From assembly GCA_021821305.1 (NCBI GenBank), contig JAKACP010000001.1, forward strand, positions 68,934-132,933: DNA of 64,000 nt, written 5' to 3'. The notes beneath the pieces are model-generated. The model was given only the letters and a program-made list of their open reading frames with translations. It was not told the origin of the DNA and did no database searches. Every line of letters starts with the position of its first letter. Within the stretch, counting starts at the first letter, position 1. Below, piece after piece: positions 1 through 64,000 of the stretch. The position numbers were made by a program, and so were the translations under genes. This stretch comes from a bacterium. Its GTDB lineage: Bacteria > Patescibacteriota > Minisyncoccia > Moranbacterales > UBA1568.

Positions 1-1323
1 GACGAGAAGAACCCGATGCTCACCCGCGTCTCCGGCATCGCCTTCGCGACGAAAGCGGAACTCGAAGCGCACCTCACGATGCTCGAAGAGGCGAAAAAGC
101 GCGACCACAAGAAGCTCGGCCGCGAGCTCGATCTCTTCGTGTTCTCCGATCTCGTCGGCGCGGGTCTGCCGCTGTGGACACCCAAAGGGACGCTCATCCG
201 GAACCTCCTCGATACCTACGTCTGGGAGCTCCGCAAGCGTCACGGATACGAGCAGGTCGATATCCCTCACATCACCAAGAAGGAACTGTACGAGACTTCG
301 GGGCACTGGGAAAAGTTCAAGGACGAGCTCTTCACGATCACCACGCGCGAGGGACACTTCTTCGCGATGAAGCCCATGAACTGTCCCCACCACACGCAGC
401 TCTACGCGCGCAGGCAGTGGAGCTACCGCGAACTCCCCCAGCGCTACGCCAATACCACGAAAGTCTACCGCGACGAGCAATCCGGCGAGCTCAACGGTCT
501 CTCACGGACGCGCGCGTTCACCCAGGACGACGCGCACGTATTCTGCCGCAAGGAAGAGATCGAGACGGAGGTGCTCGCGGTATGGGACATCATCGACACG
601 TTCTACGGATCGTTCGGATTCTCCGACCTCGTCGTCCGCTTTTCCCGCCACGATCCGGAACACTTCGAGAAATACCTCGGTACCGAGGAGCTCTGGAACG
701 ACGCGGAGCGACAGATCGCGAACATCCTCGCGAAACGCGGCGGCGAATACATCGACGGCCTCGGTGAGGCGGCGATGTACGGTCCGAAAATAGACTTCAT
801 GGCCAAAGACGCGATCGGGCGGGAATGGCAGGTCGCGACCATACAGCTCGACTTCAATATGCCCGAGCGGTTCGATCTCTCCTGCATCAACGAGAAGGGC
901 GAGAAGGAACGGGTGGCGATGATCCACTGCGCTGTCATGGGATCCATCGAGCGGTTCATGAGCGTGCTCATCGAACACTTCGCCGGCAGTTTCCCGCTCT
1001 GGCTCGCTCCGGTTCAGACGCGCGTCCTGCCGATCGGAGAAAGCGAACACGGATACGCCGAGGAAACGATCGCACAGCTCGCCTCGGCCGGCATCCGCTG
1101 CGATCTCGACGACTCGAACGAGAGCCTCGGCAAGAAGATCCGCAACGCCAAGCTCGAGAAGATCCCCTACCTCCTCGTCATCGGCAAGAACGAGGCTGCG
1201 AACAAGACAGCCACGCTCGAGAGCCGCGATCAGGGCAAGATCGGCGAGATGAAGATCGACGAAGTGATCGGACGCCTTACGGAAGAGAACGATTCGAAAG
1301 CGATCACCCGGAAAACGGCTTGA
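1..1323 (+). CDS. thrS: threonyl-tRNA synthetase, C-terminal ~440 aa (5' end lies outside the window)
   Basis: The translation has class II aaRS core motifs (MKPMNCPHHTQLY, FTQDDAHVF) and the anticodon-binding C-terminal domain. The frame stays open back to position 1. Confidence 0.9.
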   Translation, partial: DEKNPMLTRVSGIAFATKAELEAHLTMLEEAKKRDHKKLGRELDLFVFSDLVGAGLPLWTPKGTLIRNLLDTYVWELRKRHGYEQVDIPHITKKELYETSGHWEKFKDELFTITTREGHFFAMKPMNCPHHTQLYARRQWSYRELPQRYANTTKVYRDEQSGELNGLSRTRAFTQDDAHVFCRKEEIETEVLAVWDIIDTFYGSFGFSDLVVRFSRHDPEHFEKYLGTEELWNDAERQIANILAKRGGEYIDGLGEAAMYGPKIDFMAKDAIGREWQVATIQLDFNMPERFDLSCINEKGEKERVAMIHCAVMGSIERFMSVLIEHFAGSFPLWLAPVQTRVLPIGESEHGYAEETIAQLASAGIRCDLDDSNESLGKKIRNAKLEKIPYLLVIGKNEAANKTATLESRDQGKIGEMKIDEVIGRLTEENDSKAITRKTA

Positions 1324-1356
1324 CGGCGAAAATCGTTTTGGTAGAATAGGAAATAA

Positions 1357-1395
1357 TAAAAGCGCAAACACCAATCGTTGCGCTTTTATTGTTTT
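1357..1395. terminator. rho-independent terminator (hairpin plus T-run) after thrS
   Basis: aaaagcgcaaacaccaatcgttgcgctttt forms a GC stem and is followed by attgtttt. It sits between convergent genes. Confidence 0.5.
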
Positions 1396-1411
1396 CCGAC
1401 GACATCCTCCC

Positions 1412-1759
1412 TCACCTCTTCGAGAGCCGGTCGGCCGCGTCCCGCGCCATCCGGAGGAGAACGTTCCGATCGTCGCCGTCGTCGACACGGTTCTCCCGTT
1501 CATGGCCGCAGACGACGCACCGGTGCAGGATACGCTCCTCACCGTTTTTCATGCGAGAGGAGACGGGCTCCATGAGACCCCCGCACGAGGCGGCGCGATC
1601 CCCGGGGAATACGTCCACGTGACGGCTAAAGAGGCATGCCGGACAGTGATTCGTATACCCGTCACCCGTAACCGCGACACCGCAGCGGGCGCAAATGAAA
1701 TCCTCTTTTTTTCTCCGGAACTTCCGTTCGTTCATAAGCCGTTTGACGCGAGGGAGCAT
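1412..1759 (-). CDS. small Cys-rich protein resembling the RNHCP domain
   Basis: The internal Met start MLPRVKRL... gives ~115 aa with CxxC...NHCPAC...CVVCGH motifs. The longer track ORF (to 2278) overlaps the better-supported plus-strand gene. Confidence 0.4.
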   Translation of the reverse strand: MLPRVKRLMNERKFRRKKEDFICARCGVAVTGDGYTNHCPACLFSRHVDVFPGDRAASCGGLMEPVSSRMKNGEERILHRCVVCGHERENRVDDGDDRNVLLRMARDAADRLSKR

Positions 1760-1807
1760 TCCCCAGTATGATACGCTGATGTTCATTACAAAGAAAGGAG
1801 TGGCACC

Positions 1808-2263
1808 ATGGATAATCCGATCGTTCTCCTCGCCGTACTCAACGTCATCCCGAGCACCCTGCCTGAGATTTTGTCCGACATAGCCTCCCTCAGACAAGGA
1901 AGGGGGTATTCCCCGTTCGGCGGGTCGTGCGCGATCAGCCGGTTCGTCAGGGAGTCCGGCGATGGTCCGGGTCCGCTTGAGCCGTTCCATACGCGGGAAA
2001 CCTGTGAAAAGGGTCTCATGGAACTGGCTCGGCTCGGACTCGTCAAAAAAGACGACGCCGGATACCGATTGACGTACGAGGGCATCGCGATGACCGCGGC
2101 GGTCATCAGGCGCGTGAAGAAGAAATACGGGCCCCAGGCACCCCCGCTTCCGTCCGCCGTACGCAAGGATCGGCCGGATCCGCCCGTCGAGCTCTCTCCA
2201 ATCTCCCGGCAGAAGCTCTTGGAGGAACTCGTCAAACGATACGCCGACGAGCAAAAACACTGA
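1808..2263 (+). CDS. hypothetical protein (151 aa), possible winged-helix fold
   Basis: A Shine-Dalgarno site aaaggag lies 8 nt upstream of the ATG. A clean terminator hairpin follows. No family is recognised. Confidence 0.5.
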   Translation: MDNPIVLLAVLNVIPSTLPEILSDIASLRQGRGYSPFGGSCAISRFVRESGDGPGPLEPFHTRETCEKGLMELARLGLVKKDDAGYRLTYEGIAMTAAVIRRVKKKYGPQAPPLPSAVRKDRPDPPVELSPISRQKLLEELVKRYADEQKH

Positions 2264-2265
2264 AC

Positions 2266-2297
2266 GGAGACATGTCAACCGACTGTCTCCGTTTTTT
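2266..2297 (+). terminator. rho-independent terminator
   Basis: ggagacatgtcaaccgactgtctcc is followed by gttttttc. Confidence 0.55.
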
Positions 2298-2313
2298 CAT
2301 GTCCGGAAGAGCC

Positions 2314-2832
2314 TTACTTGATCCCCATGAGCTCGGTCTCGAACACGAGCGTCGCATCCGGAGGGATGAGCGCGCCGGCGCCGCGCGAACCATAGCCCAT
2401 CTCCGAAGGGATGGTGAGCCGGCGCTTCTCGCCGACCTTCATGCCGAGCAGTCCCTCGTCCCAGCCGCGGATGACCTCTCCCGCGCCCACGGTGAAGGAA
2501 AACGGCTCGCCGCGATCGATACTCGAATCGAACTTGGTACCGTCGGTGAGCGTCCCGGTGTAGTGTACCGAGATCATATCGCCCTTCTTCGTCACCCGAT
2601 CCCCGGAACCTTCCCGGAGCGTCTCTATCTTGAGATCCATACTCGTTTCGTTATCCTTTTTATCGGCTACCACCGGTTGTTTCTGGGTCGACTGCTCGCG
2701 GACCTTCTCCTCGTCTATCGTCACCGCGATCTCCTTCGTGCGTGAGGGCGCCTTGTCTTCCTGCGGCCGGGAGGAATAATACATGACGCCGACGAATGCC
2801 ATGACGCCGACGATCGCGAATATCTTGTTCAT
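2314..2832 (-). CDS. FKBP-type peptidyl-prolyl cis-trans isomerase with N-terminal membrane anchor
   Basis: FKBP domain motifs are present ([61 protein letters not shown]). The start is chosen at the internal MNKIFAIVG. The upstream extension of the track ORF overlaps a tRNA. Confidence 0.8.
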
Positions 2833-2854
2833 AGGTGTTTCCGTATCGTGTTCG

Positions 2855-2930
2855 TGGAGCGGGTGATGGGAATCGAACCCACCTCTCGACCTTGGAAGGG
2901 TCGCATAATAAGCCACTATACTACACCCGC
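2855..2930 (-). tRNA. tRNA-Gly (anticodon TCC), CCA encoded
   Basis: The reverse complement reads GCGGGTGTAGTATAGTGG...GGTTCGATTCCCATCACCCGCTCCA. A cloverleaf is present with anticodon loop CTTCCAA. Confidence 0.8.
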
Positions 2931-2958
2931 ATCGTCTGCAGACGGTTCCGCCCGAGCG

Positions 2959-3735
2959 CTATTTCCCGGCTATCGGGCCCGTCAGTCCCGTGAAAGGATC
3001 GATCTTGATATCCTCGGGCAGGACTCCGAGCCCGAGAAGCATCTCTTTCATCGCGTCCGCGAAACCGGGAGCGCCTATGACATAATAATGGCAATCCGTC
3101 GCATCTGGCAAGTATTTCCGGATCATGTCCCCGGTGATGTGCCCACGCTCTTCCCGCGGCTCCGTCGCCGGATCCGTCACATCGGACAACGTCCAGATAT
3201 ACCGGAAATCCGCGATATCGGCGGCGAGAAGCTCCTTGTGGAACGCGGCGTCCACGATATGACGATTCGAGTAGAAGAGGGCGTACGGGCGCGTGTCCCC
3301 GCGGAACGCGGCGTCGCGGAGCATGGCCCTCGCCGGCGCGATCCCGACGCCGCCGGCGAGCAACACGACCGGTTTTCCGTCATTCTCCGGAATCGTGCAG
3401 TGCCCGACGGCCGGCGAACAGGAGACCGTATCGCCCGGCTTGAGGTCCCACATCGTCTTCTTGAATCCGGTTATCCCCTCGCGCATGACGAACGCGATCT
3501 CGTCCTCATGCGGGGCCGACGCGATGGAAAACGATCGGACGCCTGCCCGGACGTCCGGCTCGACCAGCCGAGTCGGGTCCATCCGCATCACGACGTACTG
3601 CCCTGCCTGGAACGTGAACCCGTCCGGCTTTTCGAACGAGAACATCCTGGTCTTATCGGCGACTTCCTTGAACTCCTTGAGCGTGAGCGTGATCATTTCC
3701 ATACCGTCCTCGTTTTCACGGTTACGTATTTTCAC
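2959..3735 (-). CDS. ferredoxin-NADP(+) reductase-like FAD/NAD(P)-binding oxidoreductase
   Basis: It has an FNR-like N-terminal FAD-binding barrel (RSFSIAS) and an NAD-binding segment (VLLAGGVGIAP). An alternative start at 3702 is possible. Confidence 0.7.
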   Translation of the reverse strand: MKIRNRENEDGMEMITLTLKEFKEVADKTRMFSFEKPDGFTFQAGQYVVMRMDPTRLVEPDVRAGVRSFSIASAPHEDEIAFVMREGITGFKKTMWDLKPGDTVSCSPAVGHCTIPENDGKPVVLLAGGVGIAPARAMLRDAAFRGDTRPYALFYSNRHIVDAAFHKELLAADIADFRYIWTLSDVTDPATEPREERGHITGDMIRKYLPDATDCHYYVIGAPGFADAMKEMLLGLGVLPEDIKIDPFTGLTGPIAGK

Positions 3736-3751
3736 ATATAAGGCCTTCTTG

Positions 3752-3822
3752 TCGGGGTGCAGGGAGTCGAACCCTGACTAAATGGTCCCAAACCACTCGT
3801 ACTACCGCTATACTACACCCCG
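3752..3822 (-). tRNA. tRNA-Pro (anticodon TGG)
   Basis: The reverse complement reads CGGGGTGTAGTATAGCGGTAGTACGAGTGGTTTGGGACCATTTAGTCAGGGTTCGACTCCCTGCACCCCGA. It has a 7-bp acceptor stem, a TΨC arm GGTTCGACTCC and anticodon loop TTTGGGA. No CCA is encoded. Confidence 0.75.
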
Positions 3823-3863
3823 ATTCAACTCGGAATCCCCGCCTGCGGCAGGCAGGGAACCGA

Positions 3864-3911
3864 GACTAAATGGTCCCAAACCACTCGTACTACCACTATA
3901 CTATGCCCCGA
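3864..3911 (-). pseudogene. truncated duplicate of the tRNA-Pro(TGG) 5' portion (acceptor 5' strand, D arm, anticodon arm)
   Basis: A 31-nt exact repeat gactaaatggtcccaaaccactcgtactacc is flanked by tRNA-like sequence. The T arm and 3' acceptor strand are missing. It is not foldable as a tRNA. Confidence 0.5.
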
Positions 3912-4066
3912 AAGGACCCATCCATCATACCCGCAAAGGGCAGAAAAGGCAACGGAAAGCAAAATCCCGTCCGCACGAGGCGAAACGGGATTCAGCCCTA
4001 TCTTTTGTTTCTTCGAAAGCGTTCTCTCCGGACGGAATATCCGGAGGATTCCGCTTCGCTTCGCGA

Positions 4067-4357
4067 TTATTTCACCGCTTCCTTGAGACTCTTCCCGGCA
4101 GTGAATTTCGGTACCGTCATCGCGGGAATCGTGATCTTGGCCTTGGTCTGCGGGTTGATGCCTTCGCGGGCCGCGCGGTCCGAGACACGGAACGTACCGA
4201 AACCGGTAAGCGTCACCTTGTTCCCTTTGCGGAGCTCATCCGTCACGACATCCACCATGGCCTCGATGGTCGCCTCGACATCTTTCTTCGAAAGATCCGT
4301 CTTGGCGCACACCGCGTGCACGAGCGCGTCTTTGTTCACATTCGTCATACTTTCCAC
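4067..4357 (-). CDS. hup: DNA-binding protein HU
   Basis: The 96-aa product has the HU/IHF signature (GFGTFRVSDRAAREGINPQTKAKITIPA). Confidence 0.85.
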   Translation of the reverse strand: MESMTNVNKDALVHAVCAKTDLSKKDVEATIEAMVDVVTDELRKGNKVTLTGFGTFRVSDRAAREGINPQTKAKITIPAMTVPKFTAGKSLKEAVK

Positions 4358-4471
4358 CTGCCTTTCTAGTTTTCTGCTCCGGCCATCCGGAGTGTCTATG
4401 AATTTTCCTCCGATACCATTCTAACTTTTCGCTGAAAAAAAGCAAATCCCAAACATTGTCAACACTCGACC

Positions 4472-6004
4472 CTACCGGGCGAACTCGATCGACCGGGTCT
4501 CGCGCATCACGACCACGCGGATCTCGCCGGGGTACTTGAGCTCCTCTTGGATCCGGCCCGCGATGTCCTTGGCGAGCTTCATCGCGCCGAGATCATCCGT
4601 CTTCTCGGGATTCACGAACACCCGCACCTCGCGGCCCGCCTGGATGGCATAGGACTTCTCCACTTCGGAAAACGAGTTGATGAGCGATTCGAGCTCCTCG
4701 AGCCGTCTGATGTATTTTTCCGCGGTCTCCTTCCGGGCACCCGGACGGGCCGCCGAAATCGCGTCGGCCGCGGTCACGATATAGGATTCGAGCGACGAAT
4801 GCGGATACTCGTCATGATGGCACTTCATGGCGTCGATCACTTCCTGCTGCACGCCGAATTTCTCGAGGATCCGGATGCCGATGTTCACGTGCGTCCCCTC
4901 GATCTCATGGTCCACCGCCTTGCCGATATCATGGAGCAATCCGGCCTTCTTCGCGACCGCGACGTTGCCGCCCAGTTCCGCGGCCAAAGCGCCGGCGATA
5001 TAGGAGACCTCGAGCGTATGGATGAGCACGTTCTGCTTGTAGCTGTAGCGGAACCGCAGCCGTCCGAGGATATAGAGCAGCTTGGGATGGAGCCCGGCCA
5101 CGCCGGCCTCGTATGCCGCCGCCTCGCCGGCTTCCTTGATCCTCTGATCGACTTCCTTGCGTCCTTCTTCCACGGCTTCCTCGATGCGGGCCGGATGGAT
5201 GCGTCCGTCGGCTATCAGCTTCTCGAGAGCTATCTTGGCCACTTCGCGTCGGACCGGGTCGAAACCGGAGATCACGACGGATTCCGGGGTATCGTCGACG
5301 ATGAGTTCGACACCGGTCTCCTTCTCGAGCGCGCGGATGTTCCGCCCTTCCTTGCCGATGATCTTCCCCTTGATGTCATCCGAAGGGATCGGCACCGTCG
5401 TCGTCGTGAACTCGGAGACATGCGAGCGGGAGTATTTCTGGATGATGGTCGCCATGATGTTGAGCGACCGCTCCTCGAGCGCCTCCGTCCCCTCCTTCTC
5501 GAGCTTGGTGATGCGCTGGACCAGGGCATCCTTGCTGTCCTCCTCCACGAGGCGGAACAGCTCCTCGCGGGCCTGCTCCGTCGAGAGGTTGGCTATGCGC
5601 TGGAGCTTTTCCTGCTCTTCTCCGCGAAGCTTTTCCACATCCTCCTGGATCGCCCGTATCTCGTCGGCTTTCTTGAGGAGCGTCTTCTTCTCCTGTTCGG
5701 TCTCGCTCAGGCGATGCTCGAGCTCGTCCTCACGCTTCTCGAGACGGCGTTCCTGGCGGCGGAACTCCTCCTCCCGGACCTGCGCCTCCTTTTTCGCTTC
5801 TTCCAAAAGCTCGACCGAACGGTTTTTCGCCTCGAGCACGATATCCGCGGATTTCTTTTCCGCGTCCTCGACGATCTTGGCCACCTGCCCCTCGGCGGTG
5901 GAAAGCTCACGTTTCGCCATCGTCTGGCGGGCCAGGTAGCCCAAAACCGCACCGACGCCGAGGGCGAGGGTGCCGATAAGCAGCAAAGTCACGCTGATAA
6001 CCAT
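4472..6004 (-). CDS. rny: ribonuclease Y
   Basis: It has an N-terminal TM helix, a coiled coil, a KH domain (GKIIGKEGRNIRALE) and an HD domain (LLHDIGKAVDHE). Confidence 0.9.
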   Translation of the reverse strand: MVISVTLLLIGTLALGVGAVLGYLARQTMAKRELSTAEGQVAKIVEDAEKKSADIVLEAKNRSVELLEEAKKEAQVREEEFRRQERRLEKREDELEHRLSETEQEKKTLLKKADEIRAIQEDVEKLRGEEQEKLQRIANLSTEQAREELFRLVEEDSKDALVQRITKLEKEGTEALEERSLNIMATIIQKYSRSHVSEFTTTTVPIPSDDIKGKIIGKEGRNIRALEKETGVELIVDDTPESVVISGFDPVRREVAKIALEKLIADGRIHPARIEEAVEEGRKEVDQRIKEAGEAAAYEAGVAGLHPKLLYILGRLRFRYSYKQNVLIHTLEVSYIAGALAAELGGNVAVAKKAGLLHDIGKAVDHEIEGTHVNIGIRILEKFGVQQEVIDAMKCHHDEYPHSSLESYIVTAADAISAARPGARKETAEKYIRRLEELESLINSFSEVEKSYAIQAGREVRVFVNPEKTDDLGAMKLAKDIAGRIQEELKYPGEIRVVVMRETRSIEFAR

Positions 6005-6249
6005 AACCGTGTATCCCTGTGCCCGAGATACCGCGGAGGGTCGTCGGAGAGGCTTACTTCGAAGCCTTCTTCATCCGATGAACATGAGAAAGAATACCGG
6101 AAACGGATCCGGCGGAAATATGAATGTCTCTGTGCGAATAGGAATGGGTTCCCTTCATAATTTTCAATCTTCTCGTCCCCGCTATCTCAAGAAAAGGGGT
6201 GAAACAATATTTACGAATGTGGAGCCATCATAGCCCAACGGGACCGCTT

Positions 6250-6279
6250 TGTCAAAGAGATTGGCGAGGTGCTATACTG
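6250..6279 (+). promoter_or_regulatory. sigma-70-like promoter (TTGTCA-18-TATACT)
   Basis: The sequence ttgtcaaagagattggcgaggtgctatact lies immediately upstream of repeat copy A and gpmI. Confidence 0.35.
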
Positions 6280-6283
6280 ACTA

Positions 6284-6468
6284 AGTAACTGTTCAACATC
6301 TCACCGCCCTGAATACAAGAAAAAGCATGCTTGTCTCATAAAATGTCCGGATTTCGGCTGCAAACCCCTCAAAGCTCGTCGGATTATCACGATAGCCCTC
6401 CTCACTTCTCAGGGTTTTCGCTCGAAATCCGAACATTTTCTTGAGACATGAGATATTGAACAGTTACT
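6284..6468 (-). repeat. copy A of a ~186-nt TIR-flanked intergenic element (candidate structured ncRNA or MITE)
   Basis: The 20-nt termini agtaactgttcaacatctca and tgagatattgaacagttact are inverted repeats (19/20). The interior aligns with the copies at 51599-51790 and 63398-63583. Confidence 0.5.
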
Positions 6469-6495
6469 AAAGAAATCACCATAAACAGAAACATC

Positions 6496-8070
6496 GTGTA
6501 CCGACCGTTCGTGCTGGTCGTCTTGGACGGATGGGGCTTGAGCTCCTTCACCCAAGGGAATCCTTTGCGCCAGGCGAAGCTCCCGACCATCGAAAAACTC
6601 AACCGATTCTACCCCCTGGCGACGCTTCAGGCCTCCGGAATTTCCGTAGGTCTTCCTTGGAATACCGCCGGAAACAGCGAGGTCGGCCACATGACCATGG
6701 GCGCGGGACGCGTCATCTACCAGAACCTCCCGCGCATCGCGCTTTCCATACAGGACGGGAGTTTCTATAAGAATCCCACGCTGCTCGCCGCCATCGACAA
6801 CGTGAAACGGACCGGGGGGAAACTCCATCTGATGGGGCTCGTCGGTGCCGGCGCGGTGCACTCGAGCAAGGATCACCTCTCGGCATTGCTGCGCATGACC
6901 AAGAACGAGGGGCTCGAGCAGGTGTTCATCCACGCCTTCACCGACGGTCGCGACTCCCCTCCGATGGCGGGAATACAGCATATCCGCGACCTCGAACGCG
7001 AGATGTCGATGATCGGCATCGGCCGGGTCGCCTCGGTCATCGGTCGCAACTGGGCCATGGACCGCAACAACAACTGGGACCGCATCGAGAAGGCCTATCG
7101 GATGCTCACCGAAGGGAAAGGCGAGCCGATGACCGATGTTCCGCTCTATCTCGAGCAATCCTACCTCAAGAACGTCACGGACGAATACGTCGAGGCCGGC
7201 GTCACCGTGGATGAGAACGGGCAACCGATCGCGCGCATCGAGGAGAAGGACTCGGTGATATATTTCAATTTCCGCGAAGACCGGGCCCGTGAGCTCACCA
7301 AGGCGTTCACGCTTCCCGGCTTCGACAAGTTCGATCGGCCGAAATTTCTCGACATCCATTTCGTCACCCTGACCGAATACGAGCGGGATCTCCCCGTGAC
7401 CGGCATCGCGTTCCCTCCGGAAAAGGTCGAGAACAGTCTCGGCGAGACGCTCTCCAACGCCGGAAAAAAGCAGCTGCGCATCGCCGAGACCGAAAAATAT
7501 GCCCACGTCACCTACTTCTTCAACGGAGGCAAGGAGCGGGCTTTCGCCGGCGAAGATCGGCTCCTCGTGCCGTCTCCGACCGTTTCCAAATTCGACGAGG
7601 TTCCGGAGATGAGCTCCGGAGAGTTGACCGACACGGTCATAAAGGCCATCGGTGAGGGGAAATATGATTTCATCCTCGTCAATTACGCGAACCCGGACAT
7701 GGTCGCCCATACCGGAAACGAGGAAGCGACGGTCGAAGCCGTCGAGGCGACCGACCGGTGCCTGGCGCTCCTCATCCCCGCGGTACTGCAGGCCGGAGGC
7801 GCGATGATGGTCACTTCGGATCACGGAAACGCCGAGGAACTCAAGAAGGCTTCCACCGGAGAGACCGACACCGAGCACTCGACCAACCCCATACCGCTCT
7901 GGTACCTCACCCCGGACAACCATCGGGAAAAGGACGCCGGCACGATGATGCGCGAACAAAACGAGGTACGCGGACTCCTTTCGGACGTCGCTCCGACCAT
8001 ACTCGATATACTGCAGATTCCCCAGCCGGCCGAGATGAACGGCTCGAGTATCGCGTCCTTGCTCGAGTGA
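6496..8070 (+). CDS. gpmI: 2,3-bisphosphoglycerate-independent phosphoglycerate mutase
   Basis: The 524-aa product carries iPGM motifs (LVVLDGWG, SEVGHMTMGAGR, TSDHGNAEE). Confidence 0.9.
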   Translation: MYRPFVLVVLDGWGLSSFTQGNPLRQAKLPTIEKLNRFYPLATLQASGISVGLPWNTAGNSEVGHMTMGAGRVIYQNLPRIALSIQDGSFYKNPTLLAAIDNVKRTGGKLHLMGLVGAGAVHSSKDHLSALLRMTKNEGLEQVFIHAFTDGRDSPPMAGIQHIRDLEREMSMIGIGRVASVIGRNWAMDRNNNWDRIEKAYRMLTEGKGEPMTDVPLYLEQSYLKNVTDEYVEAGVTVDENGQPIARIEEKDSVIYFNFREDRARELTKAFTLPGFDKFDRPKFLDIHFVTLTEYERDLPVTGIAFPPEKVENSLGETLSNAGKKQLRIAETEKYAHVTYFFNGGKERAFAGEDRLLVPSPTVSKFDEVPEMSSGELTDTVIKAIGEGKYDFILVNYANPDMVAHTGNEEATVEAVEATDRCLALLIPAVLQAGGAMMVTSDHGNAEELKKASTGETDTEHSTNPIPLWYLTPDNHREKDAGTMMREQNEVRGLLSDVAPTILDILQIPQPAEMNGSSIASLLE

Positions 8071-8091
8071 TACTTAGCGGGAAACTCGACA

Positions 8092-8129
8092 AAACGCCCC
8101 CTCACGCGACGTGACGGGGCGTTTTTTTA
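8092..8129. terminator. bidirectional rho-independent terminator between the convergent gpmI and clpP
   Basis: aaaacgccccctcacgcgacgtgacggggcgttttttt. Confidence 0.6.
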
Positions 8130-8147
8130 TTCCGATCGCCGATCGAC

Positions 8148-8732
8148 CTACGAGATGACCTTGTCGACGATGCCGTACGACTTGGCTTCGTCCGCCGTCA
8201 TGAAGTAGTCGCGCTCGGTATCCTTCTCGATGCGGGCGAGTTTCTGGCCGGTATGCTTCGCGAGGATACGGTTAAGCCGATCCCGGGTCTTGAGGATATG
8301 CCGGGCATGGATCTCGACTTCGGTCGCCTGCCCCTGCGCGCCGCCCAACACCTGGTGGATCATCACCTCGCTGTTCGGGAGCACCATGCGCTTGCCCTTG
8401 GCGCCGGCCGCGAGGAGGACCGCTCCCGCGGATGCCGCGAGTCCGACGCAGATCGTCGAGACCGTCGGCTTCACGTACTGCATCGTATCGTAGATCGCGA
8501 GCGCCGCCGTCACCGATCCGCCGGGCGAATTGATATACATGCGGATATCCTCCTTCGGGTTCTGCGACTCGAGGAAGAGGAGCTGTGCGATGATCGTGTT
8601 GGCGACGTCGTCGTCGATGGGCGACCCGAGAAAGATGATGCGGTCCTTGAGGAGACGGGAGTAGATATCGTATGCGCGTTCCCCCATGCTTGTCTTCTCG
8701 ACGACCATCGGCACGAGATAGTTGTTTTTCAT
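8148..8732 (-). CDS. clpP: ATP-dependent Clp protease proteolytic subunit
   Basis: The 194-aa product has the catalytic Ser motif (VGLAASAGA), His (MIHQ) and an overall ClpP fold. Confidence 0.9.
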
Positions 8733-8734
8733 AG

Positions 8735-8755
8735 TGTACTGTTATGGATAACAGG
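8735..8755. promoter_or_regulatory. perfect palindrome CTGTTATGGATAACAG (CTGT-N8-ACAG), operator-like, just upstream of the clpP start
   Basis: tactgttatggataacaggta is a 16-bp perfect inverted repeat with LexA-box-like CTGT...ACAG geometry. Confidence 0.3.
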
Positions 8756-8939
8756 TATCGGCCAATCTGTAAATCGATCGTATCCTGTTTTCCGGGAACC
8801 GCATATTGCTCGAGCAAGCCCCTCTTTTCTCCGAAAATTCTCTCGGGATGCCGTCGAATGAGGAGAATGTTCGGAAAGAAAAGAGAGGGCGGCGAGGATG
8901 CGGTCGGAGACGGGATACGGTCGATTCAACAAGGCAGGG

Positions 8940-10229
8940 TCAGAGCTTTTCCAAAAGTTCGAAGAGCTTCTCGTTGCGGAGACGTGACTTCGCCGCGTCA
9001 TAGAGCGCCGGCAGATCGATATCTTTCTCGGCCTGCTTGATGCTCTTGAAGTACGCGAGCGCCTTGTTCATCTCCTCCTCGACGTCGGCCTGTTCGGCTT
9101 CGACTTCGCGATCCTTGGCGACCGCCTCGAGTGCCAGACCTGACAGGATCCGCTTCTCCGCCTGCGGGCGCCAGTCCTTAGCGAGCTCCTCCTCGGTCTT
9201 GCCCAACCGGGCGAGATAGTCGCCGAGCTCCATGCCCATCATGGACGCCTGATGCCCGAATTCGGAAATCATGCGCCGAAGTTCGCTCTCCACGAGCACT
9301 TCCGGGAGTTCCGCTTCAGCCCCCTCCGTGATCGCCTCGAGTATCGCTACGCGGCGTCTCTCCTTGGCTTCGTGCTCGCGTTCCGTCCTCATGCCCTCCG
9401 CGATGCTCTCACGAAGCGCCGCGAGGTTCTCGAAGGAACCGACCGATGCCGCGAACGCGTCATCGATGGCGGGTATCTGCCGCTCCTGGACGAGGAGCAC
9501 CTTCACCCAGAATGTCGCCGGCTTCCCTGCGAGGGATTTCACATGGTACTGATCCGGAAACGTGAGGTCGACGGACTTCTCCTCTCCGGCCGAGAGTCCG
9601 ACTATAGCCTCCTCGAAACCGGGGATGAACGCGCCTTTTCCAAGCACGATCGGGTGTTTCTTGCCCGTTCCGCCCTCGATCGGCACCCCGCCCATGGTCA
9701 CCTCGAAATCGACTTCGGTCATGTCGCCGTCGCGCGCCTCGCGGAGCACCGTCACGAACTTGGCCCGCGACTCCGCGATCCTCGCGACTTCCGCGTCGAT
9801 ATCGGCTTCCGCGACCTCTATCTTCTCTTCCTCTTGTTTCTTGTTGACCTCGCGCACCTTCTTCTCCCACGGTTTCAGGGTGATTTCCGGCATCACGGCC
9901 GTATCGACGACGAACGAAAGCGCCTCGTTTTCCTTCACGTTCTCGAGGCGGACCTCCGGTCGTCCGATCGCATCGACACCGGCTTGCGCGAGCGCGGCCG
10001 GATACAGGTGGTCGATGGCGTGTTCGGCGCCCTCGACGAGGATCGTCGCCTTGCCGAGACGCTTCTCGAGCATCGCCCGAGGCGCCTTGCCCGGGCGGAA
10101 TCCCTCGACCTTCACATCCTTGGCGAGGTGCTCCGCCGCGTGGTCGATTTCGGCTTTCCACTCGTCCCACGGGATCGACACGGATATCTCCGCGCGCGAC
10201 TTCGGCATTTTTTTCACTGAAACATCCAT
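8940..10229 (-). CDS. tig: trigger factor
   Basis: The 429-aa product has the N-terminal ribosome-binding domain and a central FKBP-like PPIase (GFRPGKAP, GGVPIEGG). Confidence 0.9.
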   Translation of the reverse strand: MDVSVKKMPKSRAEISVSIPWDEWKAEIDHAAEHLAKDVKVEGFRPGKAPRAMLEKRLGKATILVEGAEHAIDHLYPAALAQAGVDAIGRPEVRLENVKENEALSFVVDTAVMPEITLKPWEKKVREVNKKQEEEKIEVAEADIDAEVARIAESRAKFVTVLREARDGDMTEVDFEVTMGGVPIEGGTGKKHPIVLGKGAFIPGFEEAIVGLSAGEEKSVDLTFPDQYHVKSLAGKPATFWVKVLLVQERQIPAIDDAFAASVGSFENLAALRESIAEGMRTEREHEAKERRRVAILEAITEGAEAELPEVLVESELRRMISEFGHQASMMGMELGDYLARLGKTEEELAKDWRPQAEKRILSGLALEAVAKDREVEAEQADVEEEMNKALAYFKSIKQAEKDIDLPALYDAAKSRLRNEKLFELLEKL

Positions 10230-10289
10230 ATGATCGATAAAAACTAAGGATTCAAAACGGAAACGTCCGGCGCACCTTCACGCGCGGCG

Positions 10290-10820
10290 TCACTTCTTGT
10301 ACCGCTTCTCGTAGAGCTTGAGCCCCTTCTTCACCGCCGCGATCGCCTCCTTTTTTCCGCGGAAGCCCTTCACGGAAACCTTCTTCCCCTCGATCGACTT
10401 GTAGGTCTCGAAGAAGTGCTGGATTTCCTTGAGCGTGTGCGGGTTCACGTCGGAGAGGTTCTTCACCCCGTCCCAGCGCGGATCGCTTTCCGGGACGGCG
10501 ATGATCTTGTCGTCGCTCTCTCCGCAATCAATCATCCCCATCACCGCGATAGGCCTCGCCTCGACGAGGATGCCGGGCGCGAGTGGATAGGTCGTGAGGA
10601 GCACGACATCGAGCGCGTCACCGTCGCCCCAGAGGGACTGCGGCACGAACCCGTAGTCGAACGGATAGTCCTGTGCGCTCTTCATCGCCCGGTCGAGCTT
10701 GATGAGGCCGGTCTCCTTGTCGATCTCGTACTTGTTCTTGGTCCCCTTCGGGCACTCGACGATCACGTTGATGATATCGGGGGCGTTCTCGCCGGAAGAT
10801 ATTTCATGCCAGAGGTTCAT
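10290..10820 (-). CDS. ppa: inorganic pyrophosphatase (family I)
   Basis: The start is at the internal MNLWHEI. The product has the DYPFDYGF and DGDALDV motifs. The upstream ORF extension overlaps the nusA 3' end. Confidence 0.85.
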   Translation of the reverse strand: MNLWHEISSGENAPDIINVIVECPKGTKNKYEIDKETGLIKLDRAMKSAQDYPFDYGFVPQSLWGDGDALDVVLLTTYPLAPGILVEARPIAVMGMIDCGESDDKIIAVPESDPRWDGVKNLSDVNPHTLKEIQHFFETYKSIEGKKVSVKGFRGKKEAIAAVKKGLKLYEKRYKK

Positions 10821-10866
10821 ATCGTTGAAATGATACGGATGAAAATTATTCGGTTTCGGACCGGAA

Positions 10867-12183
10867 TCACTTTCCGGATTCCTCTTCGGTCGTTTCGGTT
10901 TCCACGGCGGCTTCGGCCGGGGCCTCCTCGGCCGGAGCGACGGATTCCTCCGCCACGGCTTCCGATTCCTCCTTGACGGCACCGACACCCGCCTCGCTCG
11001 CCGACATGACGTCGATGCGGAGCCCCGAGAGCTTGGCCGCGAGCCGGACATTCTGCCCGCGCTTGCCGATGGCGAGCGAGAGCTGATCATCCGGAACGAC
11101 GACCTTGGCGCGGCGGCCCTCCTCGGTCTCCATGATTTCCACGGACACCACCTTGGCCGGGCTCATCGCTGCCGTGACGAACTTTTCGATGTCGTCATTC
11201 CACTCGATGATATCGATCTTCTCGCCGCCGAGCTCATCGATGATGGCCTGGACGCGGGTCCCCTTCTGACCGACGCACGATCCGATCGGGTCGATGCCTT
11301 CCTGGTTCGCCGATACGGCGATCTTGGTACGCGACCCCGCTTCCCGGGCGATCGCCTTGATCTCGACGGTGCCCGCGAAGATTTCCGGGACTTCGAGCGA
11401 GAAGAGATGTTTCACCATTTCGGGATGCGAACGCGAGAGTACGATGCCGGGTCCCTTCGGATCGGATTCGACACGGACGAGATAGACCTTGATATGCTGA
11501 CCCATGCGGTAGGATTCGCCTTCGACCTGCTCCGACGGGAACAGGATACCGGTCGACTTGCCGAGATCGACGAACACGTTGCGCCCTTCGATCCGCTGGA
11601 CGGTGCCGTTGACGACCTCGCCTTCGCGATCCTTGTACGCGTCGTACATCGACTGGCGTTCGGCCTCGCGGAGCCGCTGGATGACGACCTGCTTGGCGGT
11701 CTGCGCCGCCACGCGGCCGAAATCCTCGTGCGGCGGAAGTTCGATCTCGATCGTGTCGCCGACCTTGGCGCCCTTCTTGAAGGCCTTGGCTTCGTCGACG
11801 GTCAGATCGCGCTCCGGGTTGTATCGCGGGAGACGATCCTCATCGATCTCCTCCGGCTCTTCCGCCACCGGCCCCTTGCCTTCGGCTTCGGTCGCTTCCT
11901 CCTCCGTCTCCTCCACGAACTCGCGCGTCGTCTCATCGACGACTTCCTTCACGAGGAAATACTGCGCGGTCTTGGCGACCTCGTCGAACTTCACCTTGAT
12001 GACCTGGCTCTTCTTGCCATAGTCGCGCTTGTAGGCCGCCGAAAGCGCCGCCTCGACGACTTCGATCACCTTGTCCTTGGGGAGACCCTTCTCCTCGACG
12101 ATCTGCATGACCGCGCTTCCGAACTCCCCGAGCCGCCCGGACAGGCTCTCGTCGGGCTGGTCCACCACTTTCTTCTTTGCCAT
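10867..12183 (-). CDS. nusA: transcription termination/antitermination factor NusA
   Basis: The product has S1 and tandem KH domains (GSRTKIAVSANQEGIDPIGSCVGQKGTRVQ, LAIGKRGQNVRLAAKLSG) and an acidic C-terminus. Confidence 0.9.
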   Translation of the reverse strand: MAKKKVVDQPDESLSGRLGEFGSAVMQIVEEKGLPKDKVIEVVEAALSAAYKRDYGKKSQVIKVKFDEVAKTAQYFLVKEVVDETTREFVEETEEEATEAEGKGPVAEEPEEIDEDRLPRYNPERDLTVDEAKAFKKGAKVGDTIEIELPPHEDFGRVAAQTAKQVVIQRLREAERQSMYDAYKDREGEVVNGTVQRIEGRNVFVDLGKSTGILFPSEQVEGESYRMGQHIKVYLVRVESDPKGPGIVLSRSHPEMVKHLFSLEVPEIFAGTVEIKAIAREAGSRTKIAVSANQEGIDPIGSCVGQKGTRVQAIIDELGGEKIDIIEWNDDIEKFVTAAMSPAKVVSVEIMETEEGRRAKVVVPDDQLSLAIGKRGQNVRLAAKLSGLRIDVMSASEAGVGAVKEESEAVAEESVAPAEEAPAEAAVETETTEEESGK

Positions 12184-12426
12184 ATGATATGACTTAATAA
12201 TCGCTTAGAATTACTCTTTCTCCCGATTCCAACAAAAAAGGCCCGCTATCAAGCGAACCAATCGTCACTATCGGAACTGTGCTTTGCAGTATAGCGGAAA
12301 TACGACGTGCTGTCAAACTGATCAAGGCGCCGGAAGCCCCGCTTCTTTTTCATGCATTTTCCGTCTCTCATACAAGCCGAAAAACAGAATATCGGCTTAT
12401 ATGAAACATTTAATGAACTCGCTCCA

Positions 12427-12455
12427 TTGACTTTTCACAAAAAATATGCTATACT
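12427..12455 (+). promoter_or_regulatory. near-consensus sigma-70 promoter (TTGACT-17-TATACT)
   Basis: ttgactttcacaaaaaatatgctatact lies ~75 nt upstream of the ATG at 12532. The leader has an 8-10 bp stem (cgttatgg...ccataacg) and the SD site aaaggaga. Confidence 0.6.
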
Positions 12456-12531
12456 GGCACGTTATGGATTACGGAGCCCGCAAGGTAACCCACCATAACG
12501 GGCACATTCACAATTTCAAAGGAGAACGGAA

Positions 12532-13347
12532 ATGATCGATATGGGCAACGCATTCGCATTCAAGGAAATCTGGAATGCCATACGCGGAATTATCCCCCAC
12601 GGAGCGAAGGAAACCCCGCTCGAGCAACAGATGCCGGGCGGACTTCTCCCGAGCTACGACGACGAGGCCATCTCGGCGGCACTCGATGCCACGCTCGCCA
12701 AGGAAAAGGGCCAGGAGTATCTGGACCGGATCATGGCTGTCCGTGAAAAACTCCAACCGCACCAGCGGGAACGTTGGCGGAAGGTGTACGGCACGATCAA
12801 GCTGACCGAACGGCACGAGAACGCGCTCTCTTCGAAGAAACAGACGAAAGTCGAAGCCTCCGCAAAGGGGCCGGCTCGCGAAGACAGCACCGAGGAATAT
12901 CAGCGGCGACAGCGGGACTACGAGTACACGCTCGAAGATCCCCGATTGGAGCACCTGATCCTCGTATCGGAAATGGCGCGGGACCATGGCGTGGATGCGG
13001 CGGTCACCTATCTCATCACCTCCGACTTCGCTCTCGAAAAATCTCTCGCAGAAAAATTCGATGTGCTGAAGAAGGCGGGCGGTGAGAAACTGACGCGGGG
13101 AGCATATTCCCTGTTTCTCGGGGACGAATACGAAAGAATCTGCGAGCAGAACCCGGGGAAACCCGTGGACGAGCTCGAAAAGATCTTCAAAAGCGCGCTC
13201 GTCGCCAAGACCGCCCGCGAAGAGCAGGCTCTGAAAAAGGCGCGAAAGGATCGCATCCTCCACGCCCGACCAGTGATGCTCGGCATCACCATCGCCCTCA
13301 CGGCGGTGATGATCGCCACCATCGGGTTCATACAATTTTTCAAGTGA
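12532..13347 (+). CDS. hypothetical tail-anchored protein (charged soluble N-terminal region, single C-terminal TM helix)
   Basis: It has a strong promoter and SD site. The 271-aa product ends in VMLGITIALTAVMIATIGFIQFF. No family is recognised. Confidence 0.55.
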   Translation: MIDMGNAFAFKEIWNAIRGIIPHGAKETPLEQQMPGGLLPSYDDEAISAALDATLAKEKGQEYLDRIMAVREKLQPHQRERWRKVYGTIKLTERHENALSSKKQTKVEASAKGPAREDSTEEYQRRQRDYEYTLEDPRLEHLILVSEMARDHGVDAAVTYLITSDFALEKSLAEKFDVLKKAGGEKLTRGAYSLFLGDEYERICEQNPGKPVDELEKIFKSALVAKTAREEQALKKARKDRILHARPVMLGITIALTAVMIATIGFIQFFK

Positions 13348-13360
13348 AAAGGAGTAGAGA

Positions 13361-14530
13361 ATGAGCTTCACGCACGCAAGCGCCATCCAGGGAAAACAGA
13401 TCCTGGAATGGGCGAACAAGTGGCACCAGACCGTCGTCCTCTGGACGATTGTCGGCGCCGTGTTCGCTCTCGCCCTCGGGGTCCTGGCCAACATGGCGGG
13501 ATTTCCGGGATTCAACTTCATCCTCGCGGCGATCACGCTGCTTGCCGGGATATTCTTCCTGACCAAGCCGGCGATCGTCCTCTCCGTAGCCGGTATCGGC
13601 TCGCTCACGAGCGGCCTGCCGGACATCAAGTTCGGAGAAATCCTGCGGAACGGGGTCGGATCGCTTCCGAACTTCGAACTGGAGAAAATTTTCGGGGCCG
13701 GATGGGACGCGATCAAGGCGACGGCTCACAAAGTCGCGAACGTACTCTTCCTCCTGGCGGTGATCTTCGTGGTTCTGGGGACGTTCCCGATAAGCGACGC
13801 GACGCTGGTCCTGCCGGCATTCGTCGTCCTGACCGGGGTCGGACTCTGGTCGGCACTCTTCGCCAAAGGCTATGTGTGGTACCGGAATATCACTATCGGT
13901 ATCCTGCTCATCGCCGGCGGCATCACCTTCTTCAAGCTGTACGACCCCGAAAGCAAGGTCGAACGGATCGAGGAAGCCCGGGCAGCACACCAAGAGGCGC
14001 TCATCGACGAGGCGTTGACACCCGTACTCCGGAAAGCGGAGAACGGCATCAAGCTGACCAAAGAAGAGGTGCGTATCCTCGATGCGGCGAAGAATCTGGA
14101 GGAAAGCCGATCGATCATTACGAAGGTCAAAGCGTTCGCTCTCGGACGGGTGATAGAGTATCGGGTGCCGAGCAACATCGCGCCCGAGAACCTGAAACCG
14201 ATCTGCGGAGTTCCTTCGGGAGAATACCGGTTGGAAGTGTCCGACGGTTCCCGTCTCGGAATCGGTCAACGCGATCAACCGGGAACTTCGACCGTAGCCC
14301 TCACCGGGCGAGCCGACCGGATCGCGAGAAGTGACCAGCTTCGCCGACAGGACTACCGTCCGTACGGATTCATGCTCAACGGATCCGGACATGAGGAGAC
14401 GGTCGCGGTCGCGAGGGACGGATGCCTGTTGCCATCATTCAATCTGACGTTCGAACAGGAGGACTTGTTCCGTGACAGACTCTGGTTGGCAAAACATTCG
14501 ACCATCCGTTTCGTTCTCAAGGGCATCTGA
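13361..14530 (+). CDS. hypothetical polytopic membrane protein (~6 TM) with a C-terminal soluble domain
   Basis: The SD site aaaggag precedes the ATG. It is co-oriented with the previous gene at 13 nt spacing. A terminator follows. Confidence 0.55.
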   Translation: MSFTHASAIQGKQILEWANKWHQTVVLWTIVGAVFALALGVLANMAGFPGFNFILAAITLLAGIFFLTKPAIVLSVAGIGSLTSGLPDIKFGEILRNGVGSLPNFELEKIFGAGWDAIKATAHKVANVLFLLAVIFVVLGTFPISDATLVLPAFVVLTGVGLWSALFAKGYVWYRNITIGILLIAGGITFFKLYDPESKVERIEEARAAHQEALIDEALTPVLRKAENGIKLTKEEVRILDAAKNLEESRSIITKVKAFALGRVIEYRVPSNIAPENLKPICGVPSGEYRLEVSDGSRLGIGQRDQPGTSTVALTGRADRIARSDQLRRQDYRPYGFMLNGSGHEETVAVARDGCLLPSFNLTFEQEDLFRDRLWLAKHSTIRFVLKGI

Positions 14531-14537
14531 ACCGACG

Positions 14538-14580
14538 ATAAAGGCGGTCCGATTAATTCGGAACCGCCTTTCTTTTTTTC
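14538..14580 (+). terminator. rho-independent terminator
   Basis: aaaggcggtccgattaattcggaaccgccttt is followed by ctttttttc. Confidence 0.55.
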
Positions 14581-14592
14581 CGATAACGCGAT

Positions 14593-15336
14593 CTAGAAAA
14601 GGTTCGCGACCTGCGTGACGAGCACGAGCGACCCGAGCGCGACCGCGATGCCGACGATCGCCCATTTGACGATCGCCTTGGCCGAATCCGCGCGCTTCTC
14701 GTCGCCGCCGGACGTGAGGTACATCATCCCGCCCCAGACGAGCATGACGATGGCGAGCACACCGACGAGCGAGAGGAGGAAGTTGAGGACGTTCTGTATG
14801 ATCTCTAAAAGGGTCGGCGCGGCTGTGACATTGGCATTCGGCGGCGTCCAGCCGAGAATGGTCGAGATTTCCTTGAGAAACGACGGCGCGGCGATGCCGA
14901 TCGCGAGTCCGATCATCGACGCGGTGATGGCCGCTTTGGCGGTCTTGATCCGACCCTCGTCGCCGGCGGAGACGATATAGAGTACCGCACCGATCACGAT
15001 GAAGACGAGCGAGAGCGTGACGATGATACCCTGGAGCGCGTCGAGCAGTTTGCCGAGCATGTCCTGCACCGTGTTATAGCCGAGCGGGTTGGAGATGGTG
15101 ATAGAGCCGGCAGCGGCGGCTACGGCACCTTGGCAACAGGATTCTCCTGCTCCGCAACTGACCATAAGGGGAGGGGGGATAATAGCGCCCGCACAAGAAA
15201 GCTGGCACGTTCCGGTGCCCGCGGCATTGCTGCACGACGCACCGACTACGGCATCCACATCCGCCACATCGATCGAAAACAGCATCCCTGAGAAAAGGAG
15301 AGCGAGAACGGCGACCGGCATCGATATTTGTTTCAT
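14593..15336 (-). CDS. secreted protein with two tandem copies of a pilin-like two-helix domain (TrbC/VirB2-like T4SS pilin candidate, fused duplication)
   Basis: It has a signal peptide (MKQISMPVAVLALLFSG) and a Cys-rich linker. Two repeats of the hydrophobic-SAGDE/SGGDE-xxxAK-hydrophobic motif are shared with the four neighbouring paralogs. The start is at an internal Met. The track ORF has a spurious N-terminal extension. Confidence 0.5.
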   Translation of the reverse strand: MKQISMPVAVLALLFSGMLFSIDVADVDAVVGASCSNAAGTGTCQLSCAGAIIPPPLMVSCGAGESCCQGAVAAAAGSITISNPLGYNTVQDMLGKLLDALQGIIVTLSLVFIVIGAVLYIVSAGDEGRIKTAKAAITASMIGLAIGIAAPSFLKEISTILGWTPPNANVTAAPTLLEIIQNVLNFLLSLVGVLAIVMLVWGGMMYLTSGGDEKRADSAKAIVKWAIVGIAVALGSLVLVTQVANLF

Positions 15337-15349
15337 AGGGTTCGAGAAA

Positions 15350-15745
15350 TTATAACGTGCTGGTATCGCCCGAGACGAGCGCGCCGATGGTCCGAATGAT
15401 GACGAGGCCCGAGAGCGCGACCGCAAGTCCGATCGCCGCGTATTTCGCCATGTTCTTGGCGGATTCGGCCTGCTTCTCGTCGCCGGCCGAGAGTATGTAC
15501 TGAAAGCCCGCGATGACGAAGGCGAGTGTCGCGGCGGCGGCCATGATGTAGAGGAGCCAGTTGAGCACGTTCTGCACCACCGCCATGACCGATTCATCGG
15601 AGAGCCCGGTCGCGGCGGCGGTCGGGACACAGACGCCGTTGATGACCGTCAGGTCGGCGGTGGGACAGCTCGTCACCGCCTGTGTGACGGAAGCCGACAC
15701 GGACATCCCGAGAAAAAGGATCACCGCGAACATCGTTTGTTTCAT
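15350..15745 (-). CDS. small secreted pilin-like protein (paralog family, SAGDE motif)
   Basis: A signal peptide is followed by NVLNWLLYIMAAAATLAFVIAGFQYILSAGDEKQAESAKNMAKYAAIGLAVALSGLVII. The start is at the internal MKQTMF. Confidence 0.5.
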   Translation of the reverse strand: MKQTMFAVILFLGMSVSASVTQAVTSCPTADLTVINGVCVPTAAATGLSDESVMAVVQNVLNWLLYIMAAAATLAFVIAGFQYILSAGDEKQAESAKNMAKYAAIGLAVALSGLVIIRTIGALVSGDTSTL

Positions 15746-15791
15746 AATGGACCATGAATAATTCGCCTCCAGTATACCGTTTCCGGAACGA

Positions 15792-15821
15792 AAAAACAAC
15801 CCCGTTTCGGGGGTTGTTTTT
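15792..15821. terminator. bidirectional hairpin terminator inside the pilin-like gene array
   Basis: aaaaacaaccccgtttcgggggttgttttt. Confidence 0.45.
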
Positions 15822-15856
15822 CGAAAATCCTTTCGAAAGGATCCGACTGCCTGAGA

Positions 15857-16237
15857 CTAGAGTTCCGTGGTGCTGCCGACTCCGACGAGGTTCGACACCG
15901 TACGAACGATGACGAGTCCGAGGAGGGCGACCACGAGGCCGATGATGGAATACGTGATAAGACCCTTCGCCTTCTCCGTCTTTCCTTCGTCGCCGGCCGC
16001 GGTGATATAGAGGATACCCGCGATGACGAACCCGAGAACGGCCAAGGCCGCGAGGAGATACAGGAGCCAGTTCATTATGAGCGTGATCATGTCCCGGATG
16101 GAAATCTCGGAAAGACCGGTCGCTCCGACGGAGGTATTGTCCGGATTCTCATCATACCCCGGGGTGAACTGCGCGCTCACGGCTATCGGAGCGAGCACCA
16201 GCATCGCCGCCATGACATACATGAACATTTTTTTCAT
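15857..16237 (-). CDS. small secreted pilin-like protein (paralog family, AAGDE motif)
   Basis: It has the signal peptide MKKMFMYVMAAMLVLAPIAVSA and the motif LIMNWLLYLLAALAVLGFVIAGILYITAAGDEGKTEKAKGLITYSIIGLVVALLGLVIV. Confidence 0.5.
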   Translation of the reverse strand: MKKMFMYVMAAMLVLAPIAVSAQFTPGYDENPDNTSVGATGLSEISIRDMITLIMNWLLYLLAALAVLGFVIAGILYITAAGDEGKTEKAKGLITYSIIGLVVALLGLVIVRTVSNLVGVGSTTEL

Positions 16238-16288
16238 ATTTGCTCACCTCCTTTCCTTTTATGTTTATCAGTTTCCACAAAAGAAACT

Positions 16289-16567
16289 CTAAAAGAAACT
16301 TCCGATCTGCCGGACGATGACGAGCGCACCGAGCGCCACCGCCACTCCGACACCGGCATACATCGCCGCCCGCTTGGCCTGTGCCGCGCGCTCCGTGTCG
16401 CCGGCCGACAGGAGGTACATCGCACCCGCGACCGCTAGCGCCAGTATAGCAAGAATTCCGAACGCGGACAACAAAAAGTCAAGAATATTGCCGAGCACTT
16501 CCGACACCGGCGGCGCGTCATCGATGACGCCGACCGCATGGGCTATCCGTATGAATGATATGTCCAT
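16289..16567 (-). CDS. small pilin-like protein (paralog family), no obvious signal peptide
   Basis: ILDFLLSAFGILAILALAVAGAMYLLSAGDTERAAQAKRAAMYAGVGVAVALGALVIV. Confidence 0.45.
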   Translation of the reverse strand: MDISFIRIAHAVGVIDDAPPVSEVLGNILDFLLSAFGILAILALAVAGAMYLLSAGDTERAAQAKRAAMYAGVGVAVALGALVIVRQIGSFF

Positions 16568-16579
16568 AAACGCGTGTCG

Positions 16580-17032
16580 CTAGAGTGCCGCGCCGCAATC
16601 GAACGAGAATCCTCCGGTCACGGAAAAGGTCGCGCTGATGCCGAGATCGCTCTCTGCGTCGAAGACGACGAACATGACGGTATTGACGATGATCCAGGCT
16701 GCGAGGATGATGACGAGTCCGGCAAGGGATGCGAAGACGCCCTTTTTGGCGGTTTCCATCATCCCCGGATTCCCGGCCGAGACGATGTACAGGATGCCCA
16801 TCGCCACGATGATGGCGAGCGCGGCGAAGACCATGATGTCACGGATGTAGGTCGTCAATACGGAAACACCGGACACCAGGTGACAGATCGAGCACTGCTC
16901 GGTTTCATTGTAGGTCGTACCCGGATCATCGGTATTCGCACCGCACGGCACGAGCCCCGCATCGGCCGGAGACGGCACCGCGAGAAATACCATGGCCGCG
17001 AACATGACCCCGAAGAAATATCTCATAGACAT
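16580..17032 (-). CDS. small secreted pilin-like protein (paralog family, SAGNPG variant)
   Basis: It has a signal peptide and a Cys-containing segment, then IMVFAALAIIVAMGILYIVSAGNPGMMETAKKGVFASLAGLVIILAAWIIV. Confidence 0.5.
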   Translation of the reverse strand: MSMRYFFGVMFAAMVFLAVPSPADAGLVPCGANTDDPGTTYNETEQCSICHLVSGVSVLTTYIRDIMVFAALAIIVAMGILYIVSAGNPGMMETAKKGVFASLAGLVIILAAWIIVNTVMFVVFDAESDLGISATFSVTGGFSFDCGAAL

Positions 17033-17042
17033 GATAGACCGG

Positions 17043-18440
17043 TTATTTCCTTTCGATGATCGCCCTCACCTGGGCGTCGGCGGATTGGAGAGCCCCCCTG
17101 ACGGTATTTTCTCCGCGATCGACCGATTCGATCGACTCGGCGAGCACGCCTTCCGCGCGTTCGATTTCACCGATCCTCCAACTCTTGGCGAGCAGATTGC
17201 CCGAAGCGAACGGCGCCAACCACGGGTCACGCTTCTGCTCCTCGATGAGGTCGCGGCGTGCGGCCGGCTTCTTGGTCTTGTCGAGATACAGCTTGGTCGG
17301 ATCGTCCTTGATCGGAAGCGTGACCGAGGTATCGCTCAAGGGATTGCGGAGCGTGACCGACTTCGCCGGATGCGGGAATGCGAAGTAGTGGAGGAACTGC
17401 CATGACTCATGGACACGGAGATCGTTGTATTTCCCCGCCGGGAACGGCGCCGGCTGGCCTTCCGCTATCACCGGCGCAGCCTTGTTCTTGGCGACGACGA
17501 AACTCCAGTAGTTGGCATAGTTGGACGGCTGGGAACCGGAAAATTGCGGGAGCGCCGCGACGGCGAAGTTGAGCTTGGCGTTCTTGCGGCGTATGGTGTC
17601 GATGTGCCAGGAGTAGTTGACCATCATCGCCAGGCTCCCTTCGTAGAAAGCGTCGATGGAATAATGCTGGCGGGAATTCCACGAATAGGACTCGGAACCG
17701 ATCTTCGAGAACTGGGAATAGAAGTCGAGCGCGCCGTTCATCGGATCACCCGCGATCTGGAACGTGTCGGCGGATCCCTTGGACTCGACACCGGCCCCTC
17801 GCTGGAGCGCGAGCGCGAGCAGGATATCGGGAGAGCGGTTGATATTCTTGGCGGTACCGAACGCCGCACCCGACTGCACGATGTTGCCGTAGGCATCGAT
17901 GGAACTCAGTGCCTTGGCATCGACGAGGAATTCATCCCAGGTCGAAGGCGGGTTGGCGATGCCGACCGCATTGAAGAGATCCTTGTTATAGTAAAGCGCG
18001 AGCGAATCGACCGAGAGCGGTGCGCCGTATGCCTTGCCCTCGACGATGAAGTCACGCGCGACCACATCGGCGAACGCGTCTCGATATTCCTTCTCCGAAA
18101 ACTGGTACGCGGGGGCGGGGGCGATGAGCGTCTCGAATTTCGGAAGCCACGAGTTGCGGATAAGGAATATGTCCGGCCCTTTCCCCTCGGCAAACGCCCG
18201 GACGATATCCTCCTGATAGGTCGCCTCCGACATCTTCCGGTAGGTGATGTTGTTGATATGGTCCTTGTTGAGCTCGCGGAATGCCGTAAGTGATTCCTGA
18301 TAGGCACCGGAATCATCGAACAGCCCCCAGATCTCGAGGTCGACCTTATACGGGGTGGGCGCGGCCTCCTTGCCGCAACCGGAGAGCGATATCGCGCCGA
18401 ACAGCACGGGAACCACCAGAAGCATCCGCAGGTATCGCAT
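17043..18440 (-). CDS. ABC-transporter-type extracellular solute-binding lipoprotein (family 1, sugar-type), orphan
   Basis: It has a lipobox (LSGC). The 465-aa product has an SBP_bac_1-like fold. No permease or ATPase genes are adjacent. Confidence 0.75.
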   Translation of the reverse strand: MRYLRMLLVVPVLFGAISLSGCGKEAAPTPYKVDLEIWGLFDDSGAYQESLTAFRELNKDHINNITYRKMSEATYQEDIVRAFAEGKGPDIFLIRNSWLPKFETLIAPAPAYQFSEKEYRDAFADVVARDFIVEGKAYGAPLSVDSLALYYNKDLFNAVGIANPPSTWDEFLVDAKALSSIDAYGNIVQSGAAFGTAKNINRSPDILLALALQRGAGVESKGSADTFQIAGDPMNGALDFYSQFSKIGSESYSWNSRQHYSIDAFYEGSLAMMVNYSWHIDTIRRKNAKLNFAVAALPQFSGSQPSNYANYWSFVVAKNKAAPVIAEGQPAPFPAGKYNDLRVHESWQFLHYFAFPHPAKSVTLRNPLSDTSVTLPIKDDPTKLYLDKTKKPAARRDLIEEQKRDPWLAPFASGNLLAKSWRIGEIERAEGVLAESIESVDRGENTVRGALQSADAQVRAIIERK

Positions 18441-18442
18441 AG

Positions 18443-18982
18443 CTATTTCGTTACGAGAAACGCGTAGTGAAAACCTCCGACGGGAATCTCCTGTCCGACC
18501 GTGAGTCCGGCTTCGGCGATGAGTTTCTTGAGGTCTTCCGGAGCGATGCGCGATCCGGCGTCAGGACCGACGCTCGCCGCGTCGGGGCTCCACTCCATGA
18601 CGAGCGCGTGCCCGCCCGGACGGAGGATGCGGGCCATCTCACGGAGAATGACCGACTTCTTCTCGTTCTGAAAAAGGATGTCCTTGGAAATCACCCAGTC
18701 GACGCTCGCGGGCGGCAGTCCCGAACCGTTCTCATTTTCGAGGTTCGCCCGACGAGTCGAGATGTTCTTGAGGCCCTGCGTCTTCATCTGGCTCTCGACC
18801 GCCTCGAGGGCCGAAGGAAGCACGTCGAGCGCGATCACATTCCCTTCATCGCCGACCGCCTTCGCGAATTCGACGGAAAAATACCCCGCTCCACAGCCGA
18901 AATCCGCGACGGTCCCTTGGGGCGCGATCGGAAGCGAACGCACGACCGCTTTCGGGTCAACGAACGTGGCAGGCATCATCAT
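18443..18982 (-). CDS. class I SAM-dependent methyltransferase
   Basis: The SAM-binding motif is DFGCGAGYFS with acidic loop ALDV. The start is at the internal MMMPATF because the longer ORF runs over tRNA-Ser. Confidence 0.7.
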   Translation of the reverse strand: MMMPATFVDPKAVVRSLPIAPQGTVADFGCGAGYFSVEFAKAVGDEGNVIALDVLPSALEAVESQMKTQGLKNISTRRANLENENGSGLPPASVDWVISKDILFQNEKKSVILREMARILRPGGHALVMEWSPDAASVGPDAGSRIAPEDLKKLIAEAGLTVGQEIPVGGFHYAFLVTK

Positions 18983-19053
18983 AAGCTTTTTTTGTTTGCG
19001 TAAAATACACGGATATTGTACAACAAATGAGGAGAATTGAGAAATACACGCAG

Positions 19054-19140
19054 GGAAGCGTGGCCGAGTGGTTGAAGGCACCGCTCTCGAAAAGCGGCAT
19101 ACCCGAAAGGGTATCGGAGGTTCGAATCCTCCCGCTTCCG
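19054..19140 (+). tRNA. tRNA-Ser (anticodon CGA), long variable arm
   Basis: GGAAGCGTGGCCGAGTGGTTGAAGGCACCGCTCTCGAAAAGCGG...GGTTCGAATCCTCCCGCTTCCG. The anticodon loop is CTCGAAA. Confidence 0.8.
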
Positions 19141-19269
19141 CAGTGAATCCGCCAGCTGGCGGATGGCTTCCGTGAGGATAAGAAGGGCGGAGCGATGTTT
19201 CGCGAGCGCGCCCTTTTCTTTACACCGCCGCGATCCCATGTTAGGCTTGCTTCAGTTAAAAAGCGGCCC

Positions 19270-19803
19270 ATGAGCGATATCCTTTCCGGACAATTTTTCC
19301 CGATTCTCGCACTCGTGTCCGCCGCGCTCGCGGTGGCGCTCTTGGCCGTCTCGCTGTGGCTCCTGCTCCAGTTTCGACAGATCAAGAGGGACCTTTCGAC
19401 CCTGTTTTCCGGGAAAAAAGCGACCGATCTCGAGGAAATCCTCCTCGCGCAGAAAGCCTCCATCGCCGAACTCGACCGCGAAGTCCAGGAGCTCTACGAT
19501 GTCGCCGAACGCCTCTATCGGCTCGGCCAGGAGAGTATCCACAAGACGGAAATCCTGCGATTCAACCCGTTCAAGGAAGTGGGCGGCAACCAAAGCTTCA
19601 CGGTCGCTCTCCTCAACGGCAAGAACACGGGCTTCGTCCTCTCGTCGCTCCATACCCGCGAAGGGACCAGGATATACTCCAAGCCGGTCGTAAACGGGGC
19701 CGAGGTCAAGGAATATCCGCTTACGGCCGAGGAAAAGCAGACGGTCGCGACCGCGGCCAGAAAATACTCCGAGATCTTCACCGAAAAGAAACCTACAGTC
19801 TAA
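19270..19803 (+). CDS. hypothetical membrane-anchored protein, DUF4446-like
   Basis: The start is at the internal MSDILSG. The product has one N-terminal TM helix. The FNPFKEVGGNQSF...GKNTGFVLSSLHTREGTRIY region resembles DUF4446 (family recalled from memory, low certainty). Confidence 0.55.
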   Translation: MSDILSGQFFPILALVSAALAVALLAVSLWLLLQFRQIKRDLSTLFSGKKATDLEEILLAQKASIAELDREVQELYDVAERLYRLGQESIHKTEILRFNPFKEVGGNQSFTVALLNGKNTGFVLSSLHTREGTRIYSKPVVNGAEVKEYPLTAEEKQTVATAARKYSEIFTEKKPTV

Positions 19804-19830
19804 GATAATCCCCATCGAAATCATATCGTC

Positions 19831-21600
19831 ATGAACGAGGAAACCGTCGAAAAAACCGTCGCTATCCCGGATATCATCACCGTCAAGGCGTTTTCCGAAC
19901 TGCTCGGACTCCCCGTCTCGCAGGTCATAACCGAGCTCATGAAGAACGGTATCCTCGCGACGATCAACGAGGAGATCGATTTCGAGACGGCGAGCATCAT
20001 CGCGGCCGACCTCGGTTTCGAGGCGACACTCGCCGAAGAGAAAGGGTCGGGAGAAAAGGCGCTCGACCTCGAGGAGCTCCTTGCGCTCTGCGAAGAGGAG
20101 AAGAAATCCGACAAGCGCCTCGAGACGCGGCCGCCGATCGTCACCATCCTCGGCCATGTCGACCACGGCAAGACGACGCTTCTCGACACGATCCGCAAGA
20201 CGAGCGTCGCCACCGGGGAAGCCGGCGGCATCACCCAGCACCTCGGTTCCTACCAGGTGAAGCGGCGCGGCAAATACATCACGTTCATCGACACTCCGGG
20301 ACATGAGGCGTTCGCGGCGATGCGCAAGCGCGGCGTCTCCATCGCCGATATCGCCATCCTCGTCGTCGCCGCCGACGACGGTGTCCGCCCGCAGACCAAG
20401 GAAGTCATCACCTACCTCAAGGAGCGCGGACTCCCCGTCATCGTCGCCATCAACAAGATCGACAAGCCGGACGCGAACCCGGCGCGCGTGAAGCAGGAAC
20501 TCGCCGAACAGGACATTCTCATCGAGGAATGGGGCGGAAAAGTGCTCTCGAACGAGATCAGCGCCAAACAGAATATCGGCATCGACAAGCTCCTCGAAAG
20601 CATCCTTCTCATAAACGAGGTCGAGGAATATTCCGCCGATCCCAAGCGTGACGGGCTTGCCGTCGTGCTCGAGTCGAACCTCGACCCGCAGAAAGGACCG
20701 GTCGCGACCGCCCTCGTCCGGACCGGCACGCTCAAGGTCGGACAGGACATCGTCGCCGGATCCGCATTCGGGCGCATACGACGCATGGAAGATTACACCG
20801 GCCGTAGCATCGAGAGCGCCGGGCCCTCGACGCCGGTCATCATCTACGGATTCCACGACAACCCGCAGGTCAACGACGTCGTCCAGGTCGCGAGCGGCAA
20901 AGCCTCGGCGCGCACACGTTCGCGCCAGGCGATCGTCTCCGTCAAATCATCCGGAAAATCGGCCGGCGAGGAAGAGGAGGGCGCCCAGAAGAAACTCCGC
21001 TACGTCATCAAGTCCGATGTCCAGGGATCGCTCGAAGCGATCGAGCAGATCCTCGCATCCATACAGTCCGACGAAGCGGCATTCGAGGAGATCGCCTCCG
21101 GCGTCGGCCACATCACGGAATCGGACGTGAAGCTCGCCGAAAGCGCCGGCGCGGTCGTATTCGGATTCAACGTGGAACCGACTGCCGTCGCCCGACGCAT
21201 CGCGGAGAAGAGCGGCGTTCCCATCGAGACGTTCAACATCATCTACAAACTCGTCGATCGGGCGAAGGAGCGGCTCGCCGACCTCCTCCCGCCGGAAATC
21301 ATCCGCACCGACTACGGCCGTCTCTCCGTCCTCGCCGTGTTCAAGACCGGCAAACGCGACCAGATCCTCGGCGGCCGGGTCTCCGAAGGCAAGATGGTCA
21401 AGGGAGCGCTCCTCGAGATCAAGCGCGGCGACGAGATCGTCGGCCAAGGAAAGATGGGCAACCTTCAGCAGAACAAGGAAAACGCCGAGGAGGTCGGCCA
21501 AGGAAACGAATGCGGCCTCGTCTTCGAGGGCAGCGAACGGGTGGCCGTCGGCGACACGCTCATCGCATACAAGGAAGAATCCAAGAGGCGAAGCCTCTAG
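19831..21600 (+). CDS. infB: translation initiation factor IF-2 (short form)
   Basis: GTPase motifs are present ([21 protein letters not shown]), with the beta-barrel domains downstream. Confidence 0.9.
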
Positions 21601-21729
21601 CGGAAAACACAGGAACCCAAAGCACAAAATTCCAAACAAAGCCCAGCATACAAAACCGAAGCAGAAAACGTTTGTGTTTTTGGAAGTTCGTGTTCCGTTT
21701 GGATTGTTGTGTTCTGTGATTTGTGTTTT

Positions 21730-23208
21730 ATGGATTACAAAATCCCAACTCCTGTCATCGAAACGCTGAAAACGCTCACCGAGGCGGGTTTCGAGGCGTA
21801 CATCGTCGGCGGGTGCGTGCGCGATCTCATCTTGGGGCGGGAACCCAAGGACTGGGATATCACGACCGACGCGACTCCTGACAAGACTCTCTCGCTCTTC
21901 CCCGACAGCTTCTACGAAAACGAATTCGGCACGGTCGGCGTCAAGGTCGTCCCCTTCCTCACGGGAGGCAAGGAAGGCCGCGAGCACGACATCGTCGAGG
22001 TGACCACGTATCGTACCGAGTCCGGCTATACCGACAGCCGCCGACCCGACGCGGTGACCTTCGTATCGACGCTTCACGAAGATCTCGCGCGCCGGGACTT
22101 CACGATGAACGCGATCGCGATGAGGCCGGTCGGCGACGGCTCTGACGTGGAAACAACCGATCCCTTCGACGGAGCGGGATCCATCAGGGACAAGGTCATC
22201 CGGACGGTCGGTTCCCCCGATGAGCGCTTCGGCGAGGACGCGCTCCGCATGATGCGCGCCGTACGGTTCTTCGCCGAACTGGGGACCGGCTGGCAGATCG
22301 AAAACGACACCCTCGAGGCGATACGCAAACACGCCGACTCCCTCGCGCGCGTCTCCCACGAGCGTATCCGCGACGAATTCTCCCGCATCATACTGTCCGA
22401 TCATCCGATGGAAGGAGTCGAATTGCTCCGGACGACCGGCCTGCTTCGACATATCATCCCCGAGCTCGAGGAGGGCTTCGGCGTCACCCAGAATCTCCAT
22501 CACATCTACACCGTCTGGGAGCACAACCTGCGGGCGCTTTCCACGTGCCCCTCGAAAAAGCTTGAGGTACGGCTCGCCGCGCTCCTCCACGATGTCGCCA
22601 AACCGCGGACCAAGCGCGGAGAGGGTTATCGCGCCACCTTCTACAATCACGACCACGTAGGCGCCAGGATGACGCGGACCATCCTCACCCGACTCCGCTA
22701 TCCGAAAAGCGTCGTGGAAAAGGCGTCGCTCCTCGTCGATCAGCACCTCTTCTACTACAATGTCGGCGAGGTTACCGAAGCGTCGGTCCGCCGGCTCATA
22801 CGGCGCGTCGGACTCGAAAACATGGACGACTTGATGGACGTCCGGATCGGTGATAGACTGGGATCCGGCGTCCCCAAAGCCAAACCCTACAAGCTCCGGC
22901 ACCTCGAATACATGATCGACAAGGTCTCAAAGGACCCGGTATCGGTCGGGATGCTTGCCATCAAGGGCACCGATCTCATCGAGGCGCTCGGCCTCGAGCC
23001 GGGACCGATCATAGGTGCCATTCTCGATGTGCTCTTGGCCGAAGTCATCGAGGATCCGTCGCGAAACGTCCGCGAGGCGCTCCTCGAACGGGCGGCGGCG
23101 CTCGCGAACGAGGAGATCGGCGCGCTCCGCGAGCTGGCGAAGGAAAAGATCGAGGAGAAACGGGAGGCCGACGACGCGAAAATCAGGAAGGCTCATTGGG
23201 TGGAATAG
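21730..23208 (+). CDS. cca: CCA-adding tRNA nucleotidyltransferase with HD domain
   Basis: It has the PolyA_pol head motif (GGCVRDLILGREPKDWD) and an HD motif (LLHDVAKP). The start is at MDYKIPT. The track ORF starts 7 codons earlier. Confidence 0.85.
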   Translation: MDYKIPTPVIETLKTLTEAGFEAYIVGGCVRDLILGREPKDWDITTDATPDKTLSLFPDSFYENEFGTVGVKVVPFLTGGKEGREHDIVEVTTYRTESGYTDSRRPDAVTFVSTLHEDLARRDFTMNAIAMRPVGDGSDVETTDPFDGAGSIRDKVIRTVGSPDERFGEDALRMMRAVRFFAELGTGWQIENDTLEAIRKHADSLARVSHERIRDEFSRIILSDHPMEGVELLRTTGLLRHIIPELEEGFGVTQNLHHIYTVWEHNLRALSTCPSKKLEVRLAALLHDVAKPRTKRGEGYRATFYNHDHVGARMTRTILTRLRYPKSVVEKASLLVDQHLFYYNVGEVTEASVRRLIRRVGLENMDDLMDVRIGDRLGSGVPKAKPYKLRHLEYMIDKVSKDPVSVGMLAIKGTDLIEALGLEPGPIIGAILDVLLAEVIEDPSRNVREALLERAAALANEEIGALRELAKEKIEEKREADDAKIRKAHWVE

Positions 23209-23233
23209 CGGAAAGAAGCCGGAAGTGAGATTT

Positions 23234-23307
23234 CGGAGTGTGGTATAGTGGTATTACGCACGCTTCGGGTGCGTGTAACCCGGGTTCGATTCCCGGCACT
23301 CCGACCA
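23234..23307 (+). tRNA. tRNA-Pro (anticodon CGG), CCA encoded
   Basis: CGGAGTGTGGTATAGTGGTATTACGCACGCTTCGGGTGCGTGTAACCCGGGTTCGATTCCCGGCACTCCGACCA. Confidence 0.75.
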
Positions 23308-23358
23308 TTCGATTCGGTCCTCGACAAGCTCAGACCTCACTCATGGTCTACGACCGAT

Positions 23359-23682
23359 ATGTTTTCGGAAGATACGGATATAAGAGAAATCGAATGTCCT
23401 GAGCCTGTCGAAGGGACCTTTTTCGTCTACCTGTTGCTTTGCAGAAACAAAAGTCTTTACTGCGGATCAACTGCAGATATGATCAACCGGCTTAAGGAAC
23501 ATAATTCCGGGGAAGCGGCTTTGTGGACGAAAACGCACGGGCCGGTTCGGCTAATATATTGTGAGGCCCATGATACCCTGCTTTCCGCGCGTCGACGCGA
23601 GAAACAAATCAAGGGTTGGGCCGTACGTAAAAAACTGAATCTCGTAAACGGAGTCTGGAAAAAACAAGTCGTATGCGGCTGA
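23359..23682 (+). CDS. GIY-YIG nuclease family protein (YhbQ-like, ~107 aa)
   Basis: The product has FFVYLLLCRNKSLYCGSTADMINRLKEHNSG. The start is at the internal MFSEDT, downstream of the tRNA. Confidence 0.65.
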   Translation: MFSEDTDIREIECPEPVEGTFFVYLLLCRNKSLYCGSTADMINRLKEHNSGEAALWTKTHGPVRLIYCEAHDTLLSARRREKQIKGWAVRKKLNLVNGVWKKQVVCG

Positions 23683-23984
23683 TCATCAAAAACATCTCCG
23701 AGAATCCGGTCACGTTGCTTCGGCGCGCCGGTTACGTCTTTCAACGGAAGGAGGGCGAGGAGACGAGTTTCATCAGGGCGCTCGGAACCAGCGGATTCCC
23801 CCGGTTCCATGCCTATGCGAAAATGAACGGATCGGACCTCCTCGTCAATGTTCACCTCGATCAGAAACGGGAAACCTACGGGGAATCGACCCGGCACCAC
23901 GGTGAGTACGGGAACGAGGGGCCGCTCAAGGAAGAGTCCTCGCGTCTGGCCCCGCTCATAGGGGGAGAGATCGCAGGCATATAG
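23673..23984 (+). CDS. hypothetical small protein (103 aa)
   Basis: The ATG overlaps the stop of the preceding gene (ATGCGGCTGA). No family is recognised. An antisense ORF of similar size exists on the opposite strand. Confidence 0.25.
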   Translation: MRLIIKNISENPVTLLRRAGYVFQRKEGEETSFIRALGTSGFPRFHAYAKMNGSDLLVNVHLDQKRETYGESTRHHGEYGNEGPLKEESSRLAPLIGGEIAGI

Positions 23985-24014
23985 GAAATCCAGGAAATAT
24001 CACGTACATACCTC

Positions 24015-24101
24015 GCCGCGGTGGTGGAATTGGCAGACACGCCAGCTTTAGGCGCTGGTGGGAGCGATCCCATGAAGGTTCAAGTCCTTTCCGCGGCACC
24101 A
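24015..24101 (+). tRNA. tRNA-Leu (anticodon TAG), long variable arm, CCA encoded
   Basis: GCCGCGGTGGTGGAATTGGCAGACACGCCAGCTTTAGGCGCTGG...GGTTCAAGTCCTTTCCGCGGCACCA. Confidence 0.8.
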
Positions 24102-24107
24102 AAGAGA

Positions 24108-24146
24108 ACAATGACCGCCCCCTTTCGGACGGTCATTTCTTTCCTC
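24108..24146. terminator. hairpin terminator between the convergent tRNA-Leu and the surface-protein gene
   Basis: aacaatgaccgccccctttcggacggtcatttctttcc. Confidence 0.4.
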
Positions 24147-24161
24147 TACTTGAGGATGATT

Positions 24162-26954
24162 CTAACTCAGTCGATCTCCACGGCGTCCGGGTCTGGCCGG
24201 AGCCGCTTCCGGAGCGAGCGAGAAGACGAACCCGACCGTGAAGAGGAGGAGCGCCATGGTCGCGATCAGTTTGAACGAGAACAGGACCGACGCCGGGAGA
24301 TAGCTCGACACCGCAGCGAAGAACTTCTTCGGTCCAGATGCCATGATCGTGTCCGGCTCCATCACCTCGGCCTGCACCGACTTCGTGACGACCCTTTCAG
24401 CCGACGCCAGGGCCTCGACGCCCCAGATATCCCGGAGCGCGAATCGCTTCTCTTCCGGTTGGATTATCGATCCGGAGAATTGGATATTGTAGAGATCGCC
24501 GACGGTTTTGGCGACAGCCGGGGCATAGTCGATCTCGAACGGCACGGACTCGGTCACCGGCTCGCCGTCGACGCTCCATGACCGGGAAGAAAGTCCGCCG
24601 ACGAAAGACGGAATGAACTTCGCCTTCAGCTTGATGTTGCCGGTAACATACTTCTCGAAGGTATTCTCGCTGTAATCCGCGAACGTGGTCCCGTCGAGAG
24701 CGGTGTAGTCCCCGAGGTATTTCGGCCAGACTATCGTCGCGTCGGCGGATTCTATCGATACTTCCGGATCAACGACCTGGAACGTCCGCGACAGGGTCAC
24801 CGATTTCCCCGTAGCCGTATTCGTCGCGTTCACCTGGAGGGTATAGGTTTCCCCGGCACCCCCGGTGGCCGCGAAGAAGACACGATTCCCGGCGGCGCAT
24901 GCCCCGTCCCCTGATACGGCGTCCGTACAGGAAAGCGGTATGCCATTGAGCGTCCAGGAGAAGTCCGAAAGCCCGGTCGGGTCTATCTCGACGCCGACGA
25001 TCTCATCGTTCACGACGCGGCACGCCACTTTGTTGAGGTTTTCCATCGCCTCGCTTGCCGTCGAGGGATTCGGGTAGAACAGATTGCAGATCGGCGCCGC
25101 GGCCGACACGCGATACTTTCCCGTCACGGCATTAAGCGATGCCGAGGTCGAATAGGCCACGATCTTCTTGGTCGTGTTCGAGACACGGACGATGACGTCG
25201 CTTTTTCCGGTCCGTTCGACTCCGGAAGAGAAGTTTTCCTTGACGGTCGATCCGATCCGCAGATACAGGGGATCGGTTCCCAAAAGTCCGAGCGGCGTCA
25301 GGAAGGCGGTATCCATATTGAGCGCGACGAGAATCGAATCGAGGCCGTTCCCTGCGGACGTCTCCAACATCCCTCCCGTCACCAGATCCGCGGTGATATC
25401 CGTGAATCCGGTCACTGGATTATCGCTCACCTCCACCTGCCACGTATAGAGAAGCTCCGAAATCGGCCGTGAGGAATTGGTCACCGAAGCCGTCGCGGCT
25501 ATGACATCGCCCGTCTTTTCGGCGGTCTGATCGTTCGTCGGGTTATCCGGAGTGGCTGACACGGCTATGTCGAGTTTCTGCGATTTCCCCTGTCCGCCCT
25601 GCAGCGGATCGACGAGGTTTTTCGGAAGACAGGCATTGATATCGTCCTCGCTCATCGTGGTGGTCGGGATGCTCACGGAATAGCCGCGTATCGTCGTGCT
25701 ATAGCTCCCCTTGTTGATGACCGGACAGTCATTCTTCGAAAAGGCCCACATGATGGCATAGGATGAATCGTCGTGCTTGGTCGACATGATGGATGTCCCT
25801 TCGACCACGACACCGATCTGGTCCCCCGCCTGATAATTCCATTCGAATGTCTCCTGGCCGAGACCGACGACGTTGGCCTCATCCTTATTGCCGTTGTCGG
25901 CAGTGTCCGCATCATTCGGGTTGGTGCCCCAGAAGAATTCGTCACTAGCCCCGAACGTTCCGGCCGAATCACCGAACTGCAATCCGGAAGCGGATGTCCG
26001 AGGAAAGAGATGGACACACTTCTGGGACGTGCTCCCTCCGGTACAGCTGCTGAGCGAAGAGGTCAAGCTGTTGTACTGTGACTCGGTGAAGGTCGTGTTC
26101 GCGATGGAGAGATCGACGCACCGGGTCTGCATGGGCGAAGGGCACGAGGCCGTGGAACCGGAACAGCTCGGCGTCCCTGCTACATAGTATTCCGACGTGT
26201 TGCTGAACGTGTCATCGCTCGTCGGGTTGTTCGGATCTGACGTGATCGTACCGGGATTTATGGTGTCGGTGCCGTACACGCATGCGGCCGTATACCCGGC
26301 GGCGCAGGAGAACGACTGGGACGAAGAGGAGGATATGAGCTCGTAGAGGGTCCCGTTGTTCGAGTCGATCATGTAGCACCAGTCGTTCGTCGTATTCACC
26401 TGGTTGTTTCCTCCGTATTCGGCCCGGTATCCGTCCGAGTCCGTGTCGCTCCCGTAGTTGAAGCCGGCCTTGTCTGCGCCGTCGGTAGCGATTATCCGCG
26501 CGGCGGCGACCTTCCAGTCATTCACGGTGATACCGCCGGATCCATCGGCGTTGCAATAGGCGGGAGCGCCGCCAGCGCTCCCGAGATCGCATCCCTTGCG
26601 CTTGAGATACCAGGTGTAGTACAGCTGATCGCTCGGGTTCGAGAAAAGAATCGGGAACGCCCGGGCGATGATCTTCTCACCTTCCTTCGGATCGGTTGGG
26701 CTGAAGAAAATGTTCACTTCCGGAGGGGTTTTCTTGTTTCCGGAAACGTTGAACGCCTCGCTTATTTCCTGCACCGATCCCTGATTCACGTGATAACGCT
26801 GTTCGAGCTCCTTCGCGACCTGTGTCGCGGACGGGATCTTCGGCTTGCCTCCGAAAAGAGCGAGTGCCGGAACCGGGACCATCATCTGTACGATGACCGT
26901 GAGCGAGAGCGCGGATGAGGCGAATTTTTTCCATCTCATGTTCGTCGATTTCAT
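24162..26954 (-). CDS. large (~930 aa) secreted Cys-rich surface protein with a C-terminal TM anchor; last gene of the T4SS-like operon
   Basis: It has the signal peptide MKSTNMRWKKFASSALSLTVIVQMMVPVPALA, many Cys pairs and Ser/Thr/Gly/Asn-rich repeats. The C-terminal hydrophobic helix is followed by RPGRRGDRLS. Confidence 0.65.
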   Translation of the reverse strand: MKSTNMRWKKFASSALSLTVIVQMMVPVPALALFGGKPKIPSATQVAKELEQRYHVNQGSVQEISEAFNVSGNKKTPPEVNIFFSPTDPKEGEKIIARAFPILFSNPSDQLYYTWYLKRKGCDLGSAGGAPAYCNADGSGGITVNDWKVAAARIIATDGADKAGFNYGSDTDSDGYRAEYGGNNQVNTTNDWCYMIDSNNGTLYELISSSSSQSFSCAAGYTAACVYGTDTINPGTITSDPNNPTSDDTFSNTSEYYVAGTPSCSGSTASCPSPMQTRCVDLSIANTTFTESQYNSLTSSLSSCTGGSTSQKCVHLFPRTSASGLQFGDSAGTFGASDEFFWGTNPNDADTADNGNKDEANVVGLGQETFEWNYQAGDQIGVVVEGTSIMSTKHDDSSYAIMWAFSKNDCPVINKGSYSTTIRGYSVSIPTTTMSEDDINACLPKNLVDPLQGGQGKSQKLDIAVSATPDNPTNDQTAEKTGDVIAATASVTNSSRPISELLYTWQVEVSDNPVTGFTDITADLVTGGMLETSAGNGLDSILVALNMDTAFLTPLGLLGTDPLYLRIGSTVKENFSSGVERTGKSDVIVRVSNTTKKIVAYSTSASLNAVTGKYRVSAAAPICNLFYPNPSTASEAMENLNKVACRVVNDEIVGVEIDPTGLSDFSWTLNGIPLSCTDAVSGDGACAAGNRVFFAATGGAGETYTLQVNATNTATGKSVTLSRTFQVVDPEVSIESADATIVWPKYLGDYTALDGTTFADYSENTFEKYVTGNIKLKAKFIPSFVGGLSSRSWSVDGEPVTESVPFEIDYAPAVAKTVGDLYNIQFSGSIIQPEEKRFALRDIWGVEALASAERVVTKSVQAEVMEPDTIMASGPKKFFAAVSSYLPASVLFSFKLIATMALLLFTVGFVFSLAPEAAPARPGRRGDRLS

Positions 26955-26964
26955 AGGCTTAAGC

Positions 26965-27618
26965 TTATTTCGATATGAGAAAATACGCGTCGGCAAGGAA
27001 CAGGATGAGCCATCCGGATGCCCAGGAATAGTAGATGGAACGGGTGTACGAGGCGATGAATCCCGATGACAGGGCCGCGACCAGCAAGGGGGCGCTCTGC
27101 CAGAAAATTCCGTCGGTCACGAGGAGAAACGCCGAAAATATGGCGAATTGGAAAAATACAGCCGATAACCCGTATCGCCCGAGCCACAGAAGCTGTATGA
27201 ATCCGCGAAAGAACACCTCGTAGAGGAACGCGATCATGCCGACCGCGAACACCTCGTAGAGGAGAAATATCGGAAACGAGGACATCGCGAGCGAAGGGAG
27301 ATAGTATCCTTCGCCGACCGGATAATACCGGACCAGGAGATAGAGGACGGAGAGGGCCGAAACCGCCGCGAGCGGGACGGACAGCCACCCGAACCGTCGC
27401 ACGCTCGGACCGAGACCGATCGCGGAAACGGATTCCTTGCGGATCATCCGGACGTAGAGCACGGGAAGGATGCCGAGAAACGCGACGCCGAGGACGATCG
27501 ACTGGGTCACGCCGTTCAATTTCGCGTCGACCGGAAACAGATAGTAGGCCGAGAGCGCGAGCAGTACCGCCAACCCGTCGGCGAGGAACCGTTTCTTCGA
27601 GAGCATCATCGTAGTCAT
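26965..27618 (-). CDS. CPBP-family (CAAX protease/Abi) intramembrane metalloprotease
   Basis: The polytopic 217-aa product has the EVFFRGF motif (EExxxR-type motif 1) and further TM helices. Confidence 0.65.
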   Translation of the reverse strand: MTTMMLSKKRFLADGLAVLLALSAYYLFPVDAKLNGVTQSIVLGVAFLGILPVLYVRMIRKESVSAIGLGPSVRRFGWLSVPLAAVSALSVLYLLVRYYPVGEGYYLPSLAMSSFPIFLLYEVFAVGMIAFLYEVFFRGFIQLLWLGRYGLSAVFFQFAIFSAFLLVTDGIFWQSAPLLVAALSSGFIASYTRSIYYSWASGWLILFLADAYFLISK

Positions 27619-27658
27619 AGGAATCGTTCGTTTTTCTTTTCCGTATTATACACCGAAA

Positions 27659-28024
27659 TCAGGTTTTCCGCCTACTCCTCGCGGCTTCGGCCTGGGACAT
27701 GAACCGGATGGCGATCGCGGCCAACGTCTGGAGCGGGAGGAGATTAAGGACGATGAAGAGTCCCTCGATCATGCCGGTAAGCCCGAGGAGGACCCAGCGC
27801 TTGAGGAGCCGTTTGAATATCTCGCTCGCGTTTTGGGACATGATCTGCGGGTCGAGCATGACGATCATCATCTGTATCGATGTCGACATGAAGGCGAGCA
27901 CCGTCGTCACGCCCGGGAAATACCCCGTCGCGAAGTCGAGGATGTCGTCGAGCGCCCCGAACATGATGAGGAGCATCGAGATGATGAGGGAGGGCTGCTC
28001 CGGTTTCGGGACGTTGGCCGGCAT
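27659..28024 (-). CDS. small hypothetical membrane protein (121 aa, ~3 TM)
   Basis: It is an operon member between the VirB4-like ATPase gene and the CPBP gene. Confidence 0.5.
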   Translation of the reverse strand: MPANVPKPEQPSLIISMLLIMFGALDDILDFATGYFPGVTTVLAFMSTSIQMMIVMLDPQIMSQNASEIFKRLLKRWVLLGLTGMIEGLFIVLNLLPLQTLAAIAIRFMSQAEAARSRRKT

Positions 28025-28040
28025 ATCGTTGGTTCTCCGG

Positions 28041-30665
28041 TTATTTCCCCTCGTCGAAGTCCTTCTTCGCGGCGTCGATCTCGGCCAGCTGTCGCGGGTC
28101 GGTGGTGATGATCTGATCCTCGCTATACGACGCGATGACCTTGATCGCGACGTGCTTGGTGCCCGCGAAGAAGATGCCTTCGCCGACGTTGGATTCGAGG
28201 AGAAGGAACTTCTCGTGATCGGTGAGGTAGAACGTCTCGGCGATGAGGTCGACCGAGGCCGGCGACTGCTTGAGGAGGAGCTGCATCGACGAGTTCGTCA
28301 CGATCGGTTTGCCGTAGCGCGATGACATGAAGTCGGCGATATCCTGCGTGATCGTCGTGAGCCCCGTGTAGTATTTGCGACAGCGCTTCGCGATACCGAA
28401 GAGGAACGCGGCGGCATCCTCGTTCTGCATCATGATCCACGCCTCGTCGACGACCACCATGCGTCTGCGCATATCGGAACGCATCTCGTTCCAGATATAC
28501 TGGAGCACGACATACATCGCGATCGGGCGGAGCTCGTTCTCGAGGTCGCGGATATTGAACACGATGAGCTGCTTGTCCATCGAGATATTGGTCTGGTTGT
28601 TGAGAAATCCCCCGAACACGCCCTCGGTGTAGCGCTCGAGCCTCGCCGCGAGCGATTCGGCGCCCTCGAGGTTCCTCAACACCTCATAGAGATCCGCCAT
28701 CGTGGGGAACGACGTCGCGGTGAGCGTGGAGTAGTTCGTGGTCTCGGTGATGTCGCGGATGGCGTAGGTCTCGCGGATGGCACGGTCGAGGATGGAGTCC
28801 TCCTCCGGCGTCACGGCGCCGAGCATGAGATGGAGCAGTCCGATGAGGTTCGCGATATGGCTCCGGAGGACGCCCTCGTCGTCAGCGTCTTCCTTGCCCA
28901 CCTTGGGGAGGTCGAACGGGTTGAGGTGCGCCTGGGAGTTGAGCGCGATGCTCATGAACGTCCCGCCGACCGTCTCGCAGAGGTGTTTGTATTCGTTTTC
29001 CGGGTCGATGATGATGACGTTCGTCCCGAACATCATCGAACGGAGCACCTCGAGCTTGATCGTATAGCTTTTTCCGGCACCGGACTTCGCGAAGACCACC
29101 ATGTTAGCGTTCTCCATCTTGAACCGATCGAAGAGGACGAGCGAGTTGTTGTGCCGGTTGATGCCGTAAAGCACGCCGTCGTTCGACGAGAGATCGGAGG
29201 AGACGAACGGGAAGGTCGTCGAAAGCGGGGAGGTGTTGAGGTTGTTGGCGATATCGAGCGTGTCCATCGCGAGCGGCCGGGTCGCGACGAACCCCTGGTC
29301 CATGCGGAGCACGGCCGGCTTGGTGAACACGAGCTGGGCCTCGAGGATCGCCTCTATGTTCTTGGACAGCTCGTTGAGCGCGCTGTCGTCCTTGGCATAG
29401 ATCGTCATGTAGAGGCCGAAGCGGAAGAACTTCTCGGTTCCCTGCTGGAGCTTATCGCGGAGCTCCTCGATGTTCTGGAGCGCGGATTCGAGCACGGGGT
29501 CGCGTATCTTCCCCTCCTCCGCCTCGATGTTGATCTGCGACTGCACCTGCGTCGCGGCGCGGCGCAGGTCCTTGACGATGTCGCGCGTGTCGATCGGGTG
29601 GATGAAGAACGCGATATCCATCGGCGCATCCATGTTGATGATCGGCGAGAACCAGTTGGTGCCGAGATACTTCGGATACGCCACGATGAAATGCGTCCGG
29701 GAGGCGACTTCGCCGATCTGGATGGTGTTCGGGGTGAGCCGTATCGCCGGCGGCGCGATGAGGTCGCGAAGCGTCGCGACCCCCTTCTCATAGACCGCTT
29801 CGGTTTCGGAGATCGCCGATCCCGAGAAACGCGACGACTGCGGAGCGGCACCCGGGATGCTCGCGGAAGGCGCGGACTGAAAGTCTGCCAGATCGGCCGC
29901 GAAGGGACGATACTGGGACACGGGTGCGGATTCGGGTTCGACGGCCCGCTCCGGAGCGGAGGAGGGCTGTCTGAAGGCCGAAGGATCGATCGGGGCGAAC
30001 GTCTGGACCGGTGCGGCATCCAGCTGTGGCTCGGGTGTCGGCGCAGGCATCGGCTCCGGAGCTGGCGGGGTCGGAGCGGAATCCGGGACCGGATCAGGAA
30101 ACGGCCTCACGGGTGCGGGAGCATATTCCGGAACCGGTGTCGGTTGCGGCTCGGGTGTGATTTCGGGGACAGACGGAGGCTGTGGTGCTGGTGTGGACGC
30201 GGGTTCCGGCTCGGGTATGGGCTGTGGCACCGGTGTCGGTGTGGGCGTGCGCATCGGCTCCGGTTGCGGCGCGAGTGTCGGCTGTACGACTGGTTCGGCC
30301 ACAGGACGCGCGGCGACCGGAGGCACGTACGGAGCCGCGGACGACGGATACGGCTGCGACGGTCCGACGCCGATCAGGCTCGCCGAATGCGACGCCGGAT
30401 CGGTGAACGACGCGGGGGTAGAGTCGGCAGGAGTGATCGGCGAGTACGCCGGCTTGGCCATCGACGGAGAGACGTTCTGATATGCCTGGATGGGAAGCTG
30501 TCCGTTCGGGGCGGAGGCGAACGGCGACGGCGTCGGGGTCGCCGGCTGCGCGTTGACGAGCGGAGCGGAGGCGGCGGAAGAGGAATTTTTCTTGCCGAAA
30601 CCGAGCCAGCCGAGGAGCGACTTCTTCTTGTTGAGATCTTCCTTGAAAATGATCCTGTCCGTCAT
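28041..30665 (-). CDS. VirB4/TrsE/PrgJ-family T4SS ATPase with a ~330-aa Pro/Ala/Ser-rich low-complexity N-terminal region
   Basis: Walker A is VVFAKSGAGKSYT and Walker B is RMVVVDEAWIMM (the DEAW box typical of VirB4). The C-terminal region is conserved (LLLKQSPASVD). Confidence 0.8.
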   Translation of the reverse strand: MTDRIIFKEDLNKKKSLLGWLGFGKKNSSSAASAPLVNAQPATPTPSPFASAPNGQLPIQAYQNVSPSMAKPAYSPITPADSTPASFTDPASHSASLIGVGPSQPYPSSAAPYVPPVAARPVAEPVVQPTLAPQPEPMRTPTPTPVPQPIPEPEPASTPAPQPPSVPEITPEPQPTPVPEYAPAPVRPFPDPVPDSAPTPPAPEPMPAPTPEPQLDAAPVQTFAPIDPSAFRQPSSAPERAVEPESAPVSQYRPFAADLADFQSAPSASIPGAAPQSSRFSGSAISETEAVYEKGVATLRDLIAPPAIRLTPNTIQIGEVASRTHFIVAYPKYLGTNWFSPIINMDAPMDIAFFIHPIDTRDIVKDLRRAATQVQSQINIEAEEGKIRDPVLESALQNIEELRDKLQQGTEKFFRFGLYMTIYAKDDSALNELSKNIEAILEAQLVFTKPAVLRMDQGFVATRPLAMDTLDIANNLNTSPLSTTFPFVSSDLSSNDGVLYGINRHNNSLVLFDRFKMENANMVVFAKSGAGKSYTIKLEVLRSMMFGTNVIIIDPENEYKHLCETVGGTFMSIALNSQAHLNPFDLPKVGKEDADDEGVLRSHIANLIGLLHLMLGAVTPEEDSILDRAIRETYAIRDITETTNYSTLTATSFPTMADLYEVLRNLEGAESLAARLERYTEGVFGGFLNNQTNISMDKQLIVFNIRDLENELRPIAMYVVLQYIWNEMRSDMRRRMVVVDEAWIMMQNEDAAAFLFGIAKRCRKYYTGLTTITQDIADFMSSRYGKPIVTNSSMQLLLKQSPASVDLIAETFYLTDHEKFLLLESNVGEGIFFAGTKHVAIKVIASYSEDQIITTDPRQLAEIDAAKKDFDEGK

Positions 30666-30670
30666 AGGGG

Positions 30671-31360
30671 TCAGCGGTTATGGATCTCCATCTCATCCAC
30701 GTTGCGGACCACGGTCGTCGTGAAGAGCGACGGATTATAGGTGTTGTAGAGGAGCTCGATGATCTCCTCGGTGTTGAGCATCGTCGTCCGCACGCCGGTT
30801 CCCGACAGCGCGGCCGAAACCTGCTGTGCGCGCTGGAACAGCTGGCTCTTGTACGTCTCGAACAGCTCTCCGCGTCCGGACATGTGCTGTTTGGGGTTCA
30901 TGATGGCGCCGATTTTCCCGAACAATCCGCCCGACTGGGTCTCCGACGGAGCGAACGGGACGACGATATAGAAAAACTTCGACATGATGTTGGACACTTC
31001 GGTCAGGTTCTTGACGAAGTTCCGGTATTCGGAAATCTGGAAGCGCAAAAGCTCGTTCTCCTGCTTCTTCTCCTCCTCCTGGAGTTTCTCGAGATACGGC
31101 TCGATTCGGAACCGGCGCGAGTGCACGATGATCTGCACGGGAAAATCGAGCGAGTTCAGGAAGTTCTGATACTGCGCGATGATCGCATCCTGTTCCTCGC
31201 TCGACTTGAGATCGAAGTTGACCGAGGACGCGAGGAGCACCGCACGGAGACCCGAACTCTTGAGCACGATCACGCCGTCGCGGACCTCTTCCACGTCGAC
31301 ATACTTCTGGGTGCTCGCGGCCCCCGACGACACCTTCTTGTTTTTGTTGAGAAATTCCAC
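30671..31360 (-). CDS. hypothetical T4SS-associated protein (229 aa); resembles the N-terminal non-ATPase domain of VirB4-like proteins
   Basis: GVIVLKSSGLRAVLLASSVNFDLKSSEEQDAIIAQYQNFLNSLDFPVQIIVHSRR. It lies 5 nt upstream of the VirB4-like ORF. Confidence 0.45.
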   Translation of the reverse strand: MEFLNKNKKVSSGAASTQKYVDVEEVRDGVIVLKSSGLRAVLLASSVNFDLKSSEEQDAIIAQYQNFLNSLDFPVQIIVHSRRFRIEPYLEKLQEEEKKQENELLRFQISEYRNFVKNLTEVSNIMSKFFYIVVPFAPSETQSGGLFGKIGAIMNPKQHMSGRGELFETYKSQLFQRAQQVSAALSGTGVRTTMLNTEEIIELLYNTYNPSLFTTTVVRNVDEMEIHNR

Positions 31361-31397
31361 GCCGGTAAGATAAAATATGAACCTCGGATCGCGTGCG

Positions 31398-31796
31398 TCA
31401 CTTCCGGTCGATCATCTCCGCGAGGAGGCGGATATCTTCCGCGCTGACCGCCTTGGAGTGCGGCTGTGCCTCCGGCGTCTCGTTTCTTTTGGCCGTCGGT
31501 TTCCGGAGCATGCCGCCGACCGGGCGGTCCCACATCATCACCTTGGGTCGGAAGAGGAACAGGAAGGCGTTTCCGAAGTACGTGATGAGCGGTTGCCCGT
31601 TCGGGCGGTAGAAGGCGAGGGCGACGAAGAGCAGTACGACCGGGACCGCGGCGATGATCATGACCGCCCCGTCGAGGGCGAAGAAGATCGCGAGGAGCAC
31701 GCCCGTCATGCCGATCATCCAGAGCAGCTGCTTGACCGTGAGCGGCCCAGCGATCTTGTCCTCGACATCGATGAATTGGGGAACATTGAACATCAT
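31398..31796 (-). CDS. PrgI/VirB3-like small 2-TM protein
   Basis: The 132-aa product has two adjacent TM helices (LLWMIGMTGVLLAIFFAL / VMIIAAVPVVLLFVALAFY). It sits upstream of VirB4, as in Gram-positive T4SS loci. Confidence 0.45.
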   Translation of the reverse strand: MMFNVPQFIDVEDKIAGPLTVKQLLWMIGMTGVLLAIFFALDGAVMIIAAVPVVLLFVALAFYRPNGQPLITYFGNAFLFLFRPKVMMWDRPVGGMLRKPTAKRNETPEAQPHSKAVSAEDIRLLAEMIDRK

Positions 31797-31799
31797 ACG

Positions 31800-33074
31800 C
31801 TATTCGTTCTTGAGATCGACGATCCGCCCCATATCCTCGTCGCCGCTTTTCCCATGCAGGCTCACCGGACGGATCTGAAACGGATTCATCTTCTGCGCGG
31901 GACTCGGTCCGGCCGGAGCGGCGTCCTTCGACTTGTCGAAAAACGATTCCCCGGACGGGATGGTTCCTCCCGACTGCTGCTTGATCGCGAATTTCTGGGA
32001 ACCTCCCTGTTCCGATTGGAGCGTGTGGTTCGATGAGAACGAGAACTGGTCATCCTGTCCCGCGGCGGGTTTCTTTTCCGGAGTGGGCTTGGTCTCGAGG
32101 CTCGTGAAGTGCATGCCCTTGCCGATGCGGAAACCGCTCTCCTGCGGGGCCGCCTGCGGCGCGGCCGGAGCCTGTGGCGCGACGGGCACGGGCGGCACCG
32201 CCCGCTTCGGAGCCTGCGGAGGGGTGAACGGCTTGGGGGCCGGAGCCGCGACCGGCGTCGACTTGAACGCTTCGAGAAGCGACTTCGGCTTCCCTTCGGC
32301 GGAGATCTTCTTTCCCGGGGTCGGGGCCTTTGGCGCGGCCTGGCCGTCCGTCACCGAAAACGACGGGAAGACGATCTCCATCTTCCGTACATCGATATCG
32401 ACGGGGACATTGTCCTCGATCGAGCGCAGCACGAGGTTGAGGCGCTCGCGCTCCTCGGATGAGAGGGATTTGCAGTTCGGAGAATTGAAGAGGAACTTCG
32501 CCCGCAGGACGGGATCGTGATACCCGACGCCGAGCTCGTCGCGATAGGAGCGGAGCCAGTTGACGAGGCTCGGGCGCACCGGCTCGGGCTGGCTCTTGAT
32601 GCGGATCTTTTCGCGGCTCAATTGCTGTTCCGCAAGTCGCGCGTACTTGCCGAGCGCCGCGAGGAGCGGGAGCTTTTCCGAGGAGACCGGAGCGGATTCT
32701 TCCGGAGCGGAAACCGTCTCCGGATCGGGCTGTACGGTGAGGACGTTTTTTTCGATGAATTCCGCGAGCTTCGCCTTGTCGGCTCCGGTAAACGAGGCGA
32801 TCTCTTCCGCGGCGGCCGCCACGGTCTTCTTGTTGAAAAAAAGTTCGCGAATGATACCGCTCATCCGGACGATATCCGCGCCTTTCACGGAAAAATCCCC
32901 CGCGAGCGAGCGGAGTCTGAGCGGAAGCGCCGAAGACATAAGCTTCTTCCGCGTTTCCGGCGGAAGCGCCTTGTACGTGCCCCATGCGGCGCGAAGCGAT
33001 GCTTCGGCGGACTCACCCTCGAAGGCGAGCATGGGGTAGTACCGCGCGTCGATTTCCTCTTGTGATACGGTCAT
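31800..33074 (-). CDS. hypothetical protein (424 aa) with a Pro/Ala-rich central region
   Basis: It is an operon member with no recognised family. Confidence 0.45.
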   Translation of the reverse strand: MTVSQEEIDARYYPMLAFEGESAEASLRAAWGTYKALPPETRKKLMSSALPLRLRSLAGDFSVKGADIVRMSGIIRELFFNKKTVAAAAEEIASFTGADKAKLAEFIEKNVLTVQPDPETVSAPEESAPVSSEKLPLLAALGKYARLAEQQLSREKIRIKSQPEPVRPSLVNWLRSYRDELGVGYHDPVLRAKFLFNSPNCKSLSSEERERLNLVLRSIEDNVPVDIDVRKMEIVFPSFSVTDGQAAPKAPTPGKKISAEGKPKSLLEAFKSTPVAAPAPKPFTPPQAPKRAVPPVPVAPQAPAAPQAAPQESGFRIGKGMHFTSLETKPTPEKKPAAGQDDQFSFSSNHTLQSEQGGSQKFAIKQQSGGTIPSGESFFDKSKDAAPAGPSPAQKMNPFQIRPVSLHGKSGDEDMGRIVDLKNE

Positions 33075-33077
33075 ATT

Positions 33078-35177
33078 TTACGTCGTTGGGTTTTGTTTTT
33101 CGGCATCGCGCGCCTGCTTCGCCGCCGCTATGTTCGTGTCGGTCATGATCTTTCTTTCGTTCCGCGGAGCGGATTGCGATTTCAGGAGCACGTTCGCCCA
33201 CTTCCCTTCATGCTGTGCGTTCGACGGCGATTTCACGAGCTCGTCCATCACGCTCTGCGCCCATTTCGGACTCGTCGTCGCGCGGTTCTCGGCATAGGTC
33301 ATGAAGTGCTTGTCATCGAATATCTCACCTTGCTTGACGATATCAGAGGCGCCCATCTTGCCCAACACTTCGGTGTAGGCACCCTGGTACGCGTCGGCTT
33401 CGCTCGTCCCCGGGGCGCGCTTGCTGACCTGGTAATCGACGATGACTTTGGTCTTCCCTTCCTTGCGGAGCTTCCCGTCGAGGGACTTCTTGAGAACAGC
33501 GTTTTCACCGGTAGCCTTGAACGCATCCGTGTCGAATGAGGACATCGCCGTTTCGTACTGCTTGGCGTCGAGCTTGAGCGCGTCGCCGCCCGCCTTCTCT
33601 ATGAGGGTCGATATCTCCTTGGTGTTGTCGCCGAGCGCCTGGAGCGCGTTGACGAAATCGTTCGCGCCCGTGAGCGCCTTCCTGTCGGCGAGCACCATGG
33701 CGGCGCCTCCGGCGGCTATCGGATCCTTGAAGCTTCCGTCGGCTTTCCTGTTTTCGGCACCTATCTGCTTGAGGAGTTCCGAATTGCTCACGTTCCCCTT
33801 CTTGAATTCATCCGCCTGTTCATACGTACGCTTCCTCGCGAGCTCCTTCTCGGCATTGATGTATCCCTTCCGACCACCCTTGAAGAACCCGGCATATTTC
33901 GCCTCGCGCGCTTCCTCCTTCGCGGTACCGACACCCGGAACGGCGACGCCCGCGAATTTTCCTGTCTGCGCGAAATTCTTCCATCCCGCCTGCGCGCCCT
34001 TGACGGCGGCCGGCCCCTGCCCGAACGTGCCCGCGCGGAATGCGCCTCTCGCCGATTTCCGCCCGGCCCACTTGGAGAATTTCTGAGCACTGGCCCCAAC
34101 CTCTCTGGCTCCGGCAATCCCAGAGTTTTGCGCTACGATTATAGACATCCAAATCATCACGATCGGCGCTATGACAGCGACCATCGCCGCGAGATAGGTC
34201 CCGCCCCCCGTAGCTGATGAGTTATTCGCGATAGTGGTCGGGTTTCCAATGCCTCCAGGCCCTGTAAATCCTTCCAAGAACTTCAATGAGACAAGCATCA
34301 TGAGCATCGCTGCCGGCCCGAAAAAAGCATACTTCAGGAGGTTGTCCCACCACTTGGTCGCATAGGAACGGAATCCGGGTATCACCATCCCCGCGAATCC
34401 GACGGAGGAGAAGATGATGAGTACGACGAGCATGAGGGAGCGGATGAGGAACAGGATCGCGAGTACGAGCAAGGAAACACCGAACAGGAACATGAAAATG
34501 ATTCCTACGAGAAGCTTGGTGGTGATCTGACTATCGCCCTTGATATCCGAGACTTTAAAATTCTCCTTCCCAAGAATGAGTTTTTCAAGATTTGACGTTC
34601 CCAAAAACCGCTTCGTGACATTCTCCGCCTTCGCATCCGCCGGATTACTGAATATGCTCTCCATGAAAAAATACATGGGAACGTTGGCGACATCGATGAC
34701 GAATCGGGCTATAGGGAAACTGAAGTTGACGAGAAGCGCCATGAGAAGCAATTTCCCGAGCGACTTCTTGTAGTTGAAAGAGTCGATCTGGAATATCGTC
34801 GCGAAAGCGATGAAGAGGAGAGTGAGTATGAAAAAAAGGTTGAAGAAGTCCCGCACCATCTGCCAGAGCAAATAGATGGCCGGCATCGTGAACATCGTGT
34901 TGAACGCAACCGGATCCACGGTAAGCCCCAAAAGCATCGCCGACCATGTCACTGGGTAGGAAACAAGTGTAAAAACAGCGTAAAGAATTATATTGATGAC
35001 GTAGAAAAAAGCATCACCAGCGGTATCAGTAACGAAACTGAAAAGCCCGGCGTTAGCTTGGTGTATATCGAAAAAGAATACGAAAAAGAATATCGATAGA
35101 AAAAAAGCCGAAGAAAATTTATTTATTTTCGTTTTTCTTGAAATCATAGCGCGAAGCTTTCGGTCGAAATATACCAT
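33078..35177 (-). CDS. large polytopic membrane protein, VirB6/PrgH/ConG-like T4SS channel component candidate
   Basis: The 699-aa product has many TM helices and a Gly/Ala-rich C-terminal region. Its stop overlaps the next gene. Confidence 0.5.
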   Translation of the reverse strand: MVYFDRKLRAMISRKTKINKFSSAFFLSIFFFVFFFDIHQANAGLFSFVTDTAGDAFFYVINIILYAVFTLVSYPVTWSAMLLGLTVDPVAFNTMFTMPAIYLLWQMVRDFFNLFFILTLLFIAFATIFQIDSFNYKKSLGKLLLMALLVNFSFPIARFVIDVANVPMYFFMESIFSNPADAKAENVTKRFLGTSNLEKLILGKENFKVSDIKGDSQITTKLLVGIIFMFLFGVSLLVLAILFLIRSLMLVVLIIFSSVGFAGMVIPGFRSYATKWWDNLLKYAFFGPAAMLMMLVSLKFLEGFTGPGGIGNPTTIANNSSATGGGTYLAAMVAVIAPIVMIWMSIIVAQNSGIAGAREVGASAQKFSKWAGRKSARGAFRAGTFGQGPAAVKGAQAGWKNFAQTGKFAGVAVPGVGTAKEEAREAKYAGFFKGGRKGYINAEKELARKRTYEQADEFKKGNVSNSELLKQIGAENRKADGSFKDPIAAGGAAMVLADRKALTGANDFVNALQALGDNTKEISTLIEKAGGDALKLDAKQYETAMSSFDTDAFKATGENAVLKKSLDGKLRKEGKTKVIVDYQVSKRAPGTSEADAYQGAYTEVLGKMGASDIVKQGEIFDDKHFMTYAENRATTSPKWAQSVMDELVKSPSNAQHEGKWANVLLKSQSAPRNERKIMTDTNIAAAKQARDAEKQNPTT

Positions 35178-35243
35178 AAATTAAGAAAAATAAAAAACCC
35201 CTTAAAAAATAAGAGGTTTAAGATATGGCCGAAAAATTAACGG

Positions 35244-35681
35244 CTATATATAGTTCACTTCATTTCCGGTTGAGGGATCCCAGTAAGCCACCCTCCCGTT
35301 CGAAGATTGAATGTCTATATCCATCAAATCGGTCGAATCAAGATGTGCGACGACTTCTCTTGCCACCGGTTTGATTTCGATGAATAAGAGAACCTCCCCA
35401 TCATCACCGGAAACACGAAGGGTGTCAGCAGTGATCTCTTGCTTGAGAAAAGCCTGACGAATCGACTCACGCTGTTGTTCCGCTGCGTTACGAGTGGCAA
35501 AGTGCATATAAACGAATCGGGCACCCGGCTTCAAGACAAGCTTGACTTTCCCAGAATCGAATATTGACGATTCAACTTCCCCGCTTTGAGAAGCGGTTTT
35601 CTCGTCACCCAGACATCCGGAAAGGGAAACGGCCAGGAACAATGCGGCAAAGGCCGCAAATACCGATTTGAATGCTTTCAT
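35244..35681 (-). CDS. hypothetical lipoprotein
   Basis: The internal start MKAFKSVFAAFAALFLAVSLSGC gives a signal peptide plus lipobox. Confidence 0.5.
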   Translation of the reverse strand: MKAFKSVFAAFAALFLAVSLSGCLGDEKTASQSGEVESSIFDSGKVKLVLKPGARFVYMHFATRNAAEQQRESIRQAFLKQEITADTLRVSGDDGEVLLFIEIKPVAREVVAHLDSTDLMDIDIQSSNGRVAYWDPSTGNEVNYI

Positions 35682-36016
35682 GACGGTCTCCTTTCGAGAG
35701 ATTTGAGATCCGAACGGATCAGGGGAACTACGGTTTTTAAAGAAACAAAGGCTTATATCCACTGAACTCCTCTTTTGTGGAGTATCTCTTTATAGCAAAT
35801 TTTACGGATTTTGTCAATACTCCGACAAGTCGGAAAAGCACCATACTCCCTTATACAAGCCTCCCTGCCGTTTTCTTCCTATCCCAAGAAATGGTCCTTT
35901 CCCACCCCGGGCATGCATCCTCGTATCGAGGATGCCAGAACTCGTCGATCGGATGATTGGAGACAAGCTCAATGGTCTGATATTTGAGACAAGAGAGAGA
36001 AAATCAAAGAGCCCCT

Positions 36017-36517
36017 TTAGAGATAGAAGATCTTTACAAGCTTTGGCAAATCACCCTTTGTTTTCTCACCTTTTTCTATACTTTCAAAAAGCTCTTGTGG
36101 AGTCATCCAAAAATACTCCGTATAATCGTCTGGATTGTAGTTTGGAGCTTGATCTGTTCGAATTTCATAAACATTCATGAACGCCGCTACTCCATCTTTT
36201 TCAGGTGTAAGGTGTCCCAGAAGTTTCCATGGGGTTTTATCTGCATCAATATTGAGTTCTTCACTCAACTCTCTTTTAAAGGATACTTCGTAACTTTCCC
36301 CACTCTCAACATGCCCGCCCATACTCATATCTAAGCATGAGGGAAAAATCCGCTTATGAGCACCCCGGCGAGGCAGCCAAAGCTTGCCCTCAGAGTTGAC
36401 GAGAAAGGCATTCACCACACGAAAATTCGACAAGCCCTCGGCATAGACTTCCGAGCGAAGCTTCCTGCCGATCACCTCGTCTTTTTCGTTTACTAAATCG
36501 AGATATTCATCATTCAT
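36017..36517 (-). CDS. NUDIX hydrolase
   Basis: The Nudix box is GGHVESGESYEVSFKRELSEELNI. Confidence 0.8.
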   Translation of the reverse strand: MNDEYLDLVNEKDEVIGRKLRSEVYAEGLSNFRVVNAFLVNSEGKLWLPRRGAHKRIFPSCLDMSMGGHVESGESYEVSFKRELSEELNIDADKTPWKLLGHLTPEKDGVAAFMNVYEIRTDQAPNYNPDDYTEYFWMTPQELFESIEKGEKTKGDLPKLVKIFYL

Positions 36518-36599
36518 ACGCCTAAGGCAAAGTATAAAAGAAAAAAAAGAAGCTGTCCATCATGCGATGAACAGCCTTATAGCTAGTAGCGACCTAGTA

Positions 36600-37124
36600 C
36601 TAGCTGCTCCTGAACTTCTCAGGAACGTCGTCCCAAGTAGCGAAGAGAGCGAGAACCTCATACTCAACTGGCCCCTTTGGACCATCGGATGATCCTGTGT
36701 CGCCAATGTGTAGACCCATGAGTGCTTGAGCCATCGGCGCGTTATAGGCGACGCGTTGCTGTGGGACATCCGTTTCGCCGTAGCCAACGATTTCCCAGAC
36801 AAACTCGTCTTCTTCGCCACTCACCTTGTAGTAACGATTCAGAAGCACGATAGATCCGAGCTGCACTCTTGTCGTATTACGCTTGTCGAAAGCAAACACC
36901 TGAGCACTTGCAATGAGGGCATTGAGACTAGCCACTTCTTGGGCCTTCCTCTTTTCATCCTGTTCCAACCTGTTGAAGTAGGGATTGTCATGCCATGTAT
37001 CGCCAGTAGCCGTATACGCCGTAGCTTTTTCCATCCGGAGTGCTTCCAGCTCTTCGTTCAACATATTCAGCCTCCCATTGAGAAGATCCAGCCCCGTCTT
37101 GCTTACATAAATGACGTTTGCCAT
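36600..37124 (-). CDS. GreA/GreB-family transcription elongation factor-like protein
   Basis: It has an N-terminal coiled-coil region and a C-terminal FKBP-like domain (PMAQALMGLHIGD...GPVEYEVLAL). Confidence 0.55.
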   Translation of the reverse strand: MANVIYVSKTGLDLLNGRLNMLNEELEALRMEKATAYTATGDTWHDNPYFNRLEQDEKRKAQEVASLNALIASAQVFAFDKRNTTRVQLGSIVLLNRYYKVSGEEDEFVWEIVGYGETDVPQQRVAYNAPMAQALMGLHIGDTGSSDGPKGPVEYEVLALFATWDDVPEKFRSS

Positions 37125-37134
37125 TGCATACTCC

Positions 37135-37872
37135 TTAAATACCCATTTGGTAACGAAGATTCTCGATTTTTTCCACGATTTTCTGACGAGTCATTGCCGG
37201 AGACGGGAGCGTAGCTTGTTCAGACCCCAAGCTCCTTTCCGAAAGCAAGTCATTAGTCACCCAGCCGACATTTTCGTGGGTAATCACCAAAGTGGCAACA
37301 AACTGATCATTGGGCGTATCCACACGGTGCAACACCTCCCCCTCGATTGAATAGATGCTGCCTTCGGTAACACGCTCAGTCCCTATGCTGACGAGCTTGG
37401 TCTTGCCTCGGCTTTCTACATCGTAGTGCTCCTTGCTGCCACGAGCGTAATACCGGTAGTGGAAGTACTCTTCTCCCTCTTCGTCTGGAGTAGCAAACCG
37501 GTAGCTGTGATTGTCGGCGTATCCTACCAAAACTGCCGATGAGAAATCCCAACGATGATTATGGACATTCTGTCGAGGCCTCTTGGCATTCGGGATGGCA
37601 AGTGGATGCCACAAATGCAAGCGCATCTTCATTTTCGTCTCAGAATCCTGGAAGAGGACGATCTTGTCGAATCCATTGTCATGGGCATACGAATCCGTGT
37701 GATGGTGAGCCGAGTGCAGCGTGCCGTAGATGAACTCGTCAAGCATCGCTGCCAGAACGCTTGGCTGGACAAGCCGCTGCAGCTCTTCCGTAACCGATAC
37801 TGCTTTCGCTTTGCGCTCAAGAAGAGCTAGGCGTAGGAATCTCTCCTCCCACTCGGGGTTATAGAGTGTCAT
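37135..37872 (-). CDS. hypothetical protein (245 aa), His-rich, possible cupin-like fold
   Basis: It has the HLWHP...NVHNHRWDF motifs. No confident family is recognised. Confidence 0.45.
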   Translation of the reverse strand: MTLYNPEWEERFLRLALLERKAKAVSVTEELQRLVQPSVLAAMLDEFIYGTLHSAHHHTDSYAHDNGFDKIVLFQDSETKMKMRLHLWHPLAIPNAKRPRQNVHNHRWDFSSAVLVGYADNHSYRFATPDEEGEEYFHYRYYARGSKEHYDVESRGKTKLVSIGTERVTEGSIYSIEGEVLHRVDTPNDQFVATLVITHENVGWVTNDLLSERSLGSEQATLPSPAMTRQKIVEKIENLRYQMGI

Positions 37873-38420
37873 GATTTATCTCCTCTTAGATTGAGACTAG
37901 CCAAGATGAGGTCTGTGGTTTCCTCGACCGTGGCATCACTCGTGTCTATCACACTGTGGCCGAAAGTCTTGAAAATCCTGTCGGCCTGTCGTTGCAATGG
38001 CAGGTTCAGCTCGAGATCGTTTACATTCTTTCGTGAACGAAGTCGCTTCTTTCTCACCTCTTCCCTTGCTGTCAATATGAATGTGTAATCAGGCATGACA
38101 AGCTGGGTTATCTCGAAGAGTGACTGGATTTGAGTATCCATGGCTCCATGAAATGCAAAGGTTGAATAGATGTAGCGGTCGCACACGACACCAGAGGTTT
38201 TGAGTATTTCTCCGATCTTCTTCGAGTCGTGCTGTGTTGCCGCGCGATAGAAGAAGTAACGCGCCAGTGGCTCGACATCAGTATCGACAATGGAACGGGC
38301 TGATGAGAATAGACCGCCGGGACTCTTGTAGTACTGGTAGCCTAGCCTTTCTGCCAAACGCTTTCCGACCTCTGTTTTTCCCACTGCATCTACCCCTTCT
38401 ATACAGATGAAGATAGTCAT
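37869..38420 (-). CDS. thymidylate (dTMP) kinase-like P-loop kinase
   Basis: The P-loop is ICIEGVDAVGKTE and the DRY motif is VCDRYIYSTFAFHG. Confidence 0.6.
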   Translation of the reverse strand: MTIFICIEGVDAVGKTEVGKRLAERLGYQYYKSPGGLFSSARSIVDTDVEPLARYFFYRAATQHDSKKIGEILKTSGVVCDRYIYSTFAFHGAMDTQIQSLFEITQLVMPDYTFILTAREEVRKKRLRSRKNVNDLELNLPLQRQADRIFKTFGHSVIDTSDATVEETTDLILASLNLRGDKS

Positions 38421-38810
38421 GCTCTACTCCTTGTAGGGTTGCGAGTTGTTAAGTTACTAAACAAATTACAATATCATAATCCCTATTACTTGCCAATACC
38501 CCGTAATGTTTCAATTACCTTTGCATCACCGTGATACGCTGACCTGTTTAATGCGAAGCTATGGCCTATACAACGAATTCGAAGGCGCCGAAGGTGCGAT
38601 GGGAAGCGGTGAAGATAGTTTCAGTTGGAGGTGTGGCACAAAATAGAAGGGTAAAGTAAATATCCTTTCACCAGCAATGGTGAAACGCGTTTCGAGCCTT
38701 TGTGTGAAAGAAAAGGTTTTCTGATTTGACCGTTTCTTTGACCCAAACACGAAAGTTACTAGCTCCTTCAAGAGCTTAATGCAAACTTTATATGTCATTA
38801 CAAAATACGC

Positions 38811-38850
38811 CAGACACATAAAAACCCAGTCGCCAATGAAGGCAACTGGG
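38811..38850 (-). terminator. rho-independent terminator downstream of the GNAT gene
   Basis: On the minus strand: CCCAGTTGCCTTCATTGGCGACTGGG followed by TTTTTATG. Confidence 0.4.
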
Positions 38851-38870
38851 TAACTGAGGGAGCGATACAG

Positions 38871-39395
38871 TCATGTTCGATAAATCCGATAGGCAACTAT
38901 GGTGTGATCTTCCCCTCTGGCGTTCTGGGAGATGAATTCTTCTTCCTCCGAGATTCCGCCAAGCTTTTCCGGAATACGACGACTGGGAACATTGTCCTTA
39001 TGAACCGGATAGTATAGGTACTCATACTCGATATGCTCGTCGGCCCATCGCTTAAGAGCCGCGACGATCTCGAATCCGAAACCGTTGTTCCATGCTGATT
39101 CCTTGAGCCATAGCCCCGGCTCGGGTCGCGTCCAGAGGTGATGCAACCCCGTGCATCCGATGAATTCCTCGGAGTTTTTTGACACCGCGACAAATTGAAG
39201 TTCTCCCCCTCGCCCCATACTGTCCAGCGAACCGGAAATGAACGCATCGGTATCAGCTATGTTTCCGGTCGGCTGTGGCCAAGTATACCGCGCCACCCGA
39301 TCTGTGAATGCCTGAAAAATTTCTTGCCGGTATTTCGCAGAAATCGGCACCAGAAGGAGCCGCTCTGTCTCGATTGTCACACTCCGTAAATCCAT
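38871..39395 (-). CDS. GNAT-family N-acetyltransferase (RimJ/RimL-like)
   Basis: The start is at the internal MDLRSV. The acetyl-CoA-binding region is ELQFVAVSKNSEEFIGCTGL...FGFEIVAAL. Confidence 0.65.
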   Translation of the reverse strand: MDLRSVTIETERLLLVPISAKYRQEIFQAFTDRVARYTWPQPTGNIADTDAFISGSLDSMGRGGELQFVAVSKNSEEFIGCTGLHHLWTRPEPGLWLKESAWNNGFGFEIVAALKRWADEHIEYEYLYYPVHKDNVPSRRIPEKLGGISEEEEFISQNARGEDHTIVAYRIYRT

Positions 39396-39517
39396 GATTT
39401 CGTCCCTTATAACATTTTGAATGAGCTTGTCACCGGGCATAATTCCTAATGACAGACCATCTTATACCATAAATTCCATCATGTAAATAAGATCGGTCAG
39501 TTCAGTTGTCAAAGGAA

Positions 39518-39542
39518 AATGAAAAGGCGGCGTTTCCGCCGC
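39518..39542 (-). terminator. hairpin terminator; one of two identical 25-nt copies flanking the metallophosphoesterase gene
   Basis: On the minus strand: gcggcggaaacgccgcc followed by ttttcatt. Confidence 0.45.
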
Positions 39543-39676
39543 GTCTCCCAACTTCACTTGAGCCCTGTTATCCGAAGCAAGAAAGGACCTGCTCTTTTTT
39601 CTGCTTCTTTTCAAATGATGACGCTCGCGAAAAAGGCAGGCCCGGCTTTCAAAAAAGCGAAGGTTCAACAGTTCTC

Positions 39677-40441
39677 TCAGTGGCTTTCCAAATGACGTAA
39701 TACAACGCTCCCGTCGGAAAAAAAGTCAAAAAGAGACATCTTCCCCTCGTTCACCTTGTAAGCGATATTGCACGCGGAAACCGTACCGCGTGCTTTTTTT
39801 ATCCCCCGCGGACCATGATGAGCATGCCCGCTCAGGGCCAAGTGTGGATTTACTTGTTCGATAGCATCGCCCAGTCTCGAGCTGCCAAGAATGACATAGA
39901 GTTCTTTCGGTTCTCCTTCTATCGTTTCTTCGAAGGCCGCCCAGTGTGTAAGGGTGATCTTAAAATCAGGAGCCGCATTCTCCATTTGGTATAAGGCTGT
40001 TTTCAGTTTTTCCACTTCGCGATCTTCTTCTTCCACGAAAGACTTTGTCGCGCGCTCTCCACGGCTCACGATTCTGTGCGGGGCGAAGCCACCGCCATAC
40101 CCTTTCGCTCCGCCAATACCGACTTTCTTCCCATTCAGTTCATATTCGGCATACTCGCCATCAAGCACCTTGATAGACGGGTTCCCCAAAAGCATCTCTT
40201 TTATCCCATCCACATCATCGGCATCATAATCATGATTACCAAAGACCACGATTATCGGAACTTGTACACCGGAGACAAGATCAAGAAAGTGTTCCACTTC
40301 TTTCTTTTTCCCGTCATTCATATCGCCACCGATGATAAGCAGATCCGCAGTATCGTTTACATGATCAAAAAAGTCCTTTTGGATAGGATATTTGTTGACA
40401 TGAATGTCGCTTACAGCCGCAATGGAAAATACCGGTTTCAT
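39677..40441 (-). CDS. calcineurin-like metallophosphoesterase
   Basis: MPE motifs are present (VSDIHV, GGDMND, GNHDY, SGHAHH). Confidence 0.75.
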   Translation of the reverse strand: MKPVFSIAAVSDIHVNKYPIQKDFFDHVNDTADLLIIGGDMNDGKKKEVEHFLDLVSGVQVPIIVVFGNHDYDADDVDGIKEMLLGNPSIKVLDGEYAEYELNGKKVGIGGAKGYGGGFAPHRIVSRGERATKSFVEEEDREVEKLKTALYQMENAAPDFKITLTHWAAFEETIEGEPKELYVILGSSRLGDAIEQVNPHLALSGHAHHGPRGIKKARGTVSACNIAYKVNEGKMSLFDFFSDGSVVLRHLESH

Positions 40442-40479
40442 GCTTTAAGACTACCACAATGTTCGGATATGATACTAGA

Positions 40480-40504
40480 TAATGAAAAGGCGGCGTTTCC
40501 GCCG
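40480..40504 (-). terminator. hairpin terminator; identical 25-nt copy of 39518-39542
   Basis: The sequence aatgaaaaggcggcgtttccgccgc is identical at both sites. Confidence 0.45.
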
Positions 40505-40590
40505 CTCTTTAGCACAGTCCGCCGTCATCAATTTTTCATTTCGGTTTCCGCTTCCGGTTAGAAATTAGGAATTAGAACTTAGACATTGGC

Positions 40591-41694
40591 CTAGTACACG
40601 TATCCCTTGATCGAGCGGCTCGAGACCGCGATCACGCGCTTGTTCACTTTGCCCCATCCCTTGTAGTTCATTTCCGAGACGGTGATAGTGCCGCCGGAGA
40701 CCTTTTCCACGAGCGCGACGTGGCCGTAGTAGGCGTTGTCGGTCGTGACGACGATCGCGCCGACCGCCGGGGTCTTACCGGTCTTGTAGCCCATGGCGCG
40801 GGCGTTGTAGAGCCAGGTGCCGGCATTGCCGCCCCATGGGACATAGCGCTTCTGCGCGATATACCAGGTACAGTAGCCGTATGGGAACCGGTGCCCGGTT
40901 CCCGCCTTGCCCTCGAGTTTCTTGCCGACGCCGGATACGTCCGTGATATTCCCCGATCCCGAGGAGGTGGCGTACTGGCGGAGACCGATACCGGTCGTCG
41001 GCTCCGGCTTGGGCATTTCCTTGTATCCGCCCGGGATGACGATCGATTCGCCGGACACGAGCTCGCCGTTCGCCGGAAGCCCGTTGAACGATATGATCGT
41101 GGCCCGGTCGGCCTTGTATTTGGAAGCGATGGCGTCGATGGTCTCGCCGCTCGCCACCTTGTGCGAGAGTCCGGCGACCGGCAGGATGAATATCTGATCT
41201 CCGGGTTTGATGGAGTCGACATTGTCGAGGTCGTTCGCCCAGAGGATGGTGTTGACGGTGATCTTGTGCTTGGCCGCGATGCCGGACACCGTGTCGCCGT
41301 CCTTGACCGTATAGACGCTCACGCCGCCTTCCTCTTCCGGATCCTTGGTGATCGAAGCGCCGGCTTCCGCGGAAAGAAGAGCTCCTTCCTGGAACGCTAC
41401 GAGCTCGGCTTGGTCGTCGGCCGCCTTGTCAGCGGGGTCGATGGTGGCGACAGCGGTCGCGAGCGGAGCGAGGGAAAGGTTGGTCGTCGCCGTCTGCTCG
41501 GACGCGAAAGACTTCCGAGGGAGCTCGGACGTGGCGGAAACGGTGTCACGGAAAGACCCGAACACCGGGCTCTCGGAGCCCTGTTCCTGGGTGACATTCG
41601 TGACTGATACGAGAAGGGCGCTCGAGACTACCAGGGAAAAAGCGCCATAATTGCGGAATGGTTCGACGAGACGTCCGCCGAAACCGCCCTTCAC
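40591..41694 (-). CDS. secreted peptidoglycan hydrolase with two LysM domains and a C-terminal CHAP domain
   Basis: The LysM repeats are YTVKDGDTVSGIAAKHKITVNTILWAN and HKVASGETIDAIASKYKADRATIISFN. The CHAP Cys motif is YGYCTWY, with His in YYGHVALV. Confidence 0.8.
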   Translation of the reverse strand: MKGGFGGRLVEPFRNYGAFSLVVSSALLVSVTNVTQEQGSESPVFGSFRDTVSATSELPRKSFASEQTATTNLSLAPLATAVATIDPADKAADDQAELVAFQEGALLSAEAGASITKDPEEEGGVSVYTVKDGDTVSGIAAKHKITVNTILWANDLDNVDSIKPGDQIFILPVAGLSHKVASGETIDAIASKYKADRATIISFNGLPANGELVSGESIVIPGGYKEMPKPEPTTGIGLRQYATSSGSGNITDVSGVGKKLEGKAGTGHRFPYGYCTWYIAQKRYVPWGGNAGTWLYNARAMGYKTGKTPAVGAIVVTTDNAYYGHVALVEKVSGGTITVSEMNYKGWGKVNKRVIAVSSRSIKGYVY

Positions 41695-42072
41695 TGCCTC
41701 AATAGCCTCGCGCTGGAAGCGGTGGACCGCCGTATCGATGAGAGCGAATCTCTCCGCGGCGATTTCCCGGACCCGGGCGATGGCTGTTTTGATGCGAGAA
41801 AGAATAATAGGGAAGATCCCTTTCCTGAGACGGGGGCTGTAGGCAAGGCGCTCCTTTAATGAAAAAGAAGCCGCTCAAACCATCGGCCTCCGACCTAATT
41901 TTTACGCTTGGAAAGTATAGCCCTTCTCCGGGCTCCTGTCAACAGTTTTCGCCTCATTTTCTCATTTTTTTGGCTCTATGAAAGCAAAAATTAATAAGAT
42001 ACCGACAGGCGATCCGCAGGCGAAAAAGGTACCGGGAAGGGGAAAATCCGGTTTGCCTGGTATAATGCCGTC

Positions 42073-43014
42073 ATGACCTCCATGACCCCCCTCCGATCCC
42101 TCATGAAACGGTTCTCGAGCCACCTCGAGATCGAGCTTGGCCGTGCGCCGAGGACGATATCGAACTATGAGCGGTCGCTCGGGAAGTTTTTCGACTGGAG
42201 CGGAGCGAAAACCCCCGAAGACATCACCTTCGACCGGATCCGGGAGTTCCGCATCTTCCTCAACCGGTCGGAAAACGGCCGCGGCGAGCCGCTCCGGAAA
42301 ACGACGCAGATCTATCATATCGTCGTCCTGCGCTCGTTCCTCAAGTTCCTGGCCAAGGAGGATATCGTCACCGTCCCCGCGGAAAAGATCGAGATCGGCA
42401 GGGTCCCGGACCGCCAGGTCGACTTCCTCGAGCTCGACGAGGTGATGCGCCTCATCGAGGCGGCCGACGGCGACAGCCTCCGCGCGCGGCGGGACCGCGC
42501 CATACTCGAGCTCCTCTTCTCGGCCGGCCTCCGCGTCTCCGAACTGACGAGTCTCGACCGCTCGTCGGTCAACCTCAACAAGGGCGAGTTCAGCGTCCGC
42601 GGCAAGGGCTCCAAGCTCCGGGTCGTCTTCCTCTCCGACGACGCGCGCCGTGCGCTCGAACGCTACCTCGACAAACGCACCGACATGGACCCGGCCATCT
42701 TCATCTCCCTCCCGAAGAAGGGGCTGGGCAAGGAACGCAAGAACGGAAGCCTCCGGCTCACGGAGCGGAGCGTCCAGCGCATCGTGAAACGCGCGGCGGT
42801 GAAGGCGGGCATCGTCAAGGACGTGCACCCGCACACGCTCCGGCACAGTTTCGCGACGGACCTCCTCCAGGGCGGCGCCGACATCCGCGCGGTACAGGCG
42901 ATGCTCGGCCACTCATCCATCACCACCACCCAGATCTACACCCACGTCACCAACGAACGCCTCCGCGAGATCCACGAGAAATTCCACGGGAAAAAGAAAA
43001 GGACGGGCACATGA
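42073..43014 (+). CDS. tyrosine site-specific recombinase, XerC/XerD family
   Basis: The catalytic RHRY motifs are present (LRVSEL, HTLRHSFATDLLQGGADIRAVQAMLGHSSITTTQIYTHV). Confidence 0.8.
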   Translation: MTSMTPLRSLMKRFSSHLEIELGRAPRTISNYERSLGKFFDWSGAKTPEDITFDRIREFRIFLNRSENGRGEPLRKTTQIYHIVVLRSFLKFLAKEDIVTVPAEKIEIGRVPDRQVDFLELDEVMRLIEAADGDSLRARRDRAILELLFSAGLRVSELTSLDRSSVNLNKGEFSVRGKGSKLRVVFLSDDARRALERYLDKRTDMDPAIFISLPKKGLGKERKNGSLRLTERSVQRIVKRAAVKAGIVKDVHPHTLRHSFATDLLQGGADIRAVQAMLGHSSITTTQIYTHVTNERLREIHEKFHGKKKRTGT

Positions 43015-43033
43015 GTGCACGCCCGAAAGAACC

Positions 43034-43903
43034 CTATATATCCGCCGCGTCGAAAAGCTGTCTCGAGTGGAACTGCATCACGCGAAGGGAATAGGCGAAA
43101 CGCTGGTATACCCGTTCACGACTTATCCCCATCGAGGTCGCGATATCGGCGAGATCCAACTCCTGATTCCGGCCGTTGAGACCGAACTTGCGCTCGACGA
43201 TTTCCAGATCGCGCGGGTTCTTGAGACATCCGAGCAATTTTTCCGCGGCCTGCACGGAATCCAACCTGTCCGATATGGAATCGGCATGATTTTCTTCCTG
43301 GTCATGGAGGACATCGTGGAGAGTCCGTTCATCCCCTTCTATCGCCGCATCGATCGAGAGCATCCGCGACGCCACCTTCCGTGCCAAGACGATTTTCGAT
43401 ACCGGAGTGCCGAGAATATCGGAAAGTTCCTCGTCCGTCGGCTCACGTCCGTTTTCCATGAAAAATTTCCGTTCCTCGCGGAAGATTTTCCTTGCCATAT
43501 CACCGATATGTTCGGGAACATGGACGACACGGTCCTTGCTCAGCGCCCGAAAGACGGCCTGTCGTATCCACCAGGTGGCATAGGTCGAGAATTTGAACCC
43601 GCGATCGGGGTCGAATTTCTCGACGGCCACGAAAAGACCGAGATTCCCCTCCTGTATGAGATCGGCCATCGGCATTCCCGTCCGACAATAATTCCTCGCG
43701 ATGGATATGACCAGGAAGAGGTTATGCTCGATGAGTTCCGTTCTTGCCTGCTCGTCGCCGGCTTGAATGCGCCGCCCGTACTCCCGTTCCTCTTCGAACG
43801 TGAGTATCCGGTGGCGTGCCTCGCTTATGTATGTCGAAACGATATTCCGTTCCTCGCGATTCTCATTGGTCAATTCGTCCAACAAATCGTCATCGGGTTC
43901 CAA
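43034..43903 (-). CDS. RNA polymerase sigma factor, sigma-70 family (short primary-like)
   Basis: Region 2 is [34 protein letters not shown] and region 4 is ISRERVYQ. Confidence 0.8.
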
Positions 43904-43970
43904 TTCAGACTCCTTTTGTGAAAGAAACTGATTTCAAATAAACACGTTTCCTCGCTTTTGTCAAGAAACC

Positions 43971-46235
43971 TCAGACTTTCCGAAGCGGCGCGACGCCGAT
44001 CATCATTTTCTTGACGCCGACTTTCTTGAACGCGATGGTCGCGATCGTGCCGGACAGCGAAATGATGATACCGCCGCCGAATTCCGGATGCGATACGTTG
44101 TCCCCGGGCCGGAGATCGGTCTCGGCCACGATGGGTTCGCCCGACGGCGTCGATTTCGGCGCTGACATCATGTGCGTCGGCGAGGACGATGTATGCCGGG
44201 AACCGCCTCGGGGGAAACCTCCCCGGCGCGGGCGCGAAGCATAGGAAAGGAGCGAGAGTTGATCCTCCTCGACGGTTTCCTCGACGAGGGTGGTCGGGAT
44301 CTCGGCGATGAACCGCGAGGACGGGTTGACGTTGGTGGAGCCGAAGAGCATGCGCTGTTCGGCGGAGAGGAGATAGAGTTTCTCCTTGGCGCGGGTCAGG
44401 CCGACGTACATGAGCCGGCGCTCCTCTTCGAGATCCTCCTCGGAAAACGCGCTCCGCGAATGCGGGAACACGCCCTCCTCGAGACCCGCGAGAAAGACTA
44501 TCGGGAATTCGAGTCCCTTGGCGCTGTGGAGCGTCATCAAGTGCACCGCGTCGGCCGTCCCGTCGATCGAGTCCGTGTCCGAGGAGAGCGCGACCTCCTC
44601 GAGGAAGGTGCGGAGTCCCTCCGCGAGCGGCAGTTCGTCGTATTTTTTCGCGACGCCGAAAAGTTCGCGGACGTTTTCTTCACGCTCCGCCCCCTCGCTC
44701 GTCCCGTCGCGAAGCGACAGGAGGTATCCGGATTCGGTCGCGAGCGTCTCGAGGAGGAACGAGAATCTGATGCTCGTCTTCTCCTTTTCCATCTCATGGC
44801 GGAGCGGCGCGAACAGTCCGGCGAATGTCTTCAGTATGAGGATCTTCTTTTCCGGGATGCCGCTTTCGGACGCCGTCATCGTCTCGGTCGCGGCGAGGAG
44901 ATCGAGGCCCGTCGCATCGGCATACGCGCGCCACTTGCCGAGCGTCACGTCGCCGATCGTCCGCCTCGGCTCGTTTATGATGCGGCCGAGCGCCATGGCG
45001 TCGCGGGGATTGAGGAGAAGGCGCGCGTACGATATCACGTCCTTCACCTCCTTGCGCTGGTAGAACTTGAGCCCGCCGACGATACGGTAGGGAATCGAGA
45101 AGCGAAGCAGAAGCTCTTCCATCGCCCGCGACTGCGCGTTGGTCCGGTAGAGCACCGCGAAGTCGCCGAAACGCCGTCCGGCCTCGTGCCGCTTGGCTAT
45201 CGTGGTCGCGACGAACGCGGCCTCCTCGCCCTCGTCCCGAAGCGTCTTTATGGTGATGAGCTCCCCTTCCTTCGATTCGGTCCAGAGTTTCTTCTCGCGC
45301 TGGCTCTTGTTCCGCGAGATGACGCCGCTCGCGGCATCGAGGATGATCTGTGTCGATCGATAGTTGCGCTCGAGCGTGATGACCGTCGCTTCCGGATAGT
45401 CGCGTTCGAACTCGAGGATGTTGCGGATATCCGCCTGGCGCCACCGGTAGATGGACTGGTAGTCGTCGCCGATGACGAAGATGTTGCGCCGTTTCCTGGC
45501 GAGCGCCTGTACCATGAGGTACTGGAGCGGGTTCGTGTCCTGGTACTCGTCGACCATGACGTATTGGAAGAGGTCCTGATACCGTTCGAGGGTTTCCGGC
45601 GACTCGCGGAAGAGTTTGACCACGAGGCGGAGGAGATCGTCGAAGTCGAGGCTCTCGGTCTTTTTCAGTTCCTCCTGATAGCGGCGGTAGACCCGGGCAA
45701 CCTGTTCCTCGTAGAAGCTCCCGGCCTGGATCATGAAATCCTCGTCGTCGAGGAACGATCCCTTGGCCTTGGATATCGCCTCGAGCACGGACCGTGGCTT
45801 GATCTGATCCGGATCCATCTCGAGTTCCTTCATCGCGGAACGCACGATGCTCACCTGATCGTCGGCGTCGAGGATGTTGAAGCTCGTGCTGTAGCCGAGT
45901 ATGCCGATATCGCGGCGCAGTATCCTCGCCGATATCGCATGGAACGTTCCGACCACGGGCATCCCGCGGAAGCGTGTCGGGGATTCGCTCTCCGACGCGG
46001 CCTCCGCGAGGAGGTTTCCGATACGGTCCTTCATCTCGCCGGCCGCCTTGTTCGTGAACGTGACCGCGAGGATGTTCTCGGGCGCGACGCCCTTTTCGGC
46101 CATGAGGTAGGCGATCCGGTGGGTCAGGGTCTTCGTTTTTCCCGATCCGGCACCCGCCAGGATCAGGACCGGCCCCTCCGTCTGGAGCACGGCGCGGCGC
46201 TGTTCGGGGTTGAGTCCGCGTTCCCAGAATTTCAT
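43971..46235 (-). CDS. pcrA: ATP-dependent DNA helicase PcrA/UvrD
   Basis: It has the SF1 helicase motifs (AGAGSGKT, VDEYQDTN, VGDDYQSIYRWR). Confidence 0.85.
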   Translation of the reverse strand: MKFWERGLNPEQRRAVLQTEGPVLILAGAGSGKTKTLTHRIAYLMAEKGVAPENILAVTFTNKAAGEMKDRIGNLLAEAASESESPTRFRGMPVVGTFHAISARILRRDIGILGYSTSFNILDADDQVSIVRSAMKELEMDPDQIKPRSVLEAISKAKGSFLDDEDFMIQAGSFYEEQVARVYRRYQEELKKTESLDFDDLLRLVVKLFRESPETLERYQDLFQYVMVDEYQDTNPLQYLMVQALARKRRNIFVIGDDYQSIYRWRQADIRNILEFERDYPEATVITLERNYRSTQIILDAASGVISRNKSQREKKLWTESKEGELITIKTLRDEGEEAAFVATTIAKRHEAGRRFGDFAVLYRTNAQSRAMEELLLRFSIPYRIVGGLKFYQRKEVKDVISYARLLLNPRDAMALGRIINEPRRTIGDVTLGKWRAYADATGLDLLAATETMTASESGIPEKKILILKTFAGLFAPLRHEMEKEKTSIRFSFLLETLATESGYLLSLRDGTSEGAEREENVRELFGVAKKYDELPLAEGLRTFLEEVALSSDTDSIDGTADAVHLMTLHSAKGLEFPIVFLAGLEEGVFPHSRSAFSEEDLEEERRLMYVGLTRAKEKLYLLSAEQRMLFGSTNVNPSSRFIAEIPTTLVEETVEEDQLSLLSYASRPRRGGFPRGGSRHTSSSPTHMMSAPKSTPSGEPIVAETDLRPGDNVSHPEFGGGIIISLSGTIATIAFKKVGVKKMMIGVAPLRKV

Positions 46236-46283
46236 ACGGAATATTCACTGATGACCGATACAGTGTAGCACGGCAGGACGACC

Positions 46284-46295
46284 GGAAAAAGAGTG
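46284..46295 (+). promoter_or_regulatory. extended -10 promoter element (TGTTATAAT)
   Basis: gtgttataatg lies ~35 nt upstream of the PAP2 gene ATG. Confidence 0.3.
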
Positions 46296-46328
46296 TTATA
46301 ATGAATACGATAACCCGTCACATATCAT

Positions 46329-46769
46329 ATGTTCGAACCGTACCTCGTCGTCATCATACCGGTCGTCGTCGGCATCGGGACGCAGGCCCTGAAATTCGTC
46401 ATTTTCACCGCGAGGAACGGATGGAAGCCGGAGTACATGTTCACGCACGGCCACATGCCGAGCGCGCACACCGCGTTCGCCGTATCGCTCGCGACGGCCG
46501 TCGGCTGGTACGAGGGATACCATTCCGGAGTGTTCGCCGTCGCGCTCGCGCTCGCTTTCATCCTCGTCGATGACGCGGCGCGCATCCGCATGTACCTCGG
46601 CGACCAGGGACGCTATCTCAACATGCTCATCGCCCAGATGAAGGGCGTCGTCGACGAGGAGCAGTTCCCCCGCCTCAAGGAACGCGTCGGCCACCGGGTG
46701 AGCGAAGTGGTGGTCGGAGCGATCGTCGGCTTTGCCGCGACCATGGCGCTCGTCTCCCTCTTCACGTAG
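46329..46769 (+). CDS. divergent PAP2-family (DUF212-like) membrane protein
   Basis: The 146-aa product has HGHMPSAHTA and hydrophobic helices. Confidence 0.6.
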   Translation: MFEPYLVVIIPVVVGIGTQALKFVIFTARNGWKPEYMFTHGHMPSAHTAFAVSLATAVGWYEGYHSGVFAVALALAFILVDDAARIRMYLGDQGRYLNMLIAQMKGVVDEEQFPRLKERVGHRVSEVVVGAIVGFAATMALVSLFT

Positions 46770-46794
46770 CCGAGCCCGGGATCAGCTTGAACGA

Positions 46795-46836
46795 AACCGA
46801 CGACCCTAGGGTCGTCGGTCTTTCTTTATTTTCAAA
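46795..46836. terminator. bidirectional terminator hairpin
   Basis: accgacgaccctagggtcgtcggt followed by ctttctttatttt. Confidence 0.45.
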
Positions 46837-48085
46837 CCATTTTTTCCAGCTCTTCCTCGATCACTCTCCGATCGTTCCAGGGGAGGCGTTCGTCGCCCAC
46901 CGCCATGGTTTCTTCGGCACCTTTGCCGGTGACGAGGAGGATATCGCCAGGAGCGAGTATCGAGAGCGCTTTGCGTATCGCTTCGCGGCGGTCGAGGATC
47001 CTGAAGTAATCGACGCCTTTCTCCTTTCCCTTGATCCCCTGCTCCACCTCGTCGAGGATCCGTTCCGGGTCCTCGTGATACGGATCCTCGTTCGTGAGAA
47101 TGACGATATCGGCGTTCGACGAGACGATTTCGCCCATGATCGGCCGCTTGCCCCGATCACGCTCCCCGCAGGCCCCGAACACCGAGACGATCTTGGCGCC
47201 TTCCGCGCGCATCGAGGATGCGAGCGAATAGAGCTTGTCGAGCGAATCCGGCGTCACGGCGTAATCGATGAATATGTGGGCCCCGAGACCGTTCTCCACG
47301 CTGTCCATGCGACCCGGAACGAGCTTGACCTTTTCGATGGCCAGGGCCGCGGTCTCGAGCGGTACGCCGATGGCCGAGGTCGCGGCGATCGCCGCGAGCG
47401 CGTTCTCTACGTTGAACGTCCCCGGGATGGCGACGCGGAAAGACACGCCGGAAACCGCGAAGGTCGATCCCGACAGCGAGACCTCGAGGTTTTCCGCGTA
47501 GATATCCGCCTTGGGGTCGATGACGCTGTAGGTACGTTTCTCGCGGGCCCCCTCGAGGAAAAATTCCGGCTCCCACATGTCGAGATTCACGATCGCCTTC
47601 TTGGCGCCGTCGAAGAGCCGACGCTTGGCCCGCCGATATTCCTCCATCGTCTTGTGATAGTCGAGGTGTTCGCGCGTCACGTTGGTGATGACGGCGACCT
47701 CGTAGCGGATGCCAGAGACCCGCCGCTGATCGAGAGCGTGCGAAGAGACCTCGAGCACGGCATGGGTGCACCCGGCGTCCGCCGCGCTGCGCAGGAACCC
47801 CTGCAGTCTGCGGCCGGAAAGGGTGGTGAATTTCGACGTATTGATCCGCTCCTCGCCTGCGACTCGGAAATTGATCGTCGAGGCGAGAGCGACTTTTTTC
47901 CCGTCCTCTTCGAGGATGCGCGCGATGAGGTTCGCGGTGGTCGTCTTGCCGTTCGTCCCCGTCACTCCGATGATGGTGAGTCCGTGCGAGGGACAGCCGA
48001 AGTACCACGATGCCGCCACCGCCTCGACGAGATGGAAAAAATTCTTCATTCCCTGGGGGAGCAGTTTCGATATGATATGGCGCAT
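46832..48085 (-). CDS. murE: Mur ligase, UDP-N-acetylmuramoyl-tripeptide synthetase (MurE-like)
   Basis: The P-loop is GVTGTNGKTTT. The product has the Mur ligase middle and C-terminal domains. Confidence 0.75.
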   Translation of the reverse strand: MRHIISKLLPQGMKNFFHLVEAVAASWYFGCPSHGLTIIGVTGTNGKTTTANLIARILEEDGKKVALASTINFRVAGEERINTSKFTTLSGRRLQGFLRSAADAGCTHAVLEVSSHALDQRRVSGIRYEVAVITNVTREHLDYHKTMEEYRRAKRRLFDGAKKAIVNLDMWEPEFFLEGAREKRTYSVIDPKADIYAENLEVSLSGSTFAVSGVSFRVAIPGTFNVENALAAIAATSAIGVPLETAALAIEKVKLVPGRMDSVENGLGAHIFIDYAVTPDSLDKLYSLASSMRAEGAKIVSVFGACGERDRGKRPIMGEIVSSNADIVILTNEDPYHEDPERILDEVEQGIKGKEKGVDYFRILDRREAIRKALSILAPGDILLVTGKGAEETMAVGDERLPWNDRRVIEEELEKMV

Positions 48086-48135
48086 GGCGTTGTTCCTTAT
48101 GGGGGCTGACGTGTTATGGGATCTTGAACAGCTAT

Positions 48136-49125
48136 TTATATCCTCATGAACTTCCGGAGGTAGACCATGTTCTCGCGGACGAGGCGGAGCATATCATAGC
48201 TCCGGTACGACCGACGATCGAGCACGATATCGTAGGCGCCGGGAAAACGTCTCGGCTCGGTGCCGGGAGCGAATCCCGTCTTGAACCGCGTGATGCCCTC
48301 CCAATCGCTTCCCGCCTGCGCACTTCCGTCGACCGTCTTCACTCCGCCGAAATCATACCACGTACAGCCGGCACCGCGCGCGTCCCGTATCGCCGCCCAT
48401 TGGAGAAGGAACGGCGCCATGTATTCGCGTTTCATCGAGGCCGACCCGCCGTGGAGATAGGTCGCCACGCCGCCGTGATGGACGACGAGATTGATGCCGA
48501 GAATATCGCTCCCGGAGAGCGCGACGAAAAGCTTTCCGGTCTTTCCGAGAAACGCGTCGAGCATCCTCCCGTAGTACGCGGCCGGGTGCGGGACGAGGCG
48601 CTTGCGCAGCGCTGTCTCGCGCACGAGCCCCACGAAGGCGTCACGGTATTCATCGTCGCTTGAGACGACCACCCGGACACCCTTCTTCTCCGCAAGGCGG
48701 ATATTGTAGCGCGTTTTCGATTTCATCCCGGCAAGGAGTTCCTCGTCCGGCTTCGAGATATCCATCACGAGCACCTCGCGCGGCTGTACGTCGTGCGGCG
48801 CATTGACCACCCTTTCCCCGCACGCCTGCCGTATCTCCTCAAGGGCCGCGTCGGTATCCGGTTCGATACGCACCCACTTGGCGCCTGCGGCTCGCGCACG
48901 CGCGACAAGGTCCCGGATCGTTTCCCGGTTCGTCGCGACGCGATCCAAGCCTGCTTCCATAATCGGCCCGCGGGGGACATAGAGGTACTTCCCGACGATC
49001 GGGAGCTCATGGACGATCCCGTTCGCGCAAAAATCGTCGCCGGAAAACCTGACGACGTTCTTGCCGGTCGACTCCTGAAATCGGAGCCAACTTTCAGATT
49101 GAAGGAGATCCGGTTCCTGGTGCAT
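48136..49125 (-). CDS. FemAB-family peptidoglycan branch-peptide aminoacyltransferase (FemX-like)
   Basis: The 329-aa product has a FemAB-like fold (conserved GGxATY... region). Confidence 0.65.
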   Translation of the reverse strand: MHQEPDLLQSESWLRFQESTGKNVVRFSGDDFCANGIVHELPIVGKYLYVPRGPIMEAGLDRVATNRETIRDLVARARAAGAKWVRIEPDTDAALEEIRQACGERVVNAPHDVQPREVLVMDISKPDEELLAGMKSKTRYNIRLAEKKGVRVVVSSDDEYRDAFVGLVRETALRKRLVPHPAAYYGRMLDAFLGKTGKLFVALSGSDILGINLVVHHGGVATYLHGGSASMKREYMAPFLLQWAAIRDARGAGCTWYDFGGVKTVDGSAQAGSDWEGITRFKTGFAPGTEPRRFPGAYDIVLDRRSYRSYDMLRLVRENMVYLRKFMRI

Positions 49126-49149
49126 GATTCCTGATATATGATCCGATGC

Positions 49150-49722
49150 TTACTTCTTCCCAAGGAGTTTCAGCGCGGCGCGGATGCGCTCGCCGATATC
49201 GCCCACCTCGGGGGATACCATCTTGAGCGCCTCGCGCCCTTCGGTCACGTTGTATCCGAGCGACAAGAGTGCCTGGAGCGCCTCGTGATCCGGCATCGAC
49301 TGGCCGGCGGATTTCCCCGAGGGCGCCGACACCTTGTTCTGGAGTTCGACGATGACGCGCTCGGCGGTCTTTTTCCCCACGCCGGACACCTGCGTCAGAA
49401 TGGACGGATCCTTGTTGATGATCGCCATCCGGATCGTGTCCGGGTCCGCGATCGAGAGGATGCCGAGCGCCGCCTTCGGTCCGATACCGGATATCGTGAT
49501 GAGCAGCTCGAACATGTCGAGCTCATCCTCGGAGAGGAATCCGTAGAGCGCGAGCTGGTCCTCGCGGACATGCGTATGGATATGGAACGCGACCTCCCCC
49601 TGGCCGGCGACCTTGCCGAGCGTATACGCGGAGACCGAGACCTTGTACCCAATGCCGTTCACGTCCACGATGACGTTGCCTCCCCGGATTCCGGCTATTT
49701 TTCCCGCTATCTGTGCGAACAT
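49150..49722 (-). CDS. ruvA: Holliday junction DNA helicase RuvA
   Basis: The OB fold is followed by tandem HhH motifs (ISGIGPKAA, VSGVGKKTAE). Confidence 0.85.
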   Translation of the reverse strand: MFAQIAGKIAGIRGGNVIVDVNGIGYKVSVSAYTLGKVAGQGEVAFHIHTHVREDQLALYGFLSEDELDMFELLITISGIGPKAALGILSIADPDTIRMAIINKDPSILTQVSGVGKKTAERVIVELQNKVSAPSGKSAGQSMPDHEALQALLSLGYNVTEGREALKMVSPEVGDIGERIRAALKLLGKK

Positions 49723-49889
49723 ATGAAAGAGTGAAGCGAAGCGGTGTCCCGCAAAAGTCCTCGTCCTGTCTGTCGATCATTGTACCATTTACCCCGTTTC
49801 CTTGCCAAAATTCCGAGGCTGTGGTAAAAAAGGGAAGTCTCAGCGCATATTTTCATGCTCATTTTTTATTCGACGCTTAAACCAGAACT

Positions 49890-50159
49890 ATGCCGATCAA
49901 GGAAAACGCGAAGAAGTATATGCGGGTGACCGCGAGGAAGACCGCCCAGAACAAGATCGTGAAGGGCGTGCTCAAGAGCGCCGTCAAGAAGACCCGTGAA
50001 GCGGTCGCCGGCGGCAAGATCGACGAGGCCCAGGAGATGCTCAAGAAGGCGCAGAAGGCCTTCGACAAGGCGGCTCAGAAGAACATCATCAAGAAGAACA
50101 CCGCCGCCCGCAAGAAGTCCCGCCTCAACACGCTCGTGAAGAACGCGTCAAAAGCCTAG
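49890..50159 (+). CDS. rpsT: 30S ribosomal protein S20
   Basis: The 89-aa basic Lys/Ala-rich product is typical of S20. Confidence 0.9.
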   Translation: MPIKENAKKYMRVTARKTAQNKIVKGVLKSAVKKTREAVAGGKIDEAQEMLKKAQKAFDKAAQKNIIKKNTAARKKSRLNTLVKNASKA

Positions 50160-50202
50160 GCTTTTGACGTCCCGCACTCGATGCGGGACCCCCTCACCAA
50201 AG

Positions 50203-50232
50203 AATAAACTCCCTGCCAGAGGGAGTTTTCTT
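50203..50232 (+). terminator. rho-independent terminator after rpsT
   Basis: aaactccctgccagagggagttt followed by tcttt. Confidence 0.5.
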
Positions 50233-50543
50233 TACGCTGCGTCTAACAAATCTTCCCATTCCGGATTAACGGTCTCAACAAGCGAATCCTTCCATTTTCG
50301 CCTCCATCTCTTAAGTTGCCCTTCCCGGCGAAGAGCCTCCTTCATGTCTGATGCTTTCTCAAAGTAAACCAACTTGTTCACTTTATATTTTCGTGTAAAA
50401 TCAGCTCCGTTTCCACTCCTGTGCTGTTTGAGTCTTCTTGCCAAATCCTTCGTACTTCCAACGTACATCACTTGATGATTCCAGTTCGTCAAAATATAGA
50501 CGTAATAATCGGAATCAGACATAAGGTAAAGATCCCGAATCAA
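50232..50543 (-). CDS. GIY-YIG nuclease family protein (YhbQ-like, 103 aa)
   Basis: YYVYILTNWNHQVMYVGSTKDLARRLKQHRSG. Confidence 0.7.
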   Translation of the reverse strand: MIRDLYLMSDSDYYVYILTNWNHQVMYVGSTKDLARRLKQHRSGNGADFTRKYKVNKLVYFEKASDMKEALRREGQLKRWRRKWKDSLVETVNPEWEDLLDAA

Positions 50544-50562
50544 GTTCGGGATGAGCTAAAGC

Positions 50563-51528
50563 TCAAAACTTCTTCACGAAGAGCGTGAGGGCGAGTTCGG
50601 GGTCGATCCGGCCGACCTTGAGATCTGAGTCGAGCGAGGCGAGAAGCGAGAATCCGTCGCGAAGACGCGCGAGCGAAAACCCGGACATCCGCGAGAGCAG
50701 TTTCCCGACGACGAAGGGGTGCATACCCGTCGCCTTGGCGATATCCGCCGACCGCATGACACCGCGATCGCACTCACCGCGGACCTTGAGGAGTTCGCGG
50801 AGCTGCCAGGCGAGGAGCCCGAACAGTTTCGGGACTCCGCCGGAATCCGCGCGCGATTCCTCGAGGAGCATCGTAGCCGCCTTGCCCCGGTCGCCCGACA
50901 CAAGCGCGTCGAGCGCCGCGAACACCTTCTCCCTCGGATTCCCGGAGACGAAGCGTTCCACATCCTCAATCGAGACCTCTCCGGATTCCCGATACGAGGC
51001 GAGTGTCCTCGCGTAACCGGAAAGCGTTCCGGAGTCGCCCGGAAAAAGCGCTACGAGCCGATCGGCCGCCGCACGGGAAAACGATATATCCGCCGAGACG
51101 GCACGAGCCTCCTGAGTGAGGAACGTCCGCGCTTCCTCGGCGGACAGGATCGGAAATTCCTCGGTGATATCGGCGTGTTTTTTCAGGAACGTCGCGAGCG
51201 GATCCTTGGCTTTCACCGCACTGTCGGAGACGAACAGGAATCGCGAGGAAGCGGCCGCACCCTTGAGCGCGTCGCATATCCGCTCCTTCTCGTCATCCGC
51301 CACGGAAAACGCGCTCCCGACATCGACGAAGCGCGGCGCGCCGAACAGATCGACCGCACCGGCATCGGCGAGGCGTTTCGCGACACGGAGCGGATCCTCG
51401 TCGGCATCGACCGAGACGGTCTCGCCTTCCGGGCATTCCTCGCGGAAGGCCCGTTTCAGCTCCGAACGGCGCCGCATGAGGCGGAATCGGTCCTTTCCTG
51501 ACAGGAAAATCATCATAGGATTCGTCAT
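50563..51528 (-). CDS. holA: DNA polymerase III delta subunit
   Basis: It has the ~320-aa HolA-like architecture. The start is at the internal MTNPMM. Confidence 0.65.
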   Translation of the reverse strand: MTNPMMIFLSGKDRFRLMRRRSELKRAFREECPEGETVSVDADEDPLRVAKRLADAGAVDLFGAPRFVDVGSAFSVADDEKERICDALKGAAASSRFLFVSDSAVKAKDPLATFLKKHADITEEFPILSAEEARTFLTQEARAVSADISFSRAAADRLVALFPGDSGTLSGYARTLASYRESGEVSIEDVERFVSGNPREKVFAALDALVSGDRGKAATMLLEESRADSGGVPKLFGLLAWQLRELLKVRGECDRGVMRSADIAKATGMHPFVVGKLLSRMSGFSLARLRDGFSLLASLDSDLKVGRIDPELALTLFVKKF

Positions 51529-51598
51529 TACTCCCCCAGTATACCAAAAGGACAGCATTCCTGCTGTCCTTCCGCCGTCACCCCGCTCCGAGAGGCGC

Positions 51599-51790
51599 TA
51601 GTAACTATCTCAAATCTCATGTCGAACTGAAATGCTGAAATTTCGAGCGAAAAAGCCGAAAAGCGCGGAGGGCTATCGGGATAACCCGACAAACTTTTCG
51701 GGTTTTGCAGCCGAAATTTCAGTGTTTCAGACGACAAGTGTGCGGGATTTTTGCTTGAAATACACGCGGTGAGATTTGAGATAGTTACTT
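51599..51790 (+). repeat. copy B of the ~186-nt TIR-flanked intergenic element
   Basis: It has perfect 20-nt terminal inverted repeats (agtaactatctcaaatctca and tgagatttgagatagttact). Its interior aligns with copies A and C. Confidence 0.5.
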
Positions 51791-52898
51791 AGGCCTGCTC
51801 CCACTTGTACCCCGTTCCCGGCTCGACGACATTGACCCATATCTGTCCCGGAACGAACTTCACTTCATTCCCGTTCTGATCGAGGAACAGGAGCTTGCTC
51901 GCTATGTTCGTCCGATCCTTCTTCCAGGTGCCGCGGGTCTGCTTGCCGTTCATGTAGTAGAACGCATCCCCGGAGTCCACCTGGTCGCCCCACGGATCGC
52001 CGAACTTGAGGTTGTTGTACTGGCCCTCTATCTGCTCGGACTCGACGAAGATCGTCACGACATTCTTCGGGGCGATGCGGACACCGTTATTGCGATCGGT
52101 ATCCTCGACGTTGCCCCACAGCCGCTTCCACGCGTTGGAATCCTTGTCATAGAAATATTCGACTTCTCCCGAACCCGGGTACCCGATACGCAGGTGCGCG
52201 CTCGACGGACGGTCCGCGAGCGGAGCCTCGTCCTGGTGCGGATACCCGGCGAACCGGTTCTCGAGACCATACCCGAGCGCCTCGGATCGCGCGAAGGCCG
52301 CCTCGACATTGACGCGGCTCGTGTCCTCCACTTTCATGCCGTTCGTCCGTTCGGCTCGGTAGCAGACATCGGATCCGGCCGAATTTCCGGCCGCTCCGGT
52401 GCAATCGATGTTGTCGAGTATCCCCTCCTTGATCTTGTCGAGGGCGAAATGCGACCCGCCCCAGTGGACATAGATCGCGTCGAGGCCCTTGGCAAGATGG
52501 AGGAAGTCATGCCGCGAGGAGCGGACCGCGCCGGCCTCTTTCGGGAGCGTGCACTGGTATACCGCCATGAGCCGGTTGATGGTCGCGGTGATGACCGGCA
52601 TCTCGAACACCATGTCCGCATCGGAGAATCCGGCGGCCGGGCGCGCGGAGAGGTCCGCCGGCTGCATCACGGCCACCGGACGGCGATTCCAGTTCTCGCA
52701 CGACACCCCGGAGAGCGCGCTCACCGGACCGGTGTTCACCGCCGCCTGCGGTCCGGACGAACCTGAAGACGGGTTTTCCATCTGTATCCGATTCACGTTG
52801 GCCTTGCGCATCGCGTCGCGGCCGTAGGTGAAATACACCGCGAGCCCGGCGATGGACATCGCGACGATGGCGATGATCAGTTTCTGTTTCACTGGCAT
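51789..52898 (-). CDS. DUF3048-like (YerB-like) membrane-anchored or secreted protein
   Basis: The 369-aa product has an N-terminal TM/signal anchor. The family assignment is recalled from memory, with moderate certainty. Confidence 0.55.
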   Translation of the reverse strand: MPVKQKLIIAIVAMSIAGLAVYFTYGRDAMRKANVNRIQMENPSSGSSGPQAAVNTGPVSALSGVSCENWNRRPVAVMQPADLSARPAAGFSDADMVFEMPVITATINRLMAVYQCTLPKEAGAVRSSRHDFLHLAKGLDAIYVHWGGSHFALDKIKEGILDNIDCTGAAGNSAGSDVCYRAERTNGMKVEDTSRVNVEAAFARSEALGYGLENRFAGYPHQDEAPLADRPSSAHLRIGYPGSGEVEYFYDKDSNAWKRLWGNVEDTDRNNGVRIAPKNVVTIFVESEQIEGQYNNLKFGDPWGDQVDSGDAFYYMNGKQTRGTWKKDRTNIASKLLFLDQNGNEVKFVPGQIWVNVVEPGTGYKWEQA

Positions 52899-53050
52899 AG
52901 GTTTTGGAAATATTCAAACATATTACAGGCGTAATTGTATCACAGGCTGGCCATGACAAGGAAGCGGCGCGCTCGCGACTTGACTTTCCCGACGAAGTGC
53001 GTCAGAACCGGTGTGGAGTTCTTTTCCATTTCCCGAAAGGAGGCAGCGCC

Positions 53051-53587
53051 ATGAACGACCATTCCTACGGACCATCGGCTGTCGTGAGCGATCCTGCGAG
53101 CGACCTCATCAACTCGATGCGGGATACGCTCGAAGAAGCGACCTGCCGCGCCAGAAGAGCGCTCGAACGATACGATATATACGAGACGATCGCCGTCATC
53201 CATCGTGACGGCAGGGAACGTTTCTCGACCAAGGAGTTCTGTCTCCATGCCCTCGATTCCGTCCATGAGCAGCTTGAGCTCCGTCTCGCCGTGGCGATGT
53301 ACGACGTCTTCGCGCCGTGCGTGGGTACGGATCATGAAAAATCACTTGAAAAAAGGTTCAAAGAAAGCCTGAGGAACAGTATCTTCATCCATGATGCGTC
53401 GAAAGGAGAAGAATGGCTCGGAGCGTCGGGGTCACCCACGCAAGCGCTCGAAAAGATCCGCTCGAAGGTACTGCCCCGGATGCTCAAGCTCGTGTCCGCG
53501 ATCGAGGCGGCCACGACGATCGAGCGCCGAAAAGAAACCAAGGAAAAACCGGCGCTCCTCAAACCGCCGATGCTGGCGCTCAGATGA
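53051..53587 (+). CDS. hypothetical protein (178 aa)
   Basis: The SD site aaaggagg lies 8 nt before ATG (MNDHSYG). A terminator follows. Confidence 0.45.
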   Translation: MNDHSYGPSAVVSDPASDLINSMRDTLEEATCRARRALERYDIYETIAVIHRDGRERFSTKEFCLHALDSVHEQLELRLAVAMYDVFAPCVGTDHEKSLEKRFKESLRNSIFIHDASKGEEWLGASGSPTQALEKIRSKVLPRMLKLVSAIEAATTIERRKETKEKPALLKPPMLALR

Positions 53588-53606
53588 GGGAAGCCGCAAA
53601 CACGTA

Positions 53607-53680
53607 AGCCGCCTGACCAATGTGTCAGCGCGGCCTTTTTCATACAAAAAACAAGGGCGCCCGGATATTTCCGTGCGCCC
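53607..53680. terminator. two back-to-back terminator hairpins serving convergent genes
   Basis: The first is ccgcctgaccaatgtgtcagcgcggcctttttc on the plus strand. The second, on the minus strand, is GGGCGCACGGAAATATCCGGGCGCCC followed by TTGTTTTTTG. Confidence 0.5.
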
Positions 53681-53681
53681 G

Positions 53682-53966
53682 TCAGGGCTGTTGCTCGATT
53701 TTCGGACCGACGAAGAACCGCTGTCCTTCATGGTCGACTTCGCCGTAGATACGGATCGAATATCCGCTTTTCCGGAGATTGTCCTGCGAAAAGATGGAAA
53801 GATCGGGATACCCGTCCACCGGGGCGGGCGTCTCCGTGATTCCATGCGAAAGAACTTCCTTCACCCTCTGTTCGAGGGCATCTGTCAGCTTCAAGGGAAG
53901 CATTTTTCTCTCCTGTTTCGGTATGTTTTCGGTCTCAAACATAGCACATTTCGAGTGAATTGTCAA
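53682..53966 (-). CDS. hypothetical small protein (94 aa)
   Basis: Its start overlaps the stop of the upstream kinase-like gene (ATGA). It has its own terminator. Confidence 0.35.
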   Translation of the reverse strand: MTIHSKCAMFETENIPKQERKMLPLKLTDALEQRVKEVLSHGITETPAPVDGYPDLSIFSQDNLRKSGYSIRIYGEVDHEGQRFFVGPKIEQQP

Positions 53967-54862
53967 TACTTCATGGCTGTTTCGAATTTCCGCTTCGCGT
54001 CCTTGATCGTCTCGAAGTCGCCGGCTTCGATGATATCGGAAACCTCCGAATCGAAATCGAAACGCCTCGCCTTCCCGAAGTCGATGACGCGAGGATCCAG
54101 GGTCTCCCAGTCGATCATGATATTCCGCGCATAGAGATCGAGGTGATAGATCTTCCGTTTGTGCATCTCGACGATGTACGCCTCGAGCTTGCGGAAAAAT
54201 TCCTTGACGTCGAAGTCGCGGCGTTTCAGTTCCATGAGCGCGTCCGGTTGTCGGAGTACGACATCCTCGATGCTCAATCCCCGTATCCGCTCCATGCCGA
54301 TCACGATGAGGTCCGCCTGATGCGCATGGAAATACGCGTGCGGTGTCCGGACGCCCTCCACCGAAAGATCATTGAGGTCGCCGAGAAAGTTCACTTCCCG
54401 ATGCACCGGATTCCCCTTCCGATACGCCCCTTCATCGTGCACGACCTTGTAGCATGCTTTGGGCCATGTCCCGCTCTCGAACACTTTGGCGACCGCGCCC
54501 TCGCCGAGAAAATTCTCCGGGTCCGCGAGTGAGTTCCGTATATCGGCGATCTCCCGGCTCACGCATTCGAGGATCTTCTCGTCCTCCTGCTCGTGGAGCT
54601 CGGCATGCACGAGGTCCGCGTCGATGATATCGACGGCCGAGGCCTCGACGATCCCGTTACGGCGCTTCACGAAATCGTTGATTTTCTCATACGCCGGTTC
54701 CGCATCGAGCTCGGCATCGTCGATCTCGTTTTCGAGCCGCTCCGCGAGCTCGGCCGGCAAACCGCGGAGAAGTGCCTCGGACTGCGACTCATACCACGTG
54801 TCGGACCTCTCCGGGCCTTCCGCCTTCGCGATACCCGGTTGTGGGAAATATTCTCCGATCAT
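53963..54862 (-). CDS. protein-kinase-like fold protein (Kdo/RIO/ePK-like) with an acidic N-terminal region
   Basis: The Gly-rich loop is GEGAVAKVF, the conserved Lys is in CYKVV, the catalytic loop is HLDLYARNIMID and the DFG motif is IDFGKA. Confidence 0.6.
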   Translation of the reverse strand: MIGEYFPQPGIAKAEGPERSDTWYESQSEALLRGLPAELAERLENEIDDAELDAEPAYEKINDFVKRRNGIVEASAVDIIDADLVHAELHEQEDEKILECVSREIADIRNSLADPENFLGEGAVAKVFESGTWPKACYKVVHDEGAYRKGNPVHREVNFLGDLNDLSVEGVRTPHAYFHAHQADLIVIGMERIRGLSIEDVVLRQPDALMELKRRDFDVKEFFRKLEAYIVEMHKRKIYHLDLYARNIMIDWETLDPRVIDFGKARRFDFDSEVSDIIEAGDFETIKDAKRKFETAMKY

Positions 54863-54877
54863 ATTCGCTTTCGTTCC

Positions 54878-57598
54878 CTATATCTCTCCCCAATTCTTGC
54901 CGACCGCGGTCTCTGCGACGAGCGGGACGCGGAGCGCATATGCCGCCGCCATTTCCTTTTTCACTTCGGCCGCGAATTCCTCGGCGATATCTTTCTTTAC
55001 TTCGAAGATGAGCTCGTCGTGCACCTGAAGCAGCATCTTTACCCGGAGCGCTTCGTCTGACGATGCGGACGGGCGAGCATCCTTATTGTACCGCGAAACG
55101 AGAGCGTGCGCACGGAGCATCGCGAGTTTCATGATGTCCGCGGCCAGGCCCTGTACCGGCATGTTGATCGCCATCCGCTCGCCGGCGCGCACGAGCGCCG
55201 GGTTGCCGCTCGCCATTTCCGGCACGTAGCGCCGCCGCCCGAGCTCGGTCTCCACATAGCCCTTCTCCTTGGCGGAGATCTTCATATCTTCCATATACTT
55301 CGCGACACCGGGGAATTTCTCGAAATACATCGCGATGAAATCGGCCGCCTTCTTCTGGTCGATACCGAGGTTCTGCGCGAGTCCGTACGCGCTCATGCCG
55401 TACATGAGTCCGAAGTTGAAGACCTTGGCCTCGCGGCGCTGGTCCGGCGTTACGTCTTCCGGCTTCACGTCGTAGACCGCCGACGCGGTCGCGCGGTGCA
55501 CGTCCTGTCCGCGCTCGAACGCCGAGACGAGGTTGGCATCGCCCGAGAGATGCGCCATCACCCGGAGCTCGATCTGCGAATAGTCCGCGCCGACGAGGGA
55601 GAACCCTTCTTCCGCCACGAACGCGCTCCGTATCGCCTCGCTCCACTTCTCCCGCGCGGGGATATTCTGCAGGTTCGGCTCGGTCGACGAAAGCCGACCG
55701 GTCGCGGCCACGGCCTGCTGGTAGGTCGTGTGGAGCCGGGATTCCCGGTCCACGAGCGCCGGGAAGGCATCGAGATAGGTCGTCTTCAGTTTGAACAGCT
55801 CGCGCGCTTCCTCGATGAGCCCGATGATCGGATACTCGCGGAGCTTCTCGAGTTCCGACGACGCGGTCGAGAGGCCCGTTTTCGTTTTTTTGATACCGGC
55901 CGTGGGGATATGGAGATCGCCGAAGAGGATCTCCGCGAGCTGTTTCGGGGAATTGATATTGAACTCCCGCCCGGCGAGGTCGTAGATCTTCTTTTCGATC
56001 GCCGAAAGTTCGGTACCGAGCTCGCCGGAGAGCTTCCTGAATTTTTCCGTATCGAGCCTGATGCCATACTCCTCCATTTCGGCGAGTATCGGGATGAGCG
56101 GCATTTCGACCTCCGTGAAGAGGCGTCCCATATTCCACTCGGAGTCCTGCTCGTCGCAGATCGTCTGGAGCCGTTCCGACAGCCTCACCGAGAGATCACG
56201 GAGGGAAAGCGCCTTGGTCTCGAGCGCCTCTTCGCCGAGTTCGGCGATGACGAGGTGGTCGAACTCGACCCGCGTTCCGGCCTGGAGGAGATACGCCGCA
56301 AGCATCGCGTCGGATGCGATTCCTCGGAGCACGATACCCTCTCTCTTCAGGACGTGCCAGGCCGCCTTCGCATCATAGAAAATCTTCCCGCGATTCTCGT
56401 CCTCGAAAAATCCCTTGAGCGGTTTCTTCGTCTCCTCGTTCCATTCGATGACAATGTTTTGTACGTTGTCACCCCGGACCCGATCCGGGGTCTGAACTCC
56501 CGCTTTCGCGGGAATGACAGGATTGAAAGCCACCTCCACCTTCGCGATTCCCGCACCGCCGAAGAGCGACGCCTCGCCCGAATGGATCCACACCGCCGCA
56601 TCCCCTCCGATTTCCCCCAGGAACTTCTCCATCTCGGATTTTTCTTTCAGTACTTTTGTTTTCTTGCTTCTTATTTCCTGTTTTTTTGCATTTGTTTCTT
56701 GTTTCTTGTTTCCCGTTTCTTGTTCATTGCCCACTGGCAGCCGTTTCAGGAGACTCCAGAATTCGAATTCCCTCAGGAGGGCCGCGACCTTCTCGCGGTC
56801 ATAGTCATGGGCCACGCAGGCCATCGCGTCGAATGATACCGGGGCATCCGTCCGGATCGTCCCGAGGTCCTTGGAAAAAAACGCGCTCTCTCGCTCCGCT
56901 TCGAGTTTTTTGCGTACCGACTCCTTGATATCCGGAAGTTTTTCATATATCGCCTCGAGTGTCCCGTGCGCCTTGAGGAGATCCGTCGCGGTCTTGGCGC
57001 CGATGCCGGATACGCCGGGAATATTGTCCGACGCATCGCCGGCGAGACCCTTGTAGTCGGGGATCGCCTCGGGGGGGAACCCGTACTTTTCGATCACCGC
57101 CTCGCGATCATAGAGCACGAGGTCCTTGAGTCCCTTGCGGATCGAGAACACCTTTACCAAAGGCGACACGAGCTGGAGCGCGTCGTTGTCTCCGGTCACG
57201 ATGATCGCCTCGATGCCCTCGGCTTCGGCCTGCTTCGCGATCGTGCCCACGCAGTCATCCGCTTCGAAACCCTCCCGCTCGTAGATCGGGATATTGAACG
57301 CGGTCACGAGCTCCTTGACCCGCGGGATCTGCGCGTAGAGATCGTCCGGCGCCTTGGTCCGGGTCGCCTTGTAGTCGGCGTACATCTCGTCGCGGAAGGT
57401 GGGCCCGGCGAGGTCGAACGACGCCGCGATATAGTCGGGCTTGAATTTCTCGAGCACGGAGAGGAGTGTCATAGCGAATCCGTACACCGCCCCGACCGGC
57501 TCGCCCGTCTTGGTCATGAGTGGCGGCAGAGCATGGTACGCCCGGTGGATGAGCGCATTCCCGTCGAGGAGAATCAGTTTTTTCGGTTTGACGTTCAT
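54878..57598 (-). CDS. polA: DNA polymerase I (5'-3' exonuclease plus polymerase domain)
   Basis: The N-terminal 5'-nuclease has LLDGNALIHRAYHA. The family A polymerase motifs DYSQIELR and KVFNFGLMYGMS are present. Confidence 0.9.
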   Translation of the reverse strand: MNVKPKKLILLDGNALIHRAYHALPPLMTKTGEPVGAVYGFAMTLLSVLEKFKPDYIAASFDLAGPTFRDEMYADYKATRTKAPDDLYAQIPRVKELVTAFNIPIYEREGFEADDCVGTIAKQAEAEGIEAIIVTGDNDALQLVSPLVKVFSIRKGLKDLVLYDREAVIEKYGFPPEAIPDYKGLAGDASDNIPGVSGIGAKTATDLLKAHGTLEAIYEKLPDIKESVRKKLEAERESAFFSKDLGTIRTDAPVSFDAMACVAHDYDREKVAALLREFEFWSLLKRLPVGNEQETGNKKQETNAKKQEIRSKKTKVLKEKSEMEKFLGEIGGDAAVWIHSGEASLFGGAGIAKVEVAFNPVIPAKAGVQTPDRVRGDNVQNIVIEWNEETKKPLKGFFEDENRGKIFYDAKAAWHVLKREGIVLRGIASDAMLAAYLLQAGTRVEFDHLVIAELGEEALETKALSLRDLSVRLSERLQTICDEQDSEWNMGRLFTEVEMPLIPILAEMEEYGIRLDTEKFRKLSGELGTELSAIEKKIYDLAGREFNINSPKQLAEILFGDLHIPTAGIKKTKTGLSTASSELEKLREYPIIGLIEEARELFKLKTTYLDAFPALVDRESRLHTTYQQAVAATGRLSSTEPNLQNIPAREKWSEAIRSAFVAEEGFSLVGADYSQIELRVMAHLSGDANLVSAFERGQDVHRATASAVYDVKPEDVTPDQRREAKVFNFGLMYGMSAYGLAQNLGIDQKKAADFIAMYFEKFPGVAKYMEDMKISAKEKGYVETELGRRRYVPEMASGNPALVRAGERMAINMPVQGLAADIMKLAMLRAHALVSRYNKDARPSASSDEALRVKMLLQVHDELIFEVKKDIAEEFAAEVKKEMAAAYALRVPLVAETAVGKNWGEI

Positions 57599-58086
57599 GG
57601 CGATATCCGGTGCTCAATGGATACCTCCCGTTCGGTATCGGAAACCCACCGAAGGGAGACCGTATCCGTGTCCGCAGGAAGGAGCGATTCGATCTTCTCC
57701 GGCCATTCGACGAGGACGATTCCCTGGGGGTCGGCGATCCACTCCTCGAAACCGAGTCTGGCGATCTCCTCGGGATCATCGATACGATATGCGTCCATGT
57801 GGTAAACACGTCGAATGTCGGTCGCGGAAGGCGCCGCGAGACCCGCCCGCTTCCCGCCATCGACGGGAAGTGTTTCGGGCAGGTCGTATTCCTTCATGAT
57901 GACGAAGGTCGGGCTGACGTAGGGACCCTCCGCGCCGAGCGCCTCGAGGAACCCCTGGACGAACGTCGTCTTGCCGGCGCCCAAGTCGCCTTTGAGCGCG
58001 ATGACGCTTCCCGGCCTGGCGGCGCGGGCGGTGTCGGCGCCGAGCGCGCGGGTTTCCCCGGTCGAATGTGTCGTGATACTGGGCAT
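57595..58086 (-). CDS. tsaE: tRNA threonylcarbamoyladenosine biosynthesis ATPase TsaE
   Basis: The P-loop is LKGDLGAGKTTF. The product is YjeE-like. Confidence 0.8.
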   Translation of the reverse strand: MPSITTHSTGETRALGADTARAARPGSVIALKGDLGAGKTTFVQGFLEALGAEGPYVSPTFVIMKEYDLPETLPVDGGKRAGLAAPSATDIRRVYHMDAYRIDDPEEIARLGFEEWIADPQGIVLVEWPEKIESLLPADTDTVSLRWVSDTEREVSIEHRISP

Positions 58087-58232
58087 AGGCGTTTCTCCCT
58101 TCCATTGTCGGCTCTTTTGCGCTTTTTGACAATGTTTGACATCGGCGCGCCGAGGTGCTACTTTGGGCTTTCATTTGCTGTTTCCCGTATTCTGGCCGGC
58201 ATCTGGAATCTGATATTTGGAATTCCCAGGCT

Positions 58233-59378
58233 ATGTCACTCACTCCCTCCGAGCAATTCTCCGAACTTGCGAGAAAAAGCGAAAATCCGATCATCCTCCT
58301 GCCGAGCTATCCCAGCAAGGAAACGCTCGCATCGGCCTTCGCGCTCGCCGGATTCCTTTCCAAGCTCGGAAAATCGGTCACCCTCGCCGGAGACGAGCTT
58401 TCCTCGCGCGTAGGCGACCTCCCGTTCCTCGAGCTGGAGGGGTCGATACTCGATTCCCTGTCCGGGACGCACGATTTCGTGCTCGCGTTCAATACCAAAT
58501 ACAACAAGATCCTTTCCATACGGAGCGAACAGGAAGGGGAGGAGTTCCGCATCTCGCTCACGCCCGAGAAGGGATCGATCGACCCTCGTGACTTCTCCTT
58601 CATCCCGGCGCAGTTCAAATACGACGTCGCCTTCGTCGTGGGCGCACCGGACAAGGAAAGCCTGGGAAAACTCTATGAGGATCATCCCGACATCTTCTAC
58701 GAGATCCCGATCGTGAATATCGACAACAAGCCGGAGAACGAGAACTTCGGACAACTGAACATGGTCGATCTGACCGCTTCGTGCGTCGGCGACATCCTGT
58801 TCGAGACGTTTTCCGCGATCGACGCGAAGGCGATCGACGAGAGGGTGGCCGAAGCGCTCCTCACCGCCATCATCGCCGCCACCGACAGCTTCCAGCGGAA
58901 AAACACCACCCCGAAGGCGCTCCAGACCGCGTCGAAGCTGATCGAACTCGGTGCGGACCGCGAGAAGATCGTACTTTCGCTCTACAAGACCCAGCCCCTG
59001 CACCTGCTCAAGCTCTGGGGGCGGCTCATGTCGAACCTGAAATGGGAGGAATCGCTCCGTCTCGCGTACGTGTCGGCGAGCATCGAGGATTTCGTGCAGA
59101 GCCGGTCGGACATCCGGGATATCCCGGCCGTGCTCGACAAGATCCGCGGCAACCTCTCTTCCGGCGCGTTCTTCGTCGTCCTCTCGCCGGAAACCGACGG
59201 CACCTCGCGCGCGATACTCAAGGCATCGAACAACGGGAAGGTCATATCCTTGGCGGAATCCATCGACGGGGCCCAGCTCCACGGCGACACCGTATCGTTT
59301 CCCCTGCTCGCCCCAGCGGGCGAGACTGCCGAACTCATGCTCATCGAGACGATACGCGGCGCGCTGGAGGGCAAGTGA
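58233..59378 (+). CDS. DHH-family phosphoesterase (NrnA-like)
   Basis: The DHH and DHHA1 architecture is present. The start is at the internal MSLTPSE. Confidence 0.65.
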   Translation: MSLTPSEQFSELARKSENPIILLPSYPSKETLASAFALAGFLSKLGKSVTLAGDELSSRVGDLPFLELEGSILDSLSGTHDFVLAFNTKYNKILSIRSEQEGEEFRISLTPEKGSIDPRDFSFIPAQFKYDVAFVVGAPDKESLGKLYEDHPDIFYEIPIVNIDNKPENENFGQLNMVDLTASCVGDILFETFSAIDAKAIDERVAEALLTAIIAATDSFQRKNTTPKALQTASKLIELGADREKIVLSLYKTQPLHLLKLWGRLMSNLKWEESLRLAYVSASIEDFVQSRSDIRDIPAVLDKIRGNLSSGAFFVVLSPETDGTSRAILKASNNGKVISLAESIDGAQLHGDTVSFPLLAPAGETAELMLIETIRGALEGK

Positions 59379-59456
59379 GTTTAACTGAAATCGTTTTTGC
59401 GGTACAATGGGGGCGATAGCCCCTATTTTTCTTCGTCAAAACAGAAACGAAATCTT

Positions 59457-62400
59457 ATGGTCAAAGTCATTCAACAATCATCCCGCGACTGGCTCGAGGA
59501 GAAGGCGGAGAAAACCAAGGCGGTGCTCGGACAGATGGAGTCGCAGTCGAAGGAAGAATTGGCCGCCAGGCTCGCGGCGAGTCTCGATCTCCCGTATATC
59601 GACCTCCAGATCTTCCCGCCCAACGCCGCCGATGTCGCGCTCGTTCCCGAAGAGGTCGCCCGGAAACATCGGCTGGCGATTTTCGAAAAGGTCGGCGACA
59701 GGATACGGGTGGCGTTCGCCGACCCGGAGGATACAGAAGCGGACGCCTTCATCGGCGCGTTCGCAGGGGAAAACCGCCTGAAGCCGGAAAAATACGTCGC
59801 CTCGAACCAATCGCTCGAGCGGGTGTGGCTCCTCTATAGGACCGCTCCGGTGCTCGAGAATCTCGATCTCTGGCGGGTATCGCTCGAAGGCGACGACCTC
59901 AAGAAATTCGAGGAGGATTTCGGTGAGCTCCTGAAATTGAAGGAAGCGTCCGATATCCCCGTGTCCCGGACGATCGAGATCATCATGGCCGGCGCGAACA
60001 AGCTCCGCGCGAGCGACATCCATATCGAGCCCGGAGACGGCACGGTCCGTCTCCGTTACCGTATCGACGGCATGCTCCAGGACATCGGCACGCTCTCGCA
60101 GGATGTCTACCGGCTGACGCTCTCGCGCATCAAGATGCTCGCGCACATGAAGATCAATATCCGCGACCGGGCGCAGGACGGCCATTTCGGCATCGAGCTC
60201 GACGGGGAAAAGGTCGACCTGCGCGTGAACATCATCCCGGGCAACCACGGGGAGAACATCAACATGCGTATCCTGAACGCTGGCAGTGTCCTCCTCGATA
60301 TCGAGTCACTCGGTATCCGCGGCGAGACCCGGGAAAAGATCCTGCGCGAGCTGCACAAACCGCACGGCATGATACTCAACACCGGTCCCACGGGATCCGG
60401 TAAGACGACCACGCTCTACAGTCTGCTCAACATCATCAACAAGTCGGACGTGAAGATCATCACCATCGAGGACCCGATCGAGTACCAGATACCCGGCATC
60501 GTCCAGACGGAAGTGTCCAAGGACAAGAGCTACACCTTCGGCTCCGCGCTCCGGGCGGTGGTCCGACAGGACCCGGACGTCGTCCTCGTCGGCGAGATCC
60601 GGGACGAGGAGACCGCCGATGTGGCCGTCAACGCCGCGATGACCGGACATCTCCTTCTCTCGACCATACACGCCAACACGGCCCCCGGTGCCATCCCTCG
60701 TCTCCTCGAAATGGGTATCCGCCCGTCGCTCATCGCCTCATCGATCAACATCGTGATCGGACAGCGGCTCGTCCGACGGCTCTGCGAGCACTGCAAGGAA
60801 TCCTACGTCCCCGCCGAGGAGACGGTCCGGAACCTCAAGCGGCTCCTCTCGATCATCTCGCCGAAAGCGGATATCGCCATGCCTGAAACGGTAGACCGGC
60901 TCTGGAGAGCCAAGGGCTGCGCACAATGCAATTTCAGCGGATACCACGGCCGCATCGGCATCTACGAGGTGTTCTCCATCACCAAACGCATCGAGAGCAT
61001 CATCCTCGACCTCGGAACGGAAAAGGACGTCGCCAAGGCCGCCATCGAGGACGGCATGGTCACCATGCTGCAAGACGGCATACTGAAGTCCGTCGAGGGC
61101 CTCACGACCATGGACGAAGTCTGGCGCGCCACCGGTCAGGAGGAATTCCTCGAGGAATTCTATCGGGACGTCACCCACTCGACGCTCTCGTCGACTTCCG
61201 CGGTCGATGCCGCGTTTTCCGGAAAAGCGGCGGAGGTGGCCGGGGACCCGGCCGCGTTTTCCGCCCTCATCGGATCCGTACCGCCGGAAAACATATTCGA
61301 GACGCTGCTTTCGGGAGCGGTCGCGATGAAGGCGACCGACATACAGCTCGAACCGAACGAGCGTTCGGTCTCGGTCCGGTTCCGCAAGAACGGCATCCTC
61401 GAATCGGTCGGTGAGATCAGAAGCGAGCATCTCCAACCGGCGATATCCGAGATCAAGCTCCTCGCCGGAATGGAATCGGGAAGCCGGCCCGGAGTGCAGG
61501 AAGGGCGCTTCTCGAGCACGATCGGAAACGCCGAAGGCGAGGCGCGCGAGATCGATGTCCGCGTCGCCATCGTGCTCGGCGGATACGGCGAGACCGTCAT
61601 GATCAAGATCATGGCGGAAGAAAAGGAGATCCGCCTCGAGAACCTCGGACTCCGCAAGGAACACCTCGAAAAGATACTCTCGTTCTGCAAGCGCTCATAC
61701 GGCATGTTCATCGCCTCCGGCCCTGACGGCTCCGGCAAGACGACGCTCCTCTACAATCTGCTCCGGTCGCTCCATTCGCCGGAGACCAAGATCGTGACCG
61801 TCGAGGATCCCATCGAGCGCCGCATGCCGGGGATCCTCCAGACGCAGGTGGACGAAGCCCGGGAGTATTCCTTTCCGGAGGCGATCACATCCCTCCTCCG
61901 ACAGGGACCGAACATCCTCCTCGCAAGCGAAATCCGCAATGCCGAGACGGCCCAATCCCTCGCCGAAGCGGCGCTGACCGGGCACCTGACCTTCTCGAGC
62001 ATGCAGGGCAACAGCGCCTCGCTTGCCGCGACGCGCCTCTCCGGATTCGGCATCCGCGGCGAAGATTTCGCCAATGCGGGCATGACGATCGCCGGCGTCC
62101 GGCTCGTCCGGAAACTCTGCGAATCCTGTAAGGAAAAAATCACGCCGGACGGAAAAGCCGAGGCACTCATCGGAAAGGTCCTTTCCGGCATATCCCCGGC
62201 ATCGGGCGTCAGGATCCCGAAGAAATATTCCATCTACGCAAGCAAAGGATGCGAGCAGTGCGGAGGATCCGGATTCTCGGGGCAGATCATGCTCTCGGAG
62301 ATACTCCCGGTGACGCCGGGTATCGCCGAAATACTCGCCACCTCCCCGATAGCCACGACGGTGGAGGGGAAGGCCAAGGAAGAAGGCATGCTCACGCTCA

Positions 62401-62474
62401 CCGAAGACGGCATACTCGCGGCCCTCGAGGGCGCCACGACGCTCTCCGAGGTGGAGCGGGTCACGGAAGAATAG
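59457..62474 (+). CDS. tandem-duplicated GspE/PilB-type secretion ATPase (two complete N-domain plus ATPase modules fused, ~1005 aa)
   Basis: Module 1 has Walker A GPTGSGKTTT, the Asp box, the His box TGHLLLSTIHAN and a tetracysteine. Module 2 has GPDGSGKTTL, a degenerate His box (TGHLTFSSMQGN) and a second CxxC...CxxC. The start is chosen at MVKVIQ. Confidence 0.8.
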   Translation: MVKVIQQSSRDWLEEKAEKTKAVLGQMESQSKEELAARLAASLDLPYIDLQIFPPNAADVALVPEEVARKHRLAIFEKVGDRIRVAFADPEDTEADAFIGAFAGENRLKPEKYVASNQSLERVWLLYRTAPVLENLDLWRVSLEGDDLKKFEEDFGELLKLKEASDIPVSRTIEIIMAGANKLRASDIHIEPGDGTVRLRYRIDGMLQDIGTLSQDVYRLTLSRIKMLAHMKINIRDRAQDGHFGIELDGEKVDLRVNIIPGNHGENINMRILNAGSVLLDIESLGIRGETREKILRELHKPHGMILNTGPTGSGKTTTLYSLLNIINKSDVKIITIEDPIEYQIPGIVQTEVSKDKSYTFGSALRAVVRQDPDVVLVGEIRDEETADVAVNAAMTGHLLLSTIHANTAPGAIPRLLEMGIRPSLIASSINIVIGQRLVRRLCEHCKESYVPAEETVRNLKRLLSIISPKADIAMPETVDRLWRAKGCAQCNFSGYHGRIGIYEVFSITKRIESIILDLGTEKDVAKAAIEDGMVTMLQDGILKSVEGLTTMDEVWRATGQEEFLEEFYRDVTHSTLSSTSAVDAAFSGKAAEVAGDPAAFSALIGSVPPENIFETLLSGAVAMKATDIQLEPNERSVSVRFRKNGILESVGEIRSEHLQPAISEIKLLAGMESGSRPGVQEGRFSSTIGNAEGEAREIDVRVAIVLGGYGETVMIKIMAEEKEIRLENLGLRKEHLEKILSFCKRSYGMFIASGPDGSGKTTLLYNLLRSLHSPETKIVTVEDPIERRMPGILQTQVDEAREYSFPEAITSLLRQGPNILLASEIRNAETAQSLAEAALTGHLTFSSMQGNSASLAATRLSGFGIRGEDFANAGMTIAGVRLVRKLCESCKEKITPDGKAEALIGKVLSGISPASGVRIPKKYSIYASKGCEQCGGSGFSGQIMLSEILPVTPGIAEILATSPIATTVEGKAKEEGMLTLTEDGILAALEGATTLSEVERVTEE

Positions 62475-62490
62475 ACGTCGTCCGAAAACG

Positions 62491-62517
62491 AAAACCCCGG
62501 GATGTCCCGGGGTTTTT
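62491..62517. terminator. bidirectional rho-independent terminator
   Basis: aaaaccccgggatgtcccggggttttt. Confidence 0.55.
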
Positions 62518-62912
62518 CATTCGTGGCAACGGATGCATCGGCATCCTTTCGGTTCTATGTATTCCCGGAAATATTCCTCGCCATAGTCGTAGGCGAGCTC
62601 CTCCCCCTCCGAGATCTTCCGCTTGGCGACGATGAATATACGTCCCTCGTCGTTCACGGCTTCGCAGTTGGGCTTGCAGGAATGGTTGATATACCGCGCC
62701 GTGTTCCAGCGAGGGCTCCCGTCGATATCCCATTCGTGATCGACGCGGAAGATATAGAGATTGTCGCGTCCGTGCGATCCGCGGACCCGTTCACCGACAT
62801 ATTCGATGACCGTCTCGCCGCGCGAGAAGTCCCGCGCCGCGTAGAGTCCGAGTCCGGCCCTCGATCGGCGGACCATGACGTCGTTCGTCCGTTCGGAGTT
62901 CTTTTTGGCCAT
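62517..62912 (-). CDS. SET-domain protein (putative protein-lysine methyltransferase) with post-SET Cys cluster
   Basis: The motifs are GLGLYAARDF, NHSCKPNC, ELAYDYG and the C-terminal CRCIRC. The start is at the internal MAKKNSE. Confidence 0.7.
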   Translation of the reverse strand: MAKKNSERTNDVMVRRSRAGLGLYAARDFSRGETVIEYVGERVRGSHGRDNLYIFRVDHEWDIDGSPRWNTARYINHSCKPNCEAVNDEGRIFIVAKRKISEGEELAYDYGEEYFREYIEPKGCRCIRCHE

Positions 62913-63311
62913 ATGGTTTTCATCCAACAATTTCCGATGATACGTGATTTTCGTGAGTCTGTCCACGTATCCCGCGCGGAAAGGCTCCGAAAAATGAAAA
63001 GGGACTCCCAAGGAGGGAGTCCCTTCGTCTCAAAGAACCGTTCAGCTGCAGGCAATCCGAAACATCGAGGACGTTTCGGGAAGGAGCAGTGTCGAGGTGA
63101 AGGAGAGCCGAAACCCCCCAACCCATATCTGGACGTCTCGCACTTACCGATACCCGCGGAAAACCGCGAGGAACGGAAAGTGCGAGGAAAAGCTCCCGGT
63201 CTTGAGGACAAAAGATAGTAATCCCCAATCTGCCTGCAGGTGAACGATTCCTTTTCCGATTCTCTAAAAAAACCGCGCGCTTTCTCACGCGACCCGACAT
63301 CTTAGCACGAC

Positions 63312-63340
63312 TTGGTATTTCTGTCAAGAAGTGGTAGAAT
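63312..63340 (+). promoter_or_regulatory. candidate sigma-70 promoter (TTGGTA-17-TAGAAT) upstream of repeat copy C and ruvB
   Basis: ttggtatttctgtcaagaagtggtagaat. Confidence 0.3.
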
Positions 63341-63397
63341 GACGAGGTACCGAAGCGGCCGAAAGCCCGCACGAAATCACCGGAAATGGCTTGAATA

Positions 63398-63583
63398 AGA
63401 GCCTGTTCAATATCTCATGTCGGATCAAAGTTTCAGAATTTCAAGCGAAAATCATGCATCGTGAGAAGGCCTATCGTGATACGCCGACGAGCGATAAATG
63501 ATTTGCAGCCGAAATTCTGAAAGTTTGGCCGACAAGCGAAGATTTTCTCTTTATTCAGGGCGGTGAGATATTGAACAAGCTCT
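63398..63583 (+). repeat. copy C of the ~186-nt TIR-flanked intergenic element
   Basis: The termini agagcctgttcaatatctca and tgagatattgaacaagctct are inverted repeats (19/20). The interior motifs tttc(a/g)agcgaaaa, ggcctatcgtgata, ccgacgagc and tttgcagccgaaat are shared with copies A and B. Confidence 0.5.
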
Positions 63584-63593
63584 AAAAGAATAT

Positions 63594-64000
63594 ATGATGA
63601 CCTCTCCGGAAAATGACGCCACCGAGGATATCGTGCTCGACACGACGCTCCGCCCGCAATCCTTCTCGGAATACGTGGGGCAGGAAAAGATCAAGCGGAA
63701 CCTCGGCATATTCATCGAGGCGGCGAAACGGCGCCAGGAAAGCGTCGACCACGTGCTCCTCTACGGTCCCGCGGGACTCGGCAAGACGACGCTCGCGCAC
63801 ATCATCGCCAAGGAGATGAACGTCAATATCCGGATCACGTCCGGCCCCGCCATCGAACGCGTCGGCGACCTCGGATCGATACTCACGAACCTCGAGCCGG
63901 GCGACGTGCTGTTCATCGACGAGATCCATCGGCTCAACAAGGTGATCGAGGAGGTGCTGTATCCGGCGATGGAGGACTACAAGCTCGATATCATCATCGG
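63594..64000 (+). CDS. ruvB: Holliday junction branch-migration helicase RuvB (3' end outside the window)
   Basis: It has the AAA+ Walker [15 protein letters not shown] and Walker [11 protein letters not shown]. The ORF is open to the end of the window. Confidence 0.85.

Follow-up and report, generated by a model that had tools for sequence, protein, structure and literature searches.

The window, that is, the whole 64-kb stretch of DNA analysed out of an 826-kb contig of a Candidatus Moranbacteria (CPR) genome, includes a T4SS locus. Its native flanks around six further genes are a LysM-LysM-CHAP peptidoglycan hydrolase gene (40591..41694, minus strand; Pfam LysM x2 + CHAP; GC3 0.81) and the gene of a VirB6-like polytopic membrane protein (33078..35177, minus strand), the first of the large T4SS operon genes. 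In Patescibacteria, T4SS loci lie on the chromosome and are akin to the monoderm MPF-FATA type; in Paceibacteria, virB4 is associated with VirB1-like hydrolases (PMC12102498). In 72 Moranbacteria loci, the LysM/CHAP hydrolase gene is the immediate upstream neighbour of the VirB6-like gene; the hydrolase is a conserved VirB1-like partner of the T4SS locus. The VirB6-like protein has 393 homologues, several of them annotated PF19590/PF04610, and its position is constant in all loci. The lipoprotein/VirB6 operon is preceded by its native promoter (35789..35817, minus strand; TTGACA-17 nt-TATAAA), intact downstream of the insert and almost invariant in L003, L004 and L011 (L numbers designate compared sequences). 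The small lipoprotein gene (35244..35681, minus strand; signal peptide and Cys from the translation) is clade-specific and hypervariable (41-66% aa identity to relatives).

A Xer-type tyrosine recombinase gene (42073..43014, plus strand; Phage_integrase 5e-45) is divergent from the hydrolase gene. Its product scores 248 bits with XerD and 232 bits with the XerA-type model (cut-off 220); an identity as integron integrase was rejected (126 bits, under the cut-off of 265). About 60 species have the gene in this place, cargo or no cargo. As a conserved neighbour regardless of cargo, and not an integron integrase, it is by itself no evidence of island mobility. The initial annotation had placed it about 400 bp past the hydrolase gene; the distance is confirmed (378 bp).

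A recurrent insertion slot between hydrolase and VirB6

The gene order UvrD-Xer-LysM/CHAP-VirB6-PrgI-VirB4 is kept in 72 related Moranbacteria loci, which include 62 species-representative genomes. The gap between hydrolase and VirB6 has a median of 280 bp in these loci versus 5.4 kb in the window, the largest seen. In the closest relatives by VirB6 identity (L003, 87%; L011, 85%; L007-L010, 76%), the hydrolase gene is followed by its terminator, the promoter, the small lipoprotein gene and the VirB6-like gene, and by nothing else; in more distant Moranbacteria, the hydrolase gene adjoins VirB6 directly. Within 10 kb of the site, the six genes are all missing from each of the 80 related species-level loci. 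The proposal that an insert splits the hydrolase from VirB6 is therefore upheld, and low-GC genes common to all lineages are not what was found.

Unrelated cargo occupies the same slot in other species: AbiE and MNT/HepT toxin-antitoxin (TA) pairs, a MerR/ATPase-DUF4325 pair, an IS30-like transposase, PaaX-like regulators and methionine-cycle genes. The comparison shows a recurrent insertion hotspot across the group. The slot extends from the intrinsic terminator of the hydrolase gene to the lipoprotein/VirB6 promoter. The window retains both signals intact, which shows that foreign DNA is tolerated there with neither transcription unit broken.

Composition and extent of the insert

The strain-specific foreign insert (35921..40477, minus strand) measures about 4.56 kb; its six genes are all co-oriented with the flanking genes. 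GC is 0.476 across 35906-40478 versus 0.591 +/- 0.011 in 101 equal-length windows elsewhere (z = -10.7; lowest of the 101, 0.560). The tetranucleotide distance gives z = 18, and the GC-normalised tetranucleotide correlation is 0.70 for the insert versus 0.95 +/- 0.017 elsewhere. GC3 is 0.42-0.59 for the six genes and 0.78-0.89 for VirB4, PrgI, the hydrolase, UvrD and Xer. The GC drop reported initially is real, persists on quantitative analysis and far exceeds the window's own variation, with a foreign tetranucleotide signature.

Homology to L003, L011 and L007, from which the insert is absent, ends just past the hydrolase terminator (~40478) and restarts at ~35920-35905. The limits drawn from relatives (~35,921-40,477) are close to the span of 35,800-40,560 first proposed; the compositional trough starts at ~34,900-35,200, not at 35,800. 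The extra stretch corresponds to the lipoprotein gene and the first ~100 codons of the VirB6-like gene. Its GC is 0.46-0.48 in all close relatives, and it is therefore older and outside the new insert; the lipoprotein gene itself, whose GC is 0.46-0.48 in all relatives, was added earlier at the same site. The left edge is marked by a perfect 9-bp hairpin without T-run, read from the sequence (GCATCCTCG-ATA-CGAGGATGC; 35915..35935, minus strand), of which no counterpart was found in the relatives' loci. The right junction, from hydrolase to phosphoesterase gene, is seen here only in the window's own assembly.

The block has two rival readings. An ancestral block, deleted from the relatives that do not carry it, is disfavoured and extremely unlikely: the recombination mosaic blurs relationships at the locus and L004 also has the 77-bp element described below, but the six genes are found in 0/80 species-level loci within 10 kb of the site, have homologues elsewhere in other genomes, and share their foreign composition with the low-GC relatives of the cargo. 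Equally improbable is an artefact by which a low-GC piece of another organism was joined into the contig. The contig comes from a metagenome assembly, and L001 (ENA ERZ534008, another ENA sample) breaks inside the insert, starting within the phosphoesterase gene at window position 39880. However, L001 is 99.6% identical, independently covers the GNAT gene, kinase-cupin-Gre triad, NUDIX gene, lipoprotein gene, VirB6 and VirB4, and includes the insert-to-VirB6 junction; moreover, the right junction coincides exactly with the end of the duplicated native terminator, and the insert is co-oriented between an intact native terminator and an intact promoter.

Modules of the insert and their relatives

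Six minus-strand genes were named initially; Pfam agrees with the named domains, and the His-rich protein has no Pfam match. All modules run in the orientation of the locus, and each has promoter-like and terminator-like signals of its own. The metallophosphoesterase module (39611..40475, minus strand; gene 39677-40441; Pfam Metallophos 7e-12) lies between two terminator copies, R1 and R2. It is 79.5% nt and 80% aa identical to L098, where the gene is near valS; the exact protein occurs on three contigs. The GNAT module (38871..39485, minus strand; gene 38871-39440; Pfam Acetyltransf_3 5e-21) is 82% aa and 76.6% nt identical to L098 10892-11510, where the two genes are 2.2 kb apart. L098 is contig 8 of MAG CAYOIM01, a 49%-GC Moranbacteria; the T4SS locus of this MAG (L081, contig 9) has no island genes in the 12 kb covered, which do not include the hydrolase-VirB6 slot. 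The unassigned spacer 38509..38870 includes a doubtful 86-aa ORF (38559-38819) besides the terminator-like hairpin of the GNAT gene (38824-38851); it has no family match, Rfam match or similarity to any compared locus.

The triad begins with a dTMP-kinase-like P-loop kinase (37869..38420, minus strand; Pfam Thymidylate_kin 4e-17; TIGR00041 score 66.6, under the cut-off of 83; PDB thymidylate kinases 1e-7), whose stop overlaps the start of the second gene by 4 bp. The latter (37135..37872, minus strand) encodes the His-rich protein, a 245-aa cupin with an invariant HxHRWD...H motif (H104, H106, R107, W108, D109, H182). This family is rare (56 clusters). The top PDB folds for its AF2 model (pLDDT 89) are mercaptosuccinate, cysteine and 3-mercaptopropionate dioxygenases (E ~2e-6, TM 0.4-0.5), and the protein, a 3-His cupin, resembles thiol dioxygenases. 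The third gene (36600..37124, minus strand) encodes a GreA/Gfh1-like RNA-polymerase secondary-channel factor (Pfam GreA_GreB C-terminal domain 7e-13); scores with GreA models fall well short of the cut-offs, and PDB matches over the full length are Gfh1 (3e-6) and GreA (3.5e-6). The NUDIX hydrolase gene (36017..36517, minus strand; Pfam NUDIX 3e-13) has its own promoter-like site at 36559-36531. Its product is 88% aa identical in L012, where it adjoins the triad, and 93% aa (79% nt) identical in L171 (41.5% GC), where the triad is absent.

The order kinase-cupin-Gre is kept in every close relative with a long enough contig (17 metagenome loci and L012-L017), which shows the triad to be a rare, strictly conserved CPR operon. 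Window positions 36022-38508 have 81% nt identity to L012/L013 (contig GC 0.456). GC3 of kinase/cupin/Gre is 0.53/0.59/0.57 in the window versus 0.50/0.59/0.60 in L012; insert genes have a GC3 near that of their low-GC relatives and display no amelioration.

At least three sources or parts make up the insert, which is a mosaic and not a single island: phosphoesterase and GNAT (L098-like), triad and NUDIX (46%-GC contig-like), and unassigned spacers. The traced nearest homologues of all six genes are on 39-55% GC Patescibacteria contigs, at other genomic positions, which supports the lower-GC donor suggested initially. These nearest relatives have 77-93% protein and 76-81% DNA identity; no direct donor was found.

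The initial annotation also saw a phage-derived or defence flavour in this cargo. A prophage or phage-satellite remnant is very unlikely. PHROG matches are weak to moderate (phosphoesterase, phrog_1649 5e-18; kinase, phrog_761 8e-16; cupin, phrog_4784 1e-13), but structural, replication, lysis and integrase genes are absent from the insert and the close homologues are all on CPR chromosomal contigs; the phage flavour is not supported, the cupin family being without relative among 2.9 million IMG/VR contigs. That kinase, NUDIX and phosphoesterase form an anti-phage system or part of one, the slot being a small defence island, is unlikely, although less so. The defence flavour keeps some ground from PADLOC candidate matches (kinase, PDC-M51B 1.4e-26 and VakA 3e-18; NUDIX, PDC-S07 2e-8; phosphoesterase, PDC-S10 5e-11), from AbiE and MNT/HepT TA modules in the relatives' slot, and from TIR, methylase or restriction genes near the triad in L017, L104 and L114. 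However, PDC models are unvalidated candidates readily matched by generic fold families, no literature was found on PDC-M51 or VakA, no validated system is matched, and the cupin and Gre-like protein have no PADLOC match. The triad also comes after a DNA polymerase III clamp-loader-type gene in L014 and beside glyA and folD in L017; the classic position of tmk is adjacent to holB. The cargo is most likely devoted to nucleotide housekeeping or signalling coupled to transcription, and not to the secretion system itself.

The hydrolase terminator and the route of entry

The hydrolase terminator hairpin, found by terminator scan, is repeat copy R1 (40478..40505, minus strand; GCGGCGGAAACGCCGCC TTTTCATTaTC). 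R1 is kept 3' of the hydrolase gene in L003, L004, L007-11, L018 and L076, and the 64-kb window has just two copies of its 17-nt hairpin core. The second terminator copy, R2 (39515-39542), repeats R1 in direct orientation over 28 nt (27/28 identical) at a distance of 963 bp. It is terminal to, and overlaps, a 77-bp element (39522-39598; together 39515..39598, minus strand) that is 84% identical to a segment 3' of an unrelated 179-aa gene at the same site in L004/L006. Terminator repeats also surround the first cassette in L018 (20 nt), L038 (27 nt, 100%), L041 (30 nt), L078 (at least 18 nt) and L047 (64 nt, 63/64 identical, taking in the final 27 nt of the hydrolase ORF). All have exactly two copies in their own 14-64 kb sequences, and empty sites have a single copy. 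This direct repeat of the hydrolase's own terminator, in the window and five other lineages, points to att-type integration. The search for boundary repeats suggested initially yielded the repeat around the phosphoesterase cassette, but none that is island-wide.

Neither integrase, tRNA nor island-wide direct repeat was found in the insert; with no mobility gene either, we infer the mechanism of entry. It probably involved att-type integration at the hydrolase terminator, either site-specific or short-homology Campbell-type, and also, because the locus flanks are a recombination mosaic, whole-slot homologous exchange among related Moranbacteria.

A tentative, rather doubtful alternative is that the cargo next to the hydrolase was captured site-specifically at an att site made of the hydrolase 3' end and terminator hairpin, by a recombinase that would act in trans and would most plausibly be encoded by the neighbouring conserved Xer-like gene. 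It accords with the sharp edges and strict two-copy count of the repeats, the single copy at empty sites, and the lineage-differing cargo that they enclose (phosphoesterase, AbiE, MNT/HepT, ATPase/DUF4325). It also accords with a 77-bp 3' element, closed by the repeat, that two unrelated genes share in two lineages, and with cassettes devoid of a recombinase gene beside a Xer gene adjacent in all genomes. However, the repeats differ wholly between lineages and resemble ordinary intrinsic terminators while the relatives' Xer proteins are 54-91% identical to that of the window, a contrast that speaks against a conserved binding site for Xer. The recombinase does not qualify as an integron integrase, folding of the 77-bp element is not significant beyond the terminator hairpin (z = -0.7), no second copy was found at the occupied sites L090, L043, L042, L076, L056 and L079, and in the window a single module is bracketed. 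The same footprint would result if circles excised from related genomes integrated by a RecA-mediated Campbell event.

The preferred reading, held at a probability of about 85%, is that accessory genes, acquired horizontally from other Patescibacteria of lower GC, form a lineage-specific mosaic in a permissive intergenic slot of a chromosomal monoderm-type T4SS locus. Site-specific capture would refine, not replace, the entry mechanism of this reading. Many related genomes carry small foreign gene cassettes at the hydrolase-VirB6 slot; if such capture were true, it would amount to an integron-, IMEX- or dif-module-like system in CPR bacteria.

T4SS locus and borders of the insert

Six genes (35921-40477, - strand) encoding a NUDIX hydrolase, a Gre-like factor, a cupin, a Tmk-like kinase, a GNAT acetyltransferase and a phosphoesterase lie between a LysM-CHAP hydrolase gene (40591-41694) and the lipoprotein and VirB6-like genes of a T4SS locus; every gene named in the initial annotation was confirmed by Pfam. 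The VirB6-like homologues (annotated PF19590/PF04610) are found nearly all in MAGs of Candidatus Moranbacteria/Moraniibacteriota, and an identical protein is encoded by an 826-kb NCBI contig; the called gene begins 10 codons after the start of a 699-aa ORF. The adjoining genes encode VirB4 (TraG P-loop; P-loop_TraG, 1.5e-29), a TraC-like protein, a PrgI/TcpE-like VirB3 (PrgI, 7.5e-12) and the VirB6-like protein. The locus is a T4SS of the chromosomal, monoderm type (MPF-FATA-like) described for Patescibacteria (PMC12102498). The cluster of VirB4, PrgI/VirB3, TraC-like, VirB6-like and LysM-CHAP genes is the same as in monoderm MPF-FATA loci with a peptidoglycan hydrolase (PrgK, CwlT, TcpG, CD419) and in their Patescibacteria homologues (PMC12102498), but here 5.4 kb of foreign DNA part the hydrolase from the operon.

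Close VirB6-homologue loci and 80 species-representative GTDB loci were compared, the flanking and island proteins being placed by tblastn. The order UvrD - Xer (opposite strand) - LysM/CHAP - VirB6 - 424-aa gene - PrgI - VirB4 is found in essentially all loci. In the 72 loci that have both genes, hydrolase and VirB6 are separated by a median of 280 bp; in the window the distance is 5,413 bp, more than in any of the 72. In the window's own clade (L003, L011 and L007-L010, its closest relatives), the gap is 760-850 bp and contains only a terminator, a promoter and the gene of a ~147-aa lipoprotein. No homologue of the six island proteins was detected by tblastn within 10 kb of the site in the 80 species loci. 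The gap sizes and these absences indicate that the hydrolase is a fixed partner of the T4SS operon and that the six genes are a lineage-specific insertion. As the initial annotation had supposed, the hydrolase abuts the VirB6-like region in relatives devoid of the six genes, and its main interpretation, a foreign accessory islet dividing the hydrolase from the T4SS operon, is correct. By gene order and domain content, the LysM-CHAP protein is a fixed component of the Moranbacteria T4SS locus, with a putative VirB1 role; its location next to VirB6 in 72 loci agrees with the association of VirB1-like hydrolases with virB4 specifically in Paceibacteria (PMC12102498). An ancestral block lost many times is contradicted by the foreign composition of the genes and by the 80 loci without them. 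The whole T4SS region was also considered as an ICE; this was dropped because the region keeps its synteny with uvrD and further core genes across ~60 species.

GC content is generally 54-64% in 1-kb windows and falls to 44-52% at 34-41 kb; at 300-bp resolution, the trough extends over ~34,250-40,590 (GC 36-54%). The insert segment (35,906-40,478) has a GC of 0.476, versus 0.591 +/- 0.011 in 101 equal-length windows elsewhere (z = -10.7). Its tetranucleotide distance to the remaining window gives z = 18, and its GC-normalised tetranucleotide correlation with the rest is 0.70, versus 0.95 +/- 0.017 for other windows. The low-GC region proposed from the reading of the sequence is thus real. GC3 is 0.42-0.59 in the six island genes and 0.78-0.89 in the genes of VirB4, PrgI, the 424-aa protein, the hydrolase, UvrD and Xer; the fall in GC is located at synonymous sites.

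The nucleotide alignment with L003 covers the hydrolase gene and its terminator (GCGGCGGAAACGCCGC-TTTT) up to ~40,478, ends there and resumes at ~35,920-35,905, upstream of a conserved promoter (TTGACA-17-TATAAA, 35,817-35,789). The insert therefore lies exactly between a terminator and a promoter, both intact. The lipoprotein gene and the first ~100 VirB6 codons also have a low GC, to an equal degree in every relative, so this stretch of the trough is older. No tRNA gene is found near the region (nearest: 24015-24101), the Rfam scan of 34.5-42.2 kb gave zero matches and profile searches found no integrase or transposase domain in the six island proteins. No direct repeat links 35.9 kb to 40.5 kb, only the phosphoesterase cassette being bracketed (28 nt). 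A hairpin with a perfect 9-bp stem and a 3-nt loop (GCATCCTCG ATA CGAGGATGC), devoid of a T-run, is located exactly at the left edge of the insert (35915-35935); relatives have no counterpart. An assembly chimera is unlikely, since L001 (an independent ENA contig, 99.6% identical) spans GNAT to VirB4 and the other junction, in the window assembly, is at a duplicated native terminator.

Recombination has made a mosaic of the flanks: L004 is nearest for the promoter and lipoprotein gene, L003 for the middle of VirB6 and again L004 for the 424-aa gene. Sliding identity of 31800-35890 to L003, L004, L011 and L007 gives alternating blocks nearest to L003 or L004. Homologous recombination among related Moranbacteria is thus frequent inside the T4SS operon itself. 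The lipoprotein gene (35244-35681, - strand) is found only in the window's clade (L003, L004, L007, L011, L018, L045, L076, L090). It is hypervariable (41-66% aa identity, versus 76-92% for the flanking genes) and has a GC of 46-48% in every member. It was probably acquired earlier in the same slot, and its product is possibly a surface-exposed T4SS accessory protein.

Cargo and its relatives

The phosphoesterase (40,475-39,611; 79.5% nt, 80% aa) and GNAT (39,485-38,871; 76.6% nt, 82% aa) modules match L098, contig 8 of a 49%-GC Moranbacteria MAG, where both genes are near valS with two other genes between them. The T4SS locus of this MAG is on its contig 9 (L081), of which the 12 kb compared stop short of the hydrolase-VirB6 slot. 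The kinase, cupin, Gre-like and NUDIX genes (38,508-36,022) match L012/L013 (81% nt, 84-91% aa; contig GC 45.6%); NUDIX alone also matches a gene of a 41.5%-GC contig devoid of the kinase-cupin-Gre triad (93% aa, 79% nt). The spacers 38,509-38,870 and 35,921-36,016 are similar to none of the fetched loci. The GC3 of the island genes is near that of these relatives, which indicates that they have hardly ameliorated, if at all. The compared sequences include no direct donor, and no paralogue of the island genes was found elsewhere in the 64-kb window. By these matches, the insert is a mosaic; its cargo comes from other Patescibacteria of differing GC.

The cupin, initially described as a His-rich hypothetical protein, is a member of a rare family, found as 56 clusters among 5.8 billion proteins; almost all are 244-247 aa long, and H104, H106, R107, W108, D109 and H182 are invariant. 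Its AlphaFold model is confident (pLDDT 89); Pfam gave no match and the top folds are thiol dioxygenases, with a TM of just 0.4-0.5 and 12-19% identity. The invariant HxH...H may form a 3-His metal site, which together with the cupin fold characterises thiol dioxygenases (CDO/MDO/ADO). The kinase scores 66.6 bits against the TIGR00041 dTMP kinase model, below the cut-off (83.25); its P-loop (GVDAVGKT), DRY motif and basic lid, visible in the sequence, are of Tmk type, and it is predicted to work like a Tmk-fold kinase. The Gre-like protein scores 56.5 against TIGR01462, also below the cut-off (139); its Pfam match is limited to the C-terminal domain and its full-length alignment is equally good with Gfh1 and GreA.

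The triad has the same order in every close relative with a long enough contig (17 metagenome loci and L012-L017): the kinase gene is 5′ of the cupin gene, the stop and start often overlapping, and the Gre-like gene is 3′ of it. A NUDIX or CYTH gene is common downstream. The surroundings elsewhere are mixed: some neighbours are of the housekeeping kind (a clamp-loader gene in L014, glyA and folD in L017), while L017, L104 and L114 have restriction, TIR or methylase genes nearby. In L107 (low-GC contig; 2045-6691), several genes follow the triad; as read from their sequences, they include two of CYTH-like type, a Tmk fragment and two fusions, one with a nucleoside-diphosphate kinase and one with NUDIX. 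The gene surroundings there are strongly nucleotide-centred. The cargo would have a nucleotide-linked function coupled to transcription, and the triad with its downstream NUDIX/CYTH gene may regulate the RNA polymerase secondary channel in a new, nucleotide-linked way.

A prophage remnant is unsupported. PHROG matches are generic, and an IMG/VR scan with the cupin alignment found zero viral relatives. In PADLOC, the kinase matches the single-protein VakA model (3e-18) and the candidate model PDC-M51B, and the remaining single-protein matches are to the candidates PDC-S07 and PDC-S10. No complete gene set of a validated PADLOC defence system was matched; the PDC models are unvalidated candidates. 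A literature search on PADLOC 'VakA' and 'PDC-M51' gave nothing useful.

The slot in other lineages and the terminator duplications

Of the 72 loci measured, 21 have a hydrolase-to-VirB6 gap longer than 1 kb. Seventeen of these 21 loci, from 16 lineages, were inspected, and all have contents unrelated to the cargo of the window. Toxin-antitoxin (TA) systems are AbiEii-type pairs (L018, L090, L043, L079, L047, L038, L078) and MNT/HepT pairs (L047, L079). Other cargo includes a MerR-ATPase with a DUF4325 partner (L076, L043, L042, L041), an IS30-like transposase (L042), PaaX-like regulators (L004, L088) and a HExxH protein (motif read from the sequence, without a Pfam match; L004, L090). L056 (5729-9536) carries a pfkB kinase (Pfam), an AhcY-like protein (read from the sequence) and MetK/SAM synthetase (Pfam); the hotspot thus accepts metabolic genes too. 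The insert is of a common type, namely a foreign accessory islet occupying an insertion hotspot; this hotspot is located within the conserved T4SS locus of CPR bacteria and is seen again across the group.

The hydrolase terminator is present twice in the window, and not elsewhere in its 64 kb: the copies (28 nt, 27/28 identical) are 963 bp apart and bracket the phosphoesterase cassette. Counting the window, the first cassette is bracketed by a terminator duplicate in six lineages. The five other species, each with a different terminator sequence, are L018 (20 nt, AbiE), L038 (27 nt, 100% identical, AbiE), L041 (30 nt, ATPase/DUF4325), L078 (18 nt or more, AbiE) and L047, where the repeat around MNT/HepT (64 nt, 63/64 identical) takes in the final 27 nt of the hydrolase ORF. 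Every one of these repeats is present in exactly two copies per 14-22 kb locus. Unoccupied sites have a single copy. In L004, the second copy is degenerate and preceded by a 77-bp element of the window, and the enclosed gene is unrelated to that of the window. The second copy is absent from six occupied sites. The sharp repeat edges, the varied lengths and the inclusion of the target-gene 3′ end in one repeat argue for att-type integration rather than transposition. Entry would occur at the hydrolase terminator, by site-specific or short-homology (Campbell-type) integration, and the footprint suggests a specific capture mechanism. An identical 28-nt perfect palindrome (TACTTTTCTTGCAATTGCAAGAAAAGTA) found three times around the PaaX-like gene of L088 (8656-8683, 9444-9471, 9739-9766) was excluded from the count of terminator duplications. 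A different repeat, also in three copies, surrounds the PaaX-like gene of L004; both repeats are probably operators.

No cassette-encoded recombinase was found in any cassette. The sole recombinase nearby is the conserved Xer (42073-43014, + strand), which scores 232-248 bits against XerD, XerC and XerA models and 126 bits against the integron integrase (TIGR02249; cut-off 265). Its identification as an island or integron integrase was rejected as unsupported, given this score and its conservation across species. The hydrolase 3′ end and terminator could be a dedicated att dock for small recombinase-less cassettes across Candidatus Moranbacteria, which would integrate and excise as circles via a recombinase acting in trans, most plausibly the adjacent Xer-like enzyme recognising the hairpin and not the sequence. 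The bracketing of the first cassette in six lineages and the presence of xer beside the slot region in ~60 species are consistent with this proposal. However, it is rather improbable and is kept as a minority hypothesis because no relationship is seen between the repeats of different lineages and a second copy is lacking at six occupied sites; Xer, moreover, is not an integron integrase. Xer binding sites have two ~11-bp arms around a ~6-bp spacer; the bracketing repeats of the six lineages have terminator-like sequences that differ from one lineage to the next without any relationship. The 106-nt 3′ region with the 77-bp element gave no attC-like fold (z = -0.72 versus shuffles; 6-bp terminator hairpin only), and the GNAT, triad and NUDIX units end in unrelated hairpins. 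A conserved dif-like site was sought between the Xer and hydrolase genes and not found; a non-palindromic 12-nt motif (GTAAAAATTAGG; 41894-41905, - strand) was seen instead, 9 nt past the -10 box of the hydrolase promoter (41914-41942, TTGACA-17-TATACT). This motif, without an Rfam match, recurs at the same position in 40 of the 61 Moranbacteria loci, allowing up to 2 mismatches. It lies where the hydrolase transcript begins, is not an obvious Xer site and may serve the hydrolase gene as a leader or operator.

Variable genes are also found at other spots. A group-1/2-like sigma-70 gene (43034-43903, - strand; 289 aa, GC 0.54, GC3 0.66) lies between uvrD and xer. It is missing there in L003 and L007, the latter having a small 23S_rRNA_IVP gene instead, and present in L004 with merely 72% aa identity; no direct repeats were found around it (43.0-43.9 kb). 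The uvrD-xer interval looks like a second variable slot. A stand-alone gene of a 103-aa GIY-YIG nuclease (50232-50543, - strand; 42% GC in 60%-GC surroundings), beside rpsT (49890-50159), is a further small insertion of foreign composition. Relatives have small 23S_rRNA_IVP/bAvd-like four-helix-bundle genes between the 424-aa gene and prgI, which are 3 bp apart in the window, and at other spots (L004 12849-13247; L007 13381-13770, also 3496-3870 and 6291-6656; also L005, L008 and L010).

Comparison with known mobile systems and implications

Genomic islets are known at hotspots between core genes, for example the 'minimal mobile elements' of Neisseria and flexible genomic islets. The slot resembles such islets in having alternative unrelated cargo between the same two conserved genes according to the lineage, a foreign composition, cargo without mobility genes and flanks made mosaic by homologous recombination. 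It differs in that the terminator of the upstream gene is duplicated around the first cassette in six lineages, which pure flank-mediated homologous replacement does not predict.

IMEX are Xer-dependent elements. The dif modules of Acinetobacter plasmids are also Xer-dependent (PMC6449649). Like the cassettes here, both are small recombinase-less modules, often TA pairs or single accessory genes, with short repeats at their bounds and a host Xer available; here xer is next door. Their sites are conserved 28-bp XerC/XerD sites (11-6-11), whereas the putative sites here are specific to each lineage and consist of GC-rich terminator hairpins, directly repeated. The likeness to integrons lies in a tyrosine recombinase gene that points away from a row of small, unrelated cassettes sharing one orientation, in the frequent presence of TA cassettes, in a 3′ element common to two unrelated cassettes and in the position of the bracketed, apparently newest cassette nearest the recombinase side. 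Unlike in integrons, the recombinase fails the integron-integrase model, a conserved hydrolase gene separates it from the cassettes, no attC-like fold is found and the cassettes have their own promoters. Site-specific integration into gene 3′ ends can leave cis-mobilisable remnants, such as CIMEs at the fda 3′ end in Streptococcus thermophilus. The target-gene 3′ end and terminator flank integrase-less DNA as direct repeats in both cases (in L047, including part of the ORF), but the units here are only ~0.7-1 kb, each one complete small operon, and no cognate ICE or integrase was identified.

CPR/Patescibacteria have tiny genomes, in which gene gain is little understood, and this locus is a concrete example that can be compared among them: one intergenic slot in a conserved chromosomal T4SS cluster repeatedly takes foreign cassettes carrying TA systems, regulators, metabolic genes and, here, nucleotide-related enzymes. 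The rare, strictly conserved kinase-cupin-Gre operon and the LysM-CHAP hydrolase as a fixed component of the T4SS locus are flagged for experiment. The terminator duplications are a testable footprint of integration without a cassette-encoded recombinase. If the hydrolase terminator does act as an att dock, CPR bacteria would have an integron-, dif-module- or IMEX-like gene capture, located beside the machinery thought to mediate their DNA/protein exchange with hosts.

Follow-up and report, generated by a model that had tools for sequence, protein, structure and literature searches.

The ATPases of the PilB/GspE clade that have been characterised are homohexamers of single-module chains, as represented by the structures of G. 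metallireducens PilB (5TSG/5TSH), T. thermophilus PilF (5OIU) and V. cholerae EpsE (1P9R). The PilB-family ring is composed of six packing units, each pairing the N2D of a subunit with the CTD of the adjacent one, and the model proposed for the PilB motor has a hexamer of two-fold symmetry, with simultaneous firing at opposite sites and a firing pattern that travels round all six (PMC5424180). In G. metallireducens PilB the His-box pair is composed of H413 and H420, of which H420 coordinates the gamma-phosphate, the backbone of T327 touches T411, and R271 and R286 are the Arg fingers of the N2D, for which complete conservation across the family is stated (PMC5424180). Mutating the nucleotide-site motifs of PilT-like ATPases disrupts their ATPase activity and function (PMC5424180). 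The PilC platform is internally duplicated and has been proposed to be a trimer (PMC10191384). Among CPR bacteria, the Saccharibacteria have dual type IV pili with two PilB paralogues, PilB1 and PilB2, the second locus lying by recombination genes; PilB2 is presented as an ordinary assembly ATPase encoded with PilC2, PilM2, PilN2 and PilO2, and a tandem layout is not mentioned (PMC11623550). Our literature searches found no published description of a tandem PilB or GspE.

The window analysed here, a stretch of 64,000 nucleotides, contains such a tandem gene. The open reading frame covers 59397..62474 of the + strand, and the gene itself runs from the ATG at 59457, also the start called in public assemblies, to the TAG at 62472-62474, encoding a single chain of 1005 aa; three public contigs carry the identical protein (P0001). 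The Pfam T2SSE model (PF00437) matches the chain in two stretches (637 bits against a cut-off of 24.9, E = 7e-192), and the NCBIfam PilB and GspE models also match two stretches apiece, which bears out the initial annotation of one chain made of two PilB/GspE modules. The full chain scores 748.7 with TIGR02538 (PilB, cut-off 675.65) and 745.5 with TIGR02533 (GspE, cut-off 630.25), but it passes these equivalog cut-offs only because the scores of the two modules sum. Each half does match both models alone, and each falls under their cut-offs, with 480.7 (PilB) and 462.2 (GspE) for module 1 and 272.8 and 289.2 for module 2. The halves are 38% identical over 399 aa (E = 3e-95), in an alignment that begins at aa 166 of module 1 and aa 607 of module 2, and are thus homologous and anciently diverged.

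The layout of the protein is N1, a first N2D-CTD pair, a conserved linker of 47 aa and a second N2D-CTD pair, all on the + strand. The N1 domain (MshEN/GSPII-like, aa 43-121, 59583..59819) is the single stretch matched by Pfam PF05157 (E = 2e-10). Module 1 comprises an N2D (aa 166-285, 59952..60311), placed by alignment to PilB structures, and a CTD (aa 286-560, 60312..61136); module 2 comprises an N2D (aa 608-730, 61278..61646) and a CTD (aa 731-1005, 61647..62471). A GspE N-domain-like region had been assigned to both halves. This holds for module 1, which has MshEN and N2D, whereas module 2 has the N2D only, the MshEN domain being absent from it both in the profile search and in the alignment of the halves. 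The linker (aa 561-607, 61137..61277) has the family consensus GQTEFLEEIYEKLM; its first helix (QEEFLEEFY...) is conserved family-wide, and the AlphaFold pLDDT is low at 572-580. The modules superpose on the PilB and PilF core structures with a TM of 0.92 and an rmsd of 2.3-2.8 A. The protein is an ATPase of the PilB/GspE clade whose chain contains two motor modules, each with N2D and CTD complete. It shares with the structures cited above the N2D and CTD fold in each module and the N1 domain on module 1, and differs from the characterised enzymes in having two modules per chain, the second without N1.

Each module also carries the Walker A, Asp box, atypical Walker B with catalytic Glu, His box and tetracysteine motifs of PilB/GspE, all at the positions first proposed. 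Walker A is GPTGSGKT in module 1 (aa 310, 60384-60407) and GPDGSGKT in module 2 (aa 755, 61719-61742), and the Asp boxes are IEDPIEY and VEDPIER, respectively. Walker B with the catalytic Glu is DPDVVLVGEIRD in module 1 (60570-60605, including VGEIRD) and GPNILLASEIRN in module 2 (61905-61940, including ASEIRN). The two CxxC pairs of the tetracysteine zinc motif, C443/C446/C488/C491 in module 1 (60783-60794 and 60918-60929) and C888/C891/C932/C935 in module 2 (62118-62129 and 62250-62261), are invariant in the family alignment. The module-1 CTD is canonical throughout; its His box, TGHLLLSTIHAN (60642-60677), has both His residues (H398 and H405). In the His box of module 2, TGHLTFSSMQGN (61977-62012), H843 is kept and the second His, equivalent to PilB H420, is replaced by Q850 (62004-62006), so that the loss of a His reported by the initial annotation is confirmed at this position; it belongs to a set of about 28 changes specific to the clade. 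Both modules keep the Walker A Lys and the catalytic Glu, while module 2 shows T to D and G to S replacements. Module 2 also keeps the Walker A Thr, the Asp-box Glu residues, the first His and both Arg fingers, R684 (61506-61508) and R702, which are invariant in 119 of 119 tandem proteins.

Module 1 differs from PilB at the first Arg finger, where H243 (60183-60185) takes the place of R271; His is found here in 115 of the 119 tandems, and the second Arg finger, R256, is invariant among them. The 10 single-module syntenic relatives all have the same His, so the replacement is evidently tolerated. We considered a complementary degeneracy, with module 1 minus an Arg finger and module 2 minus a His, each site needing the other module. 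This idea was rejected because His243 in the single-module relatives is a lineage trait tolerated by a homomeric ring.

Other genomes carry the same fusion. At least 120 clusters at 90% identity, named Moranbacteria or Patescibacteria, contain proteins of about 1005 aa that cover the full query with 46-100% identity. In the protein search space of 1.84 billion representatives of 50%-identity clusters, the 15,069 strong T2SSE matches include about 13 representatives with the tandem layout. Sixteen species genomes have the tandem gene, including the complete Moraniibacteriota chromosomes CP175956.1 and CP064994.1. The copy on CP064994.1 (L050) is frameshifted inside module 1, not between the modules. 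Module-1 sequences cluster in one clade and module-2 sequences in another, whichever of several Patescibacteria lineages they come from, with a neighbour-joining bootstrap of 77% for the monophyly of all module-2 sequences. Module 2 has been wholly lost in the 10 syntenic Moraniibacteriota genomes, which are nested inside the tandem module-1 clade (86% bootstrap), and one protein (P0007) has three modules, with linkers between the first and second and between the second and third that are homologous to the tandem linker. The module counts in the family, 1, 2 and 3, are all divisors of six. The fusion is old, and the gene is genuine, passed on by vertical inheritance in a tiny symbiotic bacterium of the Moraniibacteriota (Patescibacteria/CPR). 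An assembly or annotation artefact, whether a tandem duplication that was collapsed or two adjacent genes that a sequencing error had fused, is virtually inconceivable: halves that are 38% identical are not a collapsed repeat, the linker is conserved, purifying selection extends along the whole length, and the uninterrupted frame recurs in more than 120 clusters from independent NCBI, JGI, ENA and Logan assemblies and from complete genomes. This recurrence disposes of the artefact that the initial annotation had kept as an alternative.

The altered ATP site of module 2 (T757D, G824S, H850Q and others) is unique to the small clade of the window, where the degenerate motif set is found only in P0001-P0006 and the loci L008, L009 and L014. 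The second His of module 2 is replaced in only 6 of 119 relatives, and the other 113 have a canonical module 2, so the degeneracy is not the trait of the fusion that it had been taken for; as a family-wide feature it is ruled out, P0131 and P0132 also keeping the His. Within the clade, 28 of 123 otherwise conserved positions of module 2 are changed (N2D 9/34, CTD 19/89), against none of 136 in module 1 (N2D 0/34, CTD 0/102). The identity of the clade to other tandems is 32% in the N2D and 45% in the CTD of module 2, and 60% and 64% in module 1; among the other tandems, the module-2 N2D is 61% identical. The dN/dS of module 2 is about 0.15-0.20 overall and 0.11-0.15 in the CTD, compared with 0.25-0.44 in the linker, indicating that the module is maintained and not decaying. 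Together with the fixation of the substitutions across the clade, these values exclude a decaying pseudo-domain.

Upstream of the tandem gene, on the same strand, lies a gene for a protein of 381 aa with a DHH/DHHA1 (NrnA-like) fold (58233..59378, +), whose stop is 78 nt before the ATG. Its matches are weak and at fold level (NrnA 28.6 bits against a cut-off of 350; TM1595 E = 3e-10), and its catalytic motifs are degenerate, the DxD motif (DGD) reading SKE and the DHH motif reading DNK at 58722-58730. An intact DxD, DHH and GDxG set is missing from this protein, and 28 of 30 orthologues show degenerate motifs as well. The DHH-like gene adjoins the ATPase gene in all group-A loci examined except L016/L017 and L020. 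The neighbourhood includes polA, ruvA/B/C and holA, and the order TsaE, DHH-like, ATPase and then RuvB, YebC and RuvC persists in relatives as distant as 41% identity, and likewise in the single-module derivatives, with TsaE on the other side of the divergence; group-B tandems have no DHH-like/TsaE/Ruv synteny. The polA and tsaE genes do lie upstream on the opposite strand, as first noted, but the argument drawn from them that the ATPase gene is monocistronic overlooked the conserved co-directional DHH-like gene directly upstream, and is wrong. Between the two genes, a consensus scan gave a putative promoter-like element (TTAACT-16-TACAAT, 59381-59408, +), overlapped by a hairpin with a U-run (59406-59435, +; -17.2 kcal/mol, z = -3.2). 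The strong downstream terminator reported earlier is real: an intrinsic terminator-like hairpin (62495..62517, no strand assigned; CCCCGGG-ATGT-CCCGGGG with T5 and a preceding A-run; -21.4 kcal/mol, z = -4.0) lies between the ATPase gene and a SET-domain gene that converges on it.

No T2SSF, PilM/N/O or pilin gene was found in the window. PilC is directly downstream of PilB in 30 single-module loci and adjoins no tandem gene, and outside L020 no tandem gene has pilM or a pilin gene as a direct neighbour. The only tandem locus with PilC is a Moraniibacteriota contig (L020), which has the tandem gene and also a pilO-pilB-REC-pilT-pilC operon with three pilin genes and its own PilB; this operon PilB groups with the PilC-adjacent PilBs of other CPR. 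The tandem protein is thus an additional paralogue beside the canonical pilus-operon PilB and, unlike the latter, is encoded away from pilC. The Saccharibacteria offer the same pairing of two PilB paralogues in a CPR genome, but the protein described here is tandem and is encoded apart from platform genes. No pilus operon was found with group-B tandems, around which there are only a pilin-like gene 1 kb off in L026 and a Metallophos_2 gene directly downstream. It is homology that suggests a link to pili. A tie to the T4SS genes of the window (VirB4, PrgI and VirB2-like) is unsupported, as these are of the monoderm type and 17-45 kb distant; to our knowledge, this class typically has no VirB11-type ATPase. 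A known defence system was also dismissed, PADLOC giving only weak P-loop noise.

Because PilB rings are built from packing units, we propose that three chains would form a single ring of six modules, the two kinds in alternation. Module 1, canonical and strongly constrained, would be the ATP-hydrolysing engine. In the clade of the window, the pocket of module 2 was remodelled and then fixed, with D for T in the P-loop, S for G before the catalytic Glu and Gln for the gamma-phosphate His; given this remodelling, module 2 would probably be slow or non-hydrolysing, a structural or regulatory partner that perhaps still binds nucleotide, much like the alpha subunits in F1 alpha3-beta3. The functional symmetry of such a ring would be three-fold and not two-fold. 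Judged by homology, the protein would probably drive the assembly of a type IV filament, or of a second such system, and a PilC-type platform encoded elsewhere may serve it, possibly with the DHH-like partner. For the joint reading, comprising the three-chain alternating ring, the engine role of module 1, the impaired module 2 and the type IV filament role, we see an even chance. A further-reaching version is speculative and rather doubtful: a natural covalent motor of the alpha3-beta3 kind, in which only the three module-1 sites hydrolyse, with three-fold (OCOCOC-type) firing, the module-2 sites are non-catalytic nucleotide-binding spacers, and the paralogue with its pseudo-DHH partner constitutes a type IV filament-related machine of Patescibacteria that had not been described before.

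Given its retained catalytic residues, module 2 may still hydrolyse ATP, and it is possible, if somewhat improbable, that both modules are active, the substitutions tuning the ATP site and not abolishing it; the chain would then amount to two covalently joined PilB subunits, and all six sites of the ring would fire. Gln is able to form a hydrogen bond with the gamma-phosphate; even the clade of the window shows no change in the Walker A Lys, catalytic Glu, Asp-box Glu residues, first His and Arg fingers of module 2; and both the purifying selection on this module and its fully canonical state in 113 of 119 relatives fit such a covalent dimer. It is harder to reconcile with at least seven substitutions in four nucleotide-site motifs of module 2, fixed across the clade, when module 1 has none. 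Mutating these motifs disrupts PilT-like ATPases (PMC5424180). An acidic residue within the P-loop also appears unusual. The two modules could instead be stacked as a double ring of six chains, a module-1 ring coaxial with a module-2 ring, with the degenerate tier assembling or regulating the motor. The type II AAA+ proteins p97, NSF and ClpB, as well as KaiC, which belong to other families, also have two modules per chain stacked as two rings, and many tandem P-loop ATPases have a tier with weak catalysis. In single-chain AlphaFold models, where pTM reached 0.51 with the full chain and 0.62 with CTD1-linker-N2D2, the module-2 N2D is not docked confidently on the module-1 CTD, which leaves room for stacking. 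Self-contained rings would also predict that N2D2 and CTD2 change together with module 1 unchanged, but this co-variation is expected anyway because both share one active site in cis. PilB rings are held by N2D(n):CTD(n+1) units and must meet the membrane platform with one face (PMC5424180, PMC10191384). A second tier has no known partner, and the module counts of 1, 2 and 3 suit an in-plane six-module ring. Overall, stacking seems unlikely.

A different question is whether the protein belongs to a pilus at all. The paralogue and its DHH-like partner could form a separate machine, for instance for nucleic-acid uptake or processing tied to polA, ruvA/B/C and holA. The conserved TsaE-DHH-like-ATPase-RuvB-YebC-RuvC order, the lack of a nearby PilC and the canonical pilus operon with its own PilB in the same lineage all agree with this, and the second type IV pilus locus of Saccharibacteria adjoins recA/recX (PMC11623550). 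However, the neighbours have housekeeping functions and may keep their order for unrelated reasons, the group-B tandems lack the synteny, and most catalytic residues are missing from the DHH-like protein. Since the ATPase has all the PilB/GspE-clade hallmarks, including the zinc motif and the N1 domain, we regard a non-pilus machine as quite unlikely.

By analogy, the alternating ring would resemble the alpha3-beta3 (A3B3) rings of F1/V1, in which six homologous P-loop modules derived by duplication alternate between catalytic and non-catalytic nucleotide-binding sites. These motors belong to another ASCE family and their alpha and beta subunits are separate polypeptides, whereas the alternation in the tandem protein is a proposal. 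Engineered, covalently linked ClpX pseudo-hexamers have been used with set active and inactive positions to test sequential versus probabilistic firing; they are artificial and AAA+, and the tandem protein would be a natural PilT/VirB11-like equivalent. In a ring of three two-module chains, opposite positions would differ in kind, and with a hydrolysis-impaired module 2 the canonical two-fold cycle could not run as described. If hydrolysis were indeed limited to the three module-1 sites, the protein would show that PilB-type motors can run three-fold in place of the proposed two-fold rotary cycle. The family would therefore serve as a graded natural series for site number and symmetry, from single-module proteins through canonical tandems and tandems with a remodelled module 2 to the three-module form. 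A three-fold, internally duplicated ATPase layout would also mirror the proposed PilC trimer. Patescibacteria rely on pili to live attached to their hosts. Besides the PilB of the pilus operon, the Moraniibacteriota possess another ATPase of the PilB type, encoded outside that operon and paired in most group-A loci examined with a DHH-like pseudo-enzyme.

The gene at 59457-62474 on the forward strand starts with an ATG at 59457, identical in public assemblies, within an open reading frame of 59397..62474. It encodes a single chain of 1005 aa with two PilB-fold modules, as proposed in the initial annotation, which described two fused PilB/GspE ATPases. In a profile search of the full chain, the Pfam T2SSE model matches two stretches (E = 7e-192), and the NCBIfam PilB and GspE models match twice each. 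Either module taken singly misses the equivalog cut-offs of the NCBIfam models, and the full-length protein passes them as a double count, because the two modules are summed. A GspE N-domain-like region had been assigned to both halves; the MshEN (N1) domain is matched once, at residues 43-121 of module 1, and module 2 has N2D and CTD only. The modules are joined by a linker of 47 aa and share 38% identity across 399 residues (E = 3e-95). Every nucleotide-binding and cysteine motif was found where it had been placed. Module 1 has Walker A GPTGSGKT (aa 310), Asp box IEDPIEY, Walker B with its Glu in DPDVVLVGEIRD and His box TGHLLLSTIHAN; module 2 has GPDGSGKT (aa 755), VEDPIER, GPNILLASEIRN and TGHLTFSSMQGN, respectively, and there are two CxxC pairs in each. 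In an AlphaFold2 model (mean pLDDT 79.5), the modules superpose on the cores of G. metallireducens PilB and T. thermophilus PilF with a TM of 0.92 and an rmsd of 2.3-2.8 Å. Its fold, motifs and zinc site place the protein in the PilT/VirB11-like superfamily and, within that, in the PilB/GspE clade. Two residues reported as universally conserved are missing: module 1 lacks the first arginine finger and module 2 the second His.

An assembly artefact is ruled out: halves that are only 38% identical cannot be a collapsed repeat, and the architecture occurs in at least 120 clusters and two complete chromosomes. These clusters came from a search of 5.8 billion proteins (NCBI, JGI, ENA and Logan, clustered at 90% identity) and contain proteins of 980-1044 aa covering the full query at 46-100% identity; all that are named belong to Candidatus Moranbacteria, Moraniibacteriota or Patescibacteria. 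When 1.84 billion representatives at 50% identity were scanned exhaustively with HMMER, 15,069 matches fell below 1e-30, and approximately 13 of these (978-1018 aa) are tandems with two Walker A motifs each, so the architecture is real but rare. It is restricted to Patescibacteria. Among species-representative genomes, 16 of Moraniibacteriota type (group A) have the tandem, including the complete chromosomes CP175956.1 and CP064994.1, and more distant tandems with around 40% identity (group B) are present in Falkowbacteria and other Patescibacteria. In CP064994.1 (Moraniibacteriota, locus L050) a frameshift interrupts the tandem gene within its module-1 CTD, at about 11214-11317, and is either a sequencing error or the mark of a pseudogene. 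Many MAG records titled "uncultured Bdellovibrionales" or "uncultured Gammaproteobacteria" (L008, L009, L016-L018, L021, L023, L026-L031 and others) bear the Patescibacteria-type gene and synteny, and their titles are probably taxonomic mislabels. Literature searches brought up no account of a tandem PilB or GspE protein; the database entries have generic titles, for instance "GspE/PulE family protein".

In the PilB of G. metallireducens, R271 and R286 are N2D arginine fingers acting on the nucleotide of the same-chain CTD, the Asp-box residue E357 coordinates Mg, the His box comprises T411, H413 and H420, the last coordinating the gamma-phosphate, and the backbone of Walker A T327 contacts T411 of the adjacent packing unit (McCallum et al., PMC5424180). 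The alignment places H243, R256, H405 and T312 of module 1, and R684, R702, Q850 and D757 of module 2, at the positions of R271, R286, H420 and T327, respectively. Since Q850 aligns with H420, the catalytic His that module 2 had been said to lack is the gamma-phosphate-coordinating histidine.

The module-2 changes are specific to the clade of the window protein (P0001-P0006). A canonical module 2, with GPTGSGKT, GEIRD and both His box histidines, is found in 113 of the 119 tandem relatives aligned, and T757D, Y788R/Q, G824S, D828N/E, H850Q and T851G occur only in the six clade members and in the matching genomes L008, L009 and L014. Columns conserved in at least 95% of the other 113 proteins and changed in at least five of the six clade members are confined to module 2: 9/34 in its N2D and 19/89 in its CTD, compared with 0/34 and 0/102 in the N2D and CTD of module 1. 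The clade is 60% identical to the other tandems in the module-1 N2D and 64% in the module-1 CTD (64% and 72% among the others), and 32% and 45% in those of module 2 (61% and 65% among the others). Compared with two relatives (loci L006 and L007, 91% and 86% identical), the window gene gives dN/dS values of 0.06-0.17 in module 1, 0.15-0.20 in module 2 and 0.25-0.44 in the linker. Module 1 is thus canonical and highly constrained, and module 2, with its altered nucleotide site, is selectively maintained and is not decaying. The pattern at this site is that of a burst of change followed by purifying selection, which indicates that module 2 of this clade has changed in function and has not been lost as a domain.

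Regarding the origin of the fusion, neighbour-joining trees separate the module-1 and module-2 cores into distinct clades across groups A and B, with all module-2 sequences monophyletic (77% bootstrap), implying a single ancient duplication and fusion. In P0127 and P0128 each module has its nearest relative in the same chain (57% and 74% identity), so these are independent and younger tandems, and the fusion therefore arose more than once in Patescibacteria. Ten Moraniibacteriota genomes (L033, L034, L037, L039, L040, L042, L043, L045, L046 and L047) have a single-module gene at the identical DHH-PilB-RuvB position. These genes fall within the module-1 clade of the tandems, with 86% bootstrap support (the wider clade has 100%), and nothing left of module 2 was found downstream of them; module 2 has therefore been secondarily lost in these genomes. 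In all ten, the "invariant" arginine-finger motif QDGR reads QDGH. Module 2 therefore has three fates across the family: canonical, remodelled as in the window, or lost.

The gene had been considered monocistronic on the grounds that polA and tsaE lie upstream on the opposite strand, and this does not hold, as the gene immediately upstream (58233-59378, +) is co-directional and encodes a DHH-like protein of 381 aa. The product weakly matches NrnA and TM1595-type DHH/DHHA1 phosphodiesterases; its catalytic DHH aligns with DNK and the DGD motif (DxD) with SKE, and only two of 30 orthologues have motifs that are not degenerate. The protein probably has a DHH fold without catalytic activity, as a pseudo-enzyme, and we speculate that it is possibly a binding partner of the ATPase. 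A DHH-like gene directly precedes the PilB paralogue in most of about 30 Moraniibacteriota-type loci, single-module ones included; none was detected upstream of the tandem gene in L016, L017 and L020. The order TsaE (-), DHH-like (+), ATPase (+), then RuvB, YebC and RuvC, with PolA and HolA close by, is kept in most group-A loci examined, and the order from TsaE to RuvC persists down to 41% identity, including the single-module derivatives. In the group-B loci L024 (12930-13427) and L026 (12894-13526), the ATPase gene is directly followed, or overlapped at its 3' end, by a Metallophos_2 phosphoesterase gene, a phosphoesterase fold different from that of the group-A DHH-like neighbour. In the 78-nt spacer between the DHH-like and ATPase genes, a promoter-like site (59381-59408) overlaps a U-run hairpin (-17.2 kcal/mol, z = -3.2), and the ATPase gene may still have its own transcript, though on grounds other than the polA-tsaE orientation cited initially. 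The strong terminator noted after the gene is confirmed as CCCCGGG-ATGT-CCCGGGG followed by T5 (62495-62517, -21.4 kcal/mol, z = -4.0). It is common to a convergent SET-domain (lysine methyltransferase-like) gene at 62517-63011 (-), whose position is conserved in the closer relatives (L006-L014).

The window also has T4SS genes, all on the reverse strand, at 14593-17032, 24162-35177 and 40591-41694. They include three VirB2-like T4SS_pilin genes (14593-17032), a VirB4-like ATPase gene (28041-30665), a PrgI/VirB3-like gene (31398-31796) and a CHAP/LysM hydrolase gene (40591-41694), and belong to a monoderm-type system as described for Patescibacteria. Several large ORFs among them (944, 699 and 423 aa) had no Pfam match. 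Monoderm-type T4SSs typically lack a VirB11-family ATPase. VirB11 is mentioned once, for one atypical Gram-negative-type cluster (PMC12102498). With T4SS-type genes on one side and a tyrosine recombinase gene (42073-43014) on the other, a region of 47-48% GC at approximately 34000-40500 (about 59% elsewhere) carries small GreA/GreB-like, thymidylate-kinase-like, GNAT and metallophosphoesterase genes. This setting suggests that a mobile element has integrated here.

Components of type IV pili are common across CPR and frequently co-localise (PMC6744442). PilC lies immediately 3' of PilB in 30 single-module PilB loci of other bacteria; no PilC was found beside the tandem gene at any tandem locus, and no T2SSF/PilC, PilM/N/O or pilin genes were found in the 64-kb window. 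The presence of a canonical pilus operon in the source genome can be inferred from relatives. In the Moraniibacteriota MAG contig JAQTRS010000008.1 (L020), the tandem gene is 3-10 kb from such an operon (16060-22901, -), which encodes a PilO-like protein, PilB, a response regulator, a PilT-like protein, PilC and three pilins; the response-regulator receiver gene lies between pilB and pilT. The operon PilB (591 aa, MshEN and T2SSE, QDGR, intact His box) is nearest to PilC-adjacent PilBs of other CPR phyla and has at least 118 close clusters, nearly all of the source-named ones bearing a Moranbacteria or Moraniibacteriota label. As the operon has its own PilB, the tandem ATPase is an additional paralogue and not the operon's extension motor. 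The two pilus systems of Saccharibacteria, with PilB1 and PilB2 (PMC11623550), are a precedent for a second filament motor.

A PilB ring consists of six N2D:CTD packing units in series (PMC5424180), so three tandem chains closing into one ring, with module 1 and module 2 alternating, would be the simplest assembly. Two-fold-related positions would then be of unlike kind, and a hydrolysis-impaired module 2 would impose a three-fold firing pattern like that of F1 alpha3-beta3. The ring would also mirror the internally duplicated PilC platform, for which a trimer has been proposed (PMC10191384). One live rival is a fully active module 2, which retains Walker A Lys761 and Thr762, catalytic Glu825, Asp-box Glu783 and Glu787, His843 and both arginine fingers; its inactivity is putative. 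The other is a stacked double ring; no AlphaFold model placed the modules relative to each other with confidence (pTM 0.51 and 0.62). The three-chain single ring fits the range of architectures, as one, two and three modules are all divisors of six. A three-module protein, P0007 (1460 aa, on a JGI contig of 77 kb), contains three Walker A motifs and as many His boxes; the 59% identity of its modules 2 and 3 and the homology of its two linkers show it to be genuine, and two P0007 chains would provide six modules.
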